From an uncultured Bacilli bacterium (GTDB lineage Bacteria > Bacillota_I > Bacilli_A > RFN20 > CAG-826): a stretch of DNA of 64,000 bases. The translations under genes were made by a program, and so were the position numbers. Shown here piece after piece: positions 1 through 64,000 of the stretch (position 1 is the stretch's first letter; each line of letters begins with the position of its first letter). Location of the stretch: positions 918 to 64,917 of the forward strand of contig CAKPNG010000003.1 in the NCBI GenBank assembly GCA_934168325.1. Reading direction: 5' to 3'. Below the pieces are notes generated by a model, which was not told where the DNA came from, did no database searches, and was given only the letters and a program-made list of their open reading frames with translations.

Positions 1-468
1 GTTAAACATGATGAATTTTATAAAAATTTAGATATTAGTTTAGATGAAGATATTAAAAAAGAGGAAGAATTTATCAATTTAGAATCTAATAAGAACAAGA
101 AAGATGAAAAAGCTTTATTAAAAGCTAATGAAAACTTAACTTCCTTATTAGAAAAGAAAGAATGTTTAAATAAGATTAAAAATAATAAGCCTCATGAAAT
201 ATATTTTGCGATTAGACCTGAAGATATTCATCATCATGTCGATGCTAATAAACAATATGAAAAGAGTAAATATTTTAATCCTATTATTTCTTTATCAGAA
301 TTATTAGGTAATGAATTCTATGTTCATATTAATTTAAGTAATTTTGAATTAGTTGCTAAAGTTCCATTTATGGAAAGAATATATAAATCGGGTGAAGAAT
401 TTAAAATTCACTTTGATATGGGAAAAATTCATTTATTTGATTTTATTACTACTAAATCGATTAAATAA
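1..468 (+). CDS. ABC sugar-importer ATPase, MsmX/MalK/UgpC type, C-terminal fragment (5' end lies outside the window)
   Basis: Frame 1 is open from base 1 to TAA at 466-468. It is absent from the ORF track because it has no Met. The translation ...IYFAIRPEDIHH...SELLGNEFYVHINL...GKIHLFD parallels the C-terminal regulatory domains of the complete paralogues at 18890-20767 (FGIRPENVF...LLGNEYYLH...KVHIFD) and 39271-41238. Confidence 0.7.
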   Translation, partial: VKHDEFYKNLDISLDEDIKKEEEFINLESNKNKKDEKALLKANENLTSLLEKKECLNKIKNNKPHEIYFAIRPEDIHHHVDANKQYEKSKYFNPIISLSELLGNEFYVHINLSNFELVAKVPFMERIYKSGEEFKIHFDMGKIHLFDFITTKSIK

Positions 469-757
469 TATAAGAATCTATATTACATATTATATAAAGG
501 TAGTCATAACGAGATTGATTACCTTTTTATTAGTGAATTTTATTAATATAATAAGTATAAATAATTAGTTTATTTGTTATAAAAGAAATATAAATAATTT
601 CTAATTATTATAACCATCTTTGCTTAAAATTAAGATTAAATGATATTTTTTAAGATAATAAATACAAAAAATATACAAAAATTAAGATTGCATAATTTTA
701 AATTAGTCTATATATGGCAAAATATTTTATTTAGAAAAATACAAAATATAATATCAT

Positions 758-771
758 TGTAAGCGCTTTCA
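758..771 (+). promoter_or_regulatory. cre-like catabolite-responsive element (CcpA/LacI-type operator) just downstream of a TATAAT box (747-752)
   Basis: TGTAAGCGCTTTCA fits the cre consensus TGWAANCGNTNWCA at every constrained position. It lies 37 nt upstream of the ATG at 808. Confidence 0.55.
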
Positions 772-807
772 GTGCACAATCTTATTTTCAAATTAAAAGG
801 AGCGAAT

Positions 808-2517
808 ATGAAAAAGAGAAAATTATTTATGACATTAGCTGCTATGTCATTACTTACTTTAGGTGGTTTAGCAAGTTGCAATGGTGGTTCTTCAGATAAT
901 CCAACACCAGAGCCTACTCCAACCCCTACACCAGAACCAGAGCCAACACCTGAGCCTGCAAAACCTGCTATTAAAGCAGATAAAGAAGTTGTTACCTTAG
1001 ATGAAGTTGGTAAAGAAGATACTGTTACTTTAACTTTAGAAAACATTGAAGGTGTTCCTACTTGGGAAGCAACTGATGAAGAAGCTATTACTTTAACTCC
1101 TTCAGAAGATGGTAAATCTTGTAAGATTACTAACGTTAAAGGCGGAAAAACAGTTATAGTTACCGCTACACTTGGTGAAGTTTCAGTTGATATTACTGTT
1201 AAAAGTTCAGCTTATGGTGATACTAGAGTAGTTTATGAAGCACATAAAGAAGACGGAGCTTTATTATTTGAAGCAAAAGGATTCTTTAATGCTATCGGTA
1301 AATTAAATGATGATTTAAATAATGTAAATGGTTATATAACTAAAAAAGGTGCAACCGATAAATTATATACATTCCAAAGTGCATACTTAAATGCAGTTAC
1401 AGCAGAAGGAACATCTGATGAATTTGATTCACATGAAAAATTTACAGATGGAAAAGCTGTTGGATGGTTTAAAGATTATGCATTAACAGTTGATAGTAGT
1501 AAAAAATCATATTTATTTACTAGTTTAATTGGAAAAGATGAAAGTAATAATCCAACAAAACATGCTAAATTTAATAGAATCGAAATGTTACCTATTGGTG
1601 CTGATAAATCATTATTTAAAGATGGTAATGCAGGATTCTCAACTGCTGGTGATCCTACAAAGAATGTTTGGAGCGGATTCAGAACTGCTAACTATATAGC
1701 AGGTATGGCTGGTCCACGTTATATTACATGGGCTGATCCATATGCATGGAAAAATATGGATATGACATGGGATTTATCAAAATCTTCATTAATTCCTTCA
1801 TATAATGCTGATCAAGAAACATTTGCACAAATCTATCTTGGCTCAAGTACAGTTATTAAGAAATTAGTTGGTGTATATTTTGATGCAGGATCTATGGAAG
1901 CTAATAAAGCTTTAGCTGATGGAGCAGAAAGAGATATTTATACATTTACAGAAGTTCCTTCAGTTGATGGCGGTTTCAATATTGCAACTATGGGTGAAAG
2001 AGAAATTGGAACAACTTCAATTGGTAAAGCTAAATGGGATGCATTTAATAAATATTGGACATTCCCTGAAGTTACTGTTAATTTAAAAGTTGATATAAAG
2101 TTTAGTAATGACCCAGATTGCAGTGGAAATTACACAAGAGATTACACAATTACTGGATTTAAAGCTAATCAAGAAACAGGCAAAGTTAATTACTTAGTCG
2201 ATGCTGGAAAAGAACAAGCTAGAGTTGGTTCAAGTGAAAGATCACTTTATGGTGTTACTTTAACTCCTAAATATACAGATAAAGTATTACCAGACTTCAG
2301 TTGTGGTGCTAAATGGTTAAATGTCATTCAATCAGATTCAATCGCTGAAAAATATGAAGCACTTGTAGAAGAAGGTAAATCAAAAGAAGCTGATAATTTA
2401 CAGTGGACCGCAGGAAGAACTGTTAATTATGGTAACCAAGTCTTTACATTAGGTGCTAATAACGTTGATAGTTCAACTGATGCTGATGGTAGAAGTATAT
2501 TTAGCATTCATTATTAA
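808..2517 (+). CDS. Surface lipoprotein of unknown family (Pro/Thr linker, Ig-like Big_2-type segment, then an unassigned ~430-aa region)
   Basis: The ORF track gives 772-2517. I prefer the ATG at 808, which has AAAGGAG just upstream. MKKRKLFMTLAAMSLLTLGGLASC is a signal peptide plus lipobox. The linker reads PTPEPTPTPTPEPEPTPEP. The Ig-like stretch reads VTLTLENIEGVPTWEATDEEAITLTPSEDGKSCKITNVKGGKTVIVTATLGEVSVDITV. The C-terminal motif PDFSCGAKWLNV is shared with the next two genes. Confidence 0.8.
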   Translation: MKKRKLFMTLAAMSLLTLGGLASCNGGSSDNPTPEPTPTPTPEPEPTPEPAKPAIKADKEVVTLDEVGKEDTVTLTLENIEGVPTWEATDEEAITLTPSEDGKSCKITNVKGGKTVIVTATLGEVSVDITVKSSAYGDTRVVYEAHKEDGALLFEAKGFFNAIGKLNDDLNNVNGYITKKGATDKLYTFQSAYLNAVTAEGTSDEFDSHEKFTDGKAVGWFKDYALTVDSSKKSYLFTSLIGKDESNNPTKHAKFNRIEMLPIGADKSLFKDGNAGFSTAGDPTKNVWSGFRTANYIAGMAGPRYITWADPYAWKNMDMTWDLSKSSLIPSYNADQETFAQIYLGSSTVIKKLVGVYFDAGSMEANKALADGAERDIYTFTEVPSVDGGFNIATMGEREIGTTSIGKAKWDAFNKYWTFPEVTVNLKVDIKFSNDPDCSGNYTRDYTITGFKANQETGKVNYLVDAGKEQARVGSSERSLYGVTLTPKYTDKVLPDFSCGAKWLNVIQSDSIAEKYEALVEEGKSKEADNLQWTAGRTVNYGNQVFTLGANNVDSSTDADGRSIFSIHY

Positions 2518-2543
2518 CTAATAAAATTTAATTTAATCTAAAA

Positions 2544-2575
2544 AAGGGGATACTCGTTGAGTATCCCTTATTTAG
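2544..2575 (+). terminator. Rho-independent terminator-like hairpin
   Basis: GGGATACTC-gtt-GAGTATCCC is a 9-bp perfect stem, extendable by G-U and A-T pairs. It is followed by a T-rich stretch (TTATTT) 25 nt after the stop codon. Confidence 0.55.
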
Positions 2576-2716
2576 ATAAATGATTGATGTAGTTATTAAG
2601 AAAACAATAAAATAAGTTAACAAATATTAGTATTTAATTCTAATTTATTAGCAATAAACCTATTAAACATATACAAATATTAATATTATTAATAAAATAT
2701 TAACGAGGTAAAAAAT

Positions 2717-4228
2717 ATGAAAAAGAATATTATAACAATTGCTACGATGTTGTGTACAAGTGCAATTCTTGCATCTTGTGGAAATACCCCAAAAGAAGAT
2801 AATAAAGATAAATTTAAAGATAGTCGTTTAGATTTATTTACTGTAGTTAGTGGTGAAATGGATGGAGCTGAATTTGTTCCAGATGGAAAAACTGTTGATT
2901 TTAAATCTTTATATGAAGCTGCTAATTATGTTTATGAAAATTGTGAAAATGGTAGTTTTGTAAAAGCTAAAGATGATGCTACAAATACTAAAATCTTTCA
3001 AAAAAGAACAAGTGTAGATTCTATTAGAGGTGATAATATCTATGATCAATGGTTCTATTATGATATGGGTAATAATGGAACTTTAGATGGTTATAGTCAA
3101 TATGTAGCAGGTTACGTTGATACTAATATTGGTGAAAAATATAATAGATTATATGTTACTACTGATTGTTTAAAGCAAAGTTATCAACCTTATTATTTAT
3201 TAAGACATGAAACTTTAAAAACAGCTAGCTGGAACTTATTACCATTATTAGATACATCTATTAGATATAATCCTCATGCTTTTACAGGTATGAGAGAAAT
3301 CACTTATAAATTTGATTTAACTCAATCTAAAATTAGACCTTCTTATTCAAAAGATCAAAAAGTCGAACCTTTAATTACATTATCTCAAGTTGATTCATAT
3401 AACTGGTCTAACCAAGGTATTTATATGGATACAGATACTGGTAATTGGTATTATCTTAAAGGTGAAACTCAATCTGATTCTAAAATTTTAGATTATGATA
3501 ACAAAGAAGTAATATTAACATCTACTTGGGATAAAGAAAAACAAGAATATACACCAGATGGTGATGTTAAAATGACTCTTACCTATGTATTTGATAAAGA
3601 AGAAGAAACTTGGACTAATGATTTAGCAATTGAAGTTACATATAAAGATGGAACAACTAAATCATTTAAGAAAAATTATGATTATGTAAATATTAATGGT
3701 CGTGGTACTCCTAGAGCTAATATTTCTTTAGATTTAGTTGCAGGTAACGATAAAGTTGAAGAAGGAAGTTATGCACCTGATTTTATGTGTGGAGCTTACT
3801 TTAAAAATATTGTTGTTAGTGAAGCTAAGGGCACTGTACCTGAAGGACTTACTGATGAAGAATACGGTGGCGATAGTGATATGTGCTGTAAACCTGGTGA
3901 AACTTATAATTTATTAGCAAGTGCTGAGAAAAATGATGCAGATTGTGAAATTATTTTAGATAATTATGGCTTAATTAATTATCATAATGATGTTAAAGAT
4001 AAAGATATTTATGATATTAGTTATGAACAAATCGCACCTACTACTTTAAGAACTAAAGAAGTATTAGAGGTTGAACAAGAAATTGCTAAAATTAAAGATA
4101 CTGATACTAAAGATAGTGCAATTGTTATAAAAACATTACCTAAATTTAATAAGTTAAGTGCAGTTCAACAAAAATTAGTTACTAGAATTGATGGTTACAC
4201 TCAATTAGAAAAAGCTATTGAAAGATAA
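2717..4228 (+). CDS. Surface lipoprotein, paralogue 2 of the unknown family
   Basis: GAGG lies upstream of the ATG. MKKNIITIATMLCTSAILASCGN is a signal peptide plus lipobox. The N-terminal module (FKSLYEAANYVYEN...KIFQKRT) and the C-terminal PDFMCGAYFKNIVV motif are shared with its neighbours. Confidence 0.8.
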   Translation: MKKNIITIATMLCTSAILASCGNTPKEDNKDKFKDSRLDLFTVVSGEMDGAEFVPDGKTVDFKSLYEAANYVYENCENGSFVKAKDDATNTKIFQKRTSVDSIRGDNIYDQWFYYDMGNNGTLDGYSQYVAGYVDTNIGEKYNRLYVTTDCLKQSYQPYYLLRHETLKTASWNLLPLLDTSIRYNPHAFTGMREITYKFDLTQSKIRPSYSKDQKVEPLITLSQVDSYNWSNQGIYMDTDTGNWYYLKGETQSDSKILDYDNKEVILTSTWDKEKQEYTPDGDVKMTLTYVFDKEEETWTNDLAIEVTYKDGTTKSFKKNYDYVNINGRGTPRANISLDLVAGNDKVEEGSYAPDFMCGAYFKNIVVSEAKGTVPEGLTDEEYGGDSDMCCKPGETYNLLASAEKNDADCEIILDNYGLINYHNDVKDKDIYDISYEQIAPTTLRTKEVLEVEQEIAKIKDTDTKDSAIVIKTLPKFNKLSAVQQKLVTRIDGYTQLEKAIER

Positions 4229-4233
4229 ATTTT

Positions 4234-5613
4234 ATGAATATAAAGAATATATCTTATTATTTAGGAATAGGTCTTATTAGTTTATCCTTAGTTGGATGTG
4301 GTAAAACTGATAATCCTCCAATTAATGAACCTTCTATTACAAATCCAAATATTTATGACGAGGTAAAAGAAGATTCTAATAAGATCAAATTAACTGCTCC
4401 ATTTTCTATTTATAATGAAGATGGTTCTATTCCAGTAGATTTAAAATATAAAGGAAGTAAATTAGAATCTAATACGTTTACTAATTTATATAAAGCAATA
4501 AGAATTGCTGGAGAAAATTCATCAACTAAGATTAAATTACAAGTTCAAGATAGTAATTTTAATCAAATATTTAAAAGAACAAAAGCAAGTAATTGGTATG
4601 TTTTTGATGGTCATGACTATGTTGGTAATGATACAAAAACTAATGCCTTAACTTATACTACAACTCATAAAGATTCATATGCTATTTCAGGAGATGGTAA
4701 AGGATATTCTTATTTAGGTCGAGATGATTATAGAGAAGATATGAATTTACAATCAAATATATTAGAGCTTAATGCTGGTGCATATAATTATATGTTTTCT
4801 ACTACTGGTGTAGGAAAAGGCGAAAACGGTACTAATATAAATGGTTTTGCATATGCTAATGCTAATGTTAGATTAAGTGAAATGAAATACCGTCAAACTG
4901 AAGATGGAGATCATTGGAATGCTTATATTTTCTTTAATTTACAAGCTAAAAATCATGCAGATCTCGGCTTAATTGGTACAGTTAGTGGTGATAAATTAGT
5001 TTGGAAATTATTTAGAAATTGTGGTTCTAAATCACATGGAACACAAGGATTCTTTGTTTATCAAGATAAAATAATTACAACATCTAAATATTATGATAGT
5101 ACTACAAAAGAATATTCTGGATGTGATGATTTAAATTTTGAAGCTGTTGGATATAGTAATGGATGGATTTTAAATGTTACTAATTTAGCAACAGGTAAAG
5201 TAGAATCATTTAGTGATTTACATTATGAAGAAGATGGAAAAACTCCACTTATTGAAAATGGTAATGATGTAACTACTTATTATAGAGTTCTTGTAGCATC
5301 ATCTTATTGTCCAGTTGTTGGAAATGTATGGAACTGGGATTGTGGTGCTAAAACTGAAAATGTAGTTTGGGATAATATTAAAATTAGTAGATATATTGGT
5401 GATGATATTACTGAATATCGTAAAGATAGTACTATAAAATATGATTTTTATCCTGATACAGATTTATTAAGAGATGGATATTCTCAAGGTGCTTTTGCTA
5501 GTAGTTTTGAATACGGTACTAGAAAAGAAGATGGTAAATATAAATCTGGTAATACTTATAAAAAAGGTGATAAATATTTAATACAAAGCGTTTGTTATAC
5601 AAACAAGTGGTAA
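4234..5613 (+). CDS. Surface lipoprotein, paralogue 3 of the unknown family
   Basis: MNIKNISYYLGIGLISLSLVGCGK is a signal peptide plus lipobox. It shares the module TFTNLYKAIRIAGE...QIFKRTK and the C-terminal WDCGAKTENVVWDNIKI motif. It starts 5 nt after the previous stop. Confidence 0.8.
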   Translation: MNIKNISYYLGIGLISLSLVGCGKTDNPPINEPSITNPNIYDEVKEDSNKIKLTAPFSIYNEDGSIPVDLKYKGSKLESNTFTNLYKAIRIAGENSSTKIKLQVQDSNFNQIFKRTKASNWYVFDGHDYVGNDTKTNALTYTTTHKDSYAISGDGKGYSYLGRDDYREDMNLQSNILELNAGAYNYMFSTTGVGKGENGTNINGFAYANANVRLSEMKYRQTEDGDHWNAYIFFNLQAKNHADLGLIGTVSGDKLVWKLFRNCGSKSHGTQGFFVYQDKIITTSKYYDSTTKEYSGCDDLNFEAVGYSNGWILNVTNLATGKVESFSDLHYEEDGKTPLIENGNDVTTYYRVLVASSYCPVVGNVWNWDCGAKTENVVWDNIKISRYIGDDITEYRKDSTIKYDFYPDTDLLRDGYSQGAFASSFEYGTRKEDGKYKSGNTYKKGDKYLIQSVCYTNKW

Positions 5614-5628
5614 TAGGAGGATTTAACT

Positions 5629-7281
5629 ATGAGAAAGAAAGGACATTTAATTGCTACAAGTTTAGCATTAATTAGTATAATTACTTCATGTGGAAGTGCA
5701 ATTGATCCTACAGCTGATTGGACAATTGATGTAAATAAAAATAAGAGTAATATTACTTTAAATACTTACTTCCCTAATAGTACTAAAAGTAATGATTTCT
5801 TTCAAAATAGTTATATTCCTAAACAATTAGAAAAAATTACTGGTTATAAAGTTAAATATAATCAAACTAGTGAAGGAGCAGCTGATTCTCAAGTTCAATC
5901 AATGTTAACTGGAAAAGAAAAGATTGATATGCTTAAGATATCTCCTACATTATTTAATAATTATGTTACTCAAGGTTATTTTACAGATTTAACTGATGGT
6001 ATCGATAAATATTGTCCTAATCTTAAAACTTGTGCAAAGATAACTAAAGAACAATGGGATGCTGTTACTTATAATGGTAAAATTTATGCTTTACCTGAAA
6101 TTGGTCATACTTCAATGGTTAATGTTGGACTTATTTGGAATTTTGATCATTTAAAGAGTGTAAATATTAATAAGCTTCCTAAAACTATTACTGAAGTTGA
6201 TGAAGCTTTAAAAGCTTTACAAACTAAATATGGTAATGATACTAATTATCATGCTTTAGGACTTCCAGGAACAATGAGCGAAGCTAATCCTTTTGCTGCT
6301 GCTTTTGATGTTCCATGTAATTTCTTTATTAACGATAATAATGAAATTGAAAATATGTTATTTTCTAGTCGTATGGAAGAATATTTAAAATATATGAACA
6401 CTTTAGCAACTGGTAATATTATTGCTCAAGGTTGGTCATCTCAAACAGAAAGTGCTTGTATGAATAACTTTGTTAGTGGTTTTAGTAGTTGTATGGTTAT
6501 ATCTTATTGGAATGTTACTAATTTAAGAAGTTCATTAATTTCTTCTTATAAAGGATTTCCAAGTGATGTTATAACTGAAAATAGTAAAAAAGATTATGTT
6601 TATGGTAAAAATAATCATCAATATGGTTTTGCTAGCGATGATGCTTTAGTTCAATGGGAAGTCTTTATTAAAGGAGATGGAAAATTTGGAACTAATGTTC
6701 AAACTGAAGGTAGATCTAGAGATTCTAGAGGAGTTGGTTATTATATAACTATTCCTGTTGCAAGTAGTAAAAATGCTGCTTATACATTAGATTGGATTAA
6801 TTATAAATTAACTGAAGAAGCAACTATTTTAAATGTTGCTGGTACTGAAGGAATTCATTATGAAAGAGTAACTAAAGATGATAAAGATGCAGTTAAACTC
6901 TTGACTGGTACTGATCCTGAAGAATATGTAAAAGTTTTACCTAAATTCTATGATGAAATTAGTGGAACTAGTCAATATCAAACATCTGTTAATGGAGATG
7001 TTGCTAGAAAATGGTGGCCTGTAGCTGAAGTTGGATTTAATGCTTGGGAAGTATTAATGATTGATGAAAGTAGAGTCATATTAGATCCATTTGCTTTACA
7101 TCCAGTTTTAACTGAATTTTCAAAAGTTGATTTATTAGCTAGAAATTATGTAGTTACTCAATTACAAAATATTATAAATAAAGGAATCGATAAATTAGAG
7201 AATGCTAGAAAGACTTATAAGAGTCGTTTCTGGAAAGAAGCTGTTAAAAACGAAGTAAATAATTGGTATAAAAATAAATAA
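5629..7281 (+). CDS. ABC transporter extracellular solute-binding lipoprotein (large family-1 oligosaccharide SBP, LplA/YtcQ-like)
   Basis: There is a GGAGG RBS. MRKKGHLIATSLALISIITSCGS is a lipobox. At 550 aa it has the size typical of this SBP class, and two CUT1-type permease genes follow directly. Confidence 0.8.
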   Translation: MRKKGHLIATSLALISIITSCGSAIDPTADWTIDVNKNKSNITLNTYFPNSTKSNDFFQNSYIPKQLEKITGYKVKYNQTSEGAADSQVQSMLTGKEKIDMLKISPTLFNNYVTQGYFTDLTDGIDKYCPNLKTCAKITKEQWDAVTYNGKIYALPEIGHTSMVNVGLIWNFDHLKSVNINKLPKTITEVDEALKALQTKYGNDTNYHALGLPGTMSEANPFAAAFDVPCNFFINDNNEIENMLFSSRMEEYLKYMNTLATGNIIAQGWSSQTESACMNNFVSGFSSCMVISYWNVTNLRSSLISSYKGFPSDVITENSKKDYVYGKNNHQYGFASDDALVQWEVFIKGDGKFGTNVQTEGRSRDSRGVGYYITIPVASSKNAAYTLDWINYKLTEEATILNVAGTEGIHYERVTKDDKDAVKLLTGTDPEEYVKVLPKFYDEISGTSQYQTSVNGDVARKWWPVAEVGFNAWEVLMIDESRVILDPFALHPVLTEFSKVDLLARNYVVTQLQNIINKGIDKLENARKTYKSRFWKEAVKNEVNNWYKNK

Positions 7282-7305
7282 AAATATTGGGGTTCTGCAG
7301 GGTTT

Positions 7306-8334
7306 ATGATTAGTTTAAGCGTAAAAAGAAGAGGAATTAAAAAGCTTAATGTTAAGAAAGTTAACTATTTTCATAGAATAGGAGTAAAGATAAAAAAATA
7401 TGCTTCGATATTTTGGTTTATCTTACCAGCTGGATTTTTAGCATTCTTATTTGGATATCTCCCTTTAATTTTTATCTTAGCTGCTTTTAAATCTGATTTT
7501 AATTTAGCTTTAAATTCACCTTTAACAGAACTATTTAGAAACAATTGGTCATTTATTCAATTTAGTAAGATATTTGGAGAAAATGGAGAACAATTTGGAT
7601 TAGCTGTTGCCAATACTTTAATTATTAATGTTATAAAAATATTATTAGTTTTCCCTTTCTCAATATTACTTGCAATTATGTTAAGTGAAGTAAAATCGAC
7701 TTTTGCTTCTAAATTAATATTAATTATTCTTTGCTTACCTAATTTCTTAAGTTGGCCAACTGTTATTGGTATTTGGAATAACTTATTTAAAGATCAAAAT
7801 GGTGTTATTAATAATATTTTGATGAATTTAGGTTTAATTAAGACACCAATTTATTGGTTTGGTGATAATGTTGGTGGTAATGAAGGATTAAATCTATTTA
7901 AATTCTTTGCAATTTTAATGGATGCTTGGAAGGGAAGCGGATGGAATTCTATTATGTTTTATACTGCAATTATGAGTATTGATAAATCATATTATGAAGC
8001 TGCTGAACTTGATGGCGCTAGTAAGATTCAACAAATTAAGAGTTTAACAATTCCTTCAATTTTTCCAACTATTGCTTTGATGTTTATTATGAATATAACT
8101 TATATTCTTTCAAGTGGATTTGAAGAAATTAATTTATTAGCGAATATTAGTGATCCTAATTTAAAAGAATCAATGAAAACACTTGATGTTTATTTATATG
8201 AAGTTGCTTTAGGAGCTGGTGCGGATATGAGTTTTGCTACAGCTTTAGGTATATTTAATTCAACTGTCTCACTTATATTTATGTTATGTGGAAATAAGAT
8301 AAGTAAGAAATTATTAAATAGAGGTTTATGGTAA
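7306..8334 (+). CDS. ABC sugar permease (LplB/YteP-like, CUT1 family)
   Basis: It has multiple hydrophobic helices and the EAA-loop signature YYEAAELDGASKIQQIKSLTIPSI. Confidence 0.85.
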   Translation: MISLSVKRRGIKKLNVKKVNYFHRIGVKIKKYASIFWFILPAGFLAFLFGYLPLIFILAAFKSDFNLALNSPLTELFRNNWSFIQFSKIFGENGEQFGLAVANTLIINVIKILLVFPFSILLAIMLSEVKSTFASKLILIILCLPNFLSWPTVIGIWNNLFKDQNGVINNILMNLGLIKTPIYWFGDNVGGNEGLNLFKFFAILMDAWKGSGWNSIMFYTAIMSIDKSYYEAAELDGASKIQQIKSLTIPSIFPTIALMFIMNITYILSSGFEEINLLANISDPNLKESMKTLDVYLYEVALGAGADMSFATALGIFNSTVSLIFMLCGNKISKKLLNRGLW

Positions 8335-8335
8335 T

Positions 8336-9241
8336 ATGACTGGTTTTATTAGTTTAAAAAAGAAAAGATTAAGAAAAAGTATTAAAAAACCTACTGGTGA
8401 TCGTGTATTTAATGGTTTAAATATCTTCTTTTTAGTTCTTTTTTGTTTAATAGTTATTATTCCTTTATTAAATTTAATTGCTTTTGCTTTTTCTACTGGT
8501 ACTAGAAATAGTGAAGTTACTTTTTTACCAGTTGGATTTACATTTGATATGTTTTCTTATGTTATGAAGGACGTTGCTTTTTGGAGAAGTGCTTTAAATT
8601 CTGTTATTATCACAGTTTGTGTTACTTTCCTTTCTAATTTATTTATGGCAATGGCTGCTTATCCTTTATCTAAACCTGATTTTCCATTTAAAAAAGGTAT
8701 CTTAACATTCTTTATTATCACAATGCTATTTAGTGCTGGTATTGTTCCTGCTGTTTTACTTTTAAGAGATTTAGGGTTATATGGAACTATTTGGGGTGTA
8801 ATTATAATTTCTATTAATAATGTTTTTAATATGTTACTTTATAAATCTTTCTTTGAAGGATTACCTAAAGAAACTATTGAAGCAGCTGAAGTTGATGGGG
8901 TTAGTAATTTCCAAATGTTTATTAAGATAGTTTTACCAATGTCTTTACCTGTATTTGCTAGTTGTGCATTCTTTACAATTGTTGGTACATGGAATTCTTA
9001 TAGTGGTGCTTTAATGTTTATTGGTACGACTAGTGATAAAGAAGCATTCTGGCCATTATCTTTATATATTTATAATTTATTACAATATAGTCCATCTACT
9101 GATCCTACTAGTTTCTTAAATACTAATTTAACTAATGTTCAATCAGCATCAATTATTATTAGTGTTATTCCTATTTTAATTATTTATCCATTTGTTATTA
9201 GATATATTAAATCTGGTATTACTTTAGGTAGTGAAAAGTGA
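8336..9241 (+). CDS. ABC sugar permease (LplC/YtcP-like, CUT1 family)
   Basis: It has the EAA loop IEAAEVDGVSNFQMFIKIVLPMSLP and six predicted helices. It starts 1 nt after the previous stop. Confidence 0.85.
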   Translation: MTGFISLKKKRLRKSIKKPTGDRVFNGLNIFFLVLFCLIVIIPLLNLIAFAFSTGTRNSEVTFLPVGFTFDMFSYVMKDVAFWRSALNSVIITVCVTFLSNLFMAMAAYPLSKPDFPFKKGILTFFIITMLFSAGIVPAVLLLRDLGLYGTIWGVIIISINNVFNMLLYKSFFEGLPKETIEAAEVDGVSNFQMFIKIVLPMSLPVFASCAFFTIVGTWNSYSGALMFIGTTSDKEAFWPLSLYIYNLLQYSPSTDPTSFLNTNLTNVQSASIIISVIPILIIYPFVIRYIKSGITLGSEK

Positions 9242-9251
9242 GGATATAAAT

Positions 9252-10379
9252 ATGTATAGTGATTTAGAAAGAAACGAAATATTTTTAAAAGCTAAAGAAA
9301 GTGCACCTATTTATAATAATGATGATTTAATGTTTTATTATGCCTTAAATAAAGATTTATTTACTTTATATGGGACAGGTATTAAAGAAAAGAATACATA
9401 TTATAGATTTTCTAATGAAGATATTAATAATATTGCTAAAGTAAGTGCTGATGTTAGTTTTTTAGCTACTCATAGTGCTGGTATTAAATTAAGATTTAAG
9501 ACTAATTTAAGAATTATAAGAATTAGAGTATTAGAAAATGGAATTCATGATATGCGTAATATGAATTTTATGGCACAATGTGGATTTGATTTATATTCCA
9601 AAGAAGATGGTGACAAAAAATTTATTTATCAAAATACATCATTTCCTAATTATATAGATAATAAGAAATATATTGCTGATATTGGGTTATATAATGATAA
9701 AAAAGAACGTGATATATTAATTCATTTTCCATTATATTGTGGGGTTATTTATTTAGAAATTGGATTAGAAAAAGATGCAATTGTTAAACCTTCATTTTAT
9801 GAAAATGAAGGTAAGATAGTATGCTATGGAACATCTATCTTACAAGGTGGATGTGTTTCTAGACCTGGACTTAATATTACTAATGTATTAAGTAGAACAT
9901 TTTCTAAAGATATTATTAATTATGGCTTTAGTGGAGCTGGATTAATGGAATTAGAGGTTGCAGAAATTATTAATAAAATTGATGATATTGATTTATTAAT
10001 AATTGATGCTGAAGCTAATGCTGGGTGTGATAAATGGATGTATGAAAATTTTGATATTTTCTTAAATGTATTTTATAAGAAATATCCTAATCTTCCTATT
10101 ATTATTATGAATAAAACTCAAATGGCTATTGATTACCAATTTGAGAAAAATAAATTATTAAAAGAATTCTATGATGATTTTTTAATTAACAAAGTTAAAG
10201 AATATCAAGATAAAGGGAAAAATATTATTTTTATAAATAATTACAATCTATTTGATATTTATAAAAATAATTTTGCTGAATGCACAGTTGATGGGGTTCA
10301 TCCAAATGATCTAGGAATGTATCTATTAACTAATAATTATATAAAAGCAATTAAACAAATTACTAATAAAAACTATTAG
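9252..10379 (+). CDS. SGNH/GDSL-type hydrolase with N-terminal GxDLY domain (probable carbohydrate O-acetylesterase), cytoplasmic
   Basis: The track starts at GTG 9231. The ATG at 9252 is preceded by GTGAGGA. The sequence has the GxDLY motif (QCGFDLYSKEDG), an SGNH block I variant (YGTSILQGG) and block V (DGVHPNDLGM). There is no signal peptide. Confidence 0.7.
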   Translation: MYSDLERNEIFLKAKESAPIYNNDDLMFYYALNKDLFTLYGTGIKEKNTYYRFSNEDINNIAKVSADVSFLATHSAGIKLRFKTNLRIIRIRVLENGIHDMRNMNFMAQCGFDLYSKEDGDKKFIYQNTSFPNYIDNKKYIADIGLYNDKKERDILIHFPLYCGVIYLEIGLEKDAIVKPSFYENEGKIVCYGTSILQGGCVSRPGLNITNVLSRTFSKDIINYGFSGAGLMELEVAEIINKIDDIDLLIIDAEANAGCDKWMYENFDIFLNVFYKKYPNLPIIIMNKTQMAIDYQFEKNKLLKEFYDDFLINKVKEYQDKGKNIIFINNYNLFDIYKNNFAECTVDGVHPNDLGMYLLTNNYIKAIKQITNKNY

Positions 10380-10402
10380 ATGAATGAAAAAAAGGAGAAT
10401 AT

Positions 10403-11905
10403 ATGAAGATCGTATTATTGCCTTTAGATGAAAGGCCATGCAATTACCTATATCCTAAAGAGTTACCTCTACAAAAAAATGTCAATATTGTTACACCAAC
10501 AAAAGATATTTTAAGCTTAAAAAAAGATGTTTGTAATATTGATAAAATTTCTGATTGGCTTAAAAAAGAATGTTTTGATGCTGATTTTGCAGTGATTTCT
10601 TTAGATACACTCCTTTTTGGAGGTATTATACCTAGTAGATTACACCATCAAAGTTATGAAGAATTATGTGAAAAAATTAAAGTATTAGAAGATATTAAAA
10701 ATGTTAATAAAAACATTAAAATTTATTGTAATGAACTTATAATGCGTTGCCCTTCATATTCTTTAAGTGATGAAGAACCATTCTATTTTGATGAATGTGG
10801 AAAAGAAATATTTGAATTAGGTGGAATAATAGATAAAGAAGAACAAGGTATAATTGAAATTAATTCACCTAGAAAAATGGAATTATTAAATATTATTAAA
10901 AAAGAATATTTAGATGATTTTTTATCTCGTAGAGATATAAATATTAAAATATTGTTACATAATTTAGATTACGTTAATAAGGGTATCATTGACTTTTTTG
11001 TAATACCACAAGATGATTGTAGTGAATTTGGATTTCCTTCAAAAGATCAAAGATTAGTTAAAGCAAAAATTAAAAATGATAATTTATTTAATAATGTAAT
11101 TATGTATCCTGGAGCTGATGAAATTGGCTTAACTTTAATTACTAGAGCAATTAATATTTATAATAATTATAGACCTAAAGTCTTTGTTAATTATTGTTCT
11201 GAATTAGGAAAAAATGCTATTCCAATGTTTGAAGATCGACCAATTTCAGAGACTATTAAATATCATTTATTTAGTACTAATTGTCTAGAAGTTTATTCTT
11301 TAATGGAAGCTGATTGTGTATTAAATATTAATTCTGGTAGTGAATTTGTTCCTAAATGGGATAATAGAAAAGAATTAATATTTGGTAAAAATAGAAATTT
11401 ATTAGCGTTTATAGATTTTATTAAATATGCTTTAAATAATAATAAAATAGTTGGTATTGCTGATGTTTGTTATTGTAATGAAGCTGATAAAGAATTAATG
11501 AATTTATTAAAAGATGATAATTTATTATTAAAAATTCATTCTTATGCTGGATGGAATACTTCAAGTAATACTTTAGGTACAACAATTGCTAATATGATAA
11601 GTTATTATTATTCGAAAGATGAAATTAATAAGAATTATAGTCTTATTTATCGTTATTTAGATGATTATATTTATATGGGTATAGTTAGAGATATTATTAA
11701 TAATAAAATAGTTGATTTAAATAATGGTATTACTAGATTTAATTTAAAATCTGACACTAAAGAATTTGAAGAACTTAGTAAAGATTTAATTATAAAAGAA
11801 GCTAATAAATTTGGTATTAATGTAGATAAATATTTTAAGAAATTTGATGTTTCTTTTATATGGAATAGAACTTTTGAGATCGAATTTGATACCGAAAGGA
11901 TATAA
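10403..11905 (+). CDS. DUF4127-like protein of unknown function
   Basis: It has an AAGGAG RBS and is 500 aa. As I recall, the N-terminal MKIVLLPLDERPCNY matches the conserved LPLDERPCN start of the DUF4127 family. There is no signal peptide. Confidence 0.45.
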   Translation: MKIVLLPLDERPCNYLYPKELPLQKNVNIVTPTKDILSLKKDVCNIDKISDWLKKECFDADFAVISLDTLLFGGIIPSRLHHQSYEELCEKIKVLEDIKNVNKNIKIYCNELIMRCPSYSLSDEEPFYFDECGKEIFELGGIIDKEEQGIIEINSPRKMELLNIIKKEYLDDFLSRRDINIKILLHNLDYVNKGIIDFFVIPQDDCSEFGFPSKDQRLVKAKIKNDNLFNNVIMYPGADEIGLTLITRAINIYNNYRPKVFVNYCSELGKNAIPMFEDRPISETIKYHLFSTNCLEVYSLMEADCVLNINSGSEFVPKWDNRKELIFGKNRNLLAFIDFIKYALNNNKIVGIADVCYCNEADKELMNLLKDDNLLLKIHSYAGWNTSSNTLGTTIANMISYYYSKDEINKNYSLIYRYLDDYIYMGIVRDIINNKIVDLNNGITRFNLKSDTKEFEELSKDLIIKEANKFGINVDKYFKKFDVSFIWNRTFEIEFDTERI

Positions 11906-11910
11906 ATAAA

Positions 11911-12774
11911 ATGAATTCTATTTGCTTAGATATCGGTGGTACATCAATTAAAGGTGGATATTTTTCTAATAATAATTTGTTAGAAACTTTTTCTATTCCT
12001 AGTAATGGTAAATTAGGAAGAGTAGAAATACTAAAATCTATTGATTTTATTATGAATGAAATTATTAAGAAATATCCTCATTTTGATTATATTGGTATAT
12101 CTAGTGCAGGTAATATTGATTATAAAAACGGTATATGTATATATGCTAGTAATAATTTAAAAGATTGGACTAATTTTAATATTAAAGAATATTTTAATGA
12201 TAAATATCATAAATTAGTATTTGTTGAAAATGATGCAGTATGTGCTTTACTTGGTGAAATTTATCCTACTTATTTAGATAAGACAATATTTATGATAACT
12301 TTAGGAACTGGAGTAGGTGCTACTTTATATAAAGATAAGAAAATATATTATGGTAATGATTTTGATTTAGGTAAATTTGCTCATCATATTATTAAAGATA
12401 ATGGTAATTTATGTGATTGTGGGAATAAAGGATGTGCTGAAAAAGAAATAAGTGCTACTGGATTAAAAGTAATTATTAATAAAGTTTTTAATAAAGAAAT
12501 TAGTATTATTGAATTATTTAATTTATTTAGAAATAAAGATATATTAGCTAAAAAGGTATTAGATGAATATTTTTATTATTTAAAGAAATATTTAGATTAT
12601 ATTATTAATGATATTGAAGTTGATCATATTATTATTGGTGGTGGACTTATTAATTCTAAAGATGTTTTTGAGTTATATTTAGATTCATATAAAGATATAA
12701 TAATATATGCAGTTAATGGTAATAATGCTGGCATTATTGGTGCTAATTTATTAATTAATAGAGAGGTATTATGA
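11911..12774 (+). CDS. ROK-family sugar kinase (candidate N-acetylhexosamine/ManNAc kinase)
   Basis: It has DIGGTSIKGG (phosphate-1 motif), VENDAVCALLGE (ROK motif) and CDCGNKGCAEKE (ROK zinc motif). The substrate is inferred only from context (nanE lies downstream). Confidence 0.8.
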   Translation: MNSICLDIGGTSIKGGYFSNNNLLETFSIPSNGKLGRVEILKSIDFIMNEIIKKYPHFDYIGISSAGNIDYKNGICIYASNNLKDWTNFNIKEYFNDKYHKLVFVENDAVCALLGEIYPTYLDKTIFMITLGTGVGATLYKDKKIYYGNDFDLGKFAHHIIKDNGNLCDCGNKGCAEKEISATGLKVIINKVFNKEISIIELFNLFRNKDILAKKVLDEYFYYLKKYLDYIINDIEVDHIIIGGGLINSKDVFELYLDSYKDIIIYAVNGNNAGIIGANLLINREVL

Positions 12775-14606
12775 TTAATTTAAATAAGAGTATAAATGAA
12801 TTAAAAATTGAATTTGGTGAAAATTCTTTTTTTAAGGCTAATCCAAATATAAAAATAATTAATACTAGTAGTAATGAATGTTTTTATAATAAATATAAAA
12901 ATGAATTAATTATAAAAACTAATGATAATTCAATGATTTTTAGATTAATTTATGAAACATTTAATTATGATTTCTCTAATGATTTTTATATTAAATTAAC
13001 TAAGAAAATTGATAAATTATCAATTATGGTTGATATGGCTAGAAATAATGTTCTTAAAGTAGATACGATTAAGAAACTTATTAGATATTTAGCTATTATG
13101 GGCTATTCTAAATTTAAAATTTATTTAGAAGATGTATTTGATGTTATCCATGAACCTTATTTTGGCTATCTTAGAGGAAAATATAATAAAGAAGAATTAA
13201 TAGAAGTAGTTGATTATGCTTCAATATTTGGTATTGAAGTTATTCCTTGTATTCAAACATTAGCTCATTTAAATTGTTTACAATTTTTCTGTATGTATCG
13301 TTGGAATTTTGATATTGATGATATTTTACTTGTTGATAGTGATATTACTATTAGATTAATCACTAATATGATTAAAACTTTAAAAGATATATTTAAAACT
13401 GATGTAATTAATATTGGAATGGATGAAGCTCATCATTTAGGAAGAGGGCAATATTTAGATAAATATGGTTATGAAGATCGTTTTAAAATATTTGCTCATC
13501 ATTTAAATAAAGTATTAGAGATTGCTAAAAAATATGGATTTAAATGTGAAATGTGGAGTGATATGTTCTTTGATAATACTTATTATAGCGGAGAAGATAC
13601 TAAAAAGCATAATTACTTAAAAGATATCGATAAAGATTTAACTTTAATTTATTGGGATTATAATGCTAATGATATTAATTATTTTGATAAAAAGATAAAA
13701 CAACATTTAGAAATAACTAAAAATATTAGTGTAGCTGGTGGAGCTTGGAAATGGTTAGGACATGCTCCAAATAATACATATAGTATTGTCAATTTAAAAA
13801 ACTTTATTGAAGCATCTTATAAAAATAAAATTAAAGATTTTATGATAACTTGTTGGGGTGATAATGGTGGCGAAGCTTCTATATTCTCTATATTACCAAG
13901 TTTATCGTATGCATCAAATTTCAATTATTTTGAAATAAAAGACTGCAGAAACCACTTATTTTATGAGTTATCTACTTTAAAATTTGATGATTTTATGAAA
14001 CTAGATTATGTAAATAAAACTAGAGAAGAATTTAATAAAGATGATTTAAATTCTTTAAGTAGAATTTATTTATATAATGATTTATTATTAGGAGTATATG
14101 ATACATGTGTCAATGATAATCAATCAACGATATATAAAAATGTATCTATAGAATTAGCGATTTTTAAAGATAATAATAAATTTGGATATATATTTGATAC
14201 TTTAAGTAAACTAGCTGATTTATTATCTATAAAAGTAGATCTAGGTATAAAACTTAGAAAAGCTTATAAAGATAAAAATGAAAATGAACTTAAGAACATG
14301 ATTAATTTATTAGATGAATTAGATAATAAAATCGATATATTTTATGATGCTTTTTATTATCAATGGAATAAAGAAAGCAAAAGCAATGGATTTGATGTCC
14401 AAGATTTAAGAATCGGAGGGATTAAGCAAAGAATAAAGACGGCAAAAAGAAAAATTAATGATTATTTAGATAAAAAAATAACAAATATTGAAGAATTGGA
14501 GGAAGATTTACTAGATTTTTATGGTCAAGTTGATAACTATTTTAAACCTATTTCTATAGTTGATTCACGTTATCGCCATATGTGCTCAGTAAATGTTAAT
14601 GATTAA
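12771..14606 (+). CDS. GH20-like beta-N-acetylhexosaminidase, cytoplasmic
   Basis: The TIM-barrel motifs appear in GH20 order: SIMVDMARN, KIYLEDVF, IPCIQTLAHL, INIGMDEAHHLG (Asp-Glu catalytic pair position), MWSDM and CWGDNGGE. There is no signal peptide. The start overlaps the previous stop (ATGA). Confidence 0.6.
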   Translation: MINLNKSINELKIEFGENSFFKANPNIKIINTSSNECFYNKYKNELIIKTNDNSMIFRLIYETFNYDFSNDFYIKLTKKIDKLSIMVDMARNNVLKVDTIKKLIRYLAIMGYSKFKIYLEDVFDVIHEPYFGYLRGKYNKEELIEVVDYASIFGIEVIPCIQTLAHLNCLQFFCMYRWNFDIDDILLVDSDITIRLITNMIKTLKDIFKTDVINIGMDEAHHLGRGQYLDKYGYEDRFKIFAHHLNKVLEIAKKYGFKCEMWSDMFFDNTYYSGEDTKKHNYLKDIDKDLTLIYWDYNANDINYFDKKIKQHLEITKNISVAGGAWKWLGHAPNNTYSIVNLKNFIEASYKNKIKDFMITCWGDNGGEASIFSILPSLSYASNFNYFEIKDCRNHLFYELSTLKFDDFMKLDYVNKTREEFNKDDLNSLSRIYLYNDLLLGVYDTCVNDNQSTIYKNVSIELAIFKDNNKFGYIFDTLSKLADLLSIKVDLGIKLRKAYKDKNENELKNMINLLDELDNKIDIFYDAFYYQWNKESKSNGFDVQDLRIGGIKQRIKTAKRKINDYLDKKITNIEELEEDLLDFYGQVDNYFKPISIVDSRYRHMCSVNVND

Positions 14607-16821
14607 TATGATTAAATATGTACAAAACAAAAATATTGTCAATGTAAGTAATAATTTAGATGCTATTAACTTAGAATTTTTTAGTAATGGAACTATTAGA
14701 ATTTTTAAAGAGAAAAACTCGACTAAGTTATATGAATTAGCTTTTCCTAAGAAATTTTTAAAGTTTAATGTTTCTCAAAATAATAATGAAATAGCTATTG
14801 AATATTTGAATTATAGATTTATTATAAATGGAAAATTAGAAATAAAAGTTGAGAATAGCAATGATATTATTTTAAATATCGACTTTTCTACTAAATTTTG
14901 TGATGTAGAAAAACGTAATTATTATTCTACAGTATTAAATATTAACGAAGATTCATATGTTTTTGGCCTTGGTGATAAGATGGGATTTTTAGACAAAAAA
15001 GGTTATTATTATGAATCTCATTCAACTGATGATCCAACTCATCAAGATGAATTATATCCTGCTTTATATAAGTCAATTAATTATATTTTGTTTGAAAACA
15101 ATAAGCATTATTTCTCTATATTTTTACCAAGTACTTTTAGATATACTTTTGATGTTTGTAAAACTAATTTAGATAAAGTAATTATTAACAATTTTGACAG
15201 TGCTAATGATTTATTCTTATTTTTAGGAAATAATCCAAAAGAAGTTACAAGAATATATAGTGATTTAGTTGGACATCCATATTTTATTAGTTTAAAAACT
15301 TTAGGATATCATCAATCAAGATGGTCATATGAAAATGAAGAAATGGTGATGGATGTTTATAATAAATTTAAACAATATAATTTGCCATTAGATTATATTC
15401 ATTTAGACATTCATTATATGGATGGATATAGAGATTTTACATATGATAAGAATAGTTTTTCTAATCTTAAGAATTTAACGGATTTTTTGAAAAAGGATAA
15501 TGTTGGAATAATTGCTATTAATGATGCTGCAATTAAAGTCGATGAAAATTTTGATATATATAGATATATAATCGATAATAAATTAGTTGGAACTCTTAAA
15601 AATAAACCTTATGTTAATGTAGTTTGGCCAGGAGATAGTGTATTCCCAAGTTATATTGATCCAAAATGTAGAGAATATTTTGAAAATAAAGCTAGTGATT
15701 TTATAAAAGAAACAGGTATAAGCGGTATTTGGAATGATATGAATGAACCTGCTTCATTTAAGGGTGAATTACCAAATAATGTTATATTTAAAAATAGTAA
15801 TAAAAAGATCACTCATGCTGAAATTCATAATATTTATGCTGAACACATGGTTAAATGCTTTACTAATGTCTTTAAAAAAGATGATTTAAGACCATTTAAT
15901 TTTTCTAGAGCTGGTTTTGCTACTACTAGTAAGTATGCATTTTGTTGGAATGGTGATAATTTCTCTTTATGGCACCATTTAAAATATTCTATTACCCAAT
16001 CTTTAAGTTTATCATTATCTAATTTTATGTATAATGGCGATGATATTGGAGGATTTGGAGGAGATTCTAATAAAGAATTATTATTAAGATGGTTAGAAGC
16101 GAATTTATTTTTACCATTTTTAAGAAATCACTCAACTATAAATAGTAAGCATCAAGAACCTTATGCTTTTGATGAATATACTATTAAAACATATAAAAAA
16201 TTCTTAGATATTCGTTATAAATTTATCTCTTATTTATATGATTTAGCTTATCGAATGAATAAATATGGAGAATTGATGTCTAGACCTTTATTTTATAATT
16301 ATCCATTTGATAAAGAATGCTTAAAAATAAATGATCAATATATGGTTGGTGATAATTTATTAGTTGCTCCTATTATTGATAAATCTATGACTACTAGAGT
16401 TGTATATTTACCTGAAGGATATTGGATTAATTATTTCACTAATGAAGAATTTAAAGGTAATCAATATATCGTTTGTAATGCTAATTTAGATGAATCTATA
16501 TATTTTATTAAAAAAGATTCAATTATCGTTAATTATGAAAATTTACTTCATATAAATAAAAAAGAAATTACTGAATTAGTAATTCATCTATATGGAAATA
16601 AAGGTGAATATATTAATTATGAAGATGATGGGGAGTCATTAAATTATCAAAAAGAAGAATACAATCTTTATAAAATTAAGTTTAATAAAAATAAATTTAG
16701 TTTAGATACAGTTCATAAAAAATATGTATCTAATTATAAAACCATAAAGATTATTAAAGATGGTAAAGAAAAAGTAATAGCATTTGATTATAAAATAAAT
16801 ATTAATTTGGAGGATTTATAA
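14593..16821 (+). CDS. GH31 alpha-glycosidase (alpha-glucosidase/alpha-xylosidase class), cytoplasmic
   Basis: It has the GH31 nucleophile motif GIWNDMNEPA, followed by WNGDN and GDDIGGFGG. An alternative start is the ATG at 14608, just after the upstream stop. Confidence 0.85.
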   Translation: MLMINMIKYVQNKNIVNVSNNLDAINLEFFSNGTIRIFKEKNSTKLYELAFPKKFLKFNVSQNNNEIAIEYLNYRFIINGKLEIKVENSNDIILNIDFSTKFCDVEKRNYYSTVLNINEDSYVFGLGDKMGFLDKKGYYYESHSTDDPTHQDELYPALYKSINYILFENNKHYFSIFLPSTFRYTFDVCKTNLDKVIINNFDSANDLFLFLGNNPKEVTRIYSDLVGHPYFISLKTLGYHQSRWSYENEEMVMDVYNKFKQYNLPLDYIHLDIHYMDGYRDFTYDKNSFSNLKNLTDFLKKDNVGIIAINDAAIKVDENFDIYRYIIDNKLVGTLKNKPYVNVVWPGDSVFPSYIDPKCREYFENKASDFIKETGISGIWNDMNEPASFKGELPNNVIFKNSNKKITHAEIHNIYAEHMVKCFTNVFKKDDLRPFNFSRAGFATTSKYAFCWNGDNFSLWHHLKYSITQSLSLSLSNFMYNGDDIGGFGGDSNKELLLRWLEANLFLPFLRNHSTINSKHQEPYAFDEYTIKTYKKFLDIRYKFISYLYDLAYRMNKYGELMSRPLFYNYPFDKECLKINDQYMVGDNLLVAPIIDKSMTTRVVYLPEGYWINYFTNEEFKGNQYIVCNANLDESIYFIKKDSIIVNYENLLHINKKEITELVIHLYGNKGEYINYEDDGESLNYQKEEYNLYKIKFNKNKFSLDTVHKKYVSNYKTIKIIKDGKEKVIAFDYKININLEDL

Positions 16822-16823
16822 AT

Positions 16824-18116
16824 ATGAAATGTGTTAATGTTGCAATATTTGGCTTAGGTAATAGAGGTAATACTTATGGGGAATTAGCTCTTATTAAATC
16901 TAATAAAATGAAAGTTGTTCAAATTGTAGACAATAATGAGACAGCTTTAAATTATGCAAAAAACTTATATAAATTAAATGATGAAGATTGTTTTTCTAGT
17001 TTTGAGAAATGGTTAAAAGCTCCTAAAAAGGCTGATGCAGTCATTAATTGTACAATGGACCAATATCACATCGAAACAACAATGCCATTATTTAAATTGG
17101 GATATGATGTATTACTAGAAAAACCAATTTGTAATAATCCAGAAGAATTAGTAATGTTAATGAATGAATCAAAAAAATACAATAAAGTATTAATGATTTG
17201 TCACGTTTTAAGATATACTCCATTTTATTCACGTATTAAAAAGATAATTGATTCTAAAGAATTAGGTGATTTAGTAAGTATTGAAATGGCAGAACACGTT
17301 TACACTCCTCATATGATGTCAAGTTATGTTAGAGGAAAATGGAGAAGCGAAAAGGAATGTGGTAGTGCAATGATTATGGCTAAATGCTGTCATGATACTG
17401 ACTTAATGTGCTGGCTTAATAATGGAGATAAACCAGATTATGTTTCAAGTTTTGGAAGAAGAAGTGTTTTTGTTCCTAAAAATAAACCAAGCGATGCTAC
17501 TGATAGATGTTTGACTTGTCCACATAAAGAAACTTGTAGATATTCTTGCTATTTTTACTTATTAAATAAAGCTCAAGATCCAATTGTATTTAATAATGCA
17601 GTTCCTGGAAAAAGATGGGATGAAGTTACAGTAGAAGATAAGACAAAAGTATTTATGGAATCTCCTACATTAGGAAGATGTGCTTTTGATGGTCCTCAAG
17701 ATTTAGTCGATCATCAAATGACTATTGTTGACTTTAATAATGGTGTAACTTGCTCACTTGCTATGATTGGTGGAACTTCTTATCCATGTCGTACAATTCA
17801 TATAATTTTAACTAATGGTGAAATCTTTGGAACGTTCGAATCTAATAAAATAACCACCAGAAAGTACATAAAAGAAAAGTTTTCTAGAGAAACTAAGAAT
17901 ATTTATTTAGGTGATGTTGGTAAAGGTCATGGTGGTGGAGATATCCGATTAGTAGAAGATTTCATTGACTATTTAAGAACAAGAAAATTGTCGATTTCTC
18001 AAACTAATATTGATACTTCAATCGATGGACATTTGGTTGGAATGGCCGCTGATTTAAGTGATAAAAATAGAAGAACCGTCGAAATAAGTGAAGATAGAAG
18101 GTTAATTTTAAAATAA
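16824..18116 (+). CDS. Gfo/Idh/MocA-family NAD(P)-dependent oxidoreductase with a Cys-rich insertion
   Basis: It has the N-terminal Rossmann motif VAIFGLGNRGNTYG and the EKP motif (LLEKPI). An unusual CLTCPHKETCRYSC cluster lies at 17508-17549. Confidence 0.8.
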   Translation: MKCVNVAIFGLGNRGNTYGELALIKSNKMKVVQIVDNNETALNYAKNLYKLNDEDCFSSFEKWLKAPKKADAVINCTMDQYHIETTMPLFKLGYDVLLEKPICNNPEELVMLMNESKKYNKVLMICHVLRYTPFYSRIKKIIDSKELGDLVSIEMAEHVYTPHMMSSYVRGKWRSEKECGSAMIMAKCCHDTDLMCWLNNGDKPDYVSSFGRRSVFVPKNKPSDATDRCLTCPHKETCRYSCYFYLLNKAQDPIVFNNAVPGKRWDEVTVEDKTKVFMESPTLGRCAFDGPQDLVDHQMTIVDFNNGVTCSLAMIGGTSYPCRTIHIILTNGEIFGTFESNKITTRKYIKEKFSRETKNIYLGDVGKGHGGGDIRLVEDFIDYLRTRKLSISQTNIDTSIDGHLVGMAADLSDKNRRTVEISEDRRLILK

Positions 18117-18117
18117 T

Positions 18118-18792
18118 ATGAAACTCAATGAAGGATTAATTGTTTCTTGCCAAGCTTTAAAAGATGAACCAATGTATGGTGGTGATTCAATCAAAAAATT
18201 TGCTTATGCAGCTTATTTAGCTGGTGCAAAAGGAATTAGAGCTAATACAGTTAAAGATATAAATGGAATTTATCGTAAATTAAAGGGCCAATTACCAATA
18301 ATTGGTATTATTAAAAAAGTTTACGATGATTCAGAAGTTTATATTACCCCAACCTTAAAAGAAGTTAAAAAATTAATTAAATCTAAATGCGATGTAATAG
18401 CTCTTGATGCTACATTACGTTATAGACATAATGGTGAAAAACTTGAAGATTTAGTTAATTATATTAGATTACATTCTAATAAATTAATTATGGCTGATTG
18501 TGCAACTTTAGAAGAAACTAAAAATGCTGAAAAACTTGGATTTGATTATGTATCTTCAACTTTAAGAAGCTATACTGAAGAAACTAAAGGTATAAAAATA
18601 CCTGATATAGAATTTACAAAGTCGTTATTAAAAGAAATCACAAAAACTAATGTTATTTTTGAAGGAGGAATTGATTCTCCTCAAACTTTAAAAAGTGTAT
18701 TAAATACTGGTGTTAAATATATAGTAATTGGTGGTGCTATAACTAGACCATTACAAATAACAAAAAGATATTTAAAGGAATTTGAAAATTAA
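18118..18792 (+). CDS. nanE: N-acetylmannosamine-6-phosphate 2-epimerase
   Basis: GLIVSCQALKDEPMYG is the NanE signature. It also has IRANTVKDI, IIGIIKKVY and ALDATLRYRH. At 224 aa it has the typical NanE length. Confidence 0.8.
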   Translation: MKLNEGLIVSCQALKDEPMYGGDSIKKFAYAAYLAGAKGIRANTVKDINGIYRKLKGQLPIIGIIKKVYDDSEVYITPTLKEVKKLIKSKCDVIALDATLRYRHNGEKLEDLVNYIRLHSNKLIMADCATLEETKNAEKLGFDYVSSTLRSYTEETKGIKIPDIEFTKSLLKEITKTNVIFEGGIDSPQTLKSVLNTGVKYIVIGGAITRPLQITKRYLKEFEN

Positions 18793-18889
18793 CAAAAATT
18801 AATATTTTTTAATTTGAAATTATGCAAAATATATATAAAATTTAAGAAATATTAAGTTTATTATAGAATATAGTTAGCGAGGATTGATT

Positions 18890-20767
18890 ATGTTTAAAAA
18901 TAAGAATGGATTAACAAGAAAAGAAATCAAACAAAAAGAAAGAGAAGAATATGAAAAGCGTGTTATGAACTATAACAATGTTGTAGCAATCGAACTAGCT
19001 AATCGTAATAAACCAAAATCTTCACCAAAAGATAGTTTTGTTTCTATTCAAAAGGTTAATAAAATTTATGATAATTTAGTCCAAGCTGTTTTTGATTTTA
19101 GTTTAGATATTAAGAAAAATGAATTTATAGTTTTTGTTGGACCTAGTGGTTGTGGTAAATCTACTGTTTTAAGAATGATTGCTGGTCTAGAAGAAATTAC
19201 TTCAGGTAATTTATTTATTGATGGACAATATGCAAATTCATTACCTCCTAAGGATAGAAGCATAGCTATGGTTTTTCAAAGTTATGCTTTATATCCTCAC
19301 ATGTCAGTATATGATAATATGGCTTTTTCAATGAGAATTAAAGAAACTTTAGTTCCTGTTTTAGATGAAAATGGTAATCAAGTTTATGGACCTGATAAAG
19401 TTAAAATTGAAGAAATTAATAAGGAATTAGAAGGGTTTTATAAGAAAAAAGAGGAGTTTTCTAATATCGATAAATTAGAAGATGAGTTAAATATTCTTAA
19501 AGATGAAATTAAAAAAATCAAAGATGAAAATCCTAATTTAATTAAAAATAAAGAACTTAAACTTAAAGAAAAAGAAGAACATAAATTAGCATCTAAATTA
19601 TATGAAGCTAAATTAGAATTAAAAGATATAAATAAAAAAATAACTTTATTAGAAGAAAATTTGAAAGAAACTGAAAAGACTAATGTCCTTCAATTTATTT
19701 CTAAAAAACTTAATAAAGAAGAAATTGATGAAAGAGTAGATGAAGCTAGTAAAATTTTACAAATTGAAGAATATTTAGATAGAAAACCAAAAGCTCTTAG
19801 TGGTGGACAAAGACAACGTGTCGCTTTAGGAAGGGCTATTTGTAAAAGAGCTAAGTTATTTTTAATGGATGAACCATTAAGCAATCTTGATGCTAAACTT
19901 AGAGTTTCAATGAGAAGTGAAATTATTAGAATTCATAAAAAAATTGGCGCGACAACAATTTATGTTACTCATGATCAAACTGAAGCTATGACCATGGCAG
20001 ATAGAATTGTAATTATGAAAAAAGGTGTTATTCAACAAATTGGAAAACCTAAAGATATTTATAATCATCCTGCAAATATTTTCGTTGCAACATTTATTGG
20101 TAGTCCTTCAATGAATATCGTTAACACGAAAATTATTGATAATAAAATTAAATTTGATGATGAGAACGTCTTAAATTTAGAACCTTCTTTAGTTGACCAA
20201 TTAGTCCTTAAAATTAAAGAAAAGCTTGCAAAAATCAACTATTTTATTGAAAACGGCAAAGAACAAGAATATGAAAAAAGCTTAAATGTTAAGCACGAAG
20301 AATTTAAACTTAACGCTAATAAGAAAGGTTATAAATTTGAATTTGATGAAAATGATCAATTAATAGACCCATTAACTAGTATAAGTCTTGATGATTACGA
20401 AAAATCAATATGCGATAGAATTTATGAAGATAAATTAACTGAAGCTATTAAAGCTAAAGAACACTATGAAAAATTATTAGAAACTAAAGAATACGAAATA
20501 AAATTTGGTATTAGACCAGAAAATGTTTTTATTGAAAATAATTATGTTGAAGAAAACATTAAAGCTTCTAATAAATTAATATTAAAAATAACTATTCCTG
20601 AATTATTAGGAAATGAATATTATTTGCATAGCTCCTTACAAAATCATGATTTTATATTTAAAGCAAGTGCAAATAACGAATTAAAAGAAAATGATACTAT
20701 AAAAGTTGTATTTGATTTAAATAAAGTTCATATATTCGACACAGTTGACGATGAAATTTTGCTATAA
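18890..20767 (+). CDS. MsmX/MalK/UgpC-type ABC ATPase with N-terminal extension and two large internal insertions
   Basis: The track starts at TTG 18884. The ATG at 18890 follows GCGAGGA. It has Walker [11 protein letters not shown]-loop MVFQSYALYPH, signature [14 protein letters not shown], Walker [13 protein letters not shown] and H-loop VTHDQ. About 120 codons of Lys/Glu-rich coiled-coil-like sequence (about 19347-19711) separate the Q-loop region from the signature motif. Confidence 0.85.
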   Translation: MFKNKNGLTRKEIKQKEREEYEKRVMNYNNVVAIELANRNKPKSSPKDSFVSIQKVNKIYDNLVQAVFDFSLDIKKNEFIVFVGPSGCGKSTVLRMIAGLEEITSGNLFIDGQYANSLPPKDRSIAMVFQSYALYPHMSVYDNMAFSMRIKETLVPVLDENGNQVYGPDKVKIEEINKELEGFYKKKEEFSNIDKLEDELNILKDEIKKIKDENPNLIKNKELKLKEKEEHKLASKLYEAKLELKDINKKITLLEENLKETEKTNVLQFISKKLNKEEIDERVDEASKILQIEEYLDRKPKALSGGQRQRVALGRAICKRAKLFLMDEPLSNLDAKLRVSMRSEIIRIHKKIGATTIYVTHDQTEAMTMADRIVIMKKGVIQQIGKPKDIYNHPANIFVATFIGSPSMNIVNTKIIDNKIKFDDENVLNLEPSLVDQLVLKIKEKLAKINYFIENGKEQEYEKSLNVKHEEFKLNANKKGYKFEFDENDQLIDPLTSISLDDYEKSICDRIYEDKLTEAIKAKEHYEKLLETKEYEIKFGIRPENVFIENNYVEENIKASNKLILKITIPELLGNEYYLHSSLQNHDFIFKASANNELKENDTIKVVFDLNKVHIFDTVDDEILL

Positions 20768-20774
20768 TTAATTT

Positions 20775-22964
20775 ATGAATATTAAATTTGATAATATTAA
20801 TAAAATTTTTATATTAGAAAATAAAAATATAATCTATTCTTTTTATGTTAATGAAGTAGGTGTTTTAGTTAAATTATATTTTGGTGAAAAAATTCATGAT
20901 TTAACTAAAAACGCTATCAATTATATGAGTGATGTATCAGGGGATGTTTATTCTTATTATGATTTAAATAGCAAGAAAGAACATGAATTTTTTAATCCTT
21001 ATTTTTCAGGACAAGGCTCATTAATAGAGATACCATCATATTTAACTTATGATAAAAGAAAACCTTTAATCGTAATTAACCATAGTGATAATAGTTTAAT
21101 TACTGATTTTAGATATATTAGTCATGAAATTTTTAAAGGAAAAACTAAATTTGACAATATGCCTTATATTAAAGGCAAGGAAAATGAATGCATTACCTTA
21201 AAAATTACATTAAAAGATTTAAAAGATGAAATATATTTAGATGCTTATTATACAATTTATGAAGATTTAGATTTAATAGTTAGACATAATGAAATTATTA
21301 ATAAATCTAATAATCCTATTTATATTAATAAAGCTAGTTCATTAGCGTTAGATTTAAATAATGATGATTATAAATTAATGAGTATTCAAGGAACTTATGC
21401 TACTGATAGAGAAATAGAAATTCAAGATATTAAACATAACACTATATTAATAGAAGAAGTTTCAGGAGCTAAAGGCTTCTATCACAATCCAGTTTTTATG
21501 TTAAAACATAAAGATTCTAACGATGATTTTGGTGAAGTTATTGGCGGAGGTCTTGTTTATTCTGGTAATTTTAAATTCGAATTTAATGGAACTAATATGG
21601 ATCAAACAAGATGTATATTAGGCATAAATGATGATTATTTTGAAGCAAAATTAGATAAATTTGAGACTTTTATTACACCTGAAGCATTTTTAATTTATTC
21701 TTCTAAAGGAGTAAATTATGTTACTCATACTTTCCATGACTTTATTAGAAAACATGTTTTAAGATATGTTGATGGATTTGAAAATACTATCTTACTTAAT
21801 TCATGGGAAGCTTGTTTTATGGACTTTGATACTGATAAAATTAAAAATTTTATTACACAAGCTAAGAAAATGAATATTAATTTAGTAGTTTTAGATGATG
21901 GATGGTTTAGTAATAGAAATAATGATAGATCTTCTTTAGGTGATTGGTGGGTTAATAATAATAAAATTAATTTAAAAGAAGTAATTGATTATGCTCATTC
22001 TTTAAATATTAAATTTGGTTTATGGATTGAACCTGAACAAATTAGTTTTGATAGTGAATTATATAGAAAGCATCCTGAATTTGCTTTATTTGATAATTCG
22101 ATAAATCCTACTACATTAAGACATCAATTTGTTTTAGATTTAACTAATAAAGAAGCTAGAGATTATGTTTTTGATTCAATTTGTAAGATATTTGATACTT
22201 ACGATATTGATTATTGTAAATGGGATTTTAACCGCTTATTAACTGAAACTTATTCTATGACTTTATCTAAGGATAAAGAAAGAGAGATATTTCATTTATT
22301 CACTTTAGGAACTTATGATTTATTAAATAGATTTAATAAACGTTATCCTAATATTTTACTTGAAACATGTGCTGGAGGCGGAGGTCGATTTGATATAGGA
22401 ATGTTATTTTATTCACATCAAATATGGGCAAGTGATGAAACAGATGCAATTTCTAGATCACAAATTCAATATTCAACTAATTTATTTTATCCTTTAGAAT
22501 GCATTGGATCTCATGTAAGTGCTAGAAAATATTTATCTATTAAAGAAAAAGCTGCGGTTGCAATGTTTGGTACTTTTGGTTATGAATTAGATCCTACTAA
22601 GTTAAATGATGAAGATTTAAAAGAAGTTCATATTGCTAATGAAAGATTTTTAAATAATAAACATACTATTGATAAAGGAGATTATTATCCTTTAATTAAT
22701 CCTTATGAATCTAATTTTGTATGTTGGGAATTAGTAGAAAAAGATGCTAGTAGAGCTATAATTTATTTTATGAATTATCGACATATAAATTGGAAATCTA
22801 GATTTATTAAATTAAAAGGATTAAATAAAAATTATAAATATAAAAATAGTTTTAATAACGAAATTTATTATGGTGATTTTTATATGAATATTGGATTAAA
22901 TCTATCAATGGGAATGACTAATTTTACTCCACAACTTATAGAAATTATTAGAATTGATGAATAA
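20775..22964 (+). CDS. GH36 alpha-galactosidase / alpha-N-acetylgalactosaminidase family enzyme, cytoplasmic
   Basis: It has the GH36 motifs CKWDFNR, LLETCAGGGGRFD and IWASDETDAISR. It is 729 aa with no signal peptide. Confidence 0.85.
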   Translation: MNIKFDNINKIFILENKNIIYSFYVNEVGVLVKLYFGEKIHDLTKNAINYMSDVSGDVYSYYDLNSKKEHEFFNPYFSGQGSLIEIPSYLTYDKRKPLIVINHSDNSLITDFRYISHEIFKGKTKFDNMPYIKGKENECITLKITLKDLKDEIYLDAYYTIYEDLDLIVRHNEIINKSNNPIYINKASSLALDLNNDDYKLMSIQGTYATDREIEIQDIKHNTILIEEVSGAKGFYHNPVFMLKHKDSNDDFGEVIGGGLVYSGNFKFEFNGTNMDQTRCILGINDDYFEAKLDKFETFITPEAFLIYSSKGVNYVTHTFHDFIRKHVLRYVDGFENTILLNSWEACFMDFDTDKIKNFITQAKKMNINLVVLDDGWFSNRNNDRSSLGDWWVNNNKINLKEVIDYAHSLNIKFGLWIEPEQISFDSELYRKHPEFALFDNSINPTTLRHQFVLDLTNKEARDYVFDSICKIFDTYDIDYCKWDFNRLLTETYSMTLSKDKEREIFHLFTLGTYDLLNRFNKRYPNILLETCAGGGGRFDIGMLFYSHQIWASDETDAISRSQIQYSTNLFYPLECIGSHVSARKYLSIKEKAAVAMFGTFGYELDPTKLNDEDLKEVHIANERFLNNKHTIDKGDYYPLINPYESNFVCWELVEKDASRAIIYFMNYRHINWKSRFIKLKGLNKNYKYKNSFNNEIYYGDFYMNIGLNLSMGMTNFTPQLIEIIRIDE

Positions 22965-24153
22965 CGAATTAAATAAAAAAGACAAATATATATTAGCTAG
23001 CAATAAGTCAATCATACTAGCTAATTTAATTGATTCTCTTATTACTTTATTATTAATAGTAATTTCTTTTTTTGGTATTATTAGACCAATTTATTACAAT
23101 GCTTATCAATATAAAAAAGATGAAGAGATTAGTTTAAATAAAGAAAAAATACTTGAGATTGGAATGGATTCTCATTTAATTTACTATAATAATAAAACCA
23201 ATGCTATTAGTAATGTTGATGGACTTTATAAAATTTTTGTTTATCAAAATATAAAATTTTGCTATGAAAATTATAGTGAAATTTATAAAGAAGATTTAGA
23301 TAATGTTGGTTATTTAACTAAAAAAGATTTCTTTAAAGATGTCAAAAAAAACGATTATTTAAATAATGATTTAGCTTATTTTATGACAACTTATATTATT
23401 GATAAAGTTGATAAAAATAATAATAAAATATTAGAAGTAATAGATAATGATTATAAAAAATATTTTATAGATACTTTTATGGATATTAATAATACTGGTA
23501 GTAAATTTTTTACTTTTGATGGTGATTATAATACTTTACCTAGATTGAATATCGATACTTGTAGATATTTATTTCAATATAATGTAATGAAATCTAATTA
23601 TTCAACTTTAAGAAATGTCGATAATGAATTTTCTAATTATTTTACTAAATTATATAAAACTGCAGGTGATTATTTACTTAAATATAAAGATTATAATGAT
23701 AGTTTTTATAGATATGAAAAATTATATAATACTAAAAGTAATAATTTATTAGGCCTTATATTTTTATCTTATATAACTTCTATATCAATTTCAGAATTAT
23801 TAATACCTTTAGTTAACAAAAAAAGTAGAACTATTGGAGAATATATATTTAAATTATCTAGACTTAATCAAGATAAATCGTTTAATAAAATAACTATATT
23901 TAAAAATTATTTACTAGCTTTTATTAAACTTTTTTATTTATTATTCTTTATTATATTTATTGAAGGAAGTTTAAATTTATTAACATTTAAATTTTTAATT
24001 CTTGGTAATTTAACAATTTCATTTTTACATATAATATCTTTATTTATTATATTAAGTTCTATATCTTTAATATTAAAATTAACTTCTAAAACTCAAAGAA
24101 GTCTTGGAGAAAGAATATTTAAATTTAAATATTATCAAGAAACTATTTCTTAG
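22957..24153 (+). CDS. Polytopic membrane protein with RDD-like segments, function unknown
   Basis: The ATG at 22957 overlaps the GH36 stop (the track uses TTG 22954). The N-terminal LANLIDSLITLLLIVISFFGII helix and the SRTIGEYIFKLSRL / RSLGERIFKFKY segments resemble RDD-family features. The assignment is weak. Confidence 0.4.
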   Translation: MNNELNKKDKYILASNKSIILANLIDSLITLLLIVISFFGIIRPIYYNAYQYKKDEEISLNKEKILEIGMDSHLIYYNNKTNAISNVDGLYKIFVYQNIKFCYENYSEIYKEDLDNVGYLTKKDFFKDVKKNDYLNNDLAYFMTTYIIDKVDKNNNKILEVIDNDYKKYFIDTFMDINNTGSKFFTFDGDYNTLPRLNIDTCRYLFQYNVMKSNYSTLRNVDNEFSNYFTKLYKTAGDYLLKYKDYNDSFYRYEKLYNTKSNNLLGLIFLSYITSISISELLIPLVNKKSRTIGEYIFKLSRLNQDKSFNKITIFKNYLLAFIKLFYLLFFIIFIEGSLNLLTFKFLILGNLTISFLHIISLFIILSSISLILKLTSKTQRSLGERIFKFKYYQETIS

Positions 24154-24967
24154 TTTCTAAATATAATTTACGATATTGCATTGGCGTGATGCCAGCGTGT
24201 ATTTTAAATTTTCTAATAAAATTATTTACACTATTAAAACCACATTCTAAAGCAATTTCTTTTATTGATTTATTAGTAATCTTTAATAATCTTTTTGAAG
24301 CATTTATTTTTATATTAGATAAATAATCTTTATAAGTAAATCCAGTTTTCTTTTTAAAATAATCACAGAAATAATTTCTTTGATAACCACAATAATCACT
24401 TAATTCTTGTAAAGTTGGATTAGAAGAATAATTTTCGTGAATATATTTTAAAACACTAACAATAGGACTTTGAGAACTTTCTATAGCTTCAGGAGTTTGT
24501 CTAGATCCAATAATTATAAGAAGTAAAGCATTTAATAAATGACTTAATATATCTTCTTTATTAGAACGATGACTATTAAATATTTCTTGTATTAATTTAA
24601 TTGTAGTTTTAATTTGATTAAGCTTATTTTCACTTAATTCAATTACAATACCACTTTCATAATTTAAGAAGTTTGAAATAATTTCTTCATCAATTACCGA
24701 ATTAGTAAAAGCAATGTTATACATTGTAATTGGTTTAGTAGCAAAAATTTGATGGTAATCAGTTGGATGAAATAAAAAAATTGTAGAATAATCAATTTCA
24801 TGTCTAACACCATTAATTATTTCATAGCCTTCGCCTTCAATAGGCAATTCTATTTCATAAAATTCATGGAAATGGAGTGGATATTCCTTTTCTATTTTTG
24901 ACATAACAAAATAAATTTCACTTCCATGTAAGAAATTCGTATTTAAAAATTTAGCTTCATTAACCAT
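24143..24967 (-). CDS. AraC/XylS-family transcriptional regulator (cupin sensor domain plus HTH)
   Basis: The C-terminal dual HTH reads LQELSDYCGYQRNYFCDYFKKKTGFTYKDYL...IKEIALECGFNSVNNFIRKFKIHAGITPMQYRK. The N-terminal cupin-like region reads HFHEFYEIELPIEG. It is transcribed divergently from 25236. Confidence 0.85.
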   Translation of the reverse strand: MVNEAKFLNTNFLHGSEIYFVMSKIEKEYPLHFHEFYEIELPIEGEGYEIINGVRHEIDYSTIFLFHPTDYHQIFATKPITMYNIAFTNSVIDEEIISNFLNYESGIVIELSENKLNQIKTTIKLIQEIFNSHRSNKEDILSHLLNALLLIIIGSRQTPEAIESSQSPIVSVLKYIHENYSSNPTLQELSDYCGYQRNYFCDYFKKKTGFTYKDYLSNIKINASKRLLKITNKSIKEIALECGFNSVNNFIRKFKIHAGITPMQYRKLYLETKK

Positions 24968-25235
24968 ATTTTTATTCTAACATTTTAAAATATAAAATAA
25001 CCATATTTTTCTTAAAAAAAGAATATTTTCATTATTTTATGTATTTTTTTGATAATTTAATAAAAATTAATATTCTTTTTTATAAAAACTATTGTTTTTA
25101 GATAAAAATTAACATTTATTAAGAAAAATTATAATCGTAAATTAAAAATAGCATTTAAAAAATCTTAATATTTTATTATTTTATCGAACTTTAAATCAAT
25201 ATTATTATATTATAATAATATTAGGAGTTTAGGTT

Positions 25236-26390
25236 ATGACTTTAAATAATAAATTTAAAATTGCGATGGCAGTTATTGCTACATCATGTAGTGTTCTTTT
25301 TAGTTGTAATAAAGAAAATAATATTATGGGAAATATTGATAAAGAAATATCAAATTTAAATATTTTTAATGATAGTTCAATAAATTTATATGGTAGAAGT
25401 AAAGTTATTGATTATAACAATAAAAAACAAGTATTTTTTGGATTTACTGCTACTGGATTTGAATTAATATGCGAGCCAACTAGTGAGATAAATGAAATTA
25501 AAGCAACATTATTAAGTGAATCTGAAAGTCATGAACATCAATATATAAAAACTTATATAGACGGTAAAGAAAAAGAAGTTATTGAATTAAATAAAGGCGA
25601 ACAAGAAGTTACATTATTTAAAAATTTACAAGCAGGTAAGCATCAACTTAAGGTTTTAAAAATGAATGAACTTAGTACAACTAAATTATATATGTCTAGC
25701 TTAGCTGGTTCTAATTTAAAATATTATAAAAGAACTTATAATCCTAAACGAAATTTAATAGAATTTTATGGAGATTCTATTACTGCTGGCTATGGAAATT
25801 TAGGCGATCCTAGTAGTAAAACTTATTTAACAAAAGAACAAGATGGGACTTTATCTTATGCGCAACAATTAGCAGATAAATTAGATTGTGATTCATCAAT
25901 TATTGCATGGAGTGGAATTGCTTTAACTAAGACTTTAGCTCCTTATGGTGTTGATATGATGGATAAATATGACACTTATGATGGTGTTAATAAGTATGAT
26001 GGTGAAAATAATAAACCTAAAATAGCTATTATAAATTTAGGTAGCAATGATTATGGTGGCTATTTTGATGAAAATAAAAGCAGTGCTGAAAAGAAAAAAG
26101 GCATCGAAGAATTTATTAAAAATTATGGAATTATAGTTGATTATATTAAAGCTAGATCTCCTGAATGTAAAATTATTTCTTGTTATAACATGTGTTATGA
26201 TATCGGAACTAAATTAATAAGTGCTATTAAAACATCAAATAGTAATATTAATGAAAAATATGGAGCAAATACTGGATACGTTTTACAATTTGGTGGAAAT
26301 CAAAGCGGATCAAATGGTCATCCTTCATTAATTGCTCATAATACATATACAAAAATATTATATGATTTTATAGAAAAGAATATTAAATAA
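25236..26390 (+). CDS. Surface lipoprotein, SGNH esterase with N-terminal beta-sandwich (CE2-like architecture)
   Basis: It has an AGGAG RBS. The lipobox is MAVIATSCSVLFSCNK. The SGNH blocks are FYGDSITAGYGNLG (I), INLGSNDYG (III) and SNGHPS (V). A 354-aa paralogue lies at 30867-31931. Confidence 0.75.
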   Translation: MTLNNKFKIAMAVIATSCSVLFSCNKENNIMGNIDKEISNLNIFNDSSINLYGRSKVIDYNNKKQVFFGFTATGFELICEPTSEINEIKATLLSESESHEHQYIKTYIDGKEKEVIELNKGEQEVTLFKNLQAGKHQLKVLKMNELSTTKLYMSSLAGSNLKYYKRTYNPKRNLIEFYGDSITAGYGNLGDPSSKTYLTKEQDGTLSYAQQLADKLDCDSSIIAWSGIALTKTLAPYGVDMMDKYDTYDGVNKYDGENNKPKIAIINLGSNDYGGYFDENKSSAEKKKGIEEFIKNYGIIVDYIKARSPECKIISCYNMCYDIGTKLISAIKTSNSNINEKYGANTGYVLQFGGNQSGSNGHPSLIAHNTYTKILYDFIEKNIK

Positions 26391-26401
26391 AGGGGTTTAT
26401 T

Positions 26402-28339
26402 ATGAATTATAGAAGAATAATTTTTCCACTTGTACTTTCTACTTTATTAGTGGGGTTAGGTAGTAATCAAAAACCTAATAGTATTAATAATGATTTTGAT
26501 AATTCTATTAGTAATAGAAGTGCTATTAAAATTGATACTACTGTTGCTAAAACTTATGATAAGAAATCTAATTTAGTTAGTCCTACTTATTTTAATAGCG
26601 AAATAAGTAGTTTAGATCAATTAAAAGCTTTTAGCGAAAGTGAAATAAGACCATCTAATATTATAATTTATGTTAATAATAAACTTGAAATATGTGATAA
26701 GAATTTAAATAGTTTTAATATAAGTTTAAAAGATGGATTTAATACTTATATCAAAGAAAAAATGATTGCCGATATTTATCTTAGTGATGAAGAAATTACA
26801 GATAAATTTATTGAATATATTGATAATACTTTTTGCTCTTTAGATTTTGCTGTTATTAGTAATAATCCTGCTTTAGTTAAAAAAGTTAGATGTAGTAATG
26901 GTAATGGAGCTAAGATTAGAGGTATTATTGATTATAGTAATAAGACTGAATTAAACTTAGGTAAAATTGTTAATGAATCAACTGATGCTAGAGCCAATAT
27001 CGTGATTATTAATGAGGATTTAGCCACTTATGATAATATTAAGTACCTTTATGGAAGAATGAAAGTTGTATGGACTTTTGTCAATGAATACTCTGATTTA
27101 AAGGTAGTTGATTTATTAAGCAAAGGCATTTACGGAATCATAACTAATGAAATAAATAAAGCTAATGATTGCTATGCATATTTTGAAAAAACTCAACAAC
27201 CACAAAAGAATACTAATAGAACAAGTATAAATATTGCTCATCGTGGATTATGTATGACAACTTATGAAAATTCTTATGAAGGGTGTAAGAAAGCTATTAA
27301 AAATGGTGCATCACATATAGAAATAGATGCTCATCTAACTAAAGATAAAAAGATTGTTGTAATGCATGATGAAACTATTGATCGAACATGTAATGGCACT
27401 GGAAAAATTAAAGAAATGACCAGTGAAGAAATATCACAATATAAGATTATTAAAAACTATAGTGGTATTACAGTTGGAAAAGGAGTTCATATTCCTTTCT
27501 TAGATGAAATATTAAAATTATGTAAAGAAACAGGAACTGTCTTAGTTTTAGAAATTAAATGTGATGATGCTGATTTTGTAGATTATTTAAAACCATATCT
27601 TGATGAATCAGACATGTATGATCAAGTTGTATGCATTTCATTTTATAACGCTCAATTAACTAGAATGATAGATAAGATAAGTACAATTCCTTGTTCAACT
27701 TTAAATAATTTTAATGAATTAATGTTTAATAAAGTTACTAGTGATGGTATAGCTGTATTAAATAGTAATAATTTCGGTATAGATTTAAATAGAAGTTTAT
27801 ATAATAAAACTTATGATAAAAGATTAGCTGAAAGAGGATTTGCAGGATATTATTGGACTTATGATAATGCAACAAGCATGTATCAAGGAATGAATAATGG
27901 TGTTGTTGGATTGACTAATAACTATGCTGATGTTATTAAAGATTTTGCTATTAGACCAATATTACTTGAAGAATATGAATTAGATAAAGGCGTAAGTTAT
28001 AGTGATTTTACTATTGAAAGTAAATATTTAACTTATGGTGGAGATAGTGGTGAAAAAACAATTGAAATGAAACCATTCTTTATCGAAGAACATGATAATT
28101 ATGCTTATGTTGTTATGAGTGGATTATATTTAGGACCTAAAGGTACTCCTCAATATAAGTCTGTTATATTTAGTGATGTTATTAAATTAGTTAATAATAA
28201 TAAAACTGAAACTAAAAAAGGATGTGGAGGAAGTATAGTTTCTACATCAATAATTGCTTCAATAATTGCTTTAATGGGAATTACTTTTACTTATCTTATT
28301 ACACGTAAAAGAAAAGAAGAAAATAGTAATGACTTTTGA
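26402..28339 (+). CDS. Membrane-anchored glycerophosphodiester phosphodiesterase (GDPD) family ecto-enzyme
   Basis: It has an N-terminal signal sequence (IIFPLVLSTLLVGLG). The GDPD catalytic motifs are NIAHRGL...ENSYEGCKKAIKNGASHIEIDAHLTKDKKIVVMHDETIDRTCNGTG. The C-terminal anchor reads KKGCGGSIVSTSIIASIIALMGITFTYLITRKRKEE. Confidence 0.75.
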   Translation: MNYRRIIFPLVLSTLLVGLGSNQKPNSINNDFDNSISNRSAIKIDTTVAKTYDKKSNLVSPTYFNSEISSLDQLKAFSESEIRPSNIIIYVNNKLEICDKNLNSFNISLKDGFNTYIKEKMIADIYLSDEEITDKFIEYIDNTFCSLDFAVISNNPALVKKVRCSNGNGAKIRGIIDYSNKTELNLGKIVNESTDARANIVIINEDLATYDNIKYLYGRMKVVWTFVNEYSDLKVVDLLSKGIYGIITNEINKANDCYAYFEKTQQPQKNTNRTSINIAHRGLCMTTYENSYEGCKKAIKNGASHIEIDAHLTKDKKIVVMHDETIDRTCNGTGKIKEMTSEEISQYKIIKNYSGITVGKGVHIPFLDEILKLCKETGTVLVLEIKCDDADFVDYLKPYLDESDMYDQVVCISFYNAQLTRMIDKISTIPCSTLNNFNELMFNKVTSDGIAVLNSNNFGIDLNRSLYNKTYDKRLAERGFAGYYWTYDNATSMYQGMNNGVVGLTNNYADVIKDFAIRPILLEEYELDKGVSYSDFTIESKYLTYGGDSGEKTIEMKPFFIEEHDNYAYVVMSGLYLGPKGTPQYKSVIFSDVIKLVNNNKTETKKGCGGSIVSTSIIASIIALMGITFTYLITRKRKEENSNDF

Positions 28340-29117
28340 TAAATTTATAAAAATACTTGGGTTTAGCAAGGTTAATTGTAAAAAAATCAAGGAAATCTTC
28401 AATAATAATATTTATAATTTTTATAAAATTTATAGTGATTTAACTAAAGAAAATGCTGATTTTGAAGAAATTAAAAATAGTTTAAACGATGAAGATGGAT
28501 TCATTATGTTAACAACTTATTTATATAAAGCGTTCTCTTTATCTAAAACTTATAAGAGTTTAAATATTAATCAAGATATATATTTTGATACATTTAAATG
28601 CTTTAATAGATTTTTATTAGAAACTAAAAAAGCGACAAAAAAATATATATTTGATAGATATTGGTGGACTTATAGACAAACTGAAATGTTAGAATTTAGA
28701 ATAGGTGAATTAGAATATGAAATATCTCATAAAACAAAAGAAATATATATTCATATTCCTAGTGATGCTAAATTAATTCAAAAAGATATTATTAAATCAA
28801 TAAAAGATGCTCAAGAGTTTTTCTTAAATAAATTCAATATTGATTATAAGTTTTGTTTAAATAGCTGGTTATTAAGTCCAAAATTAAAAGAAATATTAAA
28901 AGAAGATTCTCATATTAAAGAATTTATGAATTTATTTGATATAAAAGATGTTAATAAAGATAGCGACGATTGTATTTTCTGGGTATTTAATACTTATTCA
29001 AAAGATATAAATTCTTATAAAGAAAATACAAGTTTACAAAGATATATTAAAAACATTTTATTAAATGGTGAACATTTAGGCTCAGCCTATGGAATATTAA
29101 AAGGAGGCGTTATATGA
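28329..29117 (+). CDS. Cytoplasmic protein resembling the NAT_N/GNAT_C (DUF5596-type) acyltransferase-like family
   Basis: The pattern FRIGELEYEI...IYIHIPSD...AQEFFLNKF...FCLNSWLLSPKLKEIL matches my recollection of that family (LGRLQF...HIP...SWLL.P.L). It has no signal peptide and overlaps both neighbours. Confidence 0.4.
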   Translation: MTFDKFIKILGFSKVNCKKIKEIFNNNIYNFYKIYSDLTKENADFEEIKNSLNDEDGFIMLTTYLYKAFSLSKTYKSLNINQDIYFDTFKCFNRFLLETKKATKKYIFDRYWWTYRQTEMLEFRIGELEYEISHKTKEIYIHIPSDAKLIQKDIIKSIKDAQEFFLNKFNIDYKFCLNSWLLSPKLKEILKEDSHIKEFMNLFDIKDVNKDSDDCIFWVFNTYSKDINSYKENTSLQRYIKNILLNGEHLGSAYGILKGGVI

Positions 29118-30559
29118 AAAAATTTGCTAATAAAATAGTTTTGGTTGGTATTATGGCTATGGGTTTATTTAGTTGTAATAAAAAAGAAGATGGACCAATT
29201 GTTAAACCTGATCCCGAACCAACTCCTACTCCAACTCCAGAACCAGTAGAAGAAACAATATTTGATTCGCTTGCTCCCGGGAAGAATAAAACTTATCCAA
29301 AATTAGAAGAATTTACTCCTACTTTATTTAAAAAAGATACTTTTAAAAAGGTTAGAGAAATAAATTTAATTGATGGAGCCGATTATATTACATATTCTTT
29401 TAATTTAAATAATGATCATAAAGTAATTGCTAATATTATTGATGTAGACTTAACAAAAGCTAAAATTGATACAAATTATGCTAAAAGTGGGATTGATACT
29501 GCTTATGGACAATTAATTGATTATCAAAATAGTACTAATAAAAAAATAGCAGCTATTATGAATGCAGATTTTTTTGCGACAGGTAGTGGAACTTCAGTTA
29601 ATGCTTATGTTAAAGATAATGAAATTATTAAAAGCAAACATAATGATAATGGAGTATATGATTATAAAGATTTAAAGAGTGATTTACCTGCTTCTAAACC
29701 AATGCTTATAGGATTTAGTGGCAATGAGGCTAAAATTTCCCCAATTGTTAATAATAAAAATATTGAAGAAACAGTAAAAACTGGCTTTAGTTATCAAATT
29801 ATTTATTTAAATGAAAATAAAGATACTATCAATATTAAAGACAATGTTTATTATAATTCTATAAATATGAATGGAGATAATTCATTTAATATAGTTAATT
29901 CTAATATTAGTGTTTCTTTATCTACTAATGATAATATTTATAAGATTAAGAAAGAAGATTCTAATACTTTTATTAAAGGCAAATTAACTAATATTAGTAA
30001 GCAAAAAGCTGATGGTAAGAAATCTTTTAAAGATTGTGATCAATATTTCTATATTATTAGTAAGAAAGAAATGAATTTTAAAATAGATGATCAAATTGGT
30101 TTTAGTATTACTAATAATAAAGATGAAACTTTTGATTATTATAATAATGTAATTGGTGGTAGACAAAGTTTAGTTGAAAATGGAAAAATTGCTCCTACTG
30201 TTACTTTAGAAAATACTAATGGTGCTCAAGTTAAAGATATTCCCCGTAGTGCTGTTGGTGTTGTTAATAAAAATAGAGTTTTATTATGCACGATCGAAGC
30301 TTTAAGATATAACAAAAAGTTAACTAATGTTGAAGCAACTGATTCTTATGGTCTTAATTTACCAGAATTAGCGGAACTTATGCGATATTTAGGATCTTAC
30401 GATGCTCTTAATTTTGATGGTGGGGGATCTACTCAACTTATTACTCAAGATATGAGTAATAATGAACTTACTTTAAGAGTAAGAAGTTCTGATTATGGAA
30501 CTTATAATCTTAAAGATTGTCGTAAAGTTTATAATACAATCTTAGTTACTAATAAATAA
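29114..30559 (+). CDS. Surface lipoprotein with phosphodiester glycosidase (NAGPA/DUF2233-like) domain
   Basis: It has an AGGAGG RBS. The lipobox is LVGIMAMGLFSCNK. The linker reads PDPEPTPTPTPEPVEE. The C-terminal region RSAVGVVNKNRVLLCTIE...YDALNFDGGGSTQL is characteristic of the family (DGGGS motif). Confidence 0.65.
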   Translation: MKKFANKIVLVGIMAMGLFSCNKKEDGPIVKPDPEPTPTPTPEPVEETIFDSLAPGKNKTYPKLEEFTPTLFKKDTFKKVREINLIDGADYITYSFNLNNDHKVIANIIDVDLTKAKIDTNYAKSGIDTAYGQLIDYQNSTNKKIAAIMNADFFATGSGTSVNAYVKDNEIIKSKHNDNGVYDYKDLKSDLPASKPMLIGFSGNEAKISPIVNNKNIEETVKTGFSYQIIYLNENKDTINIKDNVYYNSINMNGDNSFNIVNSNISVSLSTNDNIYKIKKEDSNTFIKGKLTNISKQKADGKKSFKDCDQYFYIISKKEMNFKIDDQIGFSITNNKDETFDYYNNVIGGRQSLVENGKIAPTVTLENTNGAQVKDIPRSAVGVVNKNRVLLCTIEALRYNKKLTNVEATDSYGLNLPELAELMRYLGSYDALNFDGGGSTQLITQDMSNNELTLRVRSSDYGTYNLKDCRKVYNTILVTNK

Positions 30560-30866
30560 TTATTATTAAGATAAATACTTAAGTTAATAAAGTCTACAGA
30601 ATAAAAATGTGGATTTTTAATGTTGATTAAAAATGATGCGTTTTTATCAAATTTGCCACTATTAGCGGCAAAATTTGCATTAACTAATAGCTCAATTTTT
30701 ATCGAACGTATTAAAACCGCGATATTATAATTTGATAAAGGTTTCTTTTTTTATGTGATGTATATTTCATAAGTAATGAGTTAAAAGATTACTATTTTAA
30801 TGATAAATAATGACATAACTAGGTATATTTGTAGTATAATTTCAAATAGATTTAAAGGGAAAGATT

Positions 30867-31931
30867 ATGAATTATATTGATAAAGAAATAGATAATTTAA
30901 ATATATTTGATGGAAGTTCTATTAATTTATATGGTCGAAGTAAAATTCTAGATTATAAAGATAAAAAGCAAATATTTTTTGGCTATACTGGAACTGGTTT
31001 TGAATTAATTATTGAAGCTATTAATATTAATAATGAATTAAAAGCTACATTATTAACTGAATCTGATTTATATGAGCATCAATATATTAAGATATATATA
31101 GATAATAAAGTAGATAAAGTAATTGAATTAACTAAAGGAGAAGAAAAAGTTACTTTAATTAAAAATTTAGAAATAGGTAAACATCAAATAAAAGTAATTA
31201 AAATGAATGAACTTAATACTACTAAATTATATATGTCTAATTTAGTAGGTAAAAATTATAAATATTATAAAAGAACTTATAGTCCTAAAAGAAATTTAAT
31301 TGAATTTTATGGAGATTCTTTAACTGCTGGATATGGTAATTTAGGTAATCCTAGTGTTAAAGCTTATCTAACTAGTGAACAAGATGGAACTATCGCTTAT
31401 GCTAATTTAGTAGCTAATAAATTAGATTATGATCCATCTATTATATGTTTTAGTGGAGTATCTTTAACTAAATCTTTATCTATATTTGGTTTAAATATTA
31501 TGGATAAATATGATACTTATGATGGTATTCATAAGTATCATGGAGATAATAATATACCTAATATAGCAGTTATTAATTTAGGTACTAATGATAATACAGG
31601 TTATTTAGATATAAATACTAAAGAAATAGATAAAGTAAATGGTATTAATGAATATATTAATAATTTTGATATATTAGTTAATTATATTAAAAATAAAGCA
31701 CCTAAATGTAAGATTGTATGTTGCTATAATATGTCTTTTCCTTTTACTAAAGAGATGCTTAATGCTTTAAATATAAGTGTTAATAATGTTAATAAGAAAT
31801 ATGGAGATAATACTTGCTTTATGATTGGATTTAAAGGCGATACTAATGGATCTGATGGGCATCCATCATATTTAGCTCATAAAGAATATGCTGATATTTT
31901 ATATAAATTTATTATTGATAAAATTATATAA
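30867..31931 (+). CDS. Leaderless paralogue of the CE2-like SGNH esterase
   Basis: It is collinear with residues 32-384 of the 25236 gene (MNYIDKEIDNLNIFDGSSINLYGRSK... versus ...GNIDKEISNLNIFNDSSINLYGRSK...). It has the same SGNH blocks (FYGDSLTAGYGNLG, INLGTNDN, SDGHPS). It has no signal peptide. Confidence 0.8.
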   Translation: MNYIDKEIDNLNIFDGSSINLYGRSKILDYKDKKQIFFGYTGTGFELIIEAININNELKATLLTESDLYEHQYIKIYIDNKVDKVIELTKGEEKVTLIKNLEIGKHQIKVIKMNELNTTKLYMSNLVGKNYKYYKRTYSPKRNLIEFYGDSLTAGYGNLGNPSVKAYLTSEQDGTIAYANLVANKLDYDPSIICFSGVSLTKSLSIFGLNIMDKYDTYDGIHKYHGDNNIPNIAVINLGTNDNTGYLDINTKEIDKVNGINEYINNFDILVNYIKNKAPKCKIVCCYNMSFPFTKEMLNALNISVNNVNKKYGDNTCFMIGFKGDTNGSDGHPSYLAHKEYADILYKFIIDKII

Positions 31932-32047
31932 AATATAATTGATATAATCATTATTATTTATATTAATTGATAAATTCACAAATAGTAAATTGACAAGATA
32001 ATTTATTAGAATTATTATTTTTGCGTAATAAATTTAGGGGGAAATTT

Positions 32048-33049
32048 ATGGAACGTGGATTTAAAGATGTGTTCATGAATCTTATTTGCATAGTTTTTTG
32101 TGCAGTTGGATTCTTTATTACATTAGGTTTTGTTTCAAAATCAATGATAATAGTAACTGGAGTTTTAGCTATTTTAATGGGTGTATTCCATTTTATGCAG
32201 AAAAGCGAAGAAATTAATGATAAATTGGAAGATGCCTTTCTTTATATTGGTATTATTTCAATTATATTTGGGATAATTATTTTTATTACTGGATCAGTTG
32301 GTAATGATAAAGCAAGTTATATATCAACGATTCTTTTCTTTTTATTTGGAGCTATTACTTCTTCATTTGCTAATATTGTAAAAGGAACTAGGGCTTATAA
32401 AGATGGAGAAAGTGGATTAAGAATAGCATATAGTTTTATATTTGCTGTTTCTACTATTCTTACTTTTCTTCCTGCCGCTTTTGTTATTGGTGGAGTAGCA
32501 GGAGGCAGCTCTATTGATTATTATTTTGATTCACGTGCTACATATATAATTGCATTATTAGTTATTTCAATTGTTCCTTTAACTGCATTTGTATTAATGA
32601 TTATTGATTATATTTCAAATGGAGGTGTTTCAACTAGTTATAGCGCTAATAGAAGTTATAATAATAGACGTAATAATCATAGTGATGAATCTTGGGATGA
32701 TAGAGATAGAGCTACTGGACCATTTTATAATATATTAAAAGATAAATGTAGATCAGTTGCTAGAGAATATTCGGGTAGACATGAATTAAGCTATGGTAGA
32801 GCTAATTTTGATGTTAATGTAAGAATTAATGGAAATGATATTACATATACTATAGATGTATCTGTTACAAGTAATGCTACTAGTCAATATGATATGAATG
32901 AATTACAAAGAACACTAAAATATGAATTAGAAAATGCTGCTGATAGAATTTATAGTAGAACCGAATCAGCTATTGATAAATTACGTGATAAATATCAAGA
33001 TTTTGATGGTTCATACAGCATTAACGTAAAAGTTGGTAGTGTTAGATAA
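32048..33049 (+). CDS. Membrane protein (about 6 helices) with a ~140-aa C-terminal soluble domain, unknown function
   Basis: The track uses TTG 32021. The ATG at 32048 follows TAGGGGGA. A TTGACA (31990-31995), a 17-nt spacer and TATTAT (32013-32018) lie upstream. I recognised no family. Confidence 0.55.
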   Translation: MERGFKDVFMNLICIVFCAVGFFITLGFVSKSMIIVTGVLAILMGVFHFMQKSEEINDKLEDAFLYIGIISIIFGIIIFITGSVGNDKASYISTILFFLFGAITSSFANIVKGTRAYKDGESGLRIAYSFIFAVSTILTFLPAAFVIGGVAGGSSIDYYFDSRATYIIALLVISIVPLTAFVLMIIDYISNGGVSTSYSANRSYNNRRNNHSDESWDDRDRATGPFYNILKDKCRSVAREYSGRHELSYGRANFDVNVRINGNDITYTIDVSVTSNATSQYDMNELQRTLKYELENAADRIYSRTESAIDKLRDKYQDFDGSYSINVKVGSVR

Positions 33050-33077
33050 TTTATAATATAAATATTAAATAAATATG

Positions 33078-33106
33078 AATGTCTCTAGTTAGTTAGGGAC
33101 ATTTTT
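33078..33106 (+). terminator. Rho-independent terminator
   Basis: AATGTCTCT-agttagtt-AGGGACATT (one G-U pair) is followed by TTTT, 29 nt after the stop codon at 33047-33049. Confidence 0.6.
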
Positions 33107-33250
33107 AATATATTGTTTTAAAAAGAACTAAGAGGATTTAAAAAAAGATATTTAATTACAAAAAAATTACAAAAAAATTACTTTTTACATTAATTTTATT
33201 GTAAAAACATTCGGCTGTATCGAATAAAATTACTATTTTTTAAAATTTTG

Positions 33251-33279
33251 TTGTTTTGTAAGCGCTTACAATTTATAAT
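33251..33279 (+). promoter_or_regulatory. Sigma-A-type promoter (TTGTTT, 17 nt, TATAAT) whose spacer is filled by a perfect palindromic cre (33257-33270)
   Basis: TGTAAGCGCTTACA is a perfect 14-bp palindrome and matches the cre consensus TGWAANCGNTNWCA. The TATAAT box lies at 33274-33279. Confidence 0.6.
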
Positions 33280-33367
33280 AAAGGAGATACGAGAAAACTT
33301 AATTCTTACCGATAAAATAAGTTTTCTATAAATCAATGGAATATTTTTAGGAGGACAATAAAACAAT

Positions 33368-34561
33368 ATGAATAAGAAAATAATTCCGATCGTTGCATTA
33401 ACTGTATTTACAGGTTTAGCAGCAAGCTGTGGTGGTAATTCTACAAGTGCTAAAGAAAAACCACTTATCTTCTATAATAGACAACCATCTAAAGCAGATA
33501 ACACAGTTGATACTAACGTTATGAAATGGAGTGACAAAACTTACTATGGTGGATTTAATGCTGTAGCTGGTGGCGATACTCAAGGTCAAATGATTGTTGA
33601 TTATATTAAAGAACATGCAGCTGAAATGGATGTCAATAAAGACGGAACTATCGGTTATGTTTTAGCAATCGGACAAAACTCACACAATGACTCTGAAGCA
33701 CGTACACGTGGTGTAAGAAGAGCTTTTGGTCTTGCTGATACTGCTCAAGAAACAGCAGTTAGCGGAGAAGGTTCTGTTAAAGCTAAAGATGGTAAAACAT
33801 ATAAAATTAAAGAATTAGCTGCTAAAGAAATGAGAGATGCTGCTGGTCCATGGTCATCATCAGTTGCTGCTGATACAATGGGTGGTTGGATGAACCAATA
33901 TAATGATCAAATCGATTTAGTCGTTTCTAATAACGATGGTATGGCTGAAGGTATGATCGGACAATATGGCAAAAGAGTAATCCCTACATTCGGTTATGAT
34001 GCTAATACTTCAACTCTTAATTTAATTAAACAAGGTGGATCAATGAAAGGTACAATTTCACAAAACCACCATGCTCAAGTCTTAACAGTTTTACAATTAG
34101 CAAGAAACGTTATTGATGGATTAAAAGGTGATGAAGTTACAACTGCTGGCTTTACAAAAGCTGACAAATATGGTAACCAAATTAAATCTGCAGTCGTCAA
34201 TTATAAAACAGATGCTAAAGCTATGTTAGCTGAAAATGGTATCGTTACTGCTACTAATGTTGATGCTATTTTAGAAGATACATTAGATACAGGTATTAAA
34301 CAAACTAATGCTGAAAAGAAGAAACTTTTATGGACAGTTTACTCCGCAACTGATAACTTCTTAAATCAATCATTTATTCCTACAGTTAAAAGATATGCAA
34401 AATTCTATAATTTTGATATTTCTTATATCTATGGTGATGGAACTCAAGAATCTTCACTTACTTCCCAATTCACTAACTTAGGAAACTACGATGGTTATGT
34501 TGTAAACATGGTTGAAACAACTAGTGGTGCCTTATATCAAGAAAAACTTAACGAAGCTTAA
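33368..34561 (+). CDS. Monosaccharide ABC transporter substrate-binding lipoprotein (PBP type I, MglB/RbsB-like)
   Basis: It has an AGGAGG RBS. The lipobox is VFTGLAASCGG. A double-NBD ATPase and a permease of the CUT2 class follow. Its codon usage is noticeably less AT-skewed, which is consistent with high expression. Confidence 0.7.
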   Translation: MNKKIIPIVALTVFTGLAASCGGNSTSAKEKPLIFYNRQPSKADNTVDTNVMKWSDKTYYGGFNAVAGGDTQGQMIVDYIKEHAAEMDVNKDGTIGYVLAIGQNSHNDSEARTRGVRRAFGLADTAQETAVSGEGSVKAKDGKTYKIKELAAKEMRDAAGPWSSSVAADTMGGWMNQYNDQIDLVVSNNDGMAEGMIGQYGKRVIPTFGYDANTSTLNLIKQGGSMKGTISQNHHAQVLTVLQLARNVIDGLKGDEVTTAGFTKADKYGNQIKSAVVNYKTDAKAMLAENGIVTATNVDAILEDTLDTGIKQTNAEKKKLLWTVYSATDNFLNQSFIPTVKRYAKFYNFDISYIYGDGTQESSLTSQFTNLGNYDGYVVNMVETTSGALYQEKLNEA

Positions 34562-34580
34562 TTAATAAAAAGTTAGTATT

Positions 34581-34612
34581 TAGGACACTATCTTAAGATA
34601 GTGTCCTATTTT
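34581..34612 (+). terminator. Strong intra-operon rho-independent terminator/attenuator between the SBP and ATPase genes
   Basis: TAGGACACTATC-ttaa-GATAGTGTCCTA is a 12-bp perfect stem followed by TTTT. Confidence 0.8.
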
Positions 34613-34630
34613 GTTAAAATGGAGTATTTT

Positions 34631-36124
34631 ATGAATGATAATATATTAGAATTAATTAATATTTCAAAAGCTTTCGGAAGTAATAGAGTCTTAAGTAATA
34701 TCGATCTTTACGTTAAAAGAGGCAAAGTTTTAGGTCTTATGGGCGAAAACGGTGCTGGAAAATCTACAATGATGAAGATTCTTTTTGGTATTTACACAAA
34801 AGATGATGGAAAAATAATATTTGACGGAAAAGAAATTGAATTCGACAGTCCTAAAACTGCTCTTGAAAATGGTATTGCAATGGTTCACCAAGAACTTAAT
34901 CAATGCTTAGAAAGAAATGTAGTGGATAATTTATTTTTAGGTAAATATAGAACTAAATTTGGAATTGTCAATGAAAAATTAATGAGAGAAAAAGCGAATC
35001 AACTTTTCAAAAGATTAGGTATCTATGTTGATTTAGATGTTCCAATGAAAACAATGTCAGTTTCGCAAAGACAAATGTGTGAAATTGCTAAAGCTGTCTC
35101 TTATGATGCAAAAGTTATCGTTTTAGATGAACCTACAAGTTCTTTAACAGAAAGAGAAGTTAAAAAATTATTTAAAATTATTTCTGATTTAAGAAATGAT
35201 GGTGTTTCTTTTATTTATATTTCTCACAAAATGGACGAAATTTTTGAAATATGTGATGAAGTTAGTGTCCTTAGAGATGGTCATATGATTATGACTAAGC
35301 CTGTTAAAGAAACTAATATGAATGAATTAGTTTCTGCAATGGTTGGGCGTTCTCTTGAACAACGTTTTCCTCCAGTTGATAATATTCCAGGAGAGATCGC
35401 TTTCGAAGTTAAAAATTTAAATACAAAATATGAACCTACATTAAAAGATATTTCTTTTTCTGTTAGAAAAGGTGAAGTATTTGGAATTTATGGATTAGTT
35501 GGTGCTGGTAGAAGTGAATTATTAGAAACTTTATTTGGCGTTAGAACAATTGCTAATGGTGAAATATTCTTAAATGGCAGAAATTTAGTTTTTAACAATT
35601 CAAAAGATGCTATGGATAATCACTTTGCTTTCGTTACTGAAGAAAGAAAAGTAAATGGTATGTTTGCAAAAGGTGATTTAATTTATAATACAACTATTTG
35701 TAGTTTAGATAAATATATGGATTATAAAATCCTAGCTAATAAAAAAATGAAAGATGCTACTACTAAATCATTAAAATTAATGCATACTAAATATAGTGAT
35801 GAAACTGATTTAATTACTGCTTTATCTGGTGGTAATCAACAAAAAGTTATTATTGGTAAATGGCTTGCTAGAGATCCAGAAATATTATTACTTGATGAGC
35901 CTACTAGAGGTATTGATATTGGTGCAAAATATGAAATTTATCAATTAATCAATAAAATGGCAAAAGATGGTAAAATTATTATCGTTGTTTCTAGTGAAAT
36001 GCCAGAAATTTTAGGTATAACAAATAGAATCGCTGTTATGAGTAATTATCGACTTGCTGGTATCGTTGAAACAAAAGACACTAATCAAGAAGAATTATTA
36101 AGACTCAGTGCAAAATATTTGTAA
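34631..36124 (+). CDS. CUT2-family sugar ABC ATPase with duplicated NBDs (MglA/RbsA-like)
   Basis: The track start (GTG 34601) lies inside the terminator hairpin. The ATG at 34631 follows GGAG. It has Walker A GENGAGKST, signature 1 MSVSQRQMCEIAKA and Walker B VLDEPTSSL. The second NBD has LSGGNQQKVIIGKWL and LLDEPTRGID. Confidence 0.85.
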   Translation: MNDNILELINISKAFGSNRVLSNIDLYVKRGKVLGLMGENGAGKSTMMKILFGIYTKDDGKIIFDGKEIEFDSPKTALENGIAMVHQELNQCLERNVVDNLFLGKYRTKFGIVNEKLMREKANQLFKRLGIYVDLDVPMKTMSVSQRQMCEIAKAVSYDAKVIVLDEPTSSLTEREVKKLFKIISDLRNDGVSFIYISHKMDEIFEICDEVSVLRDGHMIMTKPVKETNMNELVSAMVGRSLEQRFPPVDNIPGEIAFEVKNLNTKYEPTLKDISFSVRKGEVFGIYGLVGAGRSELLETLFGVRTIANGEIFLNGRNLVFNNSKDAMDNHFAFVTEERKVNGMFAKGDLIYNTTICSLDKYMDYKILANKKMKDATTKSLKLMHTKYSDETDLITALSGGNQQKVIIGKWLARDPEILLLDEPTRGIDIGAKYEIYQLINKMAKDGKIIIVVSSEMPEILGITNRIAVMSNYRLAGIVETKDTNQEELLRLSAKYL

Positions 36125-36144
36125 TATAGTTAGGAGAGATATTT

Positions 36145-37818
36145 ATGAATAAAAATACAAATACTGTAGATTTATCAACTTATGATCTTGCTGCTGTTAA
36201 ACATGAGATACATATTTATCAAAGAAAATTAGCAGATTTAAGAAAAGATGGATCTACAAAAGTATTAGAACTTGAAGAAGATATTAGTGCAATTAGAAAT
36301 GATAAATTAATATCTAAAGAAGAAAAGAAATCAAAAATTGAAGCCTTAAAAAGTGAAGTAAAATCTGCACAAGGAATTAAGCATAATTATAAAGAAGAAG
36401 AAAAAGCTATTATTGCTGAAGCTAAAAGTTATTTAAATGATAACTTAAGAACATATTATGTTGCCAAAAAGCAAGAAGCAAAAACTTTAAAAGCTGAAGA
36501 AAATGCTCTTTATAAGCAAAAAGTTGAAGAAGAAAAAGAAAGATTTAATAAACTTATTTTTGAAGAAAAAGCTAATGCTGATGGTTCAAGTAGAGAAGAA
36601 GTTTGTCGACGTTTAGCTAATTTAAAAAGAACTCATTCATCTAAATTATTCGAGTTAAAATTAAATCATAAGAAAAGACTTGCTGATATTAAAACAGAAG
36701 TTCATGAAATTTATTTAGATATTGTTAGATATTTAAATAGTTTCAATGATGATAAATTATTAATTAATGAAAAAATAGCTGCAAGTTGGGAAAGATATGT
36801 ATTCCGTTTCAATTTTAAAGATTATTTATTAAGAAATGGTTTATATATTGCTATGGTCTTATTCTTCTTAGTATGTTGTGCAATAAGTAGACCAATGGGC
36901 AAAGGTGATCTTATTGACTCTAAGAATTTATTTGAAATTTTAAATCAATCTTCACCTCGTATTTTCTTAGCTCTTGGTGTTGCTGGTTTAATTCTTCTTG
37001 CTGGTACTGACCTTTCTATTGGTAGAATGGTTGGTATGGGAACTGTTATTACCTGTATATTCTTGTATCCTGGTAAAAATAATGCGCCTATATTTGGAAG
37101 TCAATTTGATTTTACTAGTTTACCTGGTGGAGCTAGAATTTTCCTAGCTTTATTAACAACTATATTCTTTACTACTTTATTCTCATGTATTGCAGGATTC
37201 TTTACAGCTAAATTCAAGATGCATCCATTTATTTCAACAATGGGTACTCAACTTATTATTTTCGGTTTAATGGCTGTTGCTACAGATTCAAAAAATACTG
37301 GTGTTATTGATTTAAGCCTTAAATCAATGATTGCTGGTAAAATTGGTGGTGTATTCCCATTATTATTAATTTACGCAATTATTGGTATTATCATTGTTTC
37401 GTTTATTTGGAATAAAACTAAATTTGGTAAAAATATGTATGCTGTAGGTGGAAATACTGAAGCTGCTAGTGTCTCTGGAATTTCTGTTTTCTGGGTTACT
37501 ATGGGTGTATTTATTATGGCTGGTATTTTATACGGCTTTGGTTCATTCTTTGAAGGAGCTAGAATTGGTACAGCTAAATTCGATACTGGAACTGGTTATG
37601 AAACTGATGCTATCGCTGCTTGTGTTGTTGGTGGTATTTCTTTCTCTGGTGGTATTGGTAAAATAAAAGGTGCTGTTATTGGTGCTATTATCTTTACTGC
37701 TTTAACTTATGCTTTAACTTTCTTAGGTATTAACCCTTATTATCAATTCGTTTTAAGAGGTGTTATTATTATTGTTGCAGTTGCTCTTGACTGCTTAAAA
37801 TACTTAAAGAAAAAATAA
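36145..37818 (+). CDS. CUT2-family sugar ABC permease (MglC/RbsC-like) with a ~235-aa N-terminal charged extension
   Basis: It has an AGGAG RBS. The C-terminal ~320 aa form a typical branched-chain/ribose-type permease core (GTDLSIGRMVG..., YAVGGNTEAASVSGISV). Residues 1-235 are Lys/Glu-rich and lack any transmembrane segment. Confidence 0.8.
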   Translation: MNKNTNTVDLSTYDLAAVKHEIHIYQRKLADLRKDGSTKVLELEEDISAIRNDKLISKEEKKSKIEALKSEVKSAQGIKHNYKEEEKAIIAEAKSYLNDNLRTYYVAKKQEAKTLKAEENALYKQKVEEEKERFNKLIFEEKANADGSSREEVCRRLANLKRTHSSKLFELKLNHKKRLADIKTEVHEIYLDIVRYLNSFNDDKLLINEKIAASWERYVFRFNFKDYLLRNGLYIAMVLFFLVCCAISRPMGKGDLIDSKNLFEILNQSSPRIFLALGVAGLILLAGTDLSIGRMVGMGTVITCIFLYPGKNNAPIFGSQFDFTSLPGGARIFLALLTTIFFTTLFSCIAGFFTAKFKMHPFISTMGTQLIIFGLMAVATDSKNTGVIDLSLKSMIAGKIGGVFPLLLIYAIIGIIIVSFIWNKTKFGKNMYAVGGNTEAASVSGISVFWVTMGVFIMAGILYGFGSFFEGARIGTAKFDTGTGYETDAIAACVVGGISFSGGIGKIKGAVIGAIIFTALTYALTFLGINPYYQFVLRGVIIIVAVALDCLKYLKKK

Positions 37819-37847
37819 TAATTCCAAATTTTAATTATAATGATATT

Positions 37848-37880
37848 AAAATGCGTCCCAATCGGGATGCATTTTGTTTA
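37848..37880 (+). terminator. Rho-independent terminator of the mgl-like operon
   Basis: AAAATGCGTCCC-aatc-GGGATGCATTTT forms the hairpin (one G-U pair), and the T run continues as TTTTGTTT. Confidence 0.75.
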
Positions 37881-37890
37881 TAATATACGT

Positions 37891-38259
37891 ATGGTATTAG
37901 AAATTTTATTTATATCGTTTGCTTTAGGAATTGTAACTAATTATGTATTAGCTATTAAATATCTAAGAGGATTAAGAGGTGAACTTCAAGAAATGAACGA
38001 TACAGTTCTTATTCCTTGCGGTATTTTATGGGGATCAATAGTTTATATTTTATTTTTCTTTATCTTTAAAGAAGTTAGATATAAAGACTATGAAAATAAA
38101 TATCGACTTATTATTTCTCAATCTATATTTTTAGTTTTACAAATTACTTTAGTTATTGTTTTAGGTGTATTAGGTTATTTAAAATTACCTACTAATACAC
38201 CAAATGAAGAAACTACTACTTTATTAATCAATATCATCAATAGTTTTATCTCTTATTGA
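37891..38259 (+). CDS. Small hypothetical membrane protein (3-4 helices)
   Basis: The track start at 37840 falls inside the terminator hairpin, so I use the ATG at 37891. The sequence is hydrophobic and I found no recognisable motif. Its 3' end overlaps the convergent gene by 36 nt. Confidence 0.35.
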   Translation: MVLEILFISFALGIVTNYVLAIKYLRGLRGELQEMNDTVLIPCGILWGSIVYILFFFIFKEVRYKDYENKYRLIISQSIFLVLQITLVIVLGVLGYLKLPTNTPNEETTTLLINIINSFISY

Positions 38260-39039
38260 TTCTAAAAATGTTAAGAATTCAATAATTTGAGAAGGTGAAG
38301 AATCTTCATTAATAGAAATGGTTATTTTCTCGTTTTTTTCTATTTGAAATGTTGAATATAAAAATAAAGTATCTAAATTAACTTCTCTATCAACTATTTT
38401 ATGGTATCCAAAAGGCTTAAAAATAGATAAATAAGATTTAATATCTTTTTCTTTTTTAATGAAATGAGAGTGATAATTTAATAAAGAGAAGATATAAAAA
38501 GATGTTTCATCATCAATTAATATAATATCATCATGATTTTCAAATATATTATTTAAAGGAACAATTTCTTTAAAATCATCAAGAGATTTTAAAGATTTAT
38601 ATAAATCAGTGTTAGTATCAAATTTATCAATTAAACCTAACGATATTTCTTTATCATTTATATGTGTTAAATAATATTTTTTAACTTGATTATATTTTTC
38701 TATTATTGAGTCAATAGATGAGTCTTTTTTATAAAAAAGAAATAGTTTTTTTGTTCTATTAATGGTATCATCATAGATTCTAAAATAAGTATAATTATCA
38801 TTTTGTTTTAATTTTTCAAATGATTCATATGGTTTTATATAATAAGTAATATTTTTTAAATCAGAATCATCGAATTTATTACGTCTACGGACGTTTTTTA
38901 AATCTTCTAATGAAGGATATTCTAAGGCATCAGCTTTTAAAAATATTTCAATATTTCCTTTTATATTACTATAAGAACTTAAAGCTTCACTTATAACATG
39001 TTTATTTTTAAAATCATTGATATCTATATATATTTTCAT
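38224..39039 (-). CDS. Hypothetical cytoplasmic protein, unknown function
   Basis: I prefer the ATG at 39039, with AGGAG 9 nt upstream on the - strand (MKIYIDINDFKNK...). The track extends to 39075. It is the only - strand gene in a 30-kb + strand block. I recognised no motif. Confidence 0.55.
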   Translation of the reverse strand: MKIYIDINDFKNKHVISEALSSYSNIKGNIEIFLKADALEYPSLEDLKNVRRRNKFDDSDLKNITYYIKPYESFEKLKQNDNYTYFRIYDDTINRTKKLFLFYKKDSSIDSIIEKYNQVKKYYLTHINDKEISLGLIDKFDTNTDLYKSLKSLDDFKEIVPLNNIFENHDDIILIDDETSFYIFSLLNYHSHFIKKEKDIKSYLSIFKPFGYHKIVDREVNLDTLFLYSTFQIEKNEKITISINEDSSPSQIIEFLTFLESIRDKTIDDID

Positions 39040-39184
39040 TTTTATAACTCCTATATCTCTCAAATACTCTAACATTATAACATAAATGTAATCGATATTA
39101 ATTTTCTTATTATATAAAAAATGAATAAAATAATAGCTATATTATGCGATAAAACTTTGTTTTTAAAGCAATTAAAACATATTT

Positions 39185-39199
39185 ACTAAATCGTTTTAG
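39185..39199 (+). promoter_or_regulatory. LacI-family operator O1 (upstream of -35)
   Basis: ACTAAATCGTTTTAG has a central CG and AAA/TTT arms. It is the exact reverse complement of the 15-mer at 39243-39257. Confidence 0.6.
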
Positions 39200-39206
39200 A
39201 AAAATA

Positions 39207-39235
39207 TTTACAAACGAATTTTAATGTTGTATAGT
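39207..39235 (+). promoter_or_regulatory. Putative sigma-A promoter of the LacI-controlled operon
   Basis: TTTACA (39207-39212), a 17-nt spacer and TATAGT (39230-39235), with TG immediately upstream of the -10 box. Confidence 0.5.
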
Positions 39236-39242
39236 AAAGTTA

Positions 39243-39257
39243 CTAAAACGATTTAGT
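39243..39257 (+). promoter_or_regulatory. LacI-family operator O2 (between -10 and the RBS)
   Basis: CTAAAACGATTTAGT is the reverse complement of O1. Extended to ACTAAAACGATTTAGT it is a 14/16 symmetric palindrome. Confidence 0.6.
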
Positions 39258-39270
39258 TGGAGCTAATAAT

Positions 39271-41238
39271 ATGGCAAATTTATCGCTTAAACACATTTAC
39301 AAAATATATGAAAACGGCACTAGAGCTGTTGATGATTTTAATTTAGAAATTAAAGATGATGAATTTATAGTTTTTGTAGGACCTAGTGGATGCGGTAAAT
39401 CTACTACTTTAAGAATGATTGCAGGGCTTGAAGAAATTACTGCAGGAGATTTTTATATTGATGGTGTTTTAGCTAATAATTTAGAACCAAAAGATCGTGA
39501 TATGGCGATGGTTTTCCAAAATTATGCTCTTTATCCACATATGTCAGTTTATGATAATATGGCTTTTGGATTAAAAATTAGACATGTTAATAAAGAAGAA
39601 ATAGATAAAAGAGTTCATGAAGCTGCTAAAATTTTAGATATTGAAAATCAATTAGATAAAAAACCTAAAAATATGAGTGGTGGTCAAAGACAACGTGTTG
39701 CTTTAGGTAGAGCCATCGTTAGAAAACCTAAAGTATTTTTACTTGATGAGCCTTTAAGTAATTTAGATGCTAAACTAAGAAGTTCAATGAGAAGTGAAAT
39801 AACTAGATTGCATAATGTTTTAAAAACTACTTTTATTTATGTTACTCATGATCAAGTTGAAGCGATGACTATGGGTAGTAGGATTGTTGTTATGAAAGAA
39901 GGTGTTATTAAACAAGTTGATACACCAATGAATTTATATGATTATCCTGAAAATATATTTGTTGCTGGATTTATTGGAACTCCTCAAATGAATTTTATTA
40001 ATGCTAAATTAGATTATGATAAAGAAGAAATATTATTAAAAACTATTTTTAAAGATATAAGTTGTTCTATATCTGATATTTCTAAGATTGATAAATTAAA
40101 TATTATTAAGAAAAAAGATATTGTAATTGGAGTTAGACCTGAACATATTTCAATATGTAATAAAGATGATATTAATGCTTTTGAATGTGAAGTTGTAGTA
40201 ATTGAGAATTTAGGTAATGAAGCTAATATTATTGTAGAAACTACTTCTAATAAAGAGAAATTAGTTATTAAAACTATTAGAAATGATTTATTAAATGTAG
40301 GTAGTCATATTTATATTAAATTTAATATTAATAAAATACATCTATTCTTAAAAGAAGATGAACATACTTTATTAAATAGAATTCCAAAATCATTTACTAT
40401 TAATGCTAAATTATTTAATAAAGAATTAACTTTATTAAATAATAAAATAATATTAAATGATTATTTATATAATAAGATTAAAGATAATAAAGAATTATTA
40501 TTAAATATACCTTTAGATGCTTTGCATATTGGTAATGAATTTGAATTAATTATTACTAAAAAAGAAAAGATTAATAATAAATGGTTATATGAAGTTAAAT
40601 TAAATGATGAATATTTATATTATGCTGATGATAATTATATTGATGGAGATAAATTAAATATATCAATAGATTTATCTAAAGTTAGTTTTTATGATATTAA
40701 TGGTAATTTAATATTAGATAGATTAAATAAAGATAATATAATTGATGGTGAATTAACTGAGATTAAAAAGAAATTACCTTGTAAGAAAAATAATTTAGTT
40801 GATGTTGATTTATATAATAAATATTTATTAGCTTTATCTAATAATGATACTAATTTACTAAAAGAATTAAATATTAAAGAAAAAGTAAGAAAAGTATTTA
40901 ATTATAAGTTATTAAATACTGAAATAGAAACGTCAATAGAAAATATAATTAAAATTTATGGTTTATTAGGAAAGAAATTTTATTTACATCATATTGGCTA
41001 TATTTCAAATGCTGATAATTTAAAAATAGAAGAAAGAGGGGAGATTAGAGGGGTTATTGAAGAAATAATCGACTTTAATATTTCTAAATATTATAAAGTT
41101 AAATTATTAGATTTAGATAAAACTATAATAGTAAAAGATAACGATAATAATTGTAATATAAATGATAATGTCAATATATTAATTGATAAAGATCATATTG
41201 GTGTTATTGATAAAGACTTTAATGTGAGGTTAATTTAA
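39271..41238 (+). CDS. MsmX/MalK/UgpC-type ABC ATPase with a ~295-aa C-terminal extension
   Basis: It has a canonical NBD ([50 protein letters not shown]). The TOBE-like domain ends at ...NINKIHLF (about 40350). A further ~295 aa of Asn/Lys/Ile-rich sequence follows with no motif I recognise. Confidence 0.85.
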
Positions 41239-42248
41239 TGGGTGTCACAATAAAAGATATTGCAAAAGAATGTAATTGCTCAATAACTTCCGTTAGCTTT
41301 GTTTTAAATGATAAAAGTGATTTAGTAGGTAAAGAAACTGCTGAAAGAATTTTAGCTACTTGTAAAAAATATAATTATAAACCTAATTATATTGCTGCTG
41401 CTTTAAAAAATAAAACTACTAAAACAGTTGGTATATTAATTCCTGATATTGAAAATAGTTATTATGCTCGAATTATTAAATGTTTAGAAAATTTATTAAA
41501 AGAAAAAGGATATTCATTAATATTCGCTGATTCTGGTTATAATTTTGATCAATTTGAAAAGAATGTAATTGATATTACAAATAGATCAATTGATTATTTA
41601 ATAATTGTTCCACCAAGTTTATTCCAAGAAGTAGATGAAGAAAAAATTAATAGTGTTGCTAAAATGATTACTGTCCCTTATGTAATTTTAGATAGAAAAA
41701 TATCATTTGGAGATTGTCCTATTATTATTAATGATGATATTAAAGGTGGATATTTAGCTACTAAATATTTAATTGATTTAGGACATAAAAAAATTGCTTG
41801 TATTACTGGACCTAAAAATATTTCTTCATCATTAGAAAGATTAAAAGGTTATAAAAAAGCTTTAAAAGAAGCTCATATTCCTTTTGATAATAGTTTATTG
41901 GTAGAAGGAAATTATAGATTTGAAGGATCTATTAATGTTGCTAAAGATATTATTTTAAATAAAAAAGCCGATGCAATCTTTGCTTTTAATGATTTAAGTG
42001 CTTATGCTGTATATAAAATAGCTAATGATAATGATATTAAAATTGGTGAAGATTTATCTTTAGTTGGATTTGATGATAACCAATTTTCTGGCTTAATATC
42101 TCCAGGACTTACTAGTGTAAAACAAAATATTGAAGGTTTATGTAAAACTGTGATAAAGAAATTAATGAGTGGTAATCAAACAAATAATACAACAAAGATT
42201 GAACCAACATTAACGATTAGAGGAAGTGTAAAAAATGTTAAGTCTTAA
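41238..42248 (+). CDS. LacI/GalR-family transcriptional repressor
   Basis: It has the N-terminal HTH VTIKDIAKECNCSITSVSFVLN and a periplasmic-binding-protein-like effector domain (LVGFDD). The start overlaps the upstream stop (TAATG). Confidence 0.85.
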   Translation: MGVTIKDIAKECNCSITSVSFVLNDKSDLVGKETAERILATCKKYNYKPNYIAAALKNKTTKTVGILIPDIENSYYARIIKCLENLLKEKGYSLIFADSGYNFDQFEKNVIDITNRSIDYLIIVPPSLFQEVDEEKINSVAKMITVPYVILDRKISFGDCPIIINDDIKGGYLATKYLIDLGHKKIACITGPKNISSSLERLKGYKKALKEAHIPFDNSLLVEGNYRFEGSINVAKDIILNKKADAIFAFNDLSAYAVYKIANDNDIKIGEDLSLVGFDDNQFSGLISPGLTSVKQNIEGLCKTVIKKLMSGNQTNNTTKIEPTLTIRGSVKNVKS

Positions 42249-43227
42249 GTTAAAAAAGAAAATCAAACCTTATGATGAAGCATTAAAAACTATTTCTCCA
42301 TTAGCTAGACATCATAAAGAGAAGAAATGGAATAAAAGTAGTATTGAATTAATGACTATGGTTTCTTTTGGAATAGTTTTTATTGCAATATTTGCTTATT
42401 TACCAATGTTTGGATTAATTTTAGCTTTTAAAAGTGGTGATGGATATTTAAATATTATGCAAGCAATATTTGACTCAAGTTGGGTTGGATTTGATAATTT
42501 TAAAACATTTTTTGAAGATCCTGAATTTAGTAACGTTATGTTAAATACATTAGGATTAAATATTTTACAATTATGTATTAATTTTCCATTACCTATATTT
42601 TTTGCAATATTATTAAGTGAATTACCTTGGAAAAAGATACGTAAAACTATTCAAGTTATTACTTATTTTCCTTATTTTTTAAGTTGGATTACTTATGGTG
42701 CAATTATTTTAGCTTTAATAAATAGTGATGGAATTATTAATGTAATATTACTTAAAACTGGAATTATCGATCAAGCAATTAATTTTGGAGAACCTCAATA
42801 TTTTTGGGCAACTATTATTATAACTTCTTTACTTAAAGGTATGGGTTGGGGAAGTGTAATTTATGTTGCTGCTATTGCTGGTATTGATCCACAATTATTT
42901 GAAGCTGCTGATATGGATGGTGCAAATAGATTTTATAGAATTTTCCATATCACAATTCCTTCAATTGCGCCTACTATAATTTTATTCTTTATTTTGTCAG
43001 TCAGTGGATTATTAAATAATGGCTTTGATCACATATATACCTTCCAAAACCAGATTAATTTATCGAAATCGGAGGTTTTAGATACCTATATTTATAAGTA
43101 TGGAACTGTCAATCTACAATACTCTTATACGACAGCTGTTGGCTTATTTAAATCAATTGTTGCAGTTATTTTATTAGGCTGTGGAAACTTTGTTGCTAAG
43201 AAAACAACAGGAAGTGGGATTTTCTAA
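42235..43227 (+). CDS. ABC sugar permease (LplB/YteP-like)
   Basis: It has the EAA loop LFEAADMDGANRFYRIFHITIPSI and is a paralogue of 7306-8334. Confidence 0.85.
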   Translation: MLSLKLKKKIKPYDEALKTISPLARHHKEKKWNKSSIELMTMVSFGIVFIAIFAYLPMFGLILAFKSGDGYLNIMQAIFDSSWVGFDNFKTFFEDPEFSNVMLNTLGLNILQLCINFPLPIFFAILLSELPWKKIRKTIQVITYFPYFLSWITYGAIILALINSDGIINVILLKTGIIDQAINFGEPQYFWATIIITSLLKGMGWGSVIYVAAIAGIDPQLFEAADMDGANRFYRIFHITIPSIAPTIILFFILSVSGLLNNGFDHIYTFQNQINLSKSEVLDTYIYKYGTVNLQYSYTTAVGLFKSIVAVILLGCGNFVAKKTTGSGIF

Positions 43228-44150
43228 TGGTTAAGCATAAGATATATAAAAAGAATCAATTAATGATTGGAAGTAATGGAAGAAAACAAAAGAAGCATAC
43301 TTTTGATTGGATAAATTTAGTTGTTTTAAGTGTCTTTGCTTTAGCTAGTATTTATCCTTTAATATACGTTATTGCTGGTTCATTTAATGAAGGCAGTGAT
43401 TATATTAATGGTGGTATCTGGTTATATCCTCGTGTATTTTCTTTAGAAAATTATCAAGTTGTTTTAAATGATGCTAGATTATGGAAAAGTTATGGAATAA
43501 CTATTGCTAGAACTGTTATTGGAACTATTGCTAGTGTTTTATACACTGCAGTTGTTGCTTATGCAATGAGTAGACCTAATCTAGTTGGTAAACCTATTAT
43601 TTATAGATTCTTTATTATTACAATGTTTTTTGGTGGAGGACTTATTCCTTATTTCTGGGTTATTAATTTATTAGGTTTATTTGATAATTTCTTAGTTTAT
43701 ATAATTCCTGCTTTATTCTCTGTTTATAATATGTTAGTTTTTGTAAATTTCTTTAAAGGAATACCTGAAGAAATTCATGAATCTGCTGTAATGGATGGAG
43801 CTAGTGAATTTAAAATATTCTTTTCAATTATGCTTCCTTTAAGTGGTCCTGTTTTATCAACTGTTGCTTTATGGAATGCCGTGGGTCACTGGAATTCTTT
43901 TTTCGATACGATGATTTATACATCTAGTGAGAATTTATGGACTTTACAATATTATTTAATGAAAGTTATTAAAGAATCATCAATGCCTGCTGCTGGAGTT
44001 AATTTACCAATTGAATTATTGAATAAAATTGCTCCTGAAACTGTCTCTTTAGCAGCAATTATGGTTAGTGTTATTCCAATATTTATTTTATATCCAGTAA
44101 TTTTAAAAACCTTAACAAAAGGAGTAGTAGTTGGCTCTTTAAAAGGTTAA
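43227..44150 (+). CDS. ABC sugar permease (LplC/YtcP-like)
   Basis: It has the EAA loop IHESAVMDGASEFKIFFSIMLPLSGP and is a paralogue of 8336-9241. Confidence 0.85.
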   Translation: MVKHKIYKKNQLMIGSNGRKQKKHTFDWINLVVLSVFALASIYPLIYVIAGSFNEGSDYINGGIWLYPRVFSLENYQVVLNDARLWKSYGITIARTVIGTIASVLYTAVVAYAMSRPNLVGKPIIYRFFIITMFFGGGLIPYFWVINLLGLFDNFLVYIIPALFSVYNMLVFVNFFKGIPEEIHESAVMDGASEFKIFFSIMLPLSGPVLSTVALWNAVGHWNSFFDTMIYTSSENLWTLQYYLMKVIKESSMPAAGVNLPIELLNKIAPETVSLAAIMVSVIPIFILYPVILKTLTKGVVVGSLKG

Positions 44151-44165
44151 TAGGAGGTTATCTTT

Positions 44166-45905
44166 ATGCATAAAAAAATTACTTTATTATTTTTAATGTC
44201 ATTAATGACTTTAAGTTTAGTTAGTTGTGGTAATAATAAAACTGCAACTTATCCTAATTTTCCTAATACTCCAGGCGATAAAGATTCTTGGGAATATCTT
44301 AAAGATGAAAATGGAAAAGTCGAAAGTTGGGATTTAGAATGGTATGTTAATGATTCTTCATTTTCTTGGAATACATATGGAAATGATCGAGTTAGTGAGA
44401 TAATTAAAGAAAAAACAGGTGTTAATATTAAATTTGTTTCTCCTGTTACTGATGATAATCAAAAATTATCTACTTTAATTAGTGGTAATAAATTACCTGA
44501 TATGATAAGTGTTCAATCTTGGTATAGTCAATGTTCTCAACTTGCTAATCAAGGATATTTATATTCTTTAGATGGTTTAATTGAAAGATGGGCTCCTTCT
44601 TTTAAAAATAAGATCCAAGAAGATATGTGGAATTATTTTAAAGAAGGTGATGGTAATACTTATGGTGTACCTAATTTTGCTTATTCTACTAAATATATAA
44701 GTGATGATGAAAAATTAGAACCTAATGGATGTTTAATGGTTAGAGAAGATTGGTATAAAGAAGCTTATCTAGCAGGTTATGATATGACAACTACTAAATC
44801 TTTTATTCAAGGTTGTAAATATATTAAAAATAAATATGAAGAAGCTATTCCTTTCCAATTAGATGCTTTTACTGGTGAAGGAAATGACTCAATTGATTGG
44901 CTAGCTCAATATTTTTGTTCATCTTATGAAGATAAAGATGGTAATTATTTAGATATTAGATTAACTGATCGATATAAAGAAATGCTTGGTTTTTTAAATG
45001 AATGTAATAAAGAAGAAATTATTAGACCAAGTAATTATTCTGATAAAGCTGCTCAAATTAGAACTAATATATCTAGAGGTAATTGTTTTGTAACTGCTGT
45101 TACTCCTCAAGATTATCAAGCTGCATTTTTAAATGCTTATGCTGATAATAAAACATATGTTCCTTTAATATTAAAAAATAAAGATAATGAAGCTCCTATT
45201 TTACAAGATATTTCTGGTAATGGTTATTTATTAACAATGATTACTAGAAATTGTAAAAGACCTGATAAAGCTATTAAATTATTAGAATTTTTATATAGTG
45301 AAGAAGGTCAAAGATTAGTTGCTTTTGGTGTTGAAGGTGAATCTTATACTTGGAATGATACTCATACTGAAATTAGTTGGACTGATCGATATATTAGTGG
45401 TGTTAATGGTAATAAAGAAGATCAAGCTTGGATCAATAGTTTAGGTTTATATAACATGACTTTAGTTATGAATTTAGCTTATATTAATAAGCTTAAACCA
45501 TTAAATGGTCGTAAAGATAAAGATATTTATATTGATAATATGAAAAGACCTTTAACTCCTTATTCATATAATTTTAAACCAACTTTCTTAAAGCATGATA
45601 CCGGTGATAAATCTTATTTTAATGTAACAACAACCGCTAATAAGATTAAAACTAAATGGGCTGAAGCTTTAATTAAGATTATTAGAGCAGAAAATTACGA
45701 AACAGAATATGATAGTGCTATTAATTATGCTAAAAGACAAGGTTTAGAAAAAGTTATTACATTTTATAAACAAAGTTATACAAATACTAAAAAAATATTA
45801 GGCGTTACTTATGGATATCCTAAAAATAATCCATCTTATAAAGAACCTACTTTTGTAACTAGTAATGGAGATTTTTCTTATTGGAGAGGAGCAACACATG
45901 AATAA
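44166..45905 (+). CDS. ABC transporter solute-binding lipoprotein (large family-1 SBP)
   Basis: It has a GGAGG RBS. The lipobox is LMSLMTLSLVSCGN. It is 579 aa and adjacent to the permeases. Confidence 0.8.
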   Translation: MHKKITLLFLMSLMTLSLVSCGNNKTATYPNFPNTPGDKDSWEYLKDENGKVESWDLEWYVNDSSFSWNTYGNDRVSEIIKEKTGVNIKFVSPVTDDNQKLSTLISGNKLPDMISVQSWYSQCSQLANQGYLYSLDGLIERWAPSFKNKIQEDMWNYFKEGDGNTYGVPNFAYSTKYISDDEKLEPNGCLMVREDWYKEAYLAGYDMTTTKSFIQGCKYIKNKYEEAIPFQLDAFTGEGNDSIDWLAQYFCSSYEDKDGNYLDIRLTDRYKEMLGFLNECNKEEIIRPSNYSDKAAQIRTNISRGNCFVTAVTPQDYQAAFLNAYADNKTYVPLILKNKDNEAPILQDISGNGYLLTMITRNCKRPDKAIKLLEFLYSEEGQRLVAFGVEGESYTWNDTHTEISWTDRYISGVNGNKEDQAWINSLGLYNMTLVMNLAYINKLKPLNGRKDKDIYIDNMKRPLTPYSYNFKPTFLKHDTGDKSYFNVTTTANKIKTKWAEALIKIIRAENYETEYDSAINYAKRQGLEKVITFYKQSYTNTKKILGVTYGYPKNNPSYKEPTFVTSNGDFSYWRGATHE

Positions 45906-46818
45906 TACATTAAAAAAAGTAATCTTAGATACTGATATTGGTGATGATATTGATGATTCTTTTGCTTTATTACTTTTATTAGAAAGTCATAAATTTGATT
46001 GTTTAGGTGTTACTACTGTTTTTAGAAATTCAATAAAAAGAGCAAAGATGGCTAAATGTCTTATTGCTTCTTTAGGATATGATATTAAAGTTTATCCAGG
46101 TATAGATAATCCTATTAAACAAGATATTAATCATTTAATTTCTAAAGAAATAAAAGCAAAAGAAGTAGTTGATGAAGATGGTAAATATTTATTCCCTCAA
46201 TGGGATGAGAAAATGAAAGATTATCGAATAGAAAGCACTAATGCAGTTGATTTTATTATTGAATCTATTCATAAATATCCTAATGAAGTAACTTTAATTC
46301 CGATTGGTCCAATGACTAATATTGCTTTAGCCATTAAAAAAGATCCTTCTATAATTCCTTTAATTAAAGAAATTAGATTTATGGGAGCAGGGCTTGATTT
46401 TAATTTTGTAGAATGGAATATATTTTGTGATCCTGAAGCAGCAAGTATTGTTATTAATAGTGGTGTTAAAAAAATAGTTGGTATTACTTTAAATACTACT
46501 AGTTTAACTACTTTAACTGATAAAGAAGTTCATGATTTAAAAAATAATAAATCAAATGCAATTAAACTTGTTTATGAAGCGATGATGAAATGGTTTAGCC
46601 ACTATCAATTTGCTAATCCTGTAATGCATGATCCTTTAACAGTAGCAAGTTTAATTGATGAAGATATAGTGACATTAAAAAAGGCTAAATTAGATGTAGA
46701 TTTATCTAGAGATGGTTATACATTTATAAATGATAATAAATCTAGTGAAATTTATATTTCTACATCTTTGAATAAAGAGAAGTTCTTTAGTTTATTTAAA
46801 GAAATTCTTGATATTTAA
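45898..46818 (+). CDS. Nucleoside hydrolase (IUNH) family protein, cytoplasmic
   Basis: The ATG at 45898 follows GGAGAGGAG (the track starts at 45865). The N-terminal Asp cluster VILDTDIGDDIDDSFALLLLL corresponds to the DxDxxxDD calcium/ribose-binding fingerprint. There is a later WNIFCDPEAA motif. Confidence 0.7.
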   Translation: MNNTLKKVILDTDIGDDIDDSFALLLLLESHKFDCLGVTTVFRNSIKRAKMAKCLIASLGYDIKVYPGIDNPIKQDINHLISKEIKAKEVVDEDGKYLFPQWDEKMKDYRIESTNAVDFIIESIHKYPNEVTLIPIGPMTNIALAIKKDPSIIPLIKEIRFMGAGLDFNFVEWNIFCDPEAASIVINSGVKKIVGITLNTTSLTTLTDKEVHDLKNNKSNAIKLVYEAMMKWFSHYQFANPVMHDPLTVASLIDEDIVTLKKAKLDVDLSRDGYTFINDNKSSEIYISTSLNKEKFFSLFKEILDI

Positions 46819-46842
46819 TGCAAATTAGAAAGGAGTGATAAT

Positions 46843-49377
46843 ATGACTAAAATTGCATTAGGTTTATCATTTGCAAGTACTGTTGCAATGATTGTAGCAC
46901 CATTTAGTACTAAAAAATTAAAAACTGAAACTAGTCTTGATGGTGATTTATATGGAGCAGCTCACATTAAATGTAGTAAAAAAAGAGATGCTGATAGTGG
47001 TAATGTCTTTGAAATTAATGCTGAACGTAATGGAAATTCTAATTTTTCAGGGGATGGGATCTATTTAAGAATAAGAAATTATACAAGTACAGATACACCT
47101 ATTACTTTTAAGATTAATTCAACTAATGGTGTTATAATTGCGCCTACTACTAACGTTAAACAAACTTATTATACAGCTGATGGAGTGGAAACTGATGGTA
47201 TTGCTCCTCGTGGTTGGGGAAATTACATGATGCTACCTGCTAATTTTGATGGTTTTATTTATATGAATTACACCACTCAAATGTCTAAAATTGCAGGGGA
47301 AGGTAATTTTACAAGTAATTCTATTTGGAGAATATATGTTGAATATAGCGGATTTTATGATCATTATGCAGATTTTGCTATAGGTGATATATTTACAAAT
47401 ACTAAAAGTATTTTAGATACTTCAGAATTATCTACTGAAGAATTTAATAAAACATTTATTAATCAATGCCCTGATTATCAAAGTGTTACTCAATTAGAAA
47501 GAGCAGATTCTTTTGTACCTGATGGTGATTTTAAAGGTGGAATTAATTATAAATTAGGAAGTTATGGCGGATTTATGGTTAAATTCGATTCATTTGATTT
47601 TACTGATGGAGTTTATATTCGTATTAAAAATAATTTAGATAAGATTACTTGGCTCATGATTCATGCTGCTAGTGATGTATTTGCTAATAGATCAATTATT
47701 AAAGCAGGTGGAGAAGTATCTTATTACGATAATACTGGTAAATTTAGTAAGAAAGTAACTGCTAATGAATGGAAATATTTTGAATTACCTGCTAATTTTG
47801 ATGGTTATTTAAGTTTTAATAAAGATGCTTTAGAAGGTGATACTGGTTGGGCTGGATCAAATTATAATATTAAAACTACTAATGCAATTTATTTTGAAGC
47901 TGATGGTATCGATATTAATGTTGGTGACATATTCTCTAAAGTTAATAAAGCATATGATGGTAGTGAAATATATGCTAGTGTTGCTTTAAGTAATCATTTT
48001 GAAACTTGGAGTGGTGGAACTGGTACTATTTTAGAAGGCAGTAAAGAATTACCTATCGTTTTATTTGATTATACTAAGATTAATTTAAGTGGCGATGTTG
48101 AAAATGGTGTTAATATTACTAGTAATAAAAATAGTGATAGTAGTGTATTTTCTACTGCAACTGCTAGATTTAAAGAAAATATTAATTTAAGTGAAGGTGA
48201 AGCAATATCTATTAGTTTTGAAGGTGCTGGAAATTATGCTTTCCAATTAGAATTTGTTGATGCTAACGATAATATTTTAAATATGCCAAGTGCTTCTAAT
48301 AGTACTAGAAATCCAATTTATTTTATTAGTAATGGTGTAGCTACTCCAATGAATCATACTACTGGAGATCCTAATACTATTCACACAATCGAAGGAAAAG
48401 GAAATATTGTTATTGAAAAGAGTTTCTTAAATCAAAAAGCTGGTGAAAGTTTTGATTGGAGTAAAGTTAAAGGATTTAATGTTATTTGTCATACTTTCTA
48501 CGATTCTGGATTAAATATTTCTTTTGGTGATATAGGTGTTATTTCTCAAACTGATTTAAAACAAACTCTTGTTTATAGAGTTAGTGAAGTAGAATATGAT
48601 GGAGTTTATAGTGCTTTAGATGCATTTATGAATGTTAATAAAGTTTATACTTCTATTCCATCTAGTTGGATTGGTGATGTTAAAATTATTGATTCATTAA
48701 ATTATAAAGATGATAAGACTTTAAAACAAAATGTTACTTATGATATAGGTGATAATGCTTGTAGTTATAATAAAGAAAAAGACGGTATGTTTGTTCATAT
48801 TGGACCTTTTGAATCCGGACATACTTATGGTAATTATATGTGTTTAGGTATGTTTGATAAAAATGTAACTAGTGACCGTAAAATTGCTTATAGAACGAAC
48901 GAAGAAAATAAAGAATATGCTAAAGGTATTACTTTCTATTGTGAAAATAGATCAGTTAAAGAAATTGGTTTAACTTTACAATTTGATGAATTAATTCCTG
49001 GTAAAACTACTACTGAAAGATGGTGTATTACTGGATATCCTGCAATGTATTTAGCTTATGACGTTGAAAAAGATATTGATTACATGATGTATTCAAAATC
49101 TGATCAAGTTCAAATTCCTGTCGGATTTAAAGGATATATTAGAGTTCCATTTACATCTTACACTGTTCCTGATTGGAATAAAGGTATGGATGGAGTCGAT
49201 GCTATTTTAAATTTAGATAATTTTTCAGGTAATTTCTTCTTAACTAGTGATAATACTAGATATGAAGATTTAGAATATTTTATTAAGAATGTTGGCTTAT
49301 ATTTTAATGATACATATAAAACTACTTTCTTATCAAAAGAAAATACTATTAAAACTAATATGGGGTTAAAAGACTAA
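46843..49377 (+). CDS. Large secreted or membrane-anchored protein built from four degenerate ~140-180-aa modules, unknown family
   Basis: It has an AAAGGAG RBS and an N-terminal hydrophobic segment IALGLSFASTVAMIVAPF with no lipobox Cys. The internal repeats are GIYLRIRNYT...LPANFDGFIYMNY...FAIGDIF and GVYIRIKNNL...LPANFDGYLSFNK...INVGDIF. Two more divergent copies end in ISFGDIGV and IKNVGLYF. Confidence 0.75.
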   Translation: MTKIALGLSFASTVAMIVAPFSTKKLKTETSLDGDLYGAAHIKCSKKRDADSGNVFEINAERNGNSNFSGDGIYLRIRNYTSTDTPITFKINSTNGVIIAPTTNVKQTYYTADGVETDGIAPRGWGNYMMLPANFDGFIYMNYTTQMSKIAGEGNFTSNSIWRIYVEYSGFYDHYADFAIGDIFTNTKSILDTSELSTEEFNKTFINQCPDYQSVTQLERADSFVPDGDFKGGINYKLGSYGGFMVKFDSFDFTDGVYIRIKNNLDKITWLMIHAASDVFANRSIIKAGGEVSYYDNTGKFSKKVTANEWKYFELPANFDGYLSFNKDALEGDTGWAGSNYNIKTTNAIYFEADGIDINVGDIFSKVNKAYDGSEIYASVALSNHFETWSGGTGTILEGSKELPIVLFDYTKINLSGDVENGVNITSNKNSDSSVFSTATARFKENINLSEGEAISISFEGAGNYAFQLEFVDANDNILNMPSASNSTRNPIYFISNGVATPMNHTTGDPNTIHTIEGKGNIVIEKSFLNQKAGESFDWSKVKGFNVICHTFYDSGLNISFGDIGVISQTDLKQTLVYRVSEVEYDGVYSALDAFMNVNKVYTSIPSSWIGDVKIIDSLNYKDDKTLKQNVTYDIGDNACSYNKEKDGMFVHIGPFESGHTYGNYMCLGMFDKNVTSDRKIAYRTNEENKEYAKGITFYCENRSVKEIGLTLQFDELIPGKTTTERWCITGYPAMYLAYDVEKDIDYMMYSKSDQVQIPVGFKGYIRVPFTSYTVPDWNKGMDGVDAILNLDNFSGNFFLTSDNTRYEDLEYFIKNVGLYFNDTYKTTFLSKENTIKTNMGLKD

Positions 49378-49378
49378 T

Positions 49379-50482
49379 ATGAAAACAAATCGAGTTATAT
49401 TTTATTTCTTATCGACATTACTTTTGGTTAGTTGTGGTAATAAAGTTAAAACACCTATTTATGAATTAGGTGATAAAAAAGATGTGATGGGTAGTGGATT
49501 ATTATTTAGTGAAACTATTGGATTTAATACTAAAGATGCTACTATTTTTGAAGAAAATGATGAAAGATTTATTATTTATGATGCTAATGAAGTAAGTAAA
49601 GGTAATCAAGTATTTGCTATTAGAAAAGGTGTTAAAGAAAATAATAAATGGGTTTATAAAGAAAAAAATATTATATTTAAAGGTAATGAAGAAGGCTGGG
49701 ATAAATATATTTATCAGCCTAGTATCATTAAAGGTAAATTTAATTATAACAATGAAGAATATAAATATTTATTAGCTTATCAAGGTAATAATAGTAATGA
49801 TAATTACAATAATCATATTGGTTTAGCTGTTACTAATGATTTATTTTCTAATTTTATTAGAGTAGGTAATACTCCTATATTAACTAATCCTACTATATAT
49901 AGTGGTAGTTTTGGATTTGGTAGTCCTAGTTTAACTTCTATTAATAAAGAAGGTAAAGTAATGTTATCTTATTCTTTTGGTGAAACTAATTTATCAGGTA
50001 CTAGAGTAATGGAATTAGATCTTTCTAATCTTAATAAAATTAATAGTGAAGTAGGTTATACAGAACTTAATGCTAGTGGATTAAAATTAAGAGAAGATGG
50101 AATTATATCTAATGCGACATTTATTTTTAATGATGATTATAGTAAAGCTTATTTAGTTAATGATGGAATGCCAAGTAGTAATGCTCCTGGTCAAGCTAAT
50201 GCTATTGAAGTAGCTAGTGCTAATAGTTCAATTATTTATGATATTAATACTAAATGGAATTCTATTAAAAATATTATGGGTAGTGATACGATGATTAAAG
50301 AAGATGAAACTTCTTTAGGATGGGATGAAATTTATAGTGGAACTATCGTTACTAATGAATATGGTTTAGTTAATAAAGATAGTAAGAAATTAGAAGTTAT
50401 TTATTCTACTTATCAAGAAGGTATAGAAGATTCTAAATTCACTGCTCAATTATGTTCTTTTGAGGTTAATTTAAGTGAATAA
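49379..50482 (+). CDS. Surface lipoprotein, beta-propeller-like (GH43/GH32-superfamily-like?), unknown specificity
   Basis: The lipobox is FLSTLLLVSCGN. The recurring blade-like motifs are YIYQPSIIKG, IGLAVTNDLFSNF and GSPSLTSINKEGKVMLSY. It is a paralogue of the next gene. Confidence 0.35.
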   Translation: MKTNRVIFYFLSTLLLVSCGNKVKTPIYELGDKKDVMGSGLLFSETIGFNTKDATIFEENDERFIIYDANEVSKGNQVFAIRKGVKENNKWVYKEKNIIFKGNEEGWDKYIYQPSIIKGKFNYNNEEYKYLLAYQGNNSNDNYNNHIGLAVTNDLFSNFIRVGNTPILTNPTIYSGSFGFGSPSLTSINKEGKVMLSYSFGETNLSGTRVMELDLSNLNKINSEVGYTELNASGLKLREDGIISNATFIFNDDYSKAYLVNDGMPSSNAPGQANAIEVASANSSIIYDINTKWNSIKNIMGSDTMIKEDETSLGWDEIYSGTIVTNEYGLVNKDSKKLEVIYSTYQEGIEDSKFTAQLCSFEVNLSE

Positions 50483-51674
50483 GAAATATTTAATATTAAG
50501 TAGTATATTATTTATGCTTACTGGTTGTAATAAAGTAGATAATCAAGATAATATTATTCCTACTAAAAAGGAAGATTTTATTCCTGAAGTAGGGGAAGTT
50601 AGATTATTATTTGAACATGGGACAATTGGGGAAGATAAATATTATGATTATTGTCCATCAATATTTATCGAAAATAATGAATCTCATGTTTATTATTGTA
50701 CTAATAAAGATGAAGGTAATGTAACTGACTATGTTGGTTATAAAAATGGGAAAATAATTAATGATAAAGTAGTTTATCCTAGTGAAATGAATTATGTTTT
50801 AAGTCATGGGGAACATGGATCTTGGGATTCTAGACATGCTTGTGATCCTAGTGTTATTAAAGGTGAATTTAAATTTCATAATGAAACTTATAATTATTTA
50901 ATGGCTTATTTAGGATGTGTTCCTAGTGACTGTACACTTAATGAAACTGGTATTGCAGTTAGTAAAACTCCTAGTGGTCCTTGGATAAAATGTGATTTTA
51001 AAAGTGATGGAGTAACTAAAATTAATCCCCTTGTTAAATATAGTGAATTTGATTGTAATGACTCTAGCTGGGGAACAGGTCAACCTTCTTTAGTATCGGT
51101 TGATAAAAAAGGAAGAGTATTATTATTTACTACTATTGGAGCAAAAAATGGTACTTTTACTAATTTAAGAGAATATGATTTTTCTGATATTGATAATTAT
51201 AAATTAATTAGAGAAAGAAAAGCGATTAATACAACAGGTATTAGAGGTACTGGAAGTAATGCTAATATGATTAATAATGCTGATTTTGCTTATGATGAAG
51301 TTAAAAATAGAATCATAGTTAGTAAGCCTCGTCAATATTTTGGAACTGATGGTAAAGCACCTAATTTTATTGCTGATACGATTGATGTTTATTATATTGA
51401 TAATGATGGAAGTAGTGTTGGTGATGTATTCTTTAAAGGAAATAATACGACTGCATCGTGGAAATTAATAGGTAGTATTAATCAAGAATTAACTGGATTT
51501 TTAAGAAATCATAATACTGGATTAATTACTGATGAATTTGCTAGAATTATTCAAGATAAGAATTTAGGTGTAGCTTTTACTAGAAGTGATGAATCAGCGG
51601 GTAGTAGTGATTGGGGTCATTTATCTACTTATAGAATTTATGCTACTGGTATGAAATTACCTAGTGATTATTAA
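50475..51674 (+). CDS. Surface lipoprotein, beta-propeller-like paralogue
   Basis: It has a GTG start with GAGG 8 nt upstream. The lipobox is SSILFMLTGCNK. The motifs are WDSRHACDPSVIKGEF, TGIAVSKTPSGPW and GQPSLVSVDKKGRVLLF. Confidence 0.35.
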   Translation: MNKKYLILSSILFMLTGCNKVDNQDNIIPTKKEDFIPEVGEVRLLFEHGTIGEDKYYDYCPSIFIENNESHVYYCTNKDEGNVTDYVGYKNGKIINDKVVYPSEMNYVLSHGEHGSWDSRHACDPSVIKGEFKFHNETYNYLMAYLGCVPSDCTLNETGIAVSKTPSGPWIKCDFKSDGVTKINPLVKYSEFDCNDSSWGTGQPSLVSVDKKGRVLLFTTIGAKNGTFTNLREYDFSDIDNYKLIRERKAINTTGIRGTGSNANMINNADFAYDEVKNRIIVSKPRQYFGTDGKAPNFIADTIDVYYIDNDGSSVGDVFFKGNNTTASWKLIGSINQELTGFLRNHNTGLITDEFARIIQDKNLGVAFTRSDESAGSSDWGHLSTYRIYATGMKLPSDY

Positions 51675-51684
51675 TTAAATTTAT

Positions 51685-52392
51685 ATGGGTAAAAAGACAC
51701 TAGAAGGGAAATTAAATAGTCCTTTATATAGATATTCTAAGCTTGCTTTTGATTTATTAATGCTTAATATAATCTTTATTTTAGTAAGTGTATTATCTTT
51801 ATTTAGTTTATTTTTTCCTGGTTTAGTGTCTTTACATACCATTATGAATAATATAATTAATAATAAAGATGATGAAAATGTTTATAAAACTTTCTTTTTA
51901 GAGATTAAACGTCAATGGAGTTTTTCTTGGAGAATTGAAGTTTTAGGAATAATCATCTTATTAATTATTGGTGTTATTATTTATTTTGATTTTGTTGTAA
52001 TAGTTAATACTAAAGTTAGTTATATTGGTTATATTTCTTTATGTTTTATTATTCCAATATTTTTAGTATTACTTAGTATATTTATTAATTTAATGTTATT
52101 TAATAATTATTATAAAGATGATACTTTCGTGATGATGATTCAAAAATCAGCGTTAATATCGCTTAAAAAGAAATTATTAACTTTTATTAATTTAATAATA
52201 TTTATATGTTTTTTTGTAATTTTATTTTTTATACCTTATATTGCTCCTTTTATTTCGTTTAGTTTATATATTTATATTATTGAAGCTATTAATCAAAAAG
52301 CGTTTATAGAAATATCTAATAACGAAAAAGAAAGAGCATTGATGGTTGAGAATTTATTTTTACCGATGGTTATTGAGGAGAAAGATAAATGA
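51685..52392 (+). CDS. YesL-like (DUF624) integral membrane protein
   Basis: It has about 5-6 helices. The N-terminal part YRYSKLAFDLLMLNIIFILVSVLSLFSLFFPG resembles DUF624 proteins that accompany CUT1 sugar transporter loci. Confidence 0.5.
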   Translation: MGKKTLEGKLNSPLYRYSKLAFDLLMLNIIFILVSVLSLFSLFFPGLVSLHTIMNNIINNKDDENVYKTFFLEIKRQWSFSWRIEVLGIIILLIIGVIIYFDFVVIVNTKVSYIGYISLCFIIPIFLVLLSIFINLMLFNNYYKDDTFVMMIQKSALISLKKKLLTFINLIIFICFFVILFFIPYIAPFISFSLYIYIIEAINQKAFIEISNNEKERALMVENLFLPMVIEEKDK

Positions 52393-53273
52393 AGAAGTGT
52401 TTAGTAGTTGGTAGTTTAAATATGGATTATACTGTTTATTTAAATAGTGATTTCCCTATTAATGGTGAGACTTGTTTTGGAAGAAATAGATTTATTCAAC
52501 CTGGGGGAAAAGGTGAAAATCAAGCAGTAGCTTTAGCTAAATCTAAAATGTGTGATGTGACAATGATTGGTGCTATTGGTAATGATAGTGATGGAACTAT
52601 TATTAAAGATACTTTAATTAAATATGGTGTTAAACCAGTTCTTAAAGTATGTGAAGATAGCGAAACTGGTAATGCGACAATTGTTATTGATAAAAATAGT
52701 GAGAATAAGATCATTATTATTGAAGGAAGTAATGGTAAATTAACTAGTAAAGATATTGAATTAAAGTTATTTGATGAAATGGATTATTTAATAATTCAAA
52801 ATGAAATTAGTGAAGAAGTTAATGAATTTTGTATTAAAGAAGCTAAAGCTAGAAATAAAATAGTTATTTATAATCCTGCTCCTTATAGAGCTATTAAGGA
52901 AGAGTTATATAGTTATATTGATTATTTTATTCCTAATGAAATTGAACTTAAAATGTATACTAATCTTGATGATATTAATGAATCTATCGATTATTTATTA
53001 TCTAAAGGAATTAAAAATGTATTAGTTACTTTAGGTACTCAAGGTAGTTTATTTAAGTCTATTGATCAAGAAATAAAAGTAGGATGTTATAAAGTTAATG
53101 CTATTGATACAGTCGCTGCTGGAGATACTTATGTTGGATATTTTACTAGTTCATTAGCTAGTGGATATTCTATTAAAGAATCTATGGATATAGCTAGTAA
53201 AGCTAGTTCAATTACAGTAAGTAGAAAAGGAAGTGTAATATCTATTCCTTATAAAGAAGAAGTTTTTAAATAA
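52389..53273 (+). CDS. rbsK: Ribokinase (PfkB family)
   Basis: It has GGKGENQAVALAK (the GGKGANQA motif) and DTVAAGDTYVGYF (the PfkB C-terminal signature). At 294 aa it has the expected length. Confidence 0.8.
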   Translation: MKKCLVVGSLNMDYTVYLNSDFPINGETCFGRNRFIQPGGKGENQAVALAKSKMCDVTMIGAIGNDSDGTIIKDTLIKYGVKPVLKVCEDSETGNATIVIDKNSENKIIIIEGSNGKLTSKDIELKLFDEMDYLIIQNEISEEVNEFCIKEAKARNKIVIYNPAPYRAIKEELYSYIDYFIPNEIELKMYTNLDDINESIDYLLSKGIKNVLVTLGTQGSLFKSIDQEIKVGCYKVNAIDTVAAGDTYVGYFTSSLASGYSIKESMDIASKASSITVSRKGSVISIPYKEEVFK

Positions 53274-53395
53274 TTAATAATATTTTTAATATATCTTTTT
53301 AAGTTTCTAGATTAATTAGAAATATTATTTTATATTGCAATAAAATATGAAACTACCTATACTAGTATTATAAACTAGATAAAGGAGTATTCGAT

Positions 53396-54121
53396 ATGAG
53401 TTTAAAAGAAGTTGAACTTCCTAATTATAAGCTTAGACATGAATTATGGAATAGTATTACTCATGGTTTAGGTGCGTTATTTGGTATTTTTGTTTTAATA
53501 TTTTCTTTAATTAAAATAGTTAATATAGGTTATGATATAACTTTACCTAGTAGTAATCCAAATAGTTATACATCTTATATTATTAAGATTATATCGATTA
53601 TTATTTATAGTGTTTCTTTAATGATTACCTATACAATTAGTTGTGTATATCATGCTTTAGCTAAAAATAATGGGAAGAAAGTATTAAGAATTATAGATCA
53701 TGATACTGTTTATTTATTAATTGCAGGATCTTATACTCCATTTTGTTTAGTAAGTTTAAGAGATGTTACTTTGTGGGGAGTTATTCCTTATTCAGGGTAT
53801 ATTATATTTAGCATAGTATGGATATTAATAACTATAGGTATTGTATTTAATTCTATTAATATTAATAAATATAAAATAATTAGCTTTGTTATGTATATTG
53901 TAGCGGGGTGGATTATTATTTTAGAAGCTAAAGAATTATTAAATGCAATTGGTTTTAATGGGTTTATGTTTTTATTATTTGGTGGGATTAGTTATAGTTT
54001 AGGATCTATTTTATATGGGATAGCATCTAAAAAATCTATATGGTTTCATACTGTATTTCATATATTTGTTTTAGTAGGTACTATCTTACAATTTATATCT
54101 ATATATTTATATGTAATATAA
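53396..54121 (+). CDS. Hemolysin III / PAQR-family membrane protein
   Basis: It has an AAGGAG RBS and seven helices. The motifs are WNSITHGLGALFGI, IDHDTVYLLIAGSYTPF and FHTVFHIFVLVGTILQF. Confidence 0.8.
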   Translation: MSLKEVELPNYKLRHELWNSITHGLGALFGIFVLIFSLIKIVNIGYDITLPSSNPNSYTSYIIKIISIIIYSVSLMITYTISCVYHALAKNNGKKVLRIIDHDTVYLLIAGSYTPFCLVSLRDVTLWGVIPYSGYIIFSIVWILITIGIVFNSININKYKIISFVMYIVAGWIIILEAKELLNAIGFNGFMFLLFGGISYSLGSILYGIASKKSIWFHTVFHIFVLVGTILQFISIYLYVI

Positions 54122-54124
54122 ATA

Positions 54125-56059
54125 TTATAATTTAATATCTTTATCTAAGATTTGATTTTGATATATATCTAATTGAGAATCTATTTCTAATTCTTTAAAT
54201 TGATTCATATATAAAGAATAATAATATCCTTTTTTATTCATTAATTCTTTATGAGTGCCGTTTTCTATAATATAGCCATCTTTCATAACAAATATTGAAT
54301 CACAATTAACGATAGTAGATAATCTATGAGCAATCATAATAGAAGTTCTACCTTTAAGCATTTTATCTATAGATGATTGAATTTTAGCTTCTGTTTCAGT
54401 ATCGATAGAAGAAGTAGCTTCATCTAATATTAATATAGATGGATTTCTAATTAATGCTCTAGCAAAAGATATTAATTGTTTTTGTCCTAAAGATAATTCA
54501 CTACCTCCATCTTTTAAATAAGTATTATAGCCATCTTTTAAGTTAGATATAAATTCATCAATATCTAATAATTTACAGATTGAAATTGTTTCTTCTTTAG
54601 TAGCGTTATGATTTCCATATCTTATATTATCTAAAATAGTTCCTTTAAAAATAAATGGAGTTTGTTGAACATACCCTATATTAGATCTAAGCCAACCAAC
54701 GGATCTTGCTTTATAATCTAAACCATCTATTAAAATAGTTCCTTTAGTAGGCTCATAAAATCTACATAATAAATTGACAGTTGTAGATTTACCACTTCCT
54801 GTTTCTCCAACAAAAGCAACACTAGTTCCTTCTTTAATAGTTAAATTTAAATCATGAATAATTTCAGTATCTTTATTATAAGAGAAGTAGATGTGACTAA
54901 ATTCAATATCACCTTTAATTTTTTCAAAATTTTCTACTTTATTATTAAAAATATCTCCATATTTTTCTATTACTTCAGGAGTGTCAACTAATTCTGGTTT
55001 AGTATCAAGTAAAGAAAACATTTTTTCAACGTTAGCTTGAGCATTCATTAATTCAGAAAATAGTTCACTAAGTTGTTTTAATGGATCATAAATTTGATTA
55101 ACAAATCCAATAAATTAAACTAAAGTAGCAGTATTAAAAGTAGTTTCTTTATTAGCTCCAAATATAGGGAATAAGATAATAATTAAAGCAGAAGTTAATG
55201 AACTAATAATAGAAATTATAGGATAAAAACTAGCACCAACTTTCATTGATTTACGTCTTTTAACCATGACATCATTCGTAATTTCTTTACTTTCTTCAAA
55301 TATTGTTTCTTCAATTGCTAAAGTCTTAATTGTTTGAGATCCATTAATACATTCACTAAGCCATCTAGCAAAATCACTATAAGCATTTCTAGCAATTCTA
55401 CTGGCTTTTAGAATGATTTTTTCAAAAAAGACGATGATAATGAAAACAAAAGGGGTAGTAGCTAAGATGATTAAAGATAGCTCCCAATTGATTGTAAACA
55501 TTGTAATAAGAGTAAAAAGTAATGCTAAAATAATCCAAAAAACATTGATCAAACTATTACCAACTATATCGCCAATATTACTAGCATCATTTTGTAATCT
55601 AGATATAAGCCAACCGCTAGGAGTCTTATCATAATAATTAAATGAAAGTTCTTGAATTTTCTTAAAAGCATCAGTTCTTAAACTAGTCATAATCTTCATA
55701 GCAAAGTAATTAGAAAAATAGAAAACTATAAAAATTCCAACACTTCTAATAAGAATCATAATTATATAAATTATGATGTAATTTAAGAAAGTTAAAGTAA
55801 AATTAAAACCTAAAATTTTTAGATTTAAATTAACTTTAAAAATGTCAGTATAAAAATTTAAATCGGTTTTACTAGCATTAATTAAAGCGGCATTCATACT
55901 AGGAACAAAACTAGAATCATAAAAAGAAACTGCCATTAGCCAAAAGATAAGTAAAATAATAAGAGGCCATAAAGGAAGTAAATATTTAAATACTTTTAAC
56001 CAAACTCTTAAATCTATTTTTTTATTTGTAGTTACATCTTTATATACATTCGTTGACAT
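54125..56059 (-). pseudogene. ABC exporter (fused TMD-NBD, type I) interrupted by a single in-frame TAA at 55115-55117
   Basis: The track splits it into 55115-56059 (TMD) and 54125-55048 (NBD: GETGSGKST, LSLGQKQLISFARAL, ILILDEATSSID). The 66 nt between them read in frame as FIGFVNQIYDPLKQLSELFSEL, which is the conserved TMD-NBD linker. There is no RBS before the internal Met. Confidence 0.7.
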
Positions 56060-56062
56060 AAT

Positions 56063-57886
56063 TTACACCATCTTTGTTTGAATATCATAGATCTTTTTAT
56101 ATAGACCATCTTTTGAAACTAATTCTTTATGATTACCAGACTCAATAATTTTACCTTCATCTAAAACAATAATTAAATCAGCATCTTTAGCAGTAGAAAT
56201 ACGATGCGTAATAATTAAAGTAGTAGCTTCTTTTTCATATTCCTTTAATGATTTTCTAATTTGAAAATCAGTTTCAGTATCAACAGCACTTAAAGAATCA
56301 TCAAATATCAATATTGGAGTTTTCTTTAATAAAGCTCTAGCAATAGCTAGACGTTGCTTTTGACCACCACTTAAAGTAGTTCCTTTTTCTCCAACAGGAG
56401 TATCATAACCATCTTTAAATTTATTAATAGAATCATCAATATGAGAAATTCTTGTAACACTTCTAACTTCTTCAAAATCAGTATCTTTATTAGTAATAGT
56501 GATATTTTCTTTAATAGTTTTAGAAAATAAGAAAGGTTCTTGTAAAACTATTGAAATATTATTTCTTAAACAATTCTTTTGAATATTTTTTAATTCAACT
56601 CCATCGATAGTAATAGAACCAGAACTATAATCAAATAATCTAGTAAGTAAATAAACTAAAGTAGATTTACCACTCCCAGTTTTACCCATAATCGCAATTG
56701 TTTGACCTTTATTTATCTTAAAAGATATATTTTTTAAAGTATCAATATTACTATCTTCATAATTAAAAGATACATTATTAAATTTTATATTACCTTTAAT
56801 ATCAATAATTTCACCACTATCAATATCTTCTAAAGGATAATCTAATAAGATATTAATTCTATCTAAACTAGCACTAGCTTGAGCTAAATTACTTAAAACA
56901 GTAGCAACATCTCTAATAGGCCAAACCATCATAGAAACAAAACTAAAACTAATAACTAAAGTACCAACACTAATTTGTTTAGTAAATATAAGATAAAATC
57001 CAAATATTGTAGTTAAAGCTATTTGACTAAAAACAAATATATCACTACTAGCAAAAAAGAAAGCAGATAGCCTTCTCCAACTTAAATATTTTCCTTTATA
57101 ATCATTTATATATTTATTAAAATCATTAACTTCATAAGCTTCATTATTAAAAGCTTTAACTAGTCTAACACTAGCTAAATTTTCTTCAATTTTACCAGTC
57201 ATTTGAGATTCAGAATCATCAGTAATACGATATCTTTTTCTAACGTCTTTTATAATAAAGAAACTATAAATAAACATAAAAGGCATTAAACACATTGAAA
57301 TAAGTGCTATTTTATAATTGGTTATACATAAAATAGTAAAAGATATAGCAACTATAAAGAATGTATAAACAATTAAAGATATATTAAAACCAAAGAATCT
57401 TTTTAAAACATCTTCATCTCTAGTACAAGTTTGAATAATATCACCTTTATTTAAAGATTTAATTGTAGAAAATGGTAATCTTTCAATATGATAGAAAAGA
57501 AGTTGTTGCATATTTTTACTCATTCTTGCCATAAAATCACTTCTTTGAAAGAATCTTATTAAAGATATTATTCCACCAATAATAGCAAATCCTAAAATAA
57601 TAACTGCAAACATATATAGATGAGTAGATAAAAACTTAATTCCACCAAATGAATTAATAAATAATTTTTCTAATATATCAATATCATTTAAATCTGTTAA
57701 TAAGATCTCTTTATTAAAAGATAAATTTAATCTACCTTGGGCTTCTAATATATCAACTAATACTTTAGTAGCATAAGTTGATAAAAGCATAAATAAAACA
57801 CTAAAAAACATTAAGATAAAATAAGTAATATATTCAATTTTACAATCTTTAATTAATAGATTTAAAGCCTTAACCATTTTCTTCAT
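56063..57886 (-). CDS. ABC exporter (fused TMD-NBD), probable heterodimer partner
   Basis: It has six N-terminal helices. The NBD has GKTGSGKSTLV, LSGGQKQRLAIARAL, ILIFDDSLSAVD and ITHR. The downstream partner gene starts 4 nt after its stop codon (stop 56063-56065, partner start codon 56057-56059). Confidence 0.85.
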   Translation of the reverse strand: MKKMVKALNLLIKDCKIEYITYFILMFFSVLFMLLSTYATKVLVDILEAQGRLNLSFNKEILLTDLNDIDILEKLFINSFGGIKFLSTHLYMFAVIILGFAIIGGIISLIRFFQRSDFMARMSKNMQQLLFYHIERLPFSTIKSLNKGDIIQTCTRDEDVLKRFFGFNISLIVYTFFIVAISFTILCITNYKIALISMCLMPFMFIYSFFIIKDVRKRYRITDDSESQMTGKIEENLASVRLVKAFNNEAYEVNDFNKYINDYKGKYLSWRRLSAFFFASSDIFVFSQIALTTIFGFYLIFTKQISVGTLVISFSFVSMMVWPIRDVATVLSNLAQASASLDRINILLDYPLEDIDSGEIIDIKGNIKFNNVSFNYEDSNIDTLKNISFKINKGQTIAIMGKTGSGKSTLVYLLTRLFDYSSGSITIDGVELKNIQKNCLRNNISIVLQEPFLFSKTIKENITITNKDTDFEEVRSVTRISHIDDSINKFKDGYDTPVGEKGTTLSGGQKQRLAIARALLKKTPILIFDDSLSAVDTETDFQIRKSLKEYEKEATTLIITHRISTAKDADLIIVLDEGKIIESGNHKELVSKDGLYKKIYDIQTKMV

Positions 57887-58024
57887 ATAGCCCCCATTCT
57901 ATTTGATATTTTACTTATTGTAAAGAGGGATAAATCTTTTCTAATTTTTTTTATTGTTTTTAAGTAAAAAGTCTACTAAATAAGGATATTTTTTTTAGAA
58001 TTATATTATATAAATTATCTTTAA

Positions 58025-58054
58025 TTGACAATTTTTATATATAAAAATTATATT
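58025..58054 (+). promoter_or_regulatory. Candidate promoter of the hydrogenase operon
   Basis: TTGACA (58025-58030), an 18-nt spacer and TATATT (58049-58054). AT-rich context makes chance matches likely. Confidence 0.3.
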
Positions 58055-58139
58055 ATATAAAATCTTATCCATGGTTAACTTACATTTTTCTTTTGTTATT
58101 TGAAAGGGGTTACATTATAATCTAAAAGATAGGAGAAAT

Positions 58140-58634
58140 ATGAATATGCATTTAAGAAAAGAAGCAGTAGATATTATAACAAATATTTGTGCAAAGTATA
58201 AAAACGAACCATCTCCATTGATGTTAGTTTTATCTGAAACACAAAAAGAATATGGTTATATACCTTTAGAAGTTCAAGAGATTATCTCTAGTGAACTAGA
58301 TATACCAGTTAGTGAAATCTATGGTGTTGTTACTTTCTATTCATTTTTTAGTTTGACACCAAAAGGTAGATTTGTTATTGGAGTTTGTTTAGGAACAGCC
58401 TGTTACGTTAAAGGTGGTCAAAATATATTAGACAAATTCTCAGAATTATTAAAAATTAAGCCAGGTCAAACAACTGAAGATGGATTATTTACTCTTGATG
58501 CTCTTAGATGTATTGGAGCATGTGGAATTGCTCCAGCTATTTCAATTAATGGTAAAGTTTATCCTAAAGTTACCCTTTCTGGTGTAAAAAAGATAATCGA
58601 CGAATATCGTGAATTAGATAAGAAAGGAGCATAA
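58140..58634 (+). CDS. NuoE-like [2Fe-2S] subunit of a bifurcating-type [FeFe]-hydrogenase (HydC/HndA)
   Basis: It has an AGGAG RBS. The thioredoxin-like 2Fe-2S motif is VCLGTACYVKGG...LRCIGACGIAPA. The alternative ATG at 58146 has better RBS spacing. Confidence 0.8.
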   Translation: MNMHLRKEAVDIITNICAKYKNEPSPLMLVLSETQKEYGYIPLEVQEIISSELDIPVSEIYGVVTFYSFFSLTPKGRFVIGVCLGTACYVKGGQNILDKFSELLKIKPGQTTEDGLFTLDALRCIGACGIAPAISINGKVYPKVTLSGVKKIIDEYRELDKKGA

Positions 58635-58635
58635 G

Positions 58636-60513
58636 ATGGCTATTAAGAAATTTAAAACTGAAACTGAATTAGTTAGTGAACTTAAATCTTGTTCTAAATG
58701 TTTACAATCTAAATTCGATGGAAAAGATGGAAAAAGACATATCGTTGTTTGTGGTGGTACTGGATGTTTATCAAGTGATTCTCAAGCAATTATTGATAAA
58801 TTAAAAGCACTTATTAAAGAAAAGAAACTCGAAGATAAAGTAACAGTTAATGTTGTTGGTTGCTTTGGATTCTGTTCTCAAGGTCCTTTCGTTAAAATTT
58901 ATCCTGAAGATAGACTTTATCACGCTGTTAAAGTATCAGATTGTGAAAAAATTATTGAAGAAGATATTATTAATGGTAAATGTATTGAAGAATTATTATA
59001 TTTAGATCCTATAGTTAATAAAAAAGTCGAAAGACAAGATGATATTACTTTCTATAAAAAACAATTACGTATTGCATTACATGGTTGTGGAACTATTAAT
59101 CCTGAAGATTTAAAAGAAGCTTTTGGATATGATGCTTTTGTTGGATTAATTAATGCATTACATATGGATAGAAAAGAAGTTATCCAAGAAATGATTGATT
59201 CTGGATTAAGAGGCCGTGGAGGCGGTGGATTCTTAACTGGTAAAAAATGGAATTTTGCTTATTTACAAGAAAATGATACAAAATACGTCGTTTGTAATGG
59301 TGATGAAGGCGATCCAGGTGCATTCATGGATAGATCAATCTTAGAAGGTAACCCAGTATCAGTTATTGAAGGTATGATGATTGCAGGTTATGCAATTGGA
59401 GCAGAAAACGGATATTTCTATATTCGTGCTGAATATCCTATCGCTGTTAATAGACTTGCTAAAGCAATCGAAGAACTTCGTGCAGTTGGTTTACTTGGTA
59501 AAAATATTTTAGGAAGTAATTTTAATTTTGATTGTCATATTAGATATGGAGCTGGTGCTTTTGTTTGTGGTGAAGAAACAGCTTTATTAAATTCAATTGA
59601 AGGTAAAAGAGGTATGCCTAGACCTCGTCCACCATTCCCAGCAATTAAAGGTTTATGGGGTAAACCTACAATTATAAATAACGTTGAAACATTAGCTAAT
59701 GTTCCTTATATATTAAGAGTAGGTGCTAAAGAATTTAAAAAGATTGGTACAAAAAATTCGACTGGAACGAAGGTTTTTGCTTTAGGTGGTAAAGTTAAAA
59801 ATGTTGGTTTAGTTGAAGTACCTATGGGAACTACTTTACGTGAACTTGTTTTTGATATTGGTGGAGGAATTCCTAATAATAAAAGATTCCAAGCTATTCA
59901 AACTGGTGGACCAAGTGGAGGATGTTTAACATTAAGTGAACTTGATACACCGATTGATTTTGATAATCTTATTGAAAAAGGTTCAATGATGGGAAGTGGT
60001 GGCGCTATCGTTATGGATGAAGATAACTGTATGGTTGATGTCGCTAAATTCTATCTTGAATTTATTTGTGATGAATCTTGTGGTAAATGTTCTCAATGTA
60101 GAATTGGTACTAAAAGATTATTAGAAATCATTACTAGAATTACTGATGGTAAAGGAACTATGGAAGATATTGAAAAACTTGAAACATTAGCTCATTCAAT
60201 TCAAGTAGGATCTCTTTGCGGTTTAGGTCAAACAGCACCTAACCCAGTATTATCAACATTACATAAATTTAAAGAAGTTTATCTTAGACATATTAATGAT
60301 AAAAAATGTGATGCTGGTGTTTGTAAGAATTTAATTTCATACCATATTGATCCTGAAAAATGTAAAAAATGTTCTTTATGCGCTAGAAATTGTCCACCTA
60401 ATGCTATTAGTGGTGTTGTTGGTAAAGAACCATTTGTTATTGATCAAAATAAATGTATTAAATGTGGTACTTGTATAAGTGCATGTAAATTTAATGCTAT
60501 ATATAAAGAATAA
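58636..60513 (+). CDS. NuoF-like flavoprotein subunit (HydB/HndC): N-terminal 2Fe-2S domain, FMN/NAD(P)H site, N3-type 4Fe-4S, two ferredoxin-type clusters
   Basis: It has GLRGRGGGGF (FMN site), CNGDEGDPGAF (NADH site), ESCGKCSQCRIG, and the C-terminal CKKCSLCARNCP / CIKCGTCISACK clusters. Confidence 0.85.
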   Translation: MAIKKFKTETELVSELKSCSKCLQSKFDGKDGKRHIVVCGGTGCLSSDSQAIIDKLKALIKEKKLEDKVTVNVVGCFGFCSQGPFVKIYPEDRLYHAVKVSDCEKIIEEDIINGKCIEELLYLDPIVNKKVERQDDITFYKKQLRIALHGCGTINPEDLKEAFGYDAFVGLINALHMDRKEVIQEMIDSGLRGRGGGGFLTGKKWNFAYLQENDTKYVVCNGDEGDPGAFMDRSILEGNPVSVIEGMMIAGYAIGAENGYFYIRAEYPIAVNRLAKAIEELRAVGLLGKNILGSNFNFDCHIRYGAGAFVCGEETALLNSIEGKRGMPRPRPPFPAIKGLWGKPTIINNVETLANVPYILRVGAKEFKKIGTKNSTGTKVFALGGKVKNVGLVEVPMGTTLRELVFDIGGGIPNNKRFQAIQTGGPSGGCLTLSELDTPIDFDNLIEKGSMMGSGGAIVMDEDNCMVDVAKFYLEFICDESCGKCSQCRIGTKRLLEIITRITDGKGTMEDIEKLETLAHSIQVGSLCGLGQTAPNPVLSTLHKFKEVYLRHINDKKCDAGVCKNLISYHIDPEKCKKCSLCARNCPPNAISGVVGKEPFVIDQNKCIKCGTCISACKFNAIYKE

Positions 60514-60523
60514 GGAGACTAAT

Positions 60524-62305
60524 ATGGGAAAAATTACTGTTTATTTTGAAAACAAACCTTATTTAGTAGATGATAATTTAACTATATTAGAGGCTGCTAA
60601 AATTTGTGGATATAACATTCCTAATTTATGTACATGGAAAAAAGGAATGTGCTCTGTTGCTAGTTGTAGAGTATGTTTAGTTAAAGTAGAAGGAGAAAGA
60701 AGACTTGTTCCATCTTGTGCTTATCCTGTTAGAGATGGCTTAAAAGTATTTATTAGTGATCCTGATGCAGTTGTAGCTAGAAGAACTAGTGTTGAATTAC
60801 TTTTATCAAATCACTCTTTATCATGTCAAACATGTAGAAAAAACGGTAAATGTGAATTACTTGAAGTTTCTAAAAGAGTTGGAGCTGAACCTGATAAATA
60901 TTTAGGTGAAAAAACTAAAACTACATATGATGATGTCGCTCCAGGACTTATTAGAGATACTTCAAAATGTATTTTATGTGGTAGATGTATTTCAGCTTGT
61001 AAAGAAATTCAAGGTATTGGAATTCTTGGATTTGAAAAAAGAGGTTTCAATACTTTTGTTGGACCAAGTGAAAATAGATCATTTAATAATGTTCCATGTA
61101 TTCAATGTGGTCAATGTACATTAGTTTGTCCAACTGGAGCTTTAATGGAACATTCTGAAATTGATAAATTAGATAAAGCTTTCCAAGAAGGAAAATATGT
61201 TATAGTTCAAACTGCTCCTGCAGTTAGAGCAACTTTAGGTGAAGAATTTGGTGATAAAATTGGTACTAATTCCGAAGGAAAAATGGTTGCTGCTTTAAGA
61301 AGACTTGGATTTTACAAGGTTTTTGATACAAATTTTGGAGCTGATTTAACTATTACTGAAGAAGCTAATGAATTTGTTCAAAGAGTTATTACTCATCAAC
61401 CAATGCCTATGATTACATCATGTTCTCCAGGTTGGATTAATTATATTGAATATTATTATCCTGAACTTTTATCTCATTTATCAAGTTGTAAATCACCTCA
61501 TGAAATGATGGGAGCAATTATTAAATCATATTATGCAGAAAAGAAAAATATTGATAGAAGTAAGATTACTGTCGTATCAATTATGCCTTGTACTGCTAAA
61601 AAATATGAAAAAGAAAGAGAAGCTAATTCAGTTGATGGAATTAAAGATGTCGATATAGTTTTAACTACTAGAGAATTAGCAGCTTTAATTAGAAGAAGTG
61701 GTATTATTTGGAATAAATTACCTAATGAAAAATTTGATGATGATTTAATTGGTGAATCTAGTGGTGCTGCTGATATTTTTGGTGCTAGTGGTGGAGTTAT
61801 GGAAGCTGCAGTTAGAACTGCTTATAATATCTTAACTAGTGAAGAAATGGAACCAATTGATTTTACTCCTGTTAGAGGACTTGAGGGTATAAAAGAAGCT
61901 GAAATTTCTATTTTAGGAGCAAAATATCATTTAGCAGTTTGTAGTGGTATGAAAAATGCTAAAGTTTTATTAGAAAAGATTAAACATCATGAAAATAAAT
62001 ATGATTTCATTGAAGTAATGGGATGTCCTGGTGGATGTGTTAATGGTGGTGGTCAACCTTATGTCTATCCAGTATTCTTAGAAAATGAAGATGATAATAT
62101 CTTAGATACTTATGTTAGTAAAAGAGCTGCTGTTTTATATAATTTAGATAAAGCTAAAGAAGTAAGAAGATCTCATTTAAATAAAGATATTATTACTTTA
62201 TATAAAACTTATTTAGGAGAATATGGTTCACCTTTAGCTCATAAATTATTACATACTCATTATAATGCTCATCGTGAAAGATATCCTGATTTAAATAATA
62301 AATAA
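60524..62305 (+). CDS. hydA: [FeFe]-hydrogenase catalytic subunit, M3-type with accessory clusters
   Basis: It has an AAGGAG RBS, and the ATG at 60524 is in frame with the track ORF. It has an N-terminal 2Fe-2S domain, a His-ligated cluster (HSLSCQTCRKNGKCEL) and two 4Fe-4S clusters (CILCGRCISAC, CIQCGQCTLVCP). The H-cluster motifs are L2 MPCTAKKYE, L3 EVMGCPGGCVNGGGQP and an atypical L1 TSCSPGW. Confidence 0.9.
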   Translation: MGKITVYFENKPYLVDDNLTILEAAKICGYNIPNLCTWKKGMCSVASCRVCLVKVEGERRLVPSCAYPVRDGLKVFISDPDAVVARRTSVELLLSNHSLSCQTCRKNGKCELLEVSKRVGAEPDKYLGEKTKTTYDDVAPGLIRDTSKCILCGRCISACKEIQGIGILGFEKRGFNTFVGPSENRSFNNVPCIQCGQCTLVCPTGALMEHSEIDKLDKAFQEGKYVIVQTAPAVRATLGEEFGDKIGTNSEGKMVAALRRLGFYKVFDTNFGADLTITEEANEFVQRVITHQPMPMITSCSPGWINYIEYYYPELLSHLSSCKSPHEMMGAIIKSYYAEKKNIDRSKITVVSIMPCTAKKYEKEREANSVDGIKDVDIVLTTRELAALIRRSGIIWNKLPNEKFDDDLIGESSGAADIFGASGGVMEAAVRTAYNILTSEEMEPIDFTPVRGLEGIKEAEISILGAKYHLAVCSGMKNAKVLLEKIKHHENKYDFIEVMGCPGGCVNGGGQPYVYPVFLENEDDNILDTYVSKRAAVLYNLDKAKEVRRSHLNKDIITLYKTYLGEYGSPLAHKLLHTHYNAHRERYPDLNNK

Positions 62306-62334
62306 TATTTATATATTTAATTAATTAGAATTAT

Positions 62335-62370
62335 AAAAATCGTAATTAGATTAAATAATTACGATTTTTT
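62335..62370 (+). terminator. Rho-independent terminator of the hydrogenase operon
   Basis: AAAAATCGTAATTA-gattaaa-TAATTACGATTTTT forms the hairpin, and the T run ends at 62370. Confidence 0.8.
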
Positions 62371-62597
62371 ATGTTGATTAGTAGTTTTTATTAATTAAAT
62401 ATAAGTATAAGAAGAGTTTCTAGAAAGAATTAATGCGTAAATACGCAAAAATTTTTAGTATCTAATTTATTTTTTAGTTATTCTATCGAACACTTTTGCT
62501 AATTTTAGTAAAAGTGTCTCATTGCACGAAACAATATTGTTGGTTTTTGATAAAGTGTATCGCAAACTTAAGTTAATTAATATATTGAGGTGATTTT

Positions 62598-63778
62598 ATG
62601 ATAATTAGAGAAAAATACTTAAAAATGATTAGAGGCTTTTATGATAGTGATTTAGTAAAAGTTATTACTGGTGTTAGAAGATGTGGAAAATCTGTAATTT
62701 TAGAAACAATAATTAATGAAATTAAAGAAAAAACAGATAATGTTATATATTTAAATTTTGAAAAAACAAGTGATTTTTCAAAAGCTAGTAATGTAAATGA
62801 ACTAATTAATTATGTTAAAAGTAATAGAAAAGAAGGAAAATGCTATTGTTTCTTTGATGAAATTCAAGAGATTGATAATTGGCAAGTTGCAGTTAAAGAC
62901 TTAAGACTAGATAATTGCTCAGTTTTTGTTACTAGTTCAAATTCAAAGTTATTATCTAGTGAATTTCTAACTTTATTAAGTGGTCGATTTGTTTCTTTTA
63001 GAATTAGACCTTTTGTATATAAAGAAATAAAAGAATATTCTAAAGAACTTAATATCGATATTGATATAGCTAATTATTTAGTATGGGGTGGATTTCCTGG
63101 TAGATTTATAAATACTACAATTGATGAAACTAAAACATATTTAACTGATTTAGAAAATACAATAGTTATTAATGATTTAATTAAAAGATATAAGATTAAA
63201 AAAGAAGTAGCTTTTAAAAGATTACTAACTATATTTTGTGTAGTAATTCTAGAATTTTCTCAATTAGATCGATATATAAATATATGAAAAATGATTTTCC
63301 TGATGTTTCTTTATCTACAATTTCTAGATTCATCGAATATTTAAAAGAAGCTTATATAATTGATGAAATTCCTCAATATTCAACTAAAACAAAAAGAGAA
63401 TTAAAATATTATGGAAAAATATATGATAGTAATGTATGTTTTTCTTCTTTAAGAGCAAATAATAATCGATATGATTTAGATCATAATCTTGAAAATATTG
63501 TATATAATGAACTTCTTTATATGGAATATGATTTAAAAGCATTCGATAATAATGGTAAAGAAATAGATTTTATAGCTTCAAAAGATAATAAAACATATTT
63601 TATTCAAGTAGCTTATAGCGTAGCAAATGAATTAGCTTATGAAAGAGAAATGAGTGCTTTTGATAAGTTAGATAATCGAAGTCAAAAAATATTAATTACA
63701 AATGATATTATTGACTATTCAACTTCAGTTATTAGACATATTAAATTAATAGATTTTTTAATGATGGAAGATTTATAA
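62598..63778 (+). pseudogene. AAA_14/DUF4143-type ATPase disrupted by a 1-nt frameshift near 63227
   Basis: It has a GAGGTG RBS and the Walker A-like GVRRCGKSV. The track ORFs 62598-63287 and 63236-63778 overlap in different frames. Joining ...AFKRLL with NYILCSNSRIFSIRSIYKYMK... restores one ~393-aa protein of the usual length for this family. Confidence 0.65.
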
Positions 63779-63808
63779 AAAATATATAAAAGAAATAGAA
63801 GAATTTAA

Positions 63809-64000
63809 TTAATAATTATTATCTAATAATAAATATATTCTAAATTCTGTACCAATTTTTCTAGTTTTAAGTTCAATATATCCATTAGCGTTATTTAATT
63901 GAGATTTAATTAAATATAGACCTAATCCTTCGTTATTATTTTTTTGTTCTTTATATGGTTCAAATATATGCTCAGGATTTTCAATTCCTTTTCCATCATC
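63809..64000 (-). CDS. Sensor histidine kinase, C-terminal HATPase_c fragment (5' part lies outside the window)
   Basis: The reverse strand reads DDGKGIENPEHIFEPYKEQKNNNEGLGLYLIKSQLNNANGYIELKTRKIGTEFRIYLLLDNNY*. It has G1 (DxGxG) and G2 (GLGL) boxes. The stop codon lies at 63809-63811. Confidence 0.6.
   Translation of the reverse strand, partial: DDGKGIENPEHIFEPYKEQKNNNEGLGLYLIKSQLNNANGYIELKTRKIGTEFRIYLLLDNNY

Follow-up and report, generated by a model that had tools for sequence, protein, structure and literature searches.

What do three consecutive lipoprotein genes of no recognisable family contribute to the sugar importer encoded directly after them? The genes, here called P1, P2 and P3, lie near the start of a stretch of 64,000 nucleotides from an uncultured Bacilli bacterium (contig CAKPNG010000003.1); "the window" below means this whole stretch. 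Its relevant features are as follows.

808..2517, plus strand: P1, lipoprotein of 569 aa (open reading frame and sequence)
2547..2567, unstranded: terminator-like hairpin, rich in GC (GGGATACTC-gtt-GAGTATCCC), between an A-run and a T-rich tail in the P1–P2 spacer
2717..4228, plus strand: P2, lipoprotein of 503 aa (open reading frame, AlphaFold model, homologue searches)
4234..5613, plus strand: P3, lipoprotein of 459 aa (open reading frame, AlphaFold model, link through P0215/P0242)
5629-7281, plus strand: substrate-binding lipoprotein (SBP) of a CUT1-type ABC importer, 550 aa
7306-8334 and 8336-9241, plus strand: two BPD_transp_1 permeases of the same type of importer
9231..24153, plus strand: GxDLY/SGNH esterase, DUF4127, ROK kinase, GH20C, GH31 (alpha-glucosidase type), GFO/IDH/MocA oxidoreductase, NanE, MsmK-like ATPase and GH36 (alpha-galactosidase type), in this order and all without signal peptides, then a terminal ORF of 399 aa that matches no Pfam family and has a single hydrophobic segment at its N-terminal end
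24143..24967, minus strand: AraC-family regulator
25236..31931, plus strand: companion enzyme set, delineated by Pfam, N-termini and synteny with P genes in loci L001, L003, L006 and L007; its members are the next five lines
25236-26390, plus strand: CE2-like esterase lipoprotein
26402-28339, plus strand: GDPD phosphodiesterase with a signal peptide
28329-29117, plus strand: GNAT-like protein (NAT_N/GNAT_C)
29114-30559, plus strand: NAGPA phosphodiester-glycosidase lipoprotein
30867-31931, plus strand: cytoplasmic CE2-like esterase

A sequence-only reading had singled out the three open reading frames as lipoproteins; each indeed has a signal peptide and a lipobox (LASC with Cys24 in P1, LASC with Cys21 in P2, LVGC with Cys22 in P3), and all the motifs quoted in that reading are found as written. 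All three were classed as SPase II lipoproteins (signal peptide ending in L-[AS]-[GAS]-C), and all P2 and P3 orthologues have the lipobox cysteine, as do at least 90% of the P1 orthologues. Each protein is predicted to be anchored at the surface by an N-terminal lipid. In P1, the signal peptide and lipobox (1–24) are followed by a Pro/Thr/Glu-rich linker (about 25–55), an Ig-like module (about 56–135), annotated as Big_2 or Flg_new_2 in some of the 15 P1 orthologues according to precomputed annotation, and a domain at about 136–569 that we name the P-domain. In P2, the signal peptide and lipobox (1–21) precede the P-domain (about 31–440) and a basic helical C-terminal module of 63 aa (441–503), which recurs as a repeat inside large surface proteins and for which no Pfam family was found. 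P3, the most divergent of the three, consists of the signal peptide with its lipobox (1–22) and the P-domain. The mature proteins are acidic (pI 4.6–5.4), which is unexpected for direct binding of the polyanionic backbone of a teichoic acid.

The importer is of the CUT1 type, as it comprises a lipoprotein SBP (the orthologous SBP carries PF01547), two BPD_transp_1 permeases and an MsmK-like ATPase (ABC_tran and OB_MalK). The 200-bp spacer between P1 and P2 contains the terminator-like hairpin, and thus P1 may lie outside the importer transcript. As noted in the sequence-only reading, the SBP and two permeases directly follow the triplet, and GH20C, GH31 and GH36 have no signal peptides. Its further claim, that the three lipoproteins are the only candidates for processing of a polymer at the surface, does not hold, since an exported CE2 esterase, GDPD and NAGPA are also encoded in the window, at 25–30.5 kb. 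No recognisable exported glycosidase, peptide transporter or peptidase was found at the locus, and a sialidase, NanA, a fucosidase and a beta-galactosidase are all absent from the window.

Searches of P1–P3 against Pfam and NCBIfam yielded nothing above noise, and profile searches against PDB sequences yielded no match; the proteins thus retain their initial description as belonging to no recognisable family, with no confident match by sequence to a CAZy, CBM or peptidase family. They can be assigned, at the level of sequence profiles, to one unnamed superfamily defined by the P-domain of about 400 aa. P2 has 40 homologues, and a profile search extends these to 164 representative clusters at 50% identity, of which, by our own count, roughly half match the P-domain itself and not just the P2 C-terminal repeat. 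In the distant relatives, only Big_2, Flg_new or LRR_5 are found outside the domain, with no known CBM or other family.

The paralogy of the three proteins is far below the range of BLASTP, the best pairwise E-value being 0.002, for the C-terminal motif of P1 and P2 only. Profile comparisons by hhalign do link them. With signal peptides removed, the P1 family matches the P2 family (95%, E = 2.6e-8); over 358 columns, it matches the broad P2-superfamily alignment (98.2%, E = 3.9e-14), and reversed-sequence controls give E-values of 0.09–0.7. The direct P2–P3 comparison is weak (56%, E = 1e-4); the kinship of P2 and P3 follows from the intermediate pair P0215/P0242, which matches both P3 (98.6%, E = 1.2e-15) and P2 (98.2%, E = 3.2e-14). 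Moreover, both motifs flagged initially fall into the same columns of the merged alignment: the alanine of the N-terminal helix (Ala162 in P1, Ala68 in P2, Ala88 in P3) and the [D/N]xxCGAxxxN strand (P1 496–505, P2 355–364, P3 367–376). These comparisons bear out the proposed paralogy and identify P1–P3 as anciently diverged paralogues.

The AlphaFold models of P2 (pLDDT 89, pTM 0.87) and P3 (pLDDT 90.5, pTM 0.86) are almost entirely beta, with more than 20 secondary-structure elements in one-to-one order. By these models, P2 and P3 have one predicted fold, a large, elaborated ConA-like two-sheet jelly-roll beta-sandwich, which is the kind of fold that the sequence-only reading had named as the test of glycan binding; the P-domain of P1 is assigned by profile homology. 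The best PDB match for both models is 4hfs (YncM). It is followed by neprosin, 8xai (CPAVM1), GH16 and lectins for P2, and by 8xai, scytalidoglutamic peptidase, PL7 and HC7 (reportedly the di-glutamate mucinase of Narimatsu et al. 2024) for P3. The Foldseek probability is 1.0 for YncM/CPAVM1, neprosin and scytalidoglutamic peptidase and 0.97–0.99 for HC7, and lies within 0.8–1.0 over YncM, the G1 and G3 peptidases, GH16, PL7 and legume lectins. YncM and the glutamic peptidases (G1, neprosin) are the closest, then GH16, PL7 and lectins, with TM-scores to known folds of only about 0.5. The nearest solved structures are mostly enzymes. The initially suggested likeness to SusD fails at the level of fold, as SusD is alpha-helical and TPR-like, and no match to the SusD_RagB Pfam family was found.

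The genomic context of the P2–P3 pair is strictly conserved. The string P2–P3–SBP–permease–permease–GxDLY–DUF4127 is contiguous in all 14 loci considered, that is, in the window and 13 related loci from MAGs labelled Mollicutes, Ca. Onthovivens, Erysipelotrichaceae, Bacilli and Anaeroplasmataceae, with P2 identity to the window of 26–95%. In most relatives the CE2, GDPD and NAGPA genes directly precede P1 within one gene string, the start of which is flanked by the AraC-family regulator, and in several a second GDPD gene occupies the position of the P1–P2 spacer. The much more distant member P0102 (locus L018) retains the module, with Metallophos enzymes replacing GDPD; a Metallophos lipoprotein is present in L013 and L018. 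Overall, GDPD, NAGPA, Metallophos and Exo_endo_phos are recurrent partners of the P genes, and Metallophos or Exo_endo_phos neighbours are seen even beside transporter-free P-domain members. Hence the suggestion that the family always co-occurs with CUT1 transporters applies to the P2–P3 orthologues, in all 14 loci and together with glycosidase genes, and not to the distant superfamily members, which are not always linked to a transporter.

The constant adjacency to a sugar importer and surface phosphodiesterases suggests that P1–P3 probably take part in binding or cleaving a sugar-phosphate polymer of the bacterial cell-wall type that is then imported. Specifically, we propose, with a probability of about 0.45, that they are diverged substrate-capture proteins of a locus harvesting a teichoic-acid-like phosphoglycan. 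They would form the capture layer of a conserved nutrient-harvesting locus, the concave sheet of the P-domain, with most of the family-specific invariant polar and aromatic residues, binding the polymer at the membrane surface, and P1, P2 and P3 having diverged to recognise different polymer features. The CE2 esterase, GDPD and NAGPA would remove esters and cleave phosphodiester links at the surface; the fragments would be passed to the adjacent 550-aa binding lipoprotein and the ABC permeases, and GH20C, the alpha-glucosidase, the alpha-galactosidase, the ROK kinase and NanE would complete the degradation in the cytoplasm. Judged by gene content, a bacterial glycopolymer with phosphodiester links, teichoic-acid-like or otherwise, is a better match for these enzymes than the mucin or plant glycans implied initially as substrates: the glycosidases typical of mucin are absent, GH31 and GH36 are of the alpha-glucosidase and alpha-galactosidase types, and the recurrent partners are phosphoesterases. 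The GDPD-type enzyme GlpQ is an established teichoic-acid hydrolase (PMC7086022).

The fold leaves room for a more active role. At least one of P1–P3 may be a new endo-acting depolymerase (glycosidase, lyase or phosphodiesterase) that makes the first surface cut in a jelly-roll cleft, the other paralogues perhaps being specialised or inactive; we regard this as possible, if rather unlikely. The known structures most similar to the models are enzymes with a cleft (G1 and G3 glutamic peptidases, GH16, PL7, the phage tailspike TSP2 and the HC7 mucinase), and an exported glycosidase is missing from the locus. Within each orthologue family, many Asp, Glu, His and Arg positions do not vary, for example D238, E250, D339 and D355 in P2 and D243, H268, D298, D299 and H330 in P3, and the invariant acids and histidines of P2 and P3 are located on strands which, going by the order of the motifs, are the counterparts of the active-site sheet in the G1 peptidases. 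Thus catalysis at family-specific sites is possible, as far as residue conservation can tell. However, no Gln/Glu or Glu/Glu catalytic pair is conserved over the superfamily: Q233 and E250 of P2 are invariant among its orthologues and variable beyond them. Nor is a pair of acidic residues conserved, either over the superfamily or among the three paralogues. The residues identical in all three paralogue families are only Ala, Leu, Gly, Arg, Cys, Gly, Ala and Asn (D/N at one position), and in the merged alignment no Glu is common to P1–P3. None of the three proteins contains the strict GH16 motif E-[ILVMF]-D-[ILVMFW]-x-E, which speaks against membership in GH16; matches to the looser E-x-D-x-x-E are confined to P1 205 and P2 47, with none of their acidic residues conserved in orthologues. 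Besides, the exported GDPD and NAGPA could already break down a phosphodiester-linked polymer, and the large relatives have an adhesin-like architecture, the domain being accompanied by repeats only (Ig-like, Flg_new and helical) and never by a known catalytic domain.

The same architecture raises the possibility that P1–P3 serve a wall-less bacterium as adhesins or variable surface antigens and that the adjacency to the importer is incidental. Distant members indeed occur in very large repeat-rich surface proteins, some distant members are encoded among housekeeping genes, and P1 itself has an Ig-like module and a PT-rich linker. However, the P2–P3–SBP adjacency persists in several MAG lineages over the entire identity range, the intergenic gaps in the window are merely 5 nt (P2–P3) and 15 nt (P3–SBP), and the orthologues are full length and 40–65% identical, hence not hypervariable. 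We find this explanation improbable.

The remaining alternative assigns P1–P3 to peptidases. Neither Pfam Peptidase_G1, at E-values up to 1, nor Neprosin matches P1–P3, and hhalign against the G1 sequences SGP and AGP is not significant (E = 0.016–0.28, probability below 3%); membership in G1 (eqolisins) by sequence was rejected on these grounds. Some motifs are collinear with those of the G1 peptidases (TNLATGK and ENLTTGQ, PDFMCGAYFKN and FADFGSVTFTN), and in the motif-anchored register, set by eye, Gln53 corresponds to Gly234 in P2 and Leu246 in P3, and Glu136 to Leu or Cys. The likeness of P2 and P3 to neprosin (G3) and HC7 is one of fold alone. That P1–P3 would be surface glutamic-type peptidases or mucinase-like glycopeptidases (cf. 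eqolisins, neprosin, CPAVM1, HC7), releasing (glyco)peptides for uptake, is the least probable explanation, since, despite the high-probability structural matches, the collinear motifs and the characterisation of HC7 as a di-glutamate mucinase (PMC13003899), the sequence comparisons are negative, the catalytic positions seem, in the register set by eye, to carry other residues, and the locus lacks a peptide transporter, peptidases and mucin-type glycosidases.

The capture proteins proposed here define an unnamed superfamily in uncultured gut Bacillota and Mollicutes-like bacteria, with a confident predicted fold and with the genes of an ABC importer and of surface phosphodiesterases as strictly conserved neighbours. 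They provide a testable entry into the uptake of complex carbohydrates by reduced, probably wall-less gut Bacilli without classical secreted glycosidases, point to phosphodiester-linked bacterial wall polymers as a possible nutrient niche, and tie the uncharacterised DUF4127, GxDLY esterase and NAT_N/GNAT_C protein to one pathway. A bolder extension, which we consider decidedly unlikely, is that a new polymer-active surface class derived from an eqolisin/YncM-like jelly roll, together with the exported GDPD, NAGPA and CE2, constitutes the first described dedicated teichoic-acid (phosphoglycan) utilisation locus, through which wall-less gut Bacilli feed on the wall polymers of Gram-positive neighbours, at least one of P1–P3 being the missing endo-depolymerase.

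Among known systems, the closest in structure are YncM (4hfs) and its homologue CPAVM1 (8xai) of B. subtilis (TM-score about 0.5 on the target), which are likewise exported beta-sandwich proteins of Bacillota. Unlike P1–P3 they are not lipoproteins, and they have about 200 aa versus about 400 aa in the P-domain, with Foldseek identity of 9–14% and no hit in the PDB-sequence profile searches. CPAVM1 is reported to be a secreted protease; YncM is, to our knowledge, uncharacterised, and we know of no transporter link for either.

The eqolisins (G1; 2ifw, 1s2b) and neprosin (G3; 7zva) share the ConA-like jelly-roll topology with the P-domain, and the motifs collinear in G1 include the C-terminal D-F-x-G-x-x-F-x-N strand flagged in the sequence-only reading. 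However, the eqolisin Gln53/Glu136 pair (Glu/Glu in neprosin) does not seem to be conserved in the P-domain, which is double the size and has an additional N-terminal alpha/beta module. The HC7 mucinase of Bacillus cereus (8pn5; cited in PMC13003899), a beta-sandwich enzyme between the glycoside hydrolases and the peptidases, is a weaker match to P3 (E about 2e-3), and the mucin-type glycosidases are missing from the P locus.

The scavenging of teichoic acids by GlpQ and PhoD in B. subtilis and S. aureus employs exported GDPD- and metallophosphoesterase-type enzymes acting on glycerol-phosphate polymers, and homologous classes accompany the P genes. However, that system responds to phosphate starvation and has no oligosaccharide importer of its own, no set of glycosidases and no P-domain proteins, and its link to the P locus is by gene content only.

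Finally, SusE/SusF and other surface glycan-binding proteins (SGBPs) from polysaccharide utilisation loci of the Bacteroidota are, by analogy, the likely functional counterpart of P1–P3. They too are lipid-anchored, beta-rich surface proteins unrecognisable by sequence, and their genes lie in tandem beside those of the importer in a glycan locus, where divergent paralogues occur together. P1–P3 do not match the SusE or SusF Pfam families, the fold family is different, and a TonB/SusC system takes the place of the ABC importer, the hosts of the P proteins being single-membrane Bacillota and Mollicutes-like bacteria. Thus, of the Sus-like roles suggested initially, a SusE/F-like role in substrate capture is possible for P1–P3.

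P1, P2 and P3, the three tandem lipoprotein genes, lie where the sequence-only reading had placed them, and every motif quoted in it was found.

808-2517, + strand: P1, 569 aa, signal peptide with lipobox Cys24
2717-4228, + strand: P2, 503 aa, signal peptide with lipobox Cys21
4234-5613, + strand: P3, 459 aa, signal peptide with lipobox Cys22

The G+C content of the window is about 25% and the standard bacterial code fits cleanly; the three genes have no in-frame TGA, tryptophan being encoded by TGG. The lipobox cysteine is invariant among the P2 and P3 orthologues, and at least 90% of those of P1 have it. The gap between P2 and P3 is 5 nt, that between P3 and the gene of the substrate-binding lipoprotein (SBP) of a CUT1-type importer is 15 nt, and the P1–P2 spacer is 200 bp long, with a terminator-like hairpin at 2547-2567. 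Opposite the P1 start (708-1046, - strand) runs an antisense ORF of 112 aa, which is almost certainly spurious, since it crosses the Pro/Thr-rich linker of P1 as a Gly/Ser/Val repeat.

Pairwise BLASTP is nearly blind to any relationship between the three proteins, the best E-value (0.002) coming from the C-terminal motif of P1 and P2. Signal peptides inflate the hhalign scores, so the comparisons below rest on trimmed alignments and include reversed-sequence controls.

Profile–profile comparisons (hhalign; probability and E-value) of the P1, P2 and P3 families
P1 family with P2 family, signal peptides removed: 95%, E = 2.6e-8
P1 family with the broad P2-superfamily alignment: 98.2%, E = 3.9e-14, over 358 columns including the N-terminal module
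P2 family with P3 family, direct, signal peptides removed: 56%, E = 1e-4
Intermediate pair P0215/P0242 with P3 family: 98.6%, E = 1.2e-15
Intermediate pair P0215/P0242 with P2 family: 98.2%, E = 3.2e-14
Reversed-sequence controls: below 1%, E = 0.09-0.7

The direct comparisons of P1 with P3 and of P3 with the broad P2 alignment are non-significant, and hence P3 is tied to the P2 superfamily through two intermediate relatives, P0215 and P0242. At the level of sequence profiles, the suggested paralogy is thus settled, P1 being linked to P2 and P2 to P3. Few positions of the merged alignment are identical across the three families, namely the Ala of the N-terminal helix (A162/A68/A88), a Leu, a Gly, an Arg (R478/R333/R351) and the [D/N]-x-x-C-G-A-x-x-x-N strand. 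These match the two elements initially flagged as shared, and therefore both motifs occupy homologous columns.

The proteins had been described as belonging to no recognisable family, and this description stands: Pfam and NCBIfam scans gave no match above noise for P1, P2 or P3, and a search of the PDB sequences with the three family profiles gave none. The metagenomic orthologues (15 of P1, 40 of P2 and 44 of P3, with identity of roughly 40–65%) are almost all unannotated. An exhaustive search with the P2-family profile produced 164 clusters at 50% identity, many of them surface proteins of 800–2800 aa that, besides the common domain of about 400 aa (the P-domain), contain only Ig-like, Flg_new, LRR or unnamed helical repeats. 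Residues 441-503 of P2 (window 4037-4225) form a basic helical C-terminal module of about 63 aa (pI 9.1) that has no Pfam family; some very large surface proteins from other bacteria contain it as a tandem repeat of as many as 21 copies.

The AlphaFold models of P2 (pLDDT 89, pTM 0.87) and P3 (pLDDT 90.5, pTM 0.86) are almost all beta and show the same succession of secondary-structure elements, each with its counterpart in the other model. The best PDB matches common to both models in Foldseek are YncM of B. subtilis (4hfs) and the YncM homologue CPAVM1 (8xai); papers that mention YncM do so mainly on account of its signal peptide. Next come neprosin, GH16 glucanases and legume lectins for P2, and scytalidoglutamic peptidase, PL7 alginate lyases, a phage tailspike and HC7, a di-glutamate mucinase (PMC13003899), for P3. 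The TM-scores against known structures are only about 0.5, because the P-domain is twice as large as the matched proteins; viral structures yielded only generic jelly-roll matches. From these matches and the doubled domain size, the predicted fold of P2 and P3 is an enlarged ConA-like jelly roll, with P1 included by homology. The proposed analogy with SusD does not hold.

The profile comparison with the G1 (eqolisin) glutamic peptidases was not significant, though several motifs are collinear, and the catalytic Gln53 and Glu136 of G1 appear not to be conserved in the P proteins in a motif-anchored register read by eye. Q233 and E250 are invariant in the P2 orthologues and variable across the wider superfamily. 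The merged alignment has no acidic residue common to all three paralogues, and no GH16 motif is conserved in P1–P3. Each orthologue family nevertheless keeps invariant polar residues particular to it, among them Q233, D238, E250, Q252, R333, D339 and D355 in P2, and N229, N235, D243, R261, H268, D298, D299, H330 and R351 in P3. They fall largely on the strands that build the cleft in the G1 peptidases. This pattern fits a predicted ligand site that has diverged in specificity, and it would also be compatible with family-specific catalysis.

The genes downstream of P3 form an importer locus, in the following order:

binding lipoprotein (550 aa), two permeases
GxDLY/SGNH esterase (9231-10379), DUF4127 (10403-11905), ROK kinase, GH20C
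GH31, GFO-type oxidoreductase, NanE, MsmK-like ATPase, GH36

The closest relatives of the GH31 and GH36 proteins are alpha-glucosidases and alpha-galactosidases, respectively. The glycosidases of the locus indeed have no signal peptides. However, P1–P3 are not, as had been claimed, the only surface candidates, since a second block at 24–32 kb encodes exported enzymes that had been missed. It comprises an AraC regulator, two CE2 esterases (the first a lipoprotein), a GDPD phosphodiesterase with a signal peptide, a GNAT-like protein and a NAGPA phosphodiester-glycosidase lipoprotein. Compared with relatives, the CE2-GDPD-GNAT-NAGPA block of the window is shifted about 20 kb downstream.

Thirteen related loci have a typical gene order: AraC, CE2, GDPD, (GNAT-like), NAGPA, P1, (second GDPD), P2, P3, SBP, permeases, GxDLY, DUF4127, and then ROK-GH20C or GH31. 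Their MAGs carry the labels Mollicutes (95% identical to the window), Ca. Onthovivens, Erysipelotrichaceae, Bacilli and Anaeroplasmataceae. The expected linkage to a transporter holds: P2, P3 and SBP are adjacent in 14 of 14 loci, six of which also contain P1. One much more remote member retains the same module, with Metallophos enzymes; other distant members lie beside a Metallophos or Exo_endo_phos gene, or amid housekeeping genes. Judging by the gene neighbourhood, the P proteins therefore probably work together with exported phosphoesterases.

Several further features of these loci were observed. Between P1 and P2, several relatives (L001, L003, L006, L011) have another GDPD gene, divergent in sequence and encoding about 650 aa; in the window and in L005, a relative 95% identical to it, the 200-bp spacer with the hairpin (2518-2716 in the window) takes the place of this gene. 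DUF4127, the GxDLY/SGNH esterase and the GNAT-like (NAT_N/GNAT_C) protein (28329-29117) accompany P2-P3-SBP as far out as L013 and L018, the most distant loci; for DUF4127, neither a PDB relative nor a mention in the literature searched was found. Lipoproteins just 5' of the P2 homologues of more distant loci (L008:258-1985, L010:6372-9735, L012:6128-9816, L013:6137-8125) contain one to three copies of a domain that has no name, is about 150 aa long and follows the pattern GWRxYxVxDxxGR...NGYGGP...NPA...PEGGFAxTxHG; its fusion partners there are Flg_new, collagen-like repeats or a Metallophos domain. The domain is also present at the C-termini of the P-domain relatives P0102 and P0110. It is absent from the window, has no PDB or Pfam match and does not resemble NAGPA.

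The MsmK-like ATPases of the window (18884-20767 and 39271-41238) are unusually long, 627 and 655 aa, the former with a Lys/Glu-rich N-terminal extension of about 60 aa. The latter belongs to a second CUT1-type sugar locus (39271-53273), together with a LacI regulator, two permeases, a 579-aa SBP lipoprotein, an inosine-uridine nucleoside hydrolase, DUF624, a PfkB kinase and three exported proteins that have no Pfam match and are not P-domain proteins:

46843-49377: 844 aa, signal peptide
49379-50482: 367 aa, lipoprotein
50475-51674: 399 aa, lipoprotein

Three genes at 58140-62305 resemble an electron-bifurcating [FeFe] hydrogenase (2Fe-2S thioredoxin-like subunit, NuoF-like flavoprotein, Fe-only hydrogenase large subunit).

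As regards the substrate, mucin or a plant glycan had been implied. NanE and ROK would agree with a mucin or sialic-acid substrate, but this was rejected because sialidase, NanA, fucosidase and beta-galactosidase are all missing from the window; GH31 and GH36, being of the alpha-glucosidase and alpha-galactosidase types, also disfavour it. The set of sugars and linkages (glycerol-phosphate, HexNAc-1-phosphate, ManNAc, alpha-Glc, alpha-Gal, beta-GlcNAc, esters) fits teichoic acids and related wall polymers of bacteria better than mucin or plant glycans. At the membrane, P1–P3 may bind a phosphodiester-linked glycopolymer that CE2, GDPD and NAGPA would de-esterify and cleave; SBP and the ABC system would take up the resulting fragments, and the cytoplasmic beta-HexNAc-ase, alpha-glucosidase, alpha-galactosidase, ROK and NanE would convert them to central metabolites. 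The acidity of P1–P3 (pI 4.6-5.4) weighs against a phosphoglycan and lends no support to the capture of a polyanion by simple charge attraction. The most novel of the readings, in which the P-domain would be a depolymerase family of a new kind, serving wall-less gut Bacilli in a locus for the utilisation of teichoic acid, is rather improbable; the literature searched yielded nothing directly relevant to such a locus. Capture or processing at the surface within a glycan-uptake locus is the likely role of the P proteins. GlpQ, an enzyme of the GDPD type, is a known teichoicase (PMC7086022). The P-domain family is new and unnamed, but its fold class and likely role are of known kinds.

Follow-up and report, generated by a model that had tools for sequence, protein, structure and literature searches.

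A candidate import-and-digest locus for phosphodiester-linked glycopolymers, headed by an AraC-linked surface module, in a Mollicutes-like gut Bacillus

Introduction

In a 64,000-nucleotide stretch of DNA (the window) from what appears to be a Mollicutes-like gut Bacillus, a regulatory gene and its five neighbors (24143-31931) may represent the regulator and extracellular front end of one glycan-utilization locus of about 31 kb, spanning window positions 808-31931, a reading to which we assign a probability of somewhat under one half (about 0.45). With the same reserve, we propose that this locus imports and digests O-acylated, phosphodiester-linked glycopolymers that are rich in amino sugars. 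The most likely substrate, judging from gene content, would be teichoic-acid-type or other phosphodiester-anchored wall glycopolymers of neighboring Gram-positive bacteria, containing HexNAc-1-phosphate linkages, and the locus probably harvests nutrients from the phosphate-linked polymers in the cell walls of other bacteria. In such walls, HexNAc-alpha-1-phosphodiester bonds hold wall teichoic acids and secondary wall polymers on MurNAc; in poly(glycosyl-1-phosphate) polymers, they join one repeat unit to the next. The original prediction had treated the 24143-31931 region as a candidate teichoic-acid or phosphoglycan harvesting system of a composition not previously described; our literature search likewise found no publication on a comparable system.

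Results

All six predicted genes of the region were recovered in place, and every domain call exceeds the Pfam gathering score. The AraC/XylS-family regulator (24143..24967, minus strand; Pfam HTH_AraC, HTH_18 and AraC_binding) is indeed divergent to the esterase operon, with a 268-nt spacer between it and CE2a, and an orthologue with 62-63% identity occupies the same position in related loci L002 and L007. CE2a (25236..26390, plus strand, as are all genes described below) is a predicted surface lipoprotein and CE2 O-acyl esterase (CE2_N, 40.9 bits; Lipase_GDSL_2, 49.7 bits) with the lipobox LFSC at residues 21-24 and the motifs GDS179, GSND269 and GHP361; it matches CtCE2 (2wao) at an E-value of 2e-22 and is syntenic in L001-L009. 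An 11-nt gap separates CE2a from GDPD, GDPD and NAT overlap by 11 nt, and NAT and NAGPA by 4 nt, a spacing that is compatible with a single operon. CE2b (30867..31931), a predicted cytoplasmic CE2 paralogue identified by its Pfam domains, is set apart from NAGPA by a 307-nt spacer. As had been claimed, it is a leaderless paralogue, possessing no signal peptide and, from residue 31 of CE2a on, sharing 62% identity with it; the paralogue is found in L005 and L057 only and is a recent duplicate specific to the lineage. A separate promoter had been ascribed to CE2b and is putative; promoter-like matches in the AT-rich DNA were fewer than expected from shuffles (58 observed, 86.6 expected), and no operator motif beyond chance is shared among the three promoter regions.

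GDPD (26402..28339; PF03009, 102.6 bits) encodes a predicted multidomain phosphodiesterase of 645 amino acids bearing the motifs HRG280, EIDAH307 and MHDET321. From the N- to the C-terminus, it comprises a signal peptide, an alpha/beta domain without assigned role (residues ~60-265), a barrel (~276-515), a beta-sandwich (~520-597) and a C-terminal transmembrane anchor. The protein had been thought to be anchored at both ends; this was borne out at the C-terminus, where a helix at ~616-642 with a basic tail is the only one to reach transmembrane hydrophobicity, but not at the N-terminus, where the hydrophobic stretch is short and signal-peptide-like and the lipobox cysteine is missing in nine of ten homologues. 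An AF2 model (pLDDT 83) matches in Foldseek GlpQ (5t9b/5t9c), 4r7o, 2oog and the GDPD domain of phage K gp155 (TMt 0.83), with E-values of about 1e-14 for 5t9b/5t9c and 2oog, and the catalytic barrel superposes on the teichoicase GlpQ as well as on GDPD domains of staphylococcal phages. The best matches by sequence are the generic small-substrate GDPDs 7e0v and 2pz0.

The teichoicase GlpQ of Bacillus subtilis and Staphylococcus aureus (with PhoD) shares with the window GDPD a GDPD/PLC-like TIM barrel, the same His-Arg, Glu-Asp-His and His-Asp motifs, and the extracellular location that is predicted for the window protein. GlpQ, however, is a single-domain, secreted protein of ~290 amino acids that lacks the added N-terminal alpha/beta domain, beta-sandwich and C-terminal membrane anchor, and it is induced by phosphate starvation, whereas the window GDPD belongs to an AraC-linked sugar-catabolic locus and lies beside the NAGPA gene. 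GlpQ breaks down glycerol-phosphate wall teichoic acid (WTA) (PMC7086022), and WTA of other staphylococci also serves as its substrate (PMC7086022; Jorge 2018 as cited in PMC9208761). The Streptococcus pneumoniae protein WhyD (SPD_0880), like the window GDPD a membrane-anchored GDPD-domain enzyme, frees WTA from sacculi (PMC9208761); unlike it, WhyD has seven N-terminal transmembrane segments, tailors the wall of its own cell, and is without linked importers or glycosidases.

NAT (28329..29117; NAT_N, 51.3 bits; GNAT_C, 125 bits) is a cytoplasmic N-acyltransferase-like protein of the Dbv8/tcp24 type that matches Dbv8 (4mfz) over the C-terminal domain (E-value 1e-9). The Dbv8/tcp24 (Orf11*) glycopeptide N-acyltransferases possess the same two domains and use the free amine on a glucosamine residue as acyl acceptor; NAT is ~80 amino acids shorter at the N-terminus, and its context is catabolic rather than antibiotic-biosynthetic. 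NAGPA (29114..30559; PF09992, 76 bits) is a surface lipoprotein and predicted phosphodiester glycosidase of the NAGPA/DUF2233 type, whose DGGGS motif (residues 435-439; nt 30416-30430) and lipobox Cys21 are invariant across 29 homologues. The full-length subfamily comprises only 66 cluster representatives at E<=1e-30. Profile matches of NAGPA include 3ohg (E-value 8e-17) and, at about 1e-6, vertebrate NAGPA. The Bacteroides ovatus protein BACOVA_00430 (DUF2233, 3ohg) and the human uncovering enzyme NAGPA share PF09992 and the invariant DGGGS loop with the window protein at very low sequence identity, and the latter differs from both in being a lipoprotein of a small clade with a ~140-residue insertion. 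We know of no established substrate for any bacterial NAGPA/DUF2233 protein. NAGPA as described in the literature cuts the glycosidic C-O bond of GlcNAc-1-P diesters by means of the DGGGS aspartate (PMC13474241), and NAGPA domains are found fused to surface phosphoesterases for which teichoic acids have been proposed as substrates (PMC11488536).

The proposal that these genes form a self-contained five-gene system did not hold, as relatives extend the same array to ~30 kb and its counterparts lie in the window at 808-24153. The first, unk581 (808..2517), encodes an orphan surface lipoprotein whose LASC lipobox is accompanied by a Pro/Thr/Glu linker and Big2-like repeats; its true start is the ATG at 808, after a AAAAGGAG ribosome-binding site, and in relatives it lies directly downstream of NAGPA. 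Two further orphan lipoproteins follow: unk503 (2717..4228), which has a mean column identity of 67% over eight homologues and shows synteny with the binding-protein and permease genes, and unk459 (4234..5613), which is kept in 10 loci. Neither these two nor, by profile search, unk581 match entries in Pfam or the PDB. A predicted ABC importer consists of a lipoprotein solute-binding protein (5629..7281; lipobox ITSC), which gives a weak MalE-type match and whose homologue in L001/L056 matches SBP_bac_1; two permeases (7306-8334 and 8336-9241; both BPD_transp_1), 81-84% identical in relatives; and an MsmK-type ATPase with a coiled-coil insertion (18884..20767; ABC_tran in two stretches, OB_MalK), the counterpart of which in a relative is of equal length, 627 amino acids. 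Several further sugar ABC systems lie within the window.

The remaining upstream genes mostly encode cytoplasmic enzymes. An SGNH esterase of the GxDLY/Lipase_GDSL_3 type (9231..10379; Pfam, 118.6 and 82.3 bits), with the uncharacterized protein 4lhs as its sole PDB match, adjoins NAGPA in 31 of 49 species loci. DUF4127 (10403..11905; PF13552, 463 bits), present in 32 of the 49, is among the commonest partners of the window NAGPA subfamily; its AF2 model (pLDDT 94.5) matches no PDB fold (best TM about 0.2), and a literature search for it returned nothing. These are followed by a ROK-family sugar kinase (11911..12774; Pfam ROK), for which the NCBIfam glucokinase, NanK and NagK matches all fall below their cut-offs; a GH20C-type beta-N-acetylhexosaminidase without signal peptide (12771..14606; Glyco_H_20C_C, 168.7 bits; Glyco_hydro_20); a GH31 enzyme of the alpha-glucosidase type by Pfam (14593..16821), nearest in the PDB to alpha-glucosidases (e.g. 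3n04, glucosidase II) and with a MalA-type NCBIfam match below cut-off; a GFO/IDH/MocA oxidoreductase (16824..18116; Pfam, generic in NCBIfam); the N-acetylmannosamine-6-phosphate 2-epimerase NanE (18118..18792; Pfam NanE, 189.6 bits; NCBIfam PRK01130, 269.5 bits against a cut-off of 189); and a GH36 enzyme of the alpha-galactosidase type (20775..22964; Melibiase, 371 bits; GH36 N- and C-terminal domains). The upstream operon ends with a gene (22954..24153), recognized as an open reading frame only, for a polytopic membrane protein without family match; this gene is present in near-identical strains only, and its 3' end overlaps that of AraC by 11 nt. Lipoprotein or secretion signals are predicted on seven locus proteins and are absent from all glycosidases, the kinase, NanE, NAT and CE2b; the predicted topology is coherent.

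A lack of conserved synteny had been named as an outcome that would speak against a functional link. The order CE2-GDPD-(NAT)-NAGPA is in fact kept in every close relative (Mollicutes-like gut Bacilli) with enough flanking DNA, L001-L009 and L057 included. The gene grouping exceeds chance, since the same order is found not only in L057 and L005 (98% and 93% identical strains with unchanged gene order) but also in relatives at ~40-55% protein identity. GDPD lies immediately 5' of NAGPA, or with NAT alone between them, in eight GTDB species loci and four metagenomic loci; in L011, L013 and L014 it is directly upstream at 34-45% identity. One relative carries CE2, GDPD, NAGPA, an unk gene, GDPD2, two unk genes, SBP and two permeases, and then SGNH, DUF4127, ROK, GH20, GH31, GFO, NanE, ATPase and GH36. 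This ~30-kb array of relatives is co-directional and tightly packed, with the surface module at its head followed by the three orphan lipoproteins, binding protein and two permeases, and it includes GDPD2, a second paralogue of the same architecture. The module is flanked in relatives by NagA and a SIS deaminase, or by PIG-L and SIS, and GH26-like genes occur in some of them.

Co-occurrence of GDPD, CE2 and NAGPA thus stood up among close relatives but not more widely: with GDPD in 15 and CE2 in 8 of the 49 species loci, a strict three-enzyme logic is not conserved, and GDPD and CE2 are lineage-specific add-ons to NAGPA loci. The conserved partners of the window NAGPA subfamily are DUF4127, SGNH_GxDLY, GH31, GH20, ROK and NAT. 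In 33 Clostridia species NAGPA comes first, followed by an SGNH-DUF4127-ROK-GH20-GH31-NAT-RpiR operon in which NAT (23 of 49 loci) is the last enzyme gene; beside NAGPA in these species GDPD is rare and CE2 absent. An EEP phosphoesterase is encoded directly upstream of NAGPA in five Clostridia loci, four of which add an SGNH lipoprotein, and this is an independent, non-orthologous version of the surface trio. The regulators of the loci are of sugar type, AraC or RpiR, a sign of harvesting for carbon and nitrogen rather than for phosphate.

Discussion

From the genes, domains, intact catalytic motifs, predicted localization and synteny described above, we infer the substrate and all enzymatic steps as follows. 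AraC would switch on the divergent operon. At the cell surface, the CE2a lipoprotein would take off O-acyl decorations, the C-terminally anchored, GlpQ-like GDPD would cleave glycerophosphodiester bonds, and the NAGPA lipoprotein would hydrolyze HexNAc-alpha-1-phosphodiester bonds. The fragments, to judge by gene content, would be bound by the three orphan lipoproteins and the binding protein and then undergo ABC import. In the cytoplasm, CE2b and the GxDLY-type SGNH esterase would remove leftover esters, and NAT may re-acylate free amino sugars, enabling GH20, which requires the N-acetyl group of its substrate, to act. GH20, GH31, GH36 and DUF4127 would dismantle the oligosaccharides, and the ROK kinase and NanE would channel ManNAc and GlcNAc into glycolysis. 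No phosphomonoesterase that would complete the phosphate chemistry was recognizable in the locus.

The predicted teichoic-acid or phosphoglycan harvesting agrees with the gene content of the wider locus, while its substrate is conjectural: GH20, GH31, GH36, ROK and NanE, together with NagA and the SIS deaminase of relatives, fit a phosphodiester-linked amino-sugar polymer. ManNAc is a signature sugar of wall-polymer linkage units, and sialic acid is unlikely as its source, since NanE scores above cut-off while neither NanA nor a sialidase was found in the 64-kb window or the related loci examined. Fucosidases and mannan-specific enzymes were not found either, and these absences weaken the host-glycan and plant-mannan readings. 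By the mechanism known for GH20, beta-ManNAc is not cleavable by this family, so that the locus lacks an enzyme to release ManNAc, unless this role falls to DUF4127, GFO or a GH26-like protein. GH31, GH36 and CE2 would also fit dietary alpha-glucosides, raffinose or acetylated plant glycans.

Several other explanations deserve consideration. The genes may form a mixed sugar-utilization island without a common substrate, in which GDPD takes small glycerophosphodiesters, the esterases, GH36 and GH31 act on dietary oligosaccharides, and NAGPA is unrelated; conceivable GDPD substrates would be glycerophosphocholine or glycerophosphoinositol derived from lipids of the host or the diet, and mycoplasma GlpQ scavenges such small diesters. 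Although the closest sequence matches of GDPD, the Clostridia loci (most of which have NAGPA without GDPD and CE2), the alpha-glucosidase-like GH31, the melibiase-like GH36 and the other sugar ABC systems of the window are consistent with this idea, we consider it unlikely, because the GDPD-NAGPA adjacency, with overlapping or near-touching frames, is kept down to 34-45% identity in eight species, GDPD is a large, membrane-tethered multidomain protein rather than a compact GlpQ/UgpQ, a paralogue of like architecture lies in the same array in relatives, and the entire array is co-directional and closely packed. The same enzymatic logic would apply if the phosphodiester-linked glycan did not come from Gram-positive walls. 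It could be a phosphoglycan of capsules, exopolysaccharides, fungi or protozoa, enterobacterial common antigen, or a glycolipid of the GPI or GIPC type supplied by the diet or by gut eukaryotes. Herbivore guts, with their abundance of fungi, protozoa and plant lipids, are the source of many homologues (rabbit, horse, rumen, chicken), the loci encode a deacetylase of the PIG-L type and an NAT-like enzyme directed at GlcN, and in some of them GDPD is replaced by the EEP phosphoesterase. The window, however, is without mannosidases (GH38, GH76, GH92, GH99, GH125) and inositol or uronate genes, and NanE suggests ManNAc, which is typical of bacterial polymers, making such a source quite unlikely.

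We place little credence in foraging on host mucin or sialoglycans by a variant nan cluster, in which sialate O-acetyl groups would be taken off by the SGNH esterases, processing of sialic-acid derivatives would fall to GFO, ROK and NanE, and GH20 and GH36 would trim O-glycans. The nan clusters of gut Firmicutes, such as those of the Ruminococcus gnavus type, share with the window AraC, a binding protein with two permeases, GFO/IDH/MocA, ROK, NanE and an SGNH esterase; moreover, the NanE call is confident, and host glycans are targets of GH20C-type enzymes. The window and the related loci examined nevertheless differ from these clusters in lacking the NanA lyase and GH33 sialidase; fucosidases (GH29/95) and beta-galactosidase were not found there either, and the nan reading leaves GDPD, NAGPA and the alpha-glucosidase-type GH31 unexplained. 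It is similarly improbable that the organism uses the surface enzymes to remodel or recycle polymers of its own envelope, for which WhyD and GlpQ provide precedents (PMC9208761, PMC7086022). Membrane tethering would hold the enzymes at the organism's own surface, but the locus has the build of a catabolic import system: a binding-protein ABC importer is combined with exo-glycosidases in the cytoplasm, a kinase and an epimerase, and the regulators are of the sugar type. Furthermore, the nearest genomes are labelled Mollicutes, which classically lack a cell wall.

Harvesting of phosphodiester-linked wall polymers, the reading we prefer, would have an organizational parallel in the beta-mannan loci of Roseburia intestinalis and Faecalibacterium prausnitzii, in which, as proposed for the window, a surface depolymerase precedes binding-protein-dependent ABC import. 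Intracellular CE2, a second esterase, GH36 and exo-enzymes act there after import (PMC8262883). The window is without the GH26, GH113, GH130, GH3 and epimerase of these loci and has in their place GDPD, NAGPA, GH20, GH31, DUF4127, NanE and NAT.

Protein families and organization of the module

The six open reading frames of the original prediction are all present at 24143-31931, and every domain that it assigned to them scores above the curated Pfam threshold. The minus-strand AraC regulator matches HTH_AraC in two stretches together with HTH_18 and AraC_binding, and thus has the C-terminal double helix-turn-helix and N-terminal cupin-type ligand domain of the AraC/XylS family; no NCBIfam equivalog reached its cut-off with this protein. 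The first esterase, CE2a, combines CE2_N and SGNH domains with the lipobox LFSC and the motifs GDS, GSND and GHP, and matches the Clostridium thermocellum structure CtCE2 (2wao) with an E-value of 2e-22. Its paralogue, CE2b, is 62% identical to it and begins at CE2a residue 31, so that it has no signal peptide. CE2_N scores of 40.9 and 41.0 bits (threshold 27.9) and the GDS and GHP motifs of the Ser-His dyad place both paralogues in the CE2 family; neither is an equivalog of the AxeC2 acetylxylan/glucomannan esterase (NCBIfam NF042969, 43 and 58 bits against a cut-off of 500). The 262-aa NAT protein has both of its domains above the Pfam threshold (NAT_N, 51.3 against 27.8; GNAT_C, 125.2 against 22.8), and its kin are the glycopeptide N-acyltransferases Dbv8 and tcp24, with a PDB match limited to the C-terminal domain.

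The NAGPA lipoprotein matches PF09992 with 76.1 bits against a threshold of 25, and its profile also matches 3ohg and the vertebrate NAGPA structures. The lipobox Cys21 and the DGGGS loop (aa 435-439), which carries the catalytic Asp of NAGPA (PMC13474241), are invariant in 29 homologues. The only known chemistry of this family is the cleavage of GlcNAc-alpha-1-phosphodiesters (PMC13474241), and the literature found holds no assay of a bacterial NAGPA/DUF2233 protein on a natural substrate. Full-length members of the subfamily are few: of 1.84 billion cluster representatives, 66 match at E<=1e-30, compared with 6840 for the domain at large.

The GDPD protein (645 aa) scores 102.6 bits against PF03009 (gathering score 23.6) over aa 280-510 and has intact HRG (280-282), EIDAH (307-311) and MHDET (321-325) motifs, in which H280-R281-G282, E307, D309 and H322-D323 are invariant in 10 homologues. 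A homologue search returned 14 proteins and hence a shallow alignment for structure prediction; the resulting model (pLDDT 83) superposes on GlpQ, indicating a predicted TIM barrel. Foldseek matched this model to 4r7o, 5t9b/5t9c, 2oog and 9f5m (E 1e-15 to 1e-14, TMt 0.65-0.83), the best match by target coverage being the GDPD domain of staphylococcal phage K gp155 (TMt 0.83). The protein falls far below the NCBIfam GlpQ/UgpQ equivalog cut-offs (69.5 against 264), and a degenerate second GDPD barrel in its N-terminal domain was ruled out by an hhalign probability of 0.5%. It had been described as anchored at both ends; only the C-terminal helix and basic tail resemble a membrane anchor, the N-terminus being a short signal-peptide-like segment. 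The C-terminus (28220-28339) runs from KKGCGGS through a hydrophobic helix to RKRK and resembles Cys-containing C-terminal sorting signals; this Cys is present in only about half of 10 homologues.

Each of these proteins is an ordinary member of a known family. An 11-nt gap separates CE2a from GDPD, GDPD and NAT overlap by 11 nt, and NAT and NAGPA by 4 nt, a spacing that fits a single transcription unit. The separate promoter proposed for CE2b is no more than a candidate, because this AT-rich DNA has fewer promoter-like matches than shuffled sequence. No terminator was called in the NAGPA-CE2b interval; at 22% G+C, promoter and terminator scans are uninformative. An imperfect inverted repeat, aaatttgcc N9 ggcaaaattt (30662-30690), which the terminator scan did not pick out, lies within the 307-nt NAGPA-CE2b spacer and could be a weak terminator or an operator. 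A shared AraC operator, sought in the promoter regions 466-807, 24968-25235 and 30560-30866 and in the spacer before the ATPase gene, was unconvincing, since the best matches agreed at 14-17 of 18 positions and those in shuffled sequences at 15-16. Rfam and tRNA scans found no RNA genes in the window.

Gene order in related genomes

The window has a G+C content of about 25%. Of its public relatives, the nearest (locus L005) is a metagenome-assembled "Mollicutes bacterium", isolate SUG431, whose proteins are 88-99% identical; more distant ones bear the labels Candidatus Onthovivens, Bacilli, Anaeroplasmataceae and Erysipelotrichaceae. We mapped all window proteins, by tblastn and family HMMs, onto contigs with NAGPA homologues and onto 49 loci of GTDB species representatives (loci of both kinds are designated by L numbers). 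The original prediction treated synteny in relatives as its test, and the order CE2-GDPD-(NAT)-NAGPA is kept in the Mollicutes-like and Bacilli relatives L001-L009 and L057. GDPD also lies directly 5' of NAGPA in L011, L013 and L014, at protein identities of only 34-45%, and in both L002 and L007 a divergent AraC gene (62-63% identity) is found at the same place. The kept order indicates that the module is conserved and not a chance juxtaposition, which argues against an unlinked mixed island in which the GDPD would act on small diesters.

In the scaffold that comprises L003 and L056, the module heads a single co-directional array. This array starts with AraC (minus strand), HTH, CE2, GDPD, NAGPA, a 631-aa orphan, a second GDPD and two orphans, continues with a binding protein, two permeases, an SGNH esterase of the GxDLY type, DUF4127, ROK, GH20 and GH31, and ends with GFO/IDH/MocA, NanE, a long MsmK-type ATPase and GH36. 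The same array genes are found in the window at 808-24153, rotated to the 5' side of AraC. The view of the module as a self-contained system therefore has to be given up, and the functional unit would span approximately 808-31931. A third arrangement (L055, L022, L025 and L046) consists of DUF4127, GH31, Big2, GDPD, GH26-like, NanE, NAGPA, SGNH and DUF4127, and its GDPD has the same long-N-terminus architecture as that of the window. In relatives, the module is flanked by NagA and a SIS deaminase, or by PIG-L and SIS.

In 33 Clostridia species, many of which carry the label Christensenella or Christensenellaceae, there is no CE2, and GDPD occurs in only 4 of the 33. Their operon is very stable and begins with NAGPA, followed by SGNH_GxDLY, DUF4127, ROK, GH20, GH31, NAT and an RpiR regulator. 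Among the 49 species loci, DUF4127 and GH31 each occur within 10 kb of NAGPA in 32, SGNH_GxDLY in 31, GH20 in 29, ROK in 26, NAT in 23, RpiR in 20, GDPD in 15, a GH26-like gene in 10 and CE2 in 8, counts that are too low for the Bacilli because the 10-kb flank does not reach their partner genes. NAGPA, DUF4127, GH31 and GH20 form a more conserved core, to which GDPD and CE2 have been added in particular lineages.

Five Christensenella-like loci (L020, L027, L028, L030 and L042) carry, in the region about 5 kb upstream of NAGPA, a membrane-anchored EEP-family phosphoesterase directly 5' of the NAGPA operon, a divergent BD-FAE esterase and, in all except L042, an SGNH lipoprotein as well. This is a non-orthologous replay of the surface combination of esterase, phosphoesterase and NAGPA, and in our view no other independent evidence speaks as strongly for the enzymatic logic first proposed for the module. 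The housekeeping genes rpsO and pnp lie just before the EEP and esterase genes. The record of L020 is titled Parasutterella excrementihominis; the locus has a typical Clostridia-type operon encoding low-GC Firmicute-like proteins, and this contig was probably mis-binned into a Proteobacteria genome.

Genes upstream of the regulator

The DUF4127 protein (10403-11905) is highly conserved: across 34 sequences, mean column identity is 60% and many Asp, Arg, Cys and Asn residues are invariant. It is often paired with GH31, two copies of each being present in some loci. Its AF2 model has a pLDDT of 94.5, and a Foldseek search of the PDB gave nothing above a TM of about 0.2 and no inferable function; nothing on this family (PF13552) was found in the literature. 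The three orphan lipoproteins (808-2517, 2717-4228 and 4234-5613) are conserved and always lie 5' of the binding protein and permeases. They have no Pfam or NCBIfam relatives, and profile searches of PDB sequences gave nothing credible. The first of them (808-2517) and the NAGPA lipoprotein have a PTPEPTPTPTPEP-type linker in common.

NanE scores above the NCBI curated cut-off (269.5 against 189), and the ROK kinase falls below the NCBIfam cut-offs for NanK, NagK and glucokinase alike. The GH20 protein is of the GH20C type and GH31 is alpha-glucosidase-like. The MsmK-type ABC ATPase (18884-20767, 627 aa) contains a Lys/Glu-rich coiled-coil insertion of about 130 aa within the nucleotide-binding domain, which is kept at the same length in relatives. 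A second unusually long ATPase (39271-41238, 655 aa) is extended by about 290 aa at its C-terminus.

A candidate pathway and its alternatives

Lipoprotein or secretion signals are predicted for the three orphans, the binding protein, CE2a, GDPD and NAGPA, and for none of the GxDLY esterase, DUF4127, ROK, GH20, GH31, GFO, NanE, GH36, NAT and CE2b. The layout is that of Firmicute loci whose products cut a substrate outside the cell, import it and dismantle it inside, and it shows the generic features of Gram-positive polysaccharide utilization: a co-localized regulator, an ABC importer with its binding protein, and carbohydrate-active enzymes both at the surface and in the cytoplasm. Given NanE and the flanking NagA/SIS or PIG-L/SIS genes, the end products would be amino sugars, including ManNAc-6-P. 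Host sialoglycans or mucin are one possible origin of such sugars. When the window's 47 ORFs with 150 aa or more and the annotated related loci were scanned with Pfam, neither NanA (DHDPS/NanA) nor a GH33 sialidase was detected, and a nan cluster was rejected on these grounds; fucosidase, beta-galactosidase, mannosidase and endo-GlcNAcase likewise went undetected in the 64-kb window and in every annotated related locus. ManNAc without sialic-acid genes points to a bacterial source of the substrate, as do the beta-HexNAc-ase, alpha-glucosidase and alpha-galactosidase, the O-acyl esterases, the GlpQ-like phosphodiesterase and the chemistry of the NAGPA family.

The candidate substrates would be bacterial wall glycopolymers, namely glycosylated poly(glycerol phosphate) teichoic acids, poly(glycosyl-1-phosphate) polymers and the ManNAc-GlcNAc-1-P-MurNAc unit. 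These structures are well established, the last being the linkage unit of wall polymers. We assign the harvesting of such polymers a probability of roughly 0.45, because we infer the substrate and every enzymatic step, no phosphomonoesterase is recognizable at the locus, GH20 by its known mechanism cannot release beta-ManNAc, GDPD and CE2 are lineage-specific, and plant glycans would suit the CE2, GH36, GH31 and GH26-like genes as well. The remaining probability is shared by four readings: the unlinked island, the host glycans, phosphoglycans from other sources, and recycling of the cell's own envelope. To our knowledge, teichoicases are single enzymes that serve phosphate scavenging or the remodelling of the cell's own wall.

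GlpQ breaks down wall teichoic acid, that of other staphylococci included (PMC7086022, PMC9208761), and WhyD, a membrane-anchored GDPD enzyme, frees teichoic acid from sacculi (PMC9208761). NAGPA domains also occur in fusion with surface phosphoesterases for which an action on teichoic acids has been proposed (PMC11488536). The beta-mannan loci of Roseburia and Faecalibacterium have the same layout and likewise combine a CE2 enzyme, a second esterase and GH36 in the cytoplasm (PMC8262883). A plant beta-mannan locus was rejected because the window has no GH26, GH113 or GH130; a GH26-like lipoprotein occurs only in some relatives, and the epimerase of the beta-mannan route is also absent from the window. 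Yeast mannan and N-glycan were rejected in the absence of mannosidases and endo-GlcNAcases.

Much of the mass of the Gram-positive cell wall consists of teichoic acids and related phosphodiester-linked polymers. In the searchable literature we found no dedicated catabolic locus for them, and none that centres on a phosphodiester glycosidase of the NAGPA type, whether or not a multidomain GDPD accompanies it. A bolder and rather doubtful proposal is that the small NAGPA-type clade is the key surface enzyme of an unrecognized pathway, by which uncultured Firmicutes of the gut (Mollicutes-like Bacilli and Christensenellales-like Clostridia) would feed on other bacteria's phosphodiester-anchored wall glycopolymers by cutting the anchoring or polymerizing HexNAc-1-phosphate bonds; DUF4127 and the three orphan lipoproteins would then be new enzymes or binding proteins, and bacterial DUF2233 would have its first physiological role. 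Should polymer harvesting be correct, it would provide a route for recycling bacterial necromass in the gut, a function for bacterial NAGPA/DUF2233 proteins, a testable context for DUF4127 and the three orphan lipoprotein families, and enzymes that detach or depolymerize wall polymers, for use as tools or anti-Gram-positive agents. Even with a different substrate, the conserved operon NAGPA-SGNH-DUF4127-ROK-GH20-GH31-NAT is a well-defined experimental target.

Other features of the window

Between CE2b and the 655-aa ATPase, a stretch of about 7.2 kb (32021-39075) encodes a membrane protein resembling DUF308, a sugar ABC transporter of the Peripla_BP_4 type and, on the minus strand, a 283-aa ORF without a family. 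It is missing at that position in the 93%-identical L005, and its first genes are present in the 98%-identical L057. Three consecutive ORFs at 46843-51674 (844, 367 and 399 aa), without a Pfam family, lie within a cluster encoding a LacI regulator, a sugar ABC transporter, a nucleoside hydrolase, DUF624 and a PfkB kinase. Finally, 58140-62305 encodes a HydABC-type electron-bifurcating [FeFe] hydrogenase set, comprising NuoE-like and NuoF-like proteins and the Fe-only hydrogenase large subunit, which fits a fermentative, H2-producing gut anaerobe.

Follow-up and report, generated by a model that had tools for sequence, protein, structure and literature searches.

Which compound is served by a locus that places an oligosaccharide-type ABC importer, a nucleoside-hydrolase-like enzyme and a ribokinase under one LacI-type repressor? 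The question is raised by positions 39271-53273 of the window (the whole 64-kb stretch of DNA analysed), which comes from a reduced-genome, Mollicutes-like bacterium. The answer reached here is that the operon probably serves to bind and cleave a sugar polymer, take up the fragments and free ribose from them. Family assignments were made using Pfam and NCBIfam profile searches, and the comparative set comprised 79 species-representative loci.

Organisation and control of the operon

The interval contains 11 co-oriented genes in tight packing, in which neighbours overlap or are separated by no more than 24 bp (Table 1), and the gene order and coordinates of the original prediction were borne out on re-examination. 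Its description of the locus as LacI-controlled also stands, with a single operon and palindromic operator candidates flanking the promoter. The downstream operator candidate is a perfect match to a 16-bp palindrome pattern, the upstream candidate is its reverse-complement twin, and the pattern has four matches in the window at two or fewer mismatches, versus 0.32 expected. In three further species (L012, L042, and L071), the core TAAAACG[AT]TTTA likewise immediately precedes the orthologue of the ATPase gene. The promoter-like site agrees with the consensus at 10 of 12 positions, a consensus match only and of a kind frequent in AT-rich DNA. The nearest named models of the repressor are RbsR and PurR; the NCBIfam RbsR models fell short of their cutoffs at 234 and 203 bits, and UriR (NF051853) did so by far (132 versus a cutoff of 550). 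The hairpin that follows the last gene is weak and was not detected by a GC-dependent terminator scan. CE2-type esterase genes are present upstream of the operon within the window.

Table 1. Coordinates of genes and putative regulatory sites
Feature	Position	Strand	Length (aa)	Family, model or context
Upstream LacI-type operator candidate, ACTAAATCGTTTTAGA	39185..39200	+		Directly 5' of -35 hexamer
Promoter-like site, TTTACA-17-TATAGT	39207..39235	+		36 bp upstream of first start codon
Downstream LacI-type operator candidate, ACTAAAACGATTTAGT	39242..39257	+		Between -10 hexamer and RBS
MsmX/UgpC/MalK-type ABC ATPase	39271..41238	+	655	Pfam ABC_tran, OB_MalK, TOBE_2
LacI-family repressor	41238..42248	+	336	Pfam LacI, Peripla_BP_1/3
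ABC permease 1	42235..43227	+	330	BPD_transp_1
ABC permease 2	43227..44150	+	307	BPD_transp_1
Large lipoprotein solute-binding protein (SBP), lipobox LVSC	44166..45905	+	579	SBP_bac_8, SBP_bac_1
Cytoplasmic IUNH-family hydrolase	45898..46818	+	306	PF01156 (IU_nuc_hydro), E = 7e-59
Secreted or anchored all-beta protein	46843..49377	+	844	AlphaFold (AF2) model, pLDDT 86.5
Surface lipoprotein, lipobox LVSC	49379..50482	+	367	Paralogue of the 399-aa lipoprotein
Surface lipoprotein, lipobox LTGC	50475..51674	+	399	Five-bladed beta-propeller (AF2 model)
DUF624 (YesL-like) membrane protein	51685..52392	+	235	PF04854
Ribokinase	52389..53273	+	294	NCBIfam TIGR02152, 274 bits (cutoff 299.65)
Possible AT-rich terminator hairpin, then U-rich tract	53276..53329	+		MFE -12 kcal/mol, z = -1.9

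Importer and surface proteins

The recognised Pfam domains of the ATPase span residues 21-359, and its best NCBIfam match is of the UgpC type (469 bits). Past these domains is a C-terminal extension of approximately 290 aa, for which no sequence match was found among solved structures; orthologues share the large size, with 652 aa for L003 and 626 aa for L086. Across syntenic loci, orthologues showed 53-81% identity for permease 1 and 49-84% for permease 2. By sequence, the nearest solved relatives of the SBP are annotated as ‘extracellular solute-binding protein family 1’ (5GX8/5GUB, E = 5e-10), together with AlgQ1/AlgQ2. The importer is of the CUT1 class; its 579-aa SBP is AlgQ-like, DUF624 is its partner, and it corresponds to no known nucleoside-binding type.

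All surface proteins had been said to belong to unknown families. This does not apply to the SBP, but it does apply to the 844-aa protein and the two smaller lipoproteins, for which profile searches returned neither a Pfam nor an NCBIfam family. The 844-aa protein also had no sequence match in the PDB. Its proposed four modules were recovered with AF2 and hhalign as three homologous CBM-like jelly-rolls (about residues 35-210, 211-398, and 415-592) and a distinct C-terminal domain (596-844), which is the most conserved part of the protein. Foldseek searches with the model returned only LNS/LG, CBM11 and galectin-type jelly-rolls. Distant homology (probability 99.4%) links the 844-aa protein to a 1056-aa Izemoplasma protein encoded at the same locus position.

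The model of the 399-aa lipoprotein (pLDDT 88.5) is a five-bladed propeller of the GH43/GH62/GH117 fold class, and Foldseek matched it to GH62, GH117, GH43, GH137, and GH130 (E = 1e-9 to 1e-6, probability 1.0, TM 0.5-0.6), as the earlier description ‘propeller-like’ had anticipated. The 367-aa lipoprotein, which is 33% identical to it (E = 2e-22), would be expected to share this fold. The accompanying statement that no canonical glycosidase is recognisable is correct for sequence profiles only. The propellers differ from the GH families named above in being only 10-14% identical to them, in forming a compact, separate family (703 cluster representatives at 50% identity in 1.84 billion proteins), and in that the canonical GH43-type catalytic residues were not recognisable. 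Sequence links of the family are weak and lead to GH117 and GH43 only, with profile similarity in blade 2; weak GH43 Pfam matches were obtained for 7 of 24 members, and every member scanned scored below the GH43 gathering score. The only broadly conserved acids are Asp118, 210, 235, 270, 274, and 353, and a WD is invariant. The blade-1 Asp seems to be absent, and Cys60 apparently occupies the position of the GH43 catalytic base Asp in an alignment that is unreliable. Because of the apparent Cys60 and the few conserved acids, a hydrolase role is retained as a candidate role, and the modelled fold marks the 399-aa lipoprotein as a candidate glycosidase of a family outside Pfam coverage.

In proteins of 2,020-2,032 aa (P0313, L079, and L082), domains of the propeller family are also joined to a true GH43 domain and to a GDSL esterase, and weak dockerin matches below the Pfam cutoff were obtained for P0315 and L083. 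These giant proteins hint at plant cell-wall targets; ribose is not a known constituent of plant cell walls.

Intracellular enzymes and conservation of the locus

The start of the IUNH gene was placed at 45898 as the most likely position, rather than at 45865 (longer ORF), because a good RBS is found there, and the same codon was selected by the gene callers for two public contigs that are identical. A signal peptide was looked for in the protein and was absent. Comparison with solved nucleoside hydrolases gave E-values of 1e-31 to 1e-24, with conservation of the motifs HDP, TN, and EWNIxCDPEAA, which correspond to Ca2+- and ribose-binding positions of those enzymes. The best NCBIfam model, UriH (NF052221), was far below cutoff (140 versus 450). 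On the basis of family and motifs, the enzyme is predicted to release ribose. The DTDIGDDIDD loop was invariant in all 55 syntenic copies. It is not specific to the locus, being common in signal-peptide-bearing IUNH-like proteins whose genes have unrelated neighbours on metagenome contigs of high GC content, and this wide occurrence was counted against a ribose-glycan reading.

The ribokinase aligned with solved ribokinases (E = 3e-46), including the GSxNxD, GGKGxNQA, and AAGD motifs. Independent transcription of its gene had been named as an observation that would speak against the original prediction; the start codon was found to overlap the DUF624 stop by 4 bp (ATGA), and the two genes are fused into one in L086. 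The ribokinase gene is downstream together with DUF624 in 20 loci, or in 17 by a separate count of loci with both genes; in Clostridia-type loci it is upstream of LacI (L117), and in six loci of this type the truncated 5' end carries a C-terminal ribokinase fragment. Ribokinase does not stand apart from the operon, and two independent arrangements tie it to the locus.

Among the 79 loci, the propeller family was present in 71, the big protein in 57, IUNH in 47, the permeases in 45-47, and the SBP in 45, and no other enzyme family, sugar-catabolic or otherwise, was recurrent. Approximately 47 species-level genomes, from Bacilli and Clostridia, carry the core, which consists of the ABC importer, IUNH, the big protein, and two to three propellers. 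Synteny, proposed earlier as a check, was confirmed: dozens of species-level genomes have the same gene order, with protein identities of 30-80%, so the arrangement is not due to chance. The hosts are uncultured gut and rumen bacteria, and many of the genomes are from rumen or herbivore hindgut samples.

Proposed function, alternatives and known systems

The best explanation, to which we assign about an even chance, is that a gut Firmicute, wall-less or of low GC content, forages for a glycan with this LacI-repressed operon of 11 genes, which would be a Gram-positive counterpart of the ribose utilisation (Rus) systems of Bacteroides. The CBM-like jelly-rolls of the secreted 844-aa protein would bind an extracellular glycan and keep it on the cell surface, where the two membrane-anchored, GH43-fold propeller lipoproteins would cleave it to oligosaccharides. 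The fragments would be imported by the SBP, the two permeases, and the extended MsmX-type ATPase. In the cytoplasm, IUNH would remove a beta-D-ribofuranosyl unit, possibly from an O-riboside rather than a nucleoside, and ribokinase would convert the freed ribose to ribose-5-phosphate. The RbsR-like LacI protein would occupy the two promoter-bracketing palindromes until an inducer, perhaps ribose or an imported fragment, arrives. The favoured candidate substrate is a polysaccharide that carries ribofuranose; bacterial capsules, O-antigens, and exopolysaccharides are examples.

LacI, a CUT1 ABC importer, GH43-type enzymes, and DUF624/YesL also make up Gram-positive polysaccharide utilisation loci such as the yes cluster of Bacillus subtilis and the bifidobacterial arabinan and arabinoxylan clusters. 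The proposed operon resembles these in extracellular depolymerisation, oligosaccharide import (large SBP, two permeases, and MsmX-type ATPase), cytoplasmic exo-cleavage, and LacI control. It differs in that an IUNH-fold protein takes the place of a CAZy glycosidase as cytoplasmic exo-enzyme, ribokinase is the last step of the pathway, and the ATPase is operon-encoded with a 290-aa extension.

A route for plant-fibre side chains is unlikely. The propellers would debranch hemicellulose or pectin, the IUNH fold would have been recruited to another furanoside with a cis-2,3-diol (e.g., apiofuranosides) or to a minor decoration, and ribokinase would have been added to handle a secondary product. 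The fusions to bona fide GH43 and GDSL esterase domains, the sub-cutoff dockerin matches, the rumen and hindgut origin of many hosts, and the upstream CE2-type esterase genes fit this route, whereas the retained ribokinase motifs and two linked arrangements, the conserved IUNH active site, and the lack of another recurrent sugar-catabolic enzyme do not. Were the propellers and the 844-aa protein instead adhesins or lectins, co-transcribed with an ordinary module for ribose or riboside uptake and catabolism, the unmappable propeller catalytic residues, the seeming lack of the canonical blade-1 Asp, and the exclusively binding-type folds of the 844-aa protein would be explained; this is very unlikely given the retention of two to three propeller paralogues beside the importer in approximately 47 genomes, the conserved acids and invariant WD of the family, and its fusions to GH43 and esterase domains.

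The original prediction had offered two hypotheses, a ribose-releasing glycan route and scavenging of nucleosides or ribosylated metabolites, of which the former fits best and the latter poorly. In the latter, the transporter would take nucleosides, NR, ADP-ribose, or similar compounds, liberated by the surface proteins from nucleic acids or cofactors, for processing by IUNH and ribokinase. The nucleoside utilisation operon of Corynebacterium glutamicum (uriR-rbsK1-uriT-uriH) likewise unites a LacI-type regulator, ribokinase, transporter, and IUNH hydrolase; UriH and UriR are the nearest NCBIfam models, though far below cutoff, and a reduced-genome, Mollicutes-like host could plausibly depend on salvage. 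However, an oligosaccharide-type ABC system replaces the nucleoside permease here, three to four surface proteins whose folds are of glycosidase or CBM type come on top, and nuclease, phosphatase, and nucleotidase genes are absent from this and all related loci. The glycan is favoured over nucleosides because of the glycosidase-fold lipoproteins and the CBM-like 844-aa protein, and salvage is considered improbable.

The claim that either route would be undescribed was overstated, as the Rus-like polysaccharide utilization loci (PULs) of Bacteroidetes, including rus of B. thetaiotaomicron (BT2802-BT2809), already bring ribokinases and a nucleoside hydrolase together with a transporter, a dedicated regulator, and a surface-lipoprotein GH not assigned to any family (Glowacki et al., bioRxiv 10.1101/574913). 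RusNH of B. thetaiotaomicron cleaves pNP-beta-D-ribofuranoside, as does, weakly, the surface lipoprotein RusGH, and LacI ranks second in frequency among the regulator types of Rus systems (10.1101/574913). Ribose-containing polysaccharides have been proposed as their natural polymeric substrate, and RusGH and RusNH were dispensable in B. thetaiotaomicron for every substrate tested (10.1101/574913), so the analogy points to no particular substrate. The text of that paper makes no mention of Firmicutes, Gram-positives, or ABC transporters (10.1101/574913). With its ribokinase, IUNH-type hydrolase, candidate surface-lipoprotein GH of unassigned family, transporter, and dedicated regulator, the locus would be an ABC-importer analogue of the Rus PULs in Firmicutes (Bacilli, Mollicutes-like, and Clostridia). 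Uptake is by a CUT1 importer with a lipoprotein SBP in place of SusC/SusD plus permease, and the four-module CBM-like protein, DUF624, and the extended ATPase are additional here.

Operon structure and regulation

The locus consists of 11 co-oriented open reading frames (ORFs) that overlap or are separated by gaps of at most 24 bp, in a window with a G+C content of approximately 25%. The gene list of the original prediction (an ATPase, LacI, two permeases, a binding protein (SBP), an IUNH-family enzyme, an 844-aa protein, two propeller lipoproteins, a membrane protein, and ribokinase) was confirmed using Pfam and NCBIfam, and the observation held as a whole. The standard bacterial code was assigned, and an alternative code ruled out, because ten of the genes end in TAA, the membrane protein gene is terminated by the TGA of an ATGA that also contains the start of the ribokinase gene, and tryptophan is encoded by TGG. 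Identical DNA was found in two public metagenome assemblies. In the 'Mollicutes bacterium' MAG SUG431, the gene for the 399-aa propeller is 96% identical and the remaining locus genes are 94-99% identical.

A CUT1 ABC importer is encoded by the 579-aa SBP (SBP_bac_8/SBP_bac_1, with a lipobox), two BPD_transp_1 permeases, and a 655-aa ATPase of the MsmX/UgpC/MalK type with a TOBE domain. Among solved proteins, the SBP is closest in sequence to large 'family 1' binding proteins and to AlgQ1/AlgQ2. Domains recognised by Pfam and NCBIfam stop near residue 360 of the ATPase, and the C-terminal extension of about 290 aa has no Pfam family. The orthologues in the related loci L003 and L086 are likewise long (652 and 626 aa, respectively). 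The extension gave no match to the protein's own TOBE region by BLASTP or to the PDB by sequence search; short motifs resemble the ends of TOBE domains, and it may comprise extra regulatory OB/TOBE modules.

The membrane protein belongs to DUF624 (YesL-like). The ribokinase, which comes from a very AT-rich and divergent lineage, scored 274.3 bits against TIGR02152 (PfkB-family ribokinase), below but close to the equivalog cutoff of 299.65. All 15 solved structures that matched at E <= 1e-20 were named ribokinase (best E = 3e-46), and the motifs GSxNxD, GGKGxNQA, and DTxAAGD were aligned with those of solved ribokinases. The 844-, 367-, and 399-aa proteins matched no family in Pfam or NCBIfam, and PDB sequence searches with the first two returned nothing useful.

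A promoter-like sequence lies between two copies of a 16-bp palindrome upstream of the operon. The core TAAAACG[AT]TTTA was also found directly 5' of the orthologous ATPase gene in three further species, whose ATPases are 52-56% identical to that of the window. The palindromes are the footprint that would be expected of the operon's own LacI protein, which has the HTH_LacI domain and the periplasmic-binding-protein-like core of the LacI/GalR family, in keeping with an operator that is palindromic with a central CG. The closest named NCBIfam models were RbsR and PurR, all under cutoff, and the proximity to RbsR-type models is the sole hint towards induction by ribose. An operator-like site with two mismatches, inside the SBP gene of an upstream importer, is probably due to chance. 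No terminator was seen within the operon, and a weak AT-rich hairpin lies 3' of the ribokinase gene; promoter and terminator scans were uninformative at 25% G+C (93 promoter-like sites versus 144 expected). No riboswitch or other RNA was detected in the window with Rfam.

Coordinates of the operon, its regulatory candidates, flanking genes, and related ORFs
Feature	Sequence	Position	Strand	Remark
Cluster of glycan-modifying genes	window	25236-31931		
CE2-type GDSL esterase	window	25236-26390		
GDPD phosphodiesterase	window	26402-28339		
NAGPA phosphodiester glycosidase	window	29114-30559		
CE2-type GDSL esterase	window	30867-31931		
CUT2-type ABC importer	window	33368-37818		
Operator-like site	window	33906-33921		
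283-aa ORF, no family	window	38224-39075	-	upstream, divergent
Operator candidate	window	39185-39200		palindrome copy, ACTAAATCGTTTTAGA
Promoter-like sequence	window	39207-39235		TTTACA-17-TATAGT
Operator candidate	window	39242-39257		palindrome copy, ACTAAAACGATTTAGT
Operon	window	39271-53273	+	
ATPase C-terminal extension	window	40360-41238	+	
844-aa protein	window	46843-49377	+	
367-aa propeller lipoprotein	window	49379-50482	+	
399-aa propeller lipoprotein	window	50475-51674	+	
Downstream genes	window	53396-62305		
DUF624-ribokinase ORF	L086	16206-17795		529 aa
Giant propeller-containing protein	L079	352-6414		
Giant propeller-containing protein	L082	4871-10969		
Giant propeller-containing protein	L083	7030-10110		

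Surface proteins and the IUNH enzyme

With 33% identity (E = 2e-22), the 367- and 399-aa lipoproteins are paralogues. For the 399-aa protein, an AlphaFold model made with 24 homologues as input had a pLDDT of 88.5 and, on the basis of AF2 and Foldseek, a five-bladed beta-propeller fold; it matched GH62, GH117, GH43, GH137 (BT_0996), and GH130 with E values of 1e-9 to 1e-6, TM scores of 0.5-0.6, and 10-14% identity. At the sequence level, the window proteins gave no profile match that would place them in GH43 (PF04616) or clan GH-F, sub-threshold GH43 matches were found in 7 of 24 relatives (best E = 1.8e-5), and a link to GH117 was marginal (E of about 1e-3 in a PDB profile search). When 1.84 billion cluster representatives were searched exhaustively with the profile, no more than 703 members were recovered at E <= 1e-3, so that the family is compact and stands apart from GH43 without blending into it. 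Among 151 non-redundant members, the acids D118, D210, D235, D270, D274, and D353 are conserved, D118 being invariant and part of a WD motif. The residue equivalent to the GH43 catalytic base seems to be Cys60, in an alignment that is itself unreliable. The propellers may plausibly be catalytically competent.

The propeller family also forms the C-terminal domain of giant Clostridia proteins, namely P0313 (2024 aa) and proteins of the contigs L079, L082, and L083. In P0313 it is accompanied by a bona fide GH43 domain and by a GDSL esterase; hhalign gave no significant alignment between the propeller profile and this GH43 domain. The protein P0315 and the L083 protein have weak dockerin matches under Pfam's cutoff. 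Genes neighbouring stand-alone Clostridia propeller genes (SecA, PFL, tRNA synthetase, LRR proteins) offered no clue to a substrate.

A hydrophobic segment is present at the N-terminus of the 844-aa protein, which is all-beta (AF2 pLDDT 86.5). Its modules 1-3 are repeats homologous to one another (hhalign probability of 98.5-100%). Module 4 (residues 596-844) differs from them and is the best conserved, with a mean column identity of 0.65 versus 0.45-0.52 in the repeats and numerous Asp, Arg, Trp, and Tyr positions that are nearly invariant. Foldseek searches with the whole model returned only generic jelly-roll binding folds of the LNS/LG, CBM11, and galectin types (CBM11 TM of about 0.6 on the target) and no catalytic fold. 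Pfam and PDB searches gave no sequence match by which the protein could be assigned to a described CBM family. The fold matches support a role as a binding platform; module 4 might be more than a binding module, conceivably a jelly-roll enzyme.

For the IUNH gene, which ends at 46818, 45898 is a more likely translation start than 45865, because the former has a strong ribosome-binding site and is used by the gene callers on two identical public contigs. The protein matched PF01156 (IU_nuc_hydro) over profile positions 1-296 of 297 (200.3 bits versus a gathering cutoff of 34.2, E = 7e-59) and has no signal peptide. Its TN, EWNIFCDPEAA, and MHDP segments align with solved nucleoside hydrolases, in which TN, E-x-N, and HDP are the expected Ca2+/ribose ligands. 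It was not assignable to the equivalogs UriH, RihA, RihB, or RihC, the best scores being 140 for UriH (cutoff 450) and 117 for RihC (cutoff 382). The N-terminal Asp loop, DTDIGDDIDD, exceeds the canonical DxDxGxDD by two residues and was invariant in 55 of 55 syntenic copies examined, with overall identity down to 29%.

The loop was considered as a marker of this locus type and rejected, since a pattern scan of JGI metagenomes matched at least 120 contigs (L087-L206), mostly of high G+C, with the gene beside housekeeping genes. The loop-bearing proteins there are 320-360 aa long, many of them carry a signal or Tat-like peptide, and the genes around them are unrelated (PGK, TIM, SecG, aminotransferases). 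DTDIGDDIDD therefore appears to mark a broad IUNH subfamily whose members often seem to be secreted, which is at least compatible with substrates besides cytoplasmic nucleosides. No description of this subfamily was found.

Conservation of the locus

One genome per GTDB species was scanned with the propeller profile, which yielded 79 loci, and gene families were counted by tblastn and all-against-all clustering. Hosts were uncultured Bacilli, Mollicutes-like organisms, Erysipelotrichaceae, Izemoplasma, Acholeplasma-type organisms, and Clostridia (Christensenellaceae, Gallimonas, Oscillospiraceae), from sources including rumen, hindgut, chicken, mouse, and human. The propeller family was counted in 71 of the 79 loci and the 844-aa family in 57, including a 1056-aa Izemoplasma homologue seen by profile comparison only (probability 99.4%). 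The IUNH was found in 47 loci, the permeases in 45-47, the SBP in 45, and LacI in at least 35, a lower bound set by the 10-kb flank, which cuts many loci; ribokinase and DUF624 were present in 20 and 17, respectively. No other enzyme family recurred. The order LacI, permease, permease, SBP, IUNH, 844-aa homologue, and two to three propellers was kept at protein identities from about 85% to about 25%, and this conserved synteny rejects a chance juxtaposition of the genes. Three loci of the Firmicutes type, with ABC importer and lipoproteins (L019, L027, and L031), lie in 'cleanbin' assemblies labelled Bacteroidaceae, Parasutterella excrementihominis, and Alistipes onderdonkii, and the labels probably reflect mis-binning.

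The apparent restriction of ribokinase to one clade proved to be an effect of the flank limit. On the Clostridia-type metagenome contig L117, ribokinase lies directly 5' of LacI and overlaps it, and six Clostridia-type loci with some upstream DNA open with the C-terminal end of a ribokinase that shares 67-73% identity with the one of L117. L086 has DUF624 and ribokinase in a single ORF, owing either to a fusion of the genes or to the loss of a stop codon, and its halves are 44% and 47% identical to the window proteins; L207 is a further PfkB-carrying variant. On this comparative evidence, ribokinase is judged an integral and repeatedly retained part of the system. Independent transcription of ribokinase would have counted against the original prediction, and the repeated linkage answers that question in the negative.

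Comparison with ribose utilisation systems and proposed function

The closest described system is the ribose utilisation system (Rus) of Bacteroidetes, and the likeness lies in the logic of the gene set. The Rus polysaccharide utilisation locus (PUL) comprises two ribokinases, SusC/SusD, RusGH, RusNH, a permease, and a regulator (10.1101/574913). RusGH is a surface lipoprotein glycoside hydrolase (GH) of unassigned family with weak, cation-dependent activity on pNP-ribofuranoside, and RusNH is active on pNP-ribofuranoside and weakly active on nucleosides (10.1101/574913). LacI is the second most common regulator type among Rus systems, and ribose-scavenging loci confer a diet-dependent colonisation fitness on Bacteroides (10.1101/574913). 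Both systems combine ribokinase, a protein of the nucleoside hydrolase family, and a surface GH, a putative one in the present case, in one regulated locus. The present locus differs from Rus in having an ABC importer in place of SusC/SusD and a RusT-type permease, in its fixed set of unassigned families, and in its occurrence in Firmicutes, which are not mentioned in the text of the Rus paper (10.1101/574913). The locus shows the Rus logic in Firmicutes and recurs in about 47 species-level genomes, which range from Bacilli and Clostridia of the rumen and gut to Izemoplasma.

The best-supported reading is that of a glycan-foraging operon. From the families, folds, operon structure, operators, and conservation described here, we infer the activities, ligands, inducer, and polymer as follows: the jelly-roll protein would capture a glycan at the surface, the propeller lipoproteins would cleave it, and the CUT1 system would import the fragments; the IUNH enzyme would then remove a ribofuranosyl unit in the cytoplasm for phosphorylation of the ribose by ribokinase, the whole unit being under LacI control. 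The original prediction had offered two hypotheses, use of a ribofuranose-containing glycan or glycoconjugate and scavenging of nucleosides or ribosylated metabolites. The former is favoured; salvage is the weaker fit, as neither this locus nor any related one contains a nuclease, a phosphatase, or a nucleoside-type binding protein. The accompanying suggestion that either route would be entirely undescribed is not upheld, given the Rus precedent.

The Rus authors proposed ribose-containing capsules and exopolysaccharides as targets (10.1101/574913). Plant fibre is a serious rival target: in proteins of about 2,000 aa, propeller domains are combined with a true GH43 domain and a GDSL esterase, and other proteins with such domains have weak dockerin matches, which hints that some members of the family act on plant cell walls. 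A more specific proposal is a complete pathway for a ribofuranose polysaccharide, for example a capsule, O-antigen, or exopolysaccharide of neighbouring microbes, in which the propellers would be a new GH family of endo- or exo-ribofuranosidases with a GH43-type fold, the jelly-roll protein a new CBM family, and the IUNH a cytoplasmic O-ribofuranosidase rather than a nucleosidase. This full version is considered somewhat unlikely; if true, a substrate and the enzymology of Rus-like systems would be defined for the first time in any phylum.

Literature searches found no description of the locus, and a full-text search for 'ribofuranosidase' returned zero papers. The locus contains two protein families not covered by Pfam and a distinctive IUNH subfamily, which may act on O-glycosides; it demonstrates no surprising mechanism. 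The enzyme set here is small and fixed (one IUNH, two to three paralogous propellers, and one CBM-like protein), and the locus is therefore a cleaner system for finding the substrate than the variable Bacteroidetes PULs. Its conservation, this small set, and the question of what Rus-like systems degrade recommend it for experimental work.

A further ABC importer is encoded just upstream of the operon; it is of the CUT2 monosaccharide type (Peripla_BP_4/Peripla_BP_7 binding protein, double ABC ATPase, and BPD_transp_2 permease) and could take up free ribose or another monosaccharide, and the cluster of glycan-modifying genes is located further upstream. According to the annotation of the identical contig L001, the downstream stretch encodes an HlyIII-family membrane protein, minus-strand ABC exporter genes, and a gene group with [FeFe]-hydrogenase and NADH-dehydrogenase-type domains.
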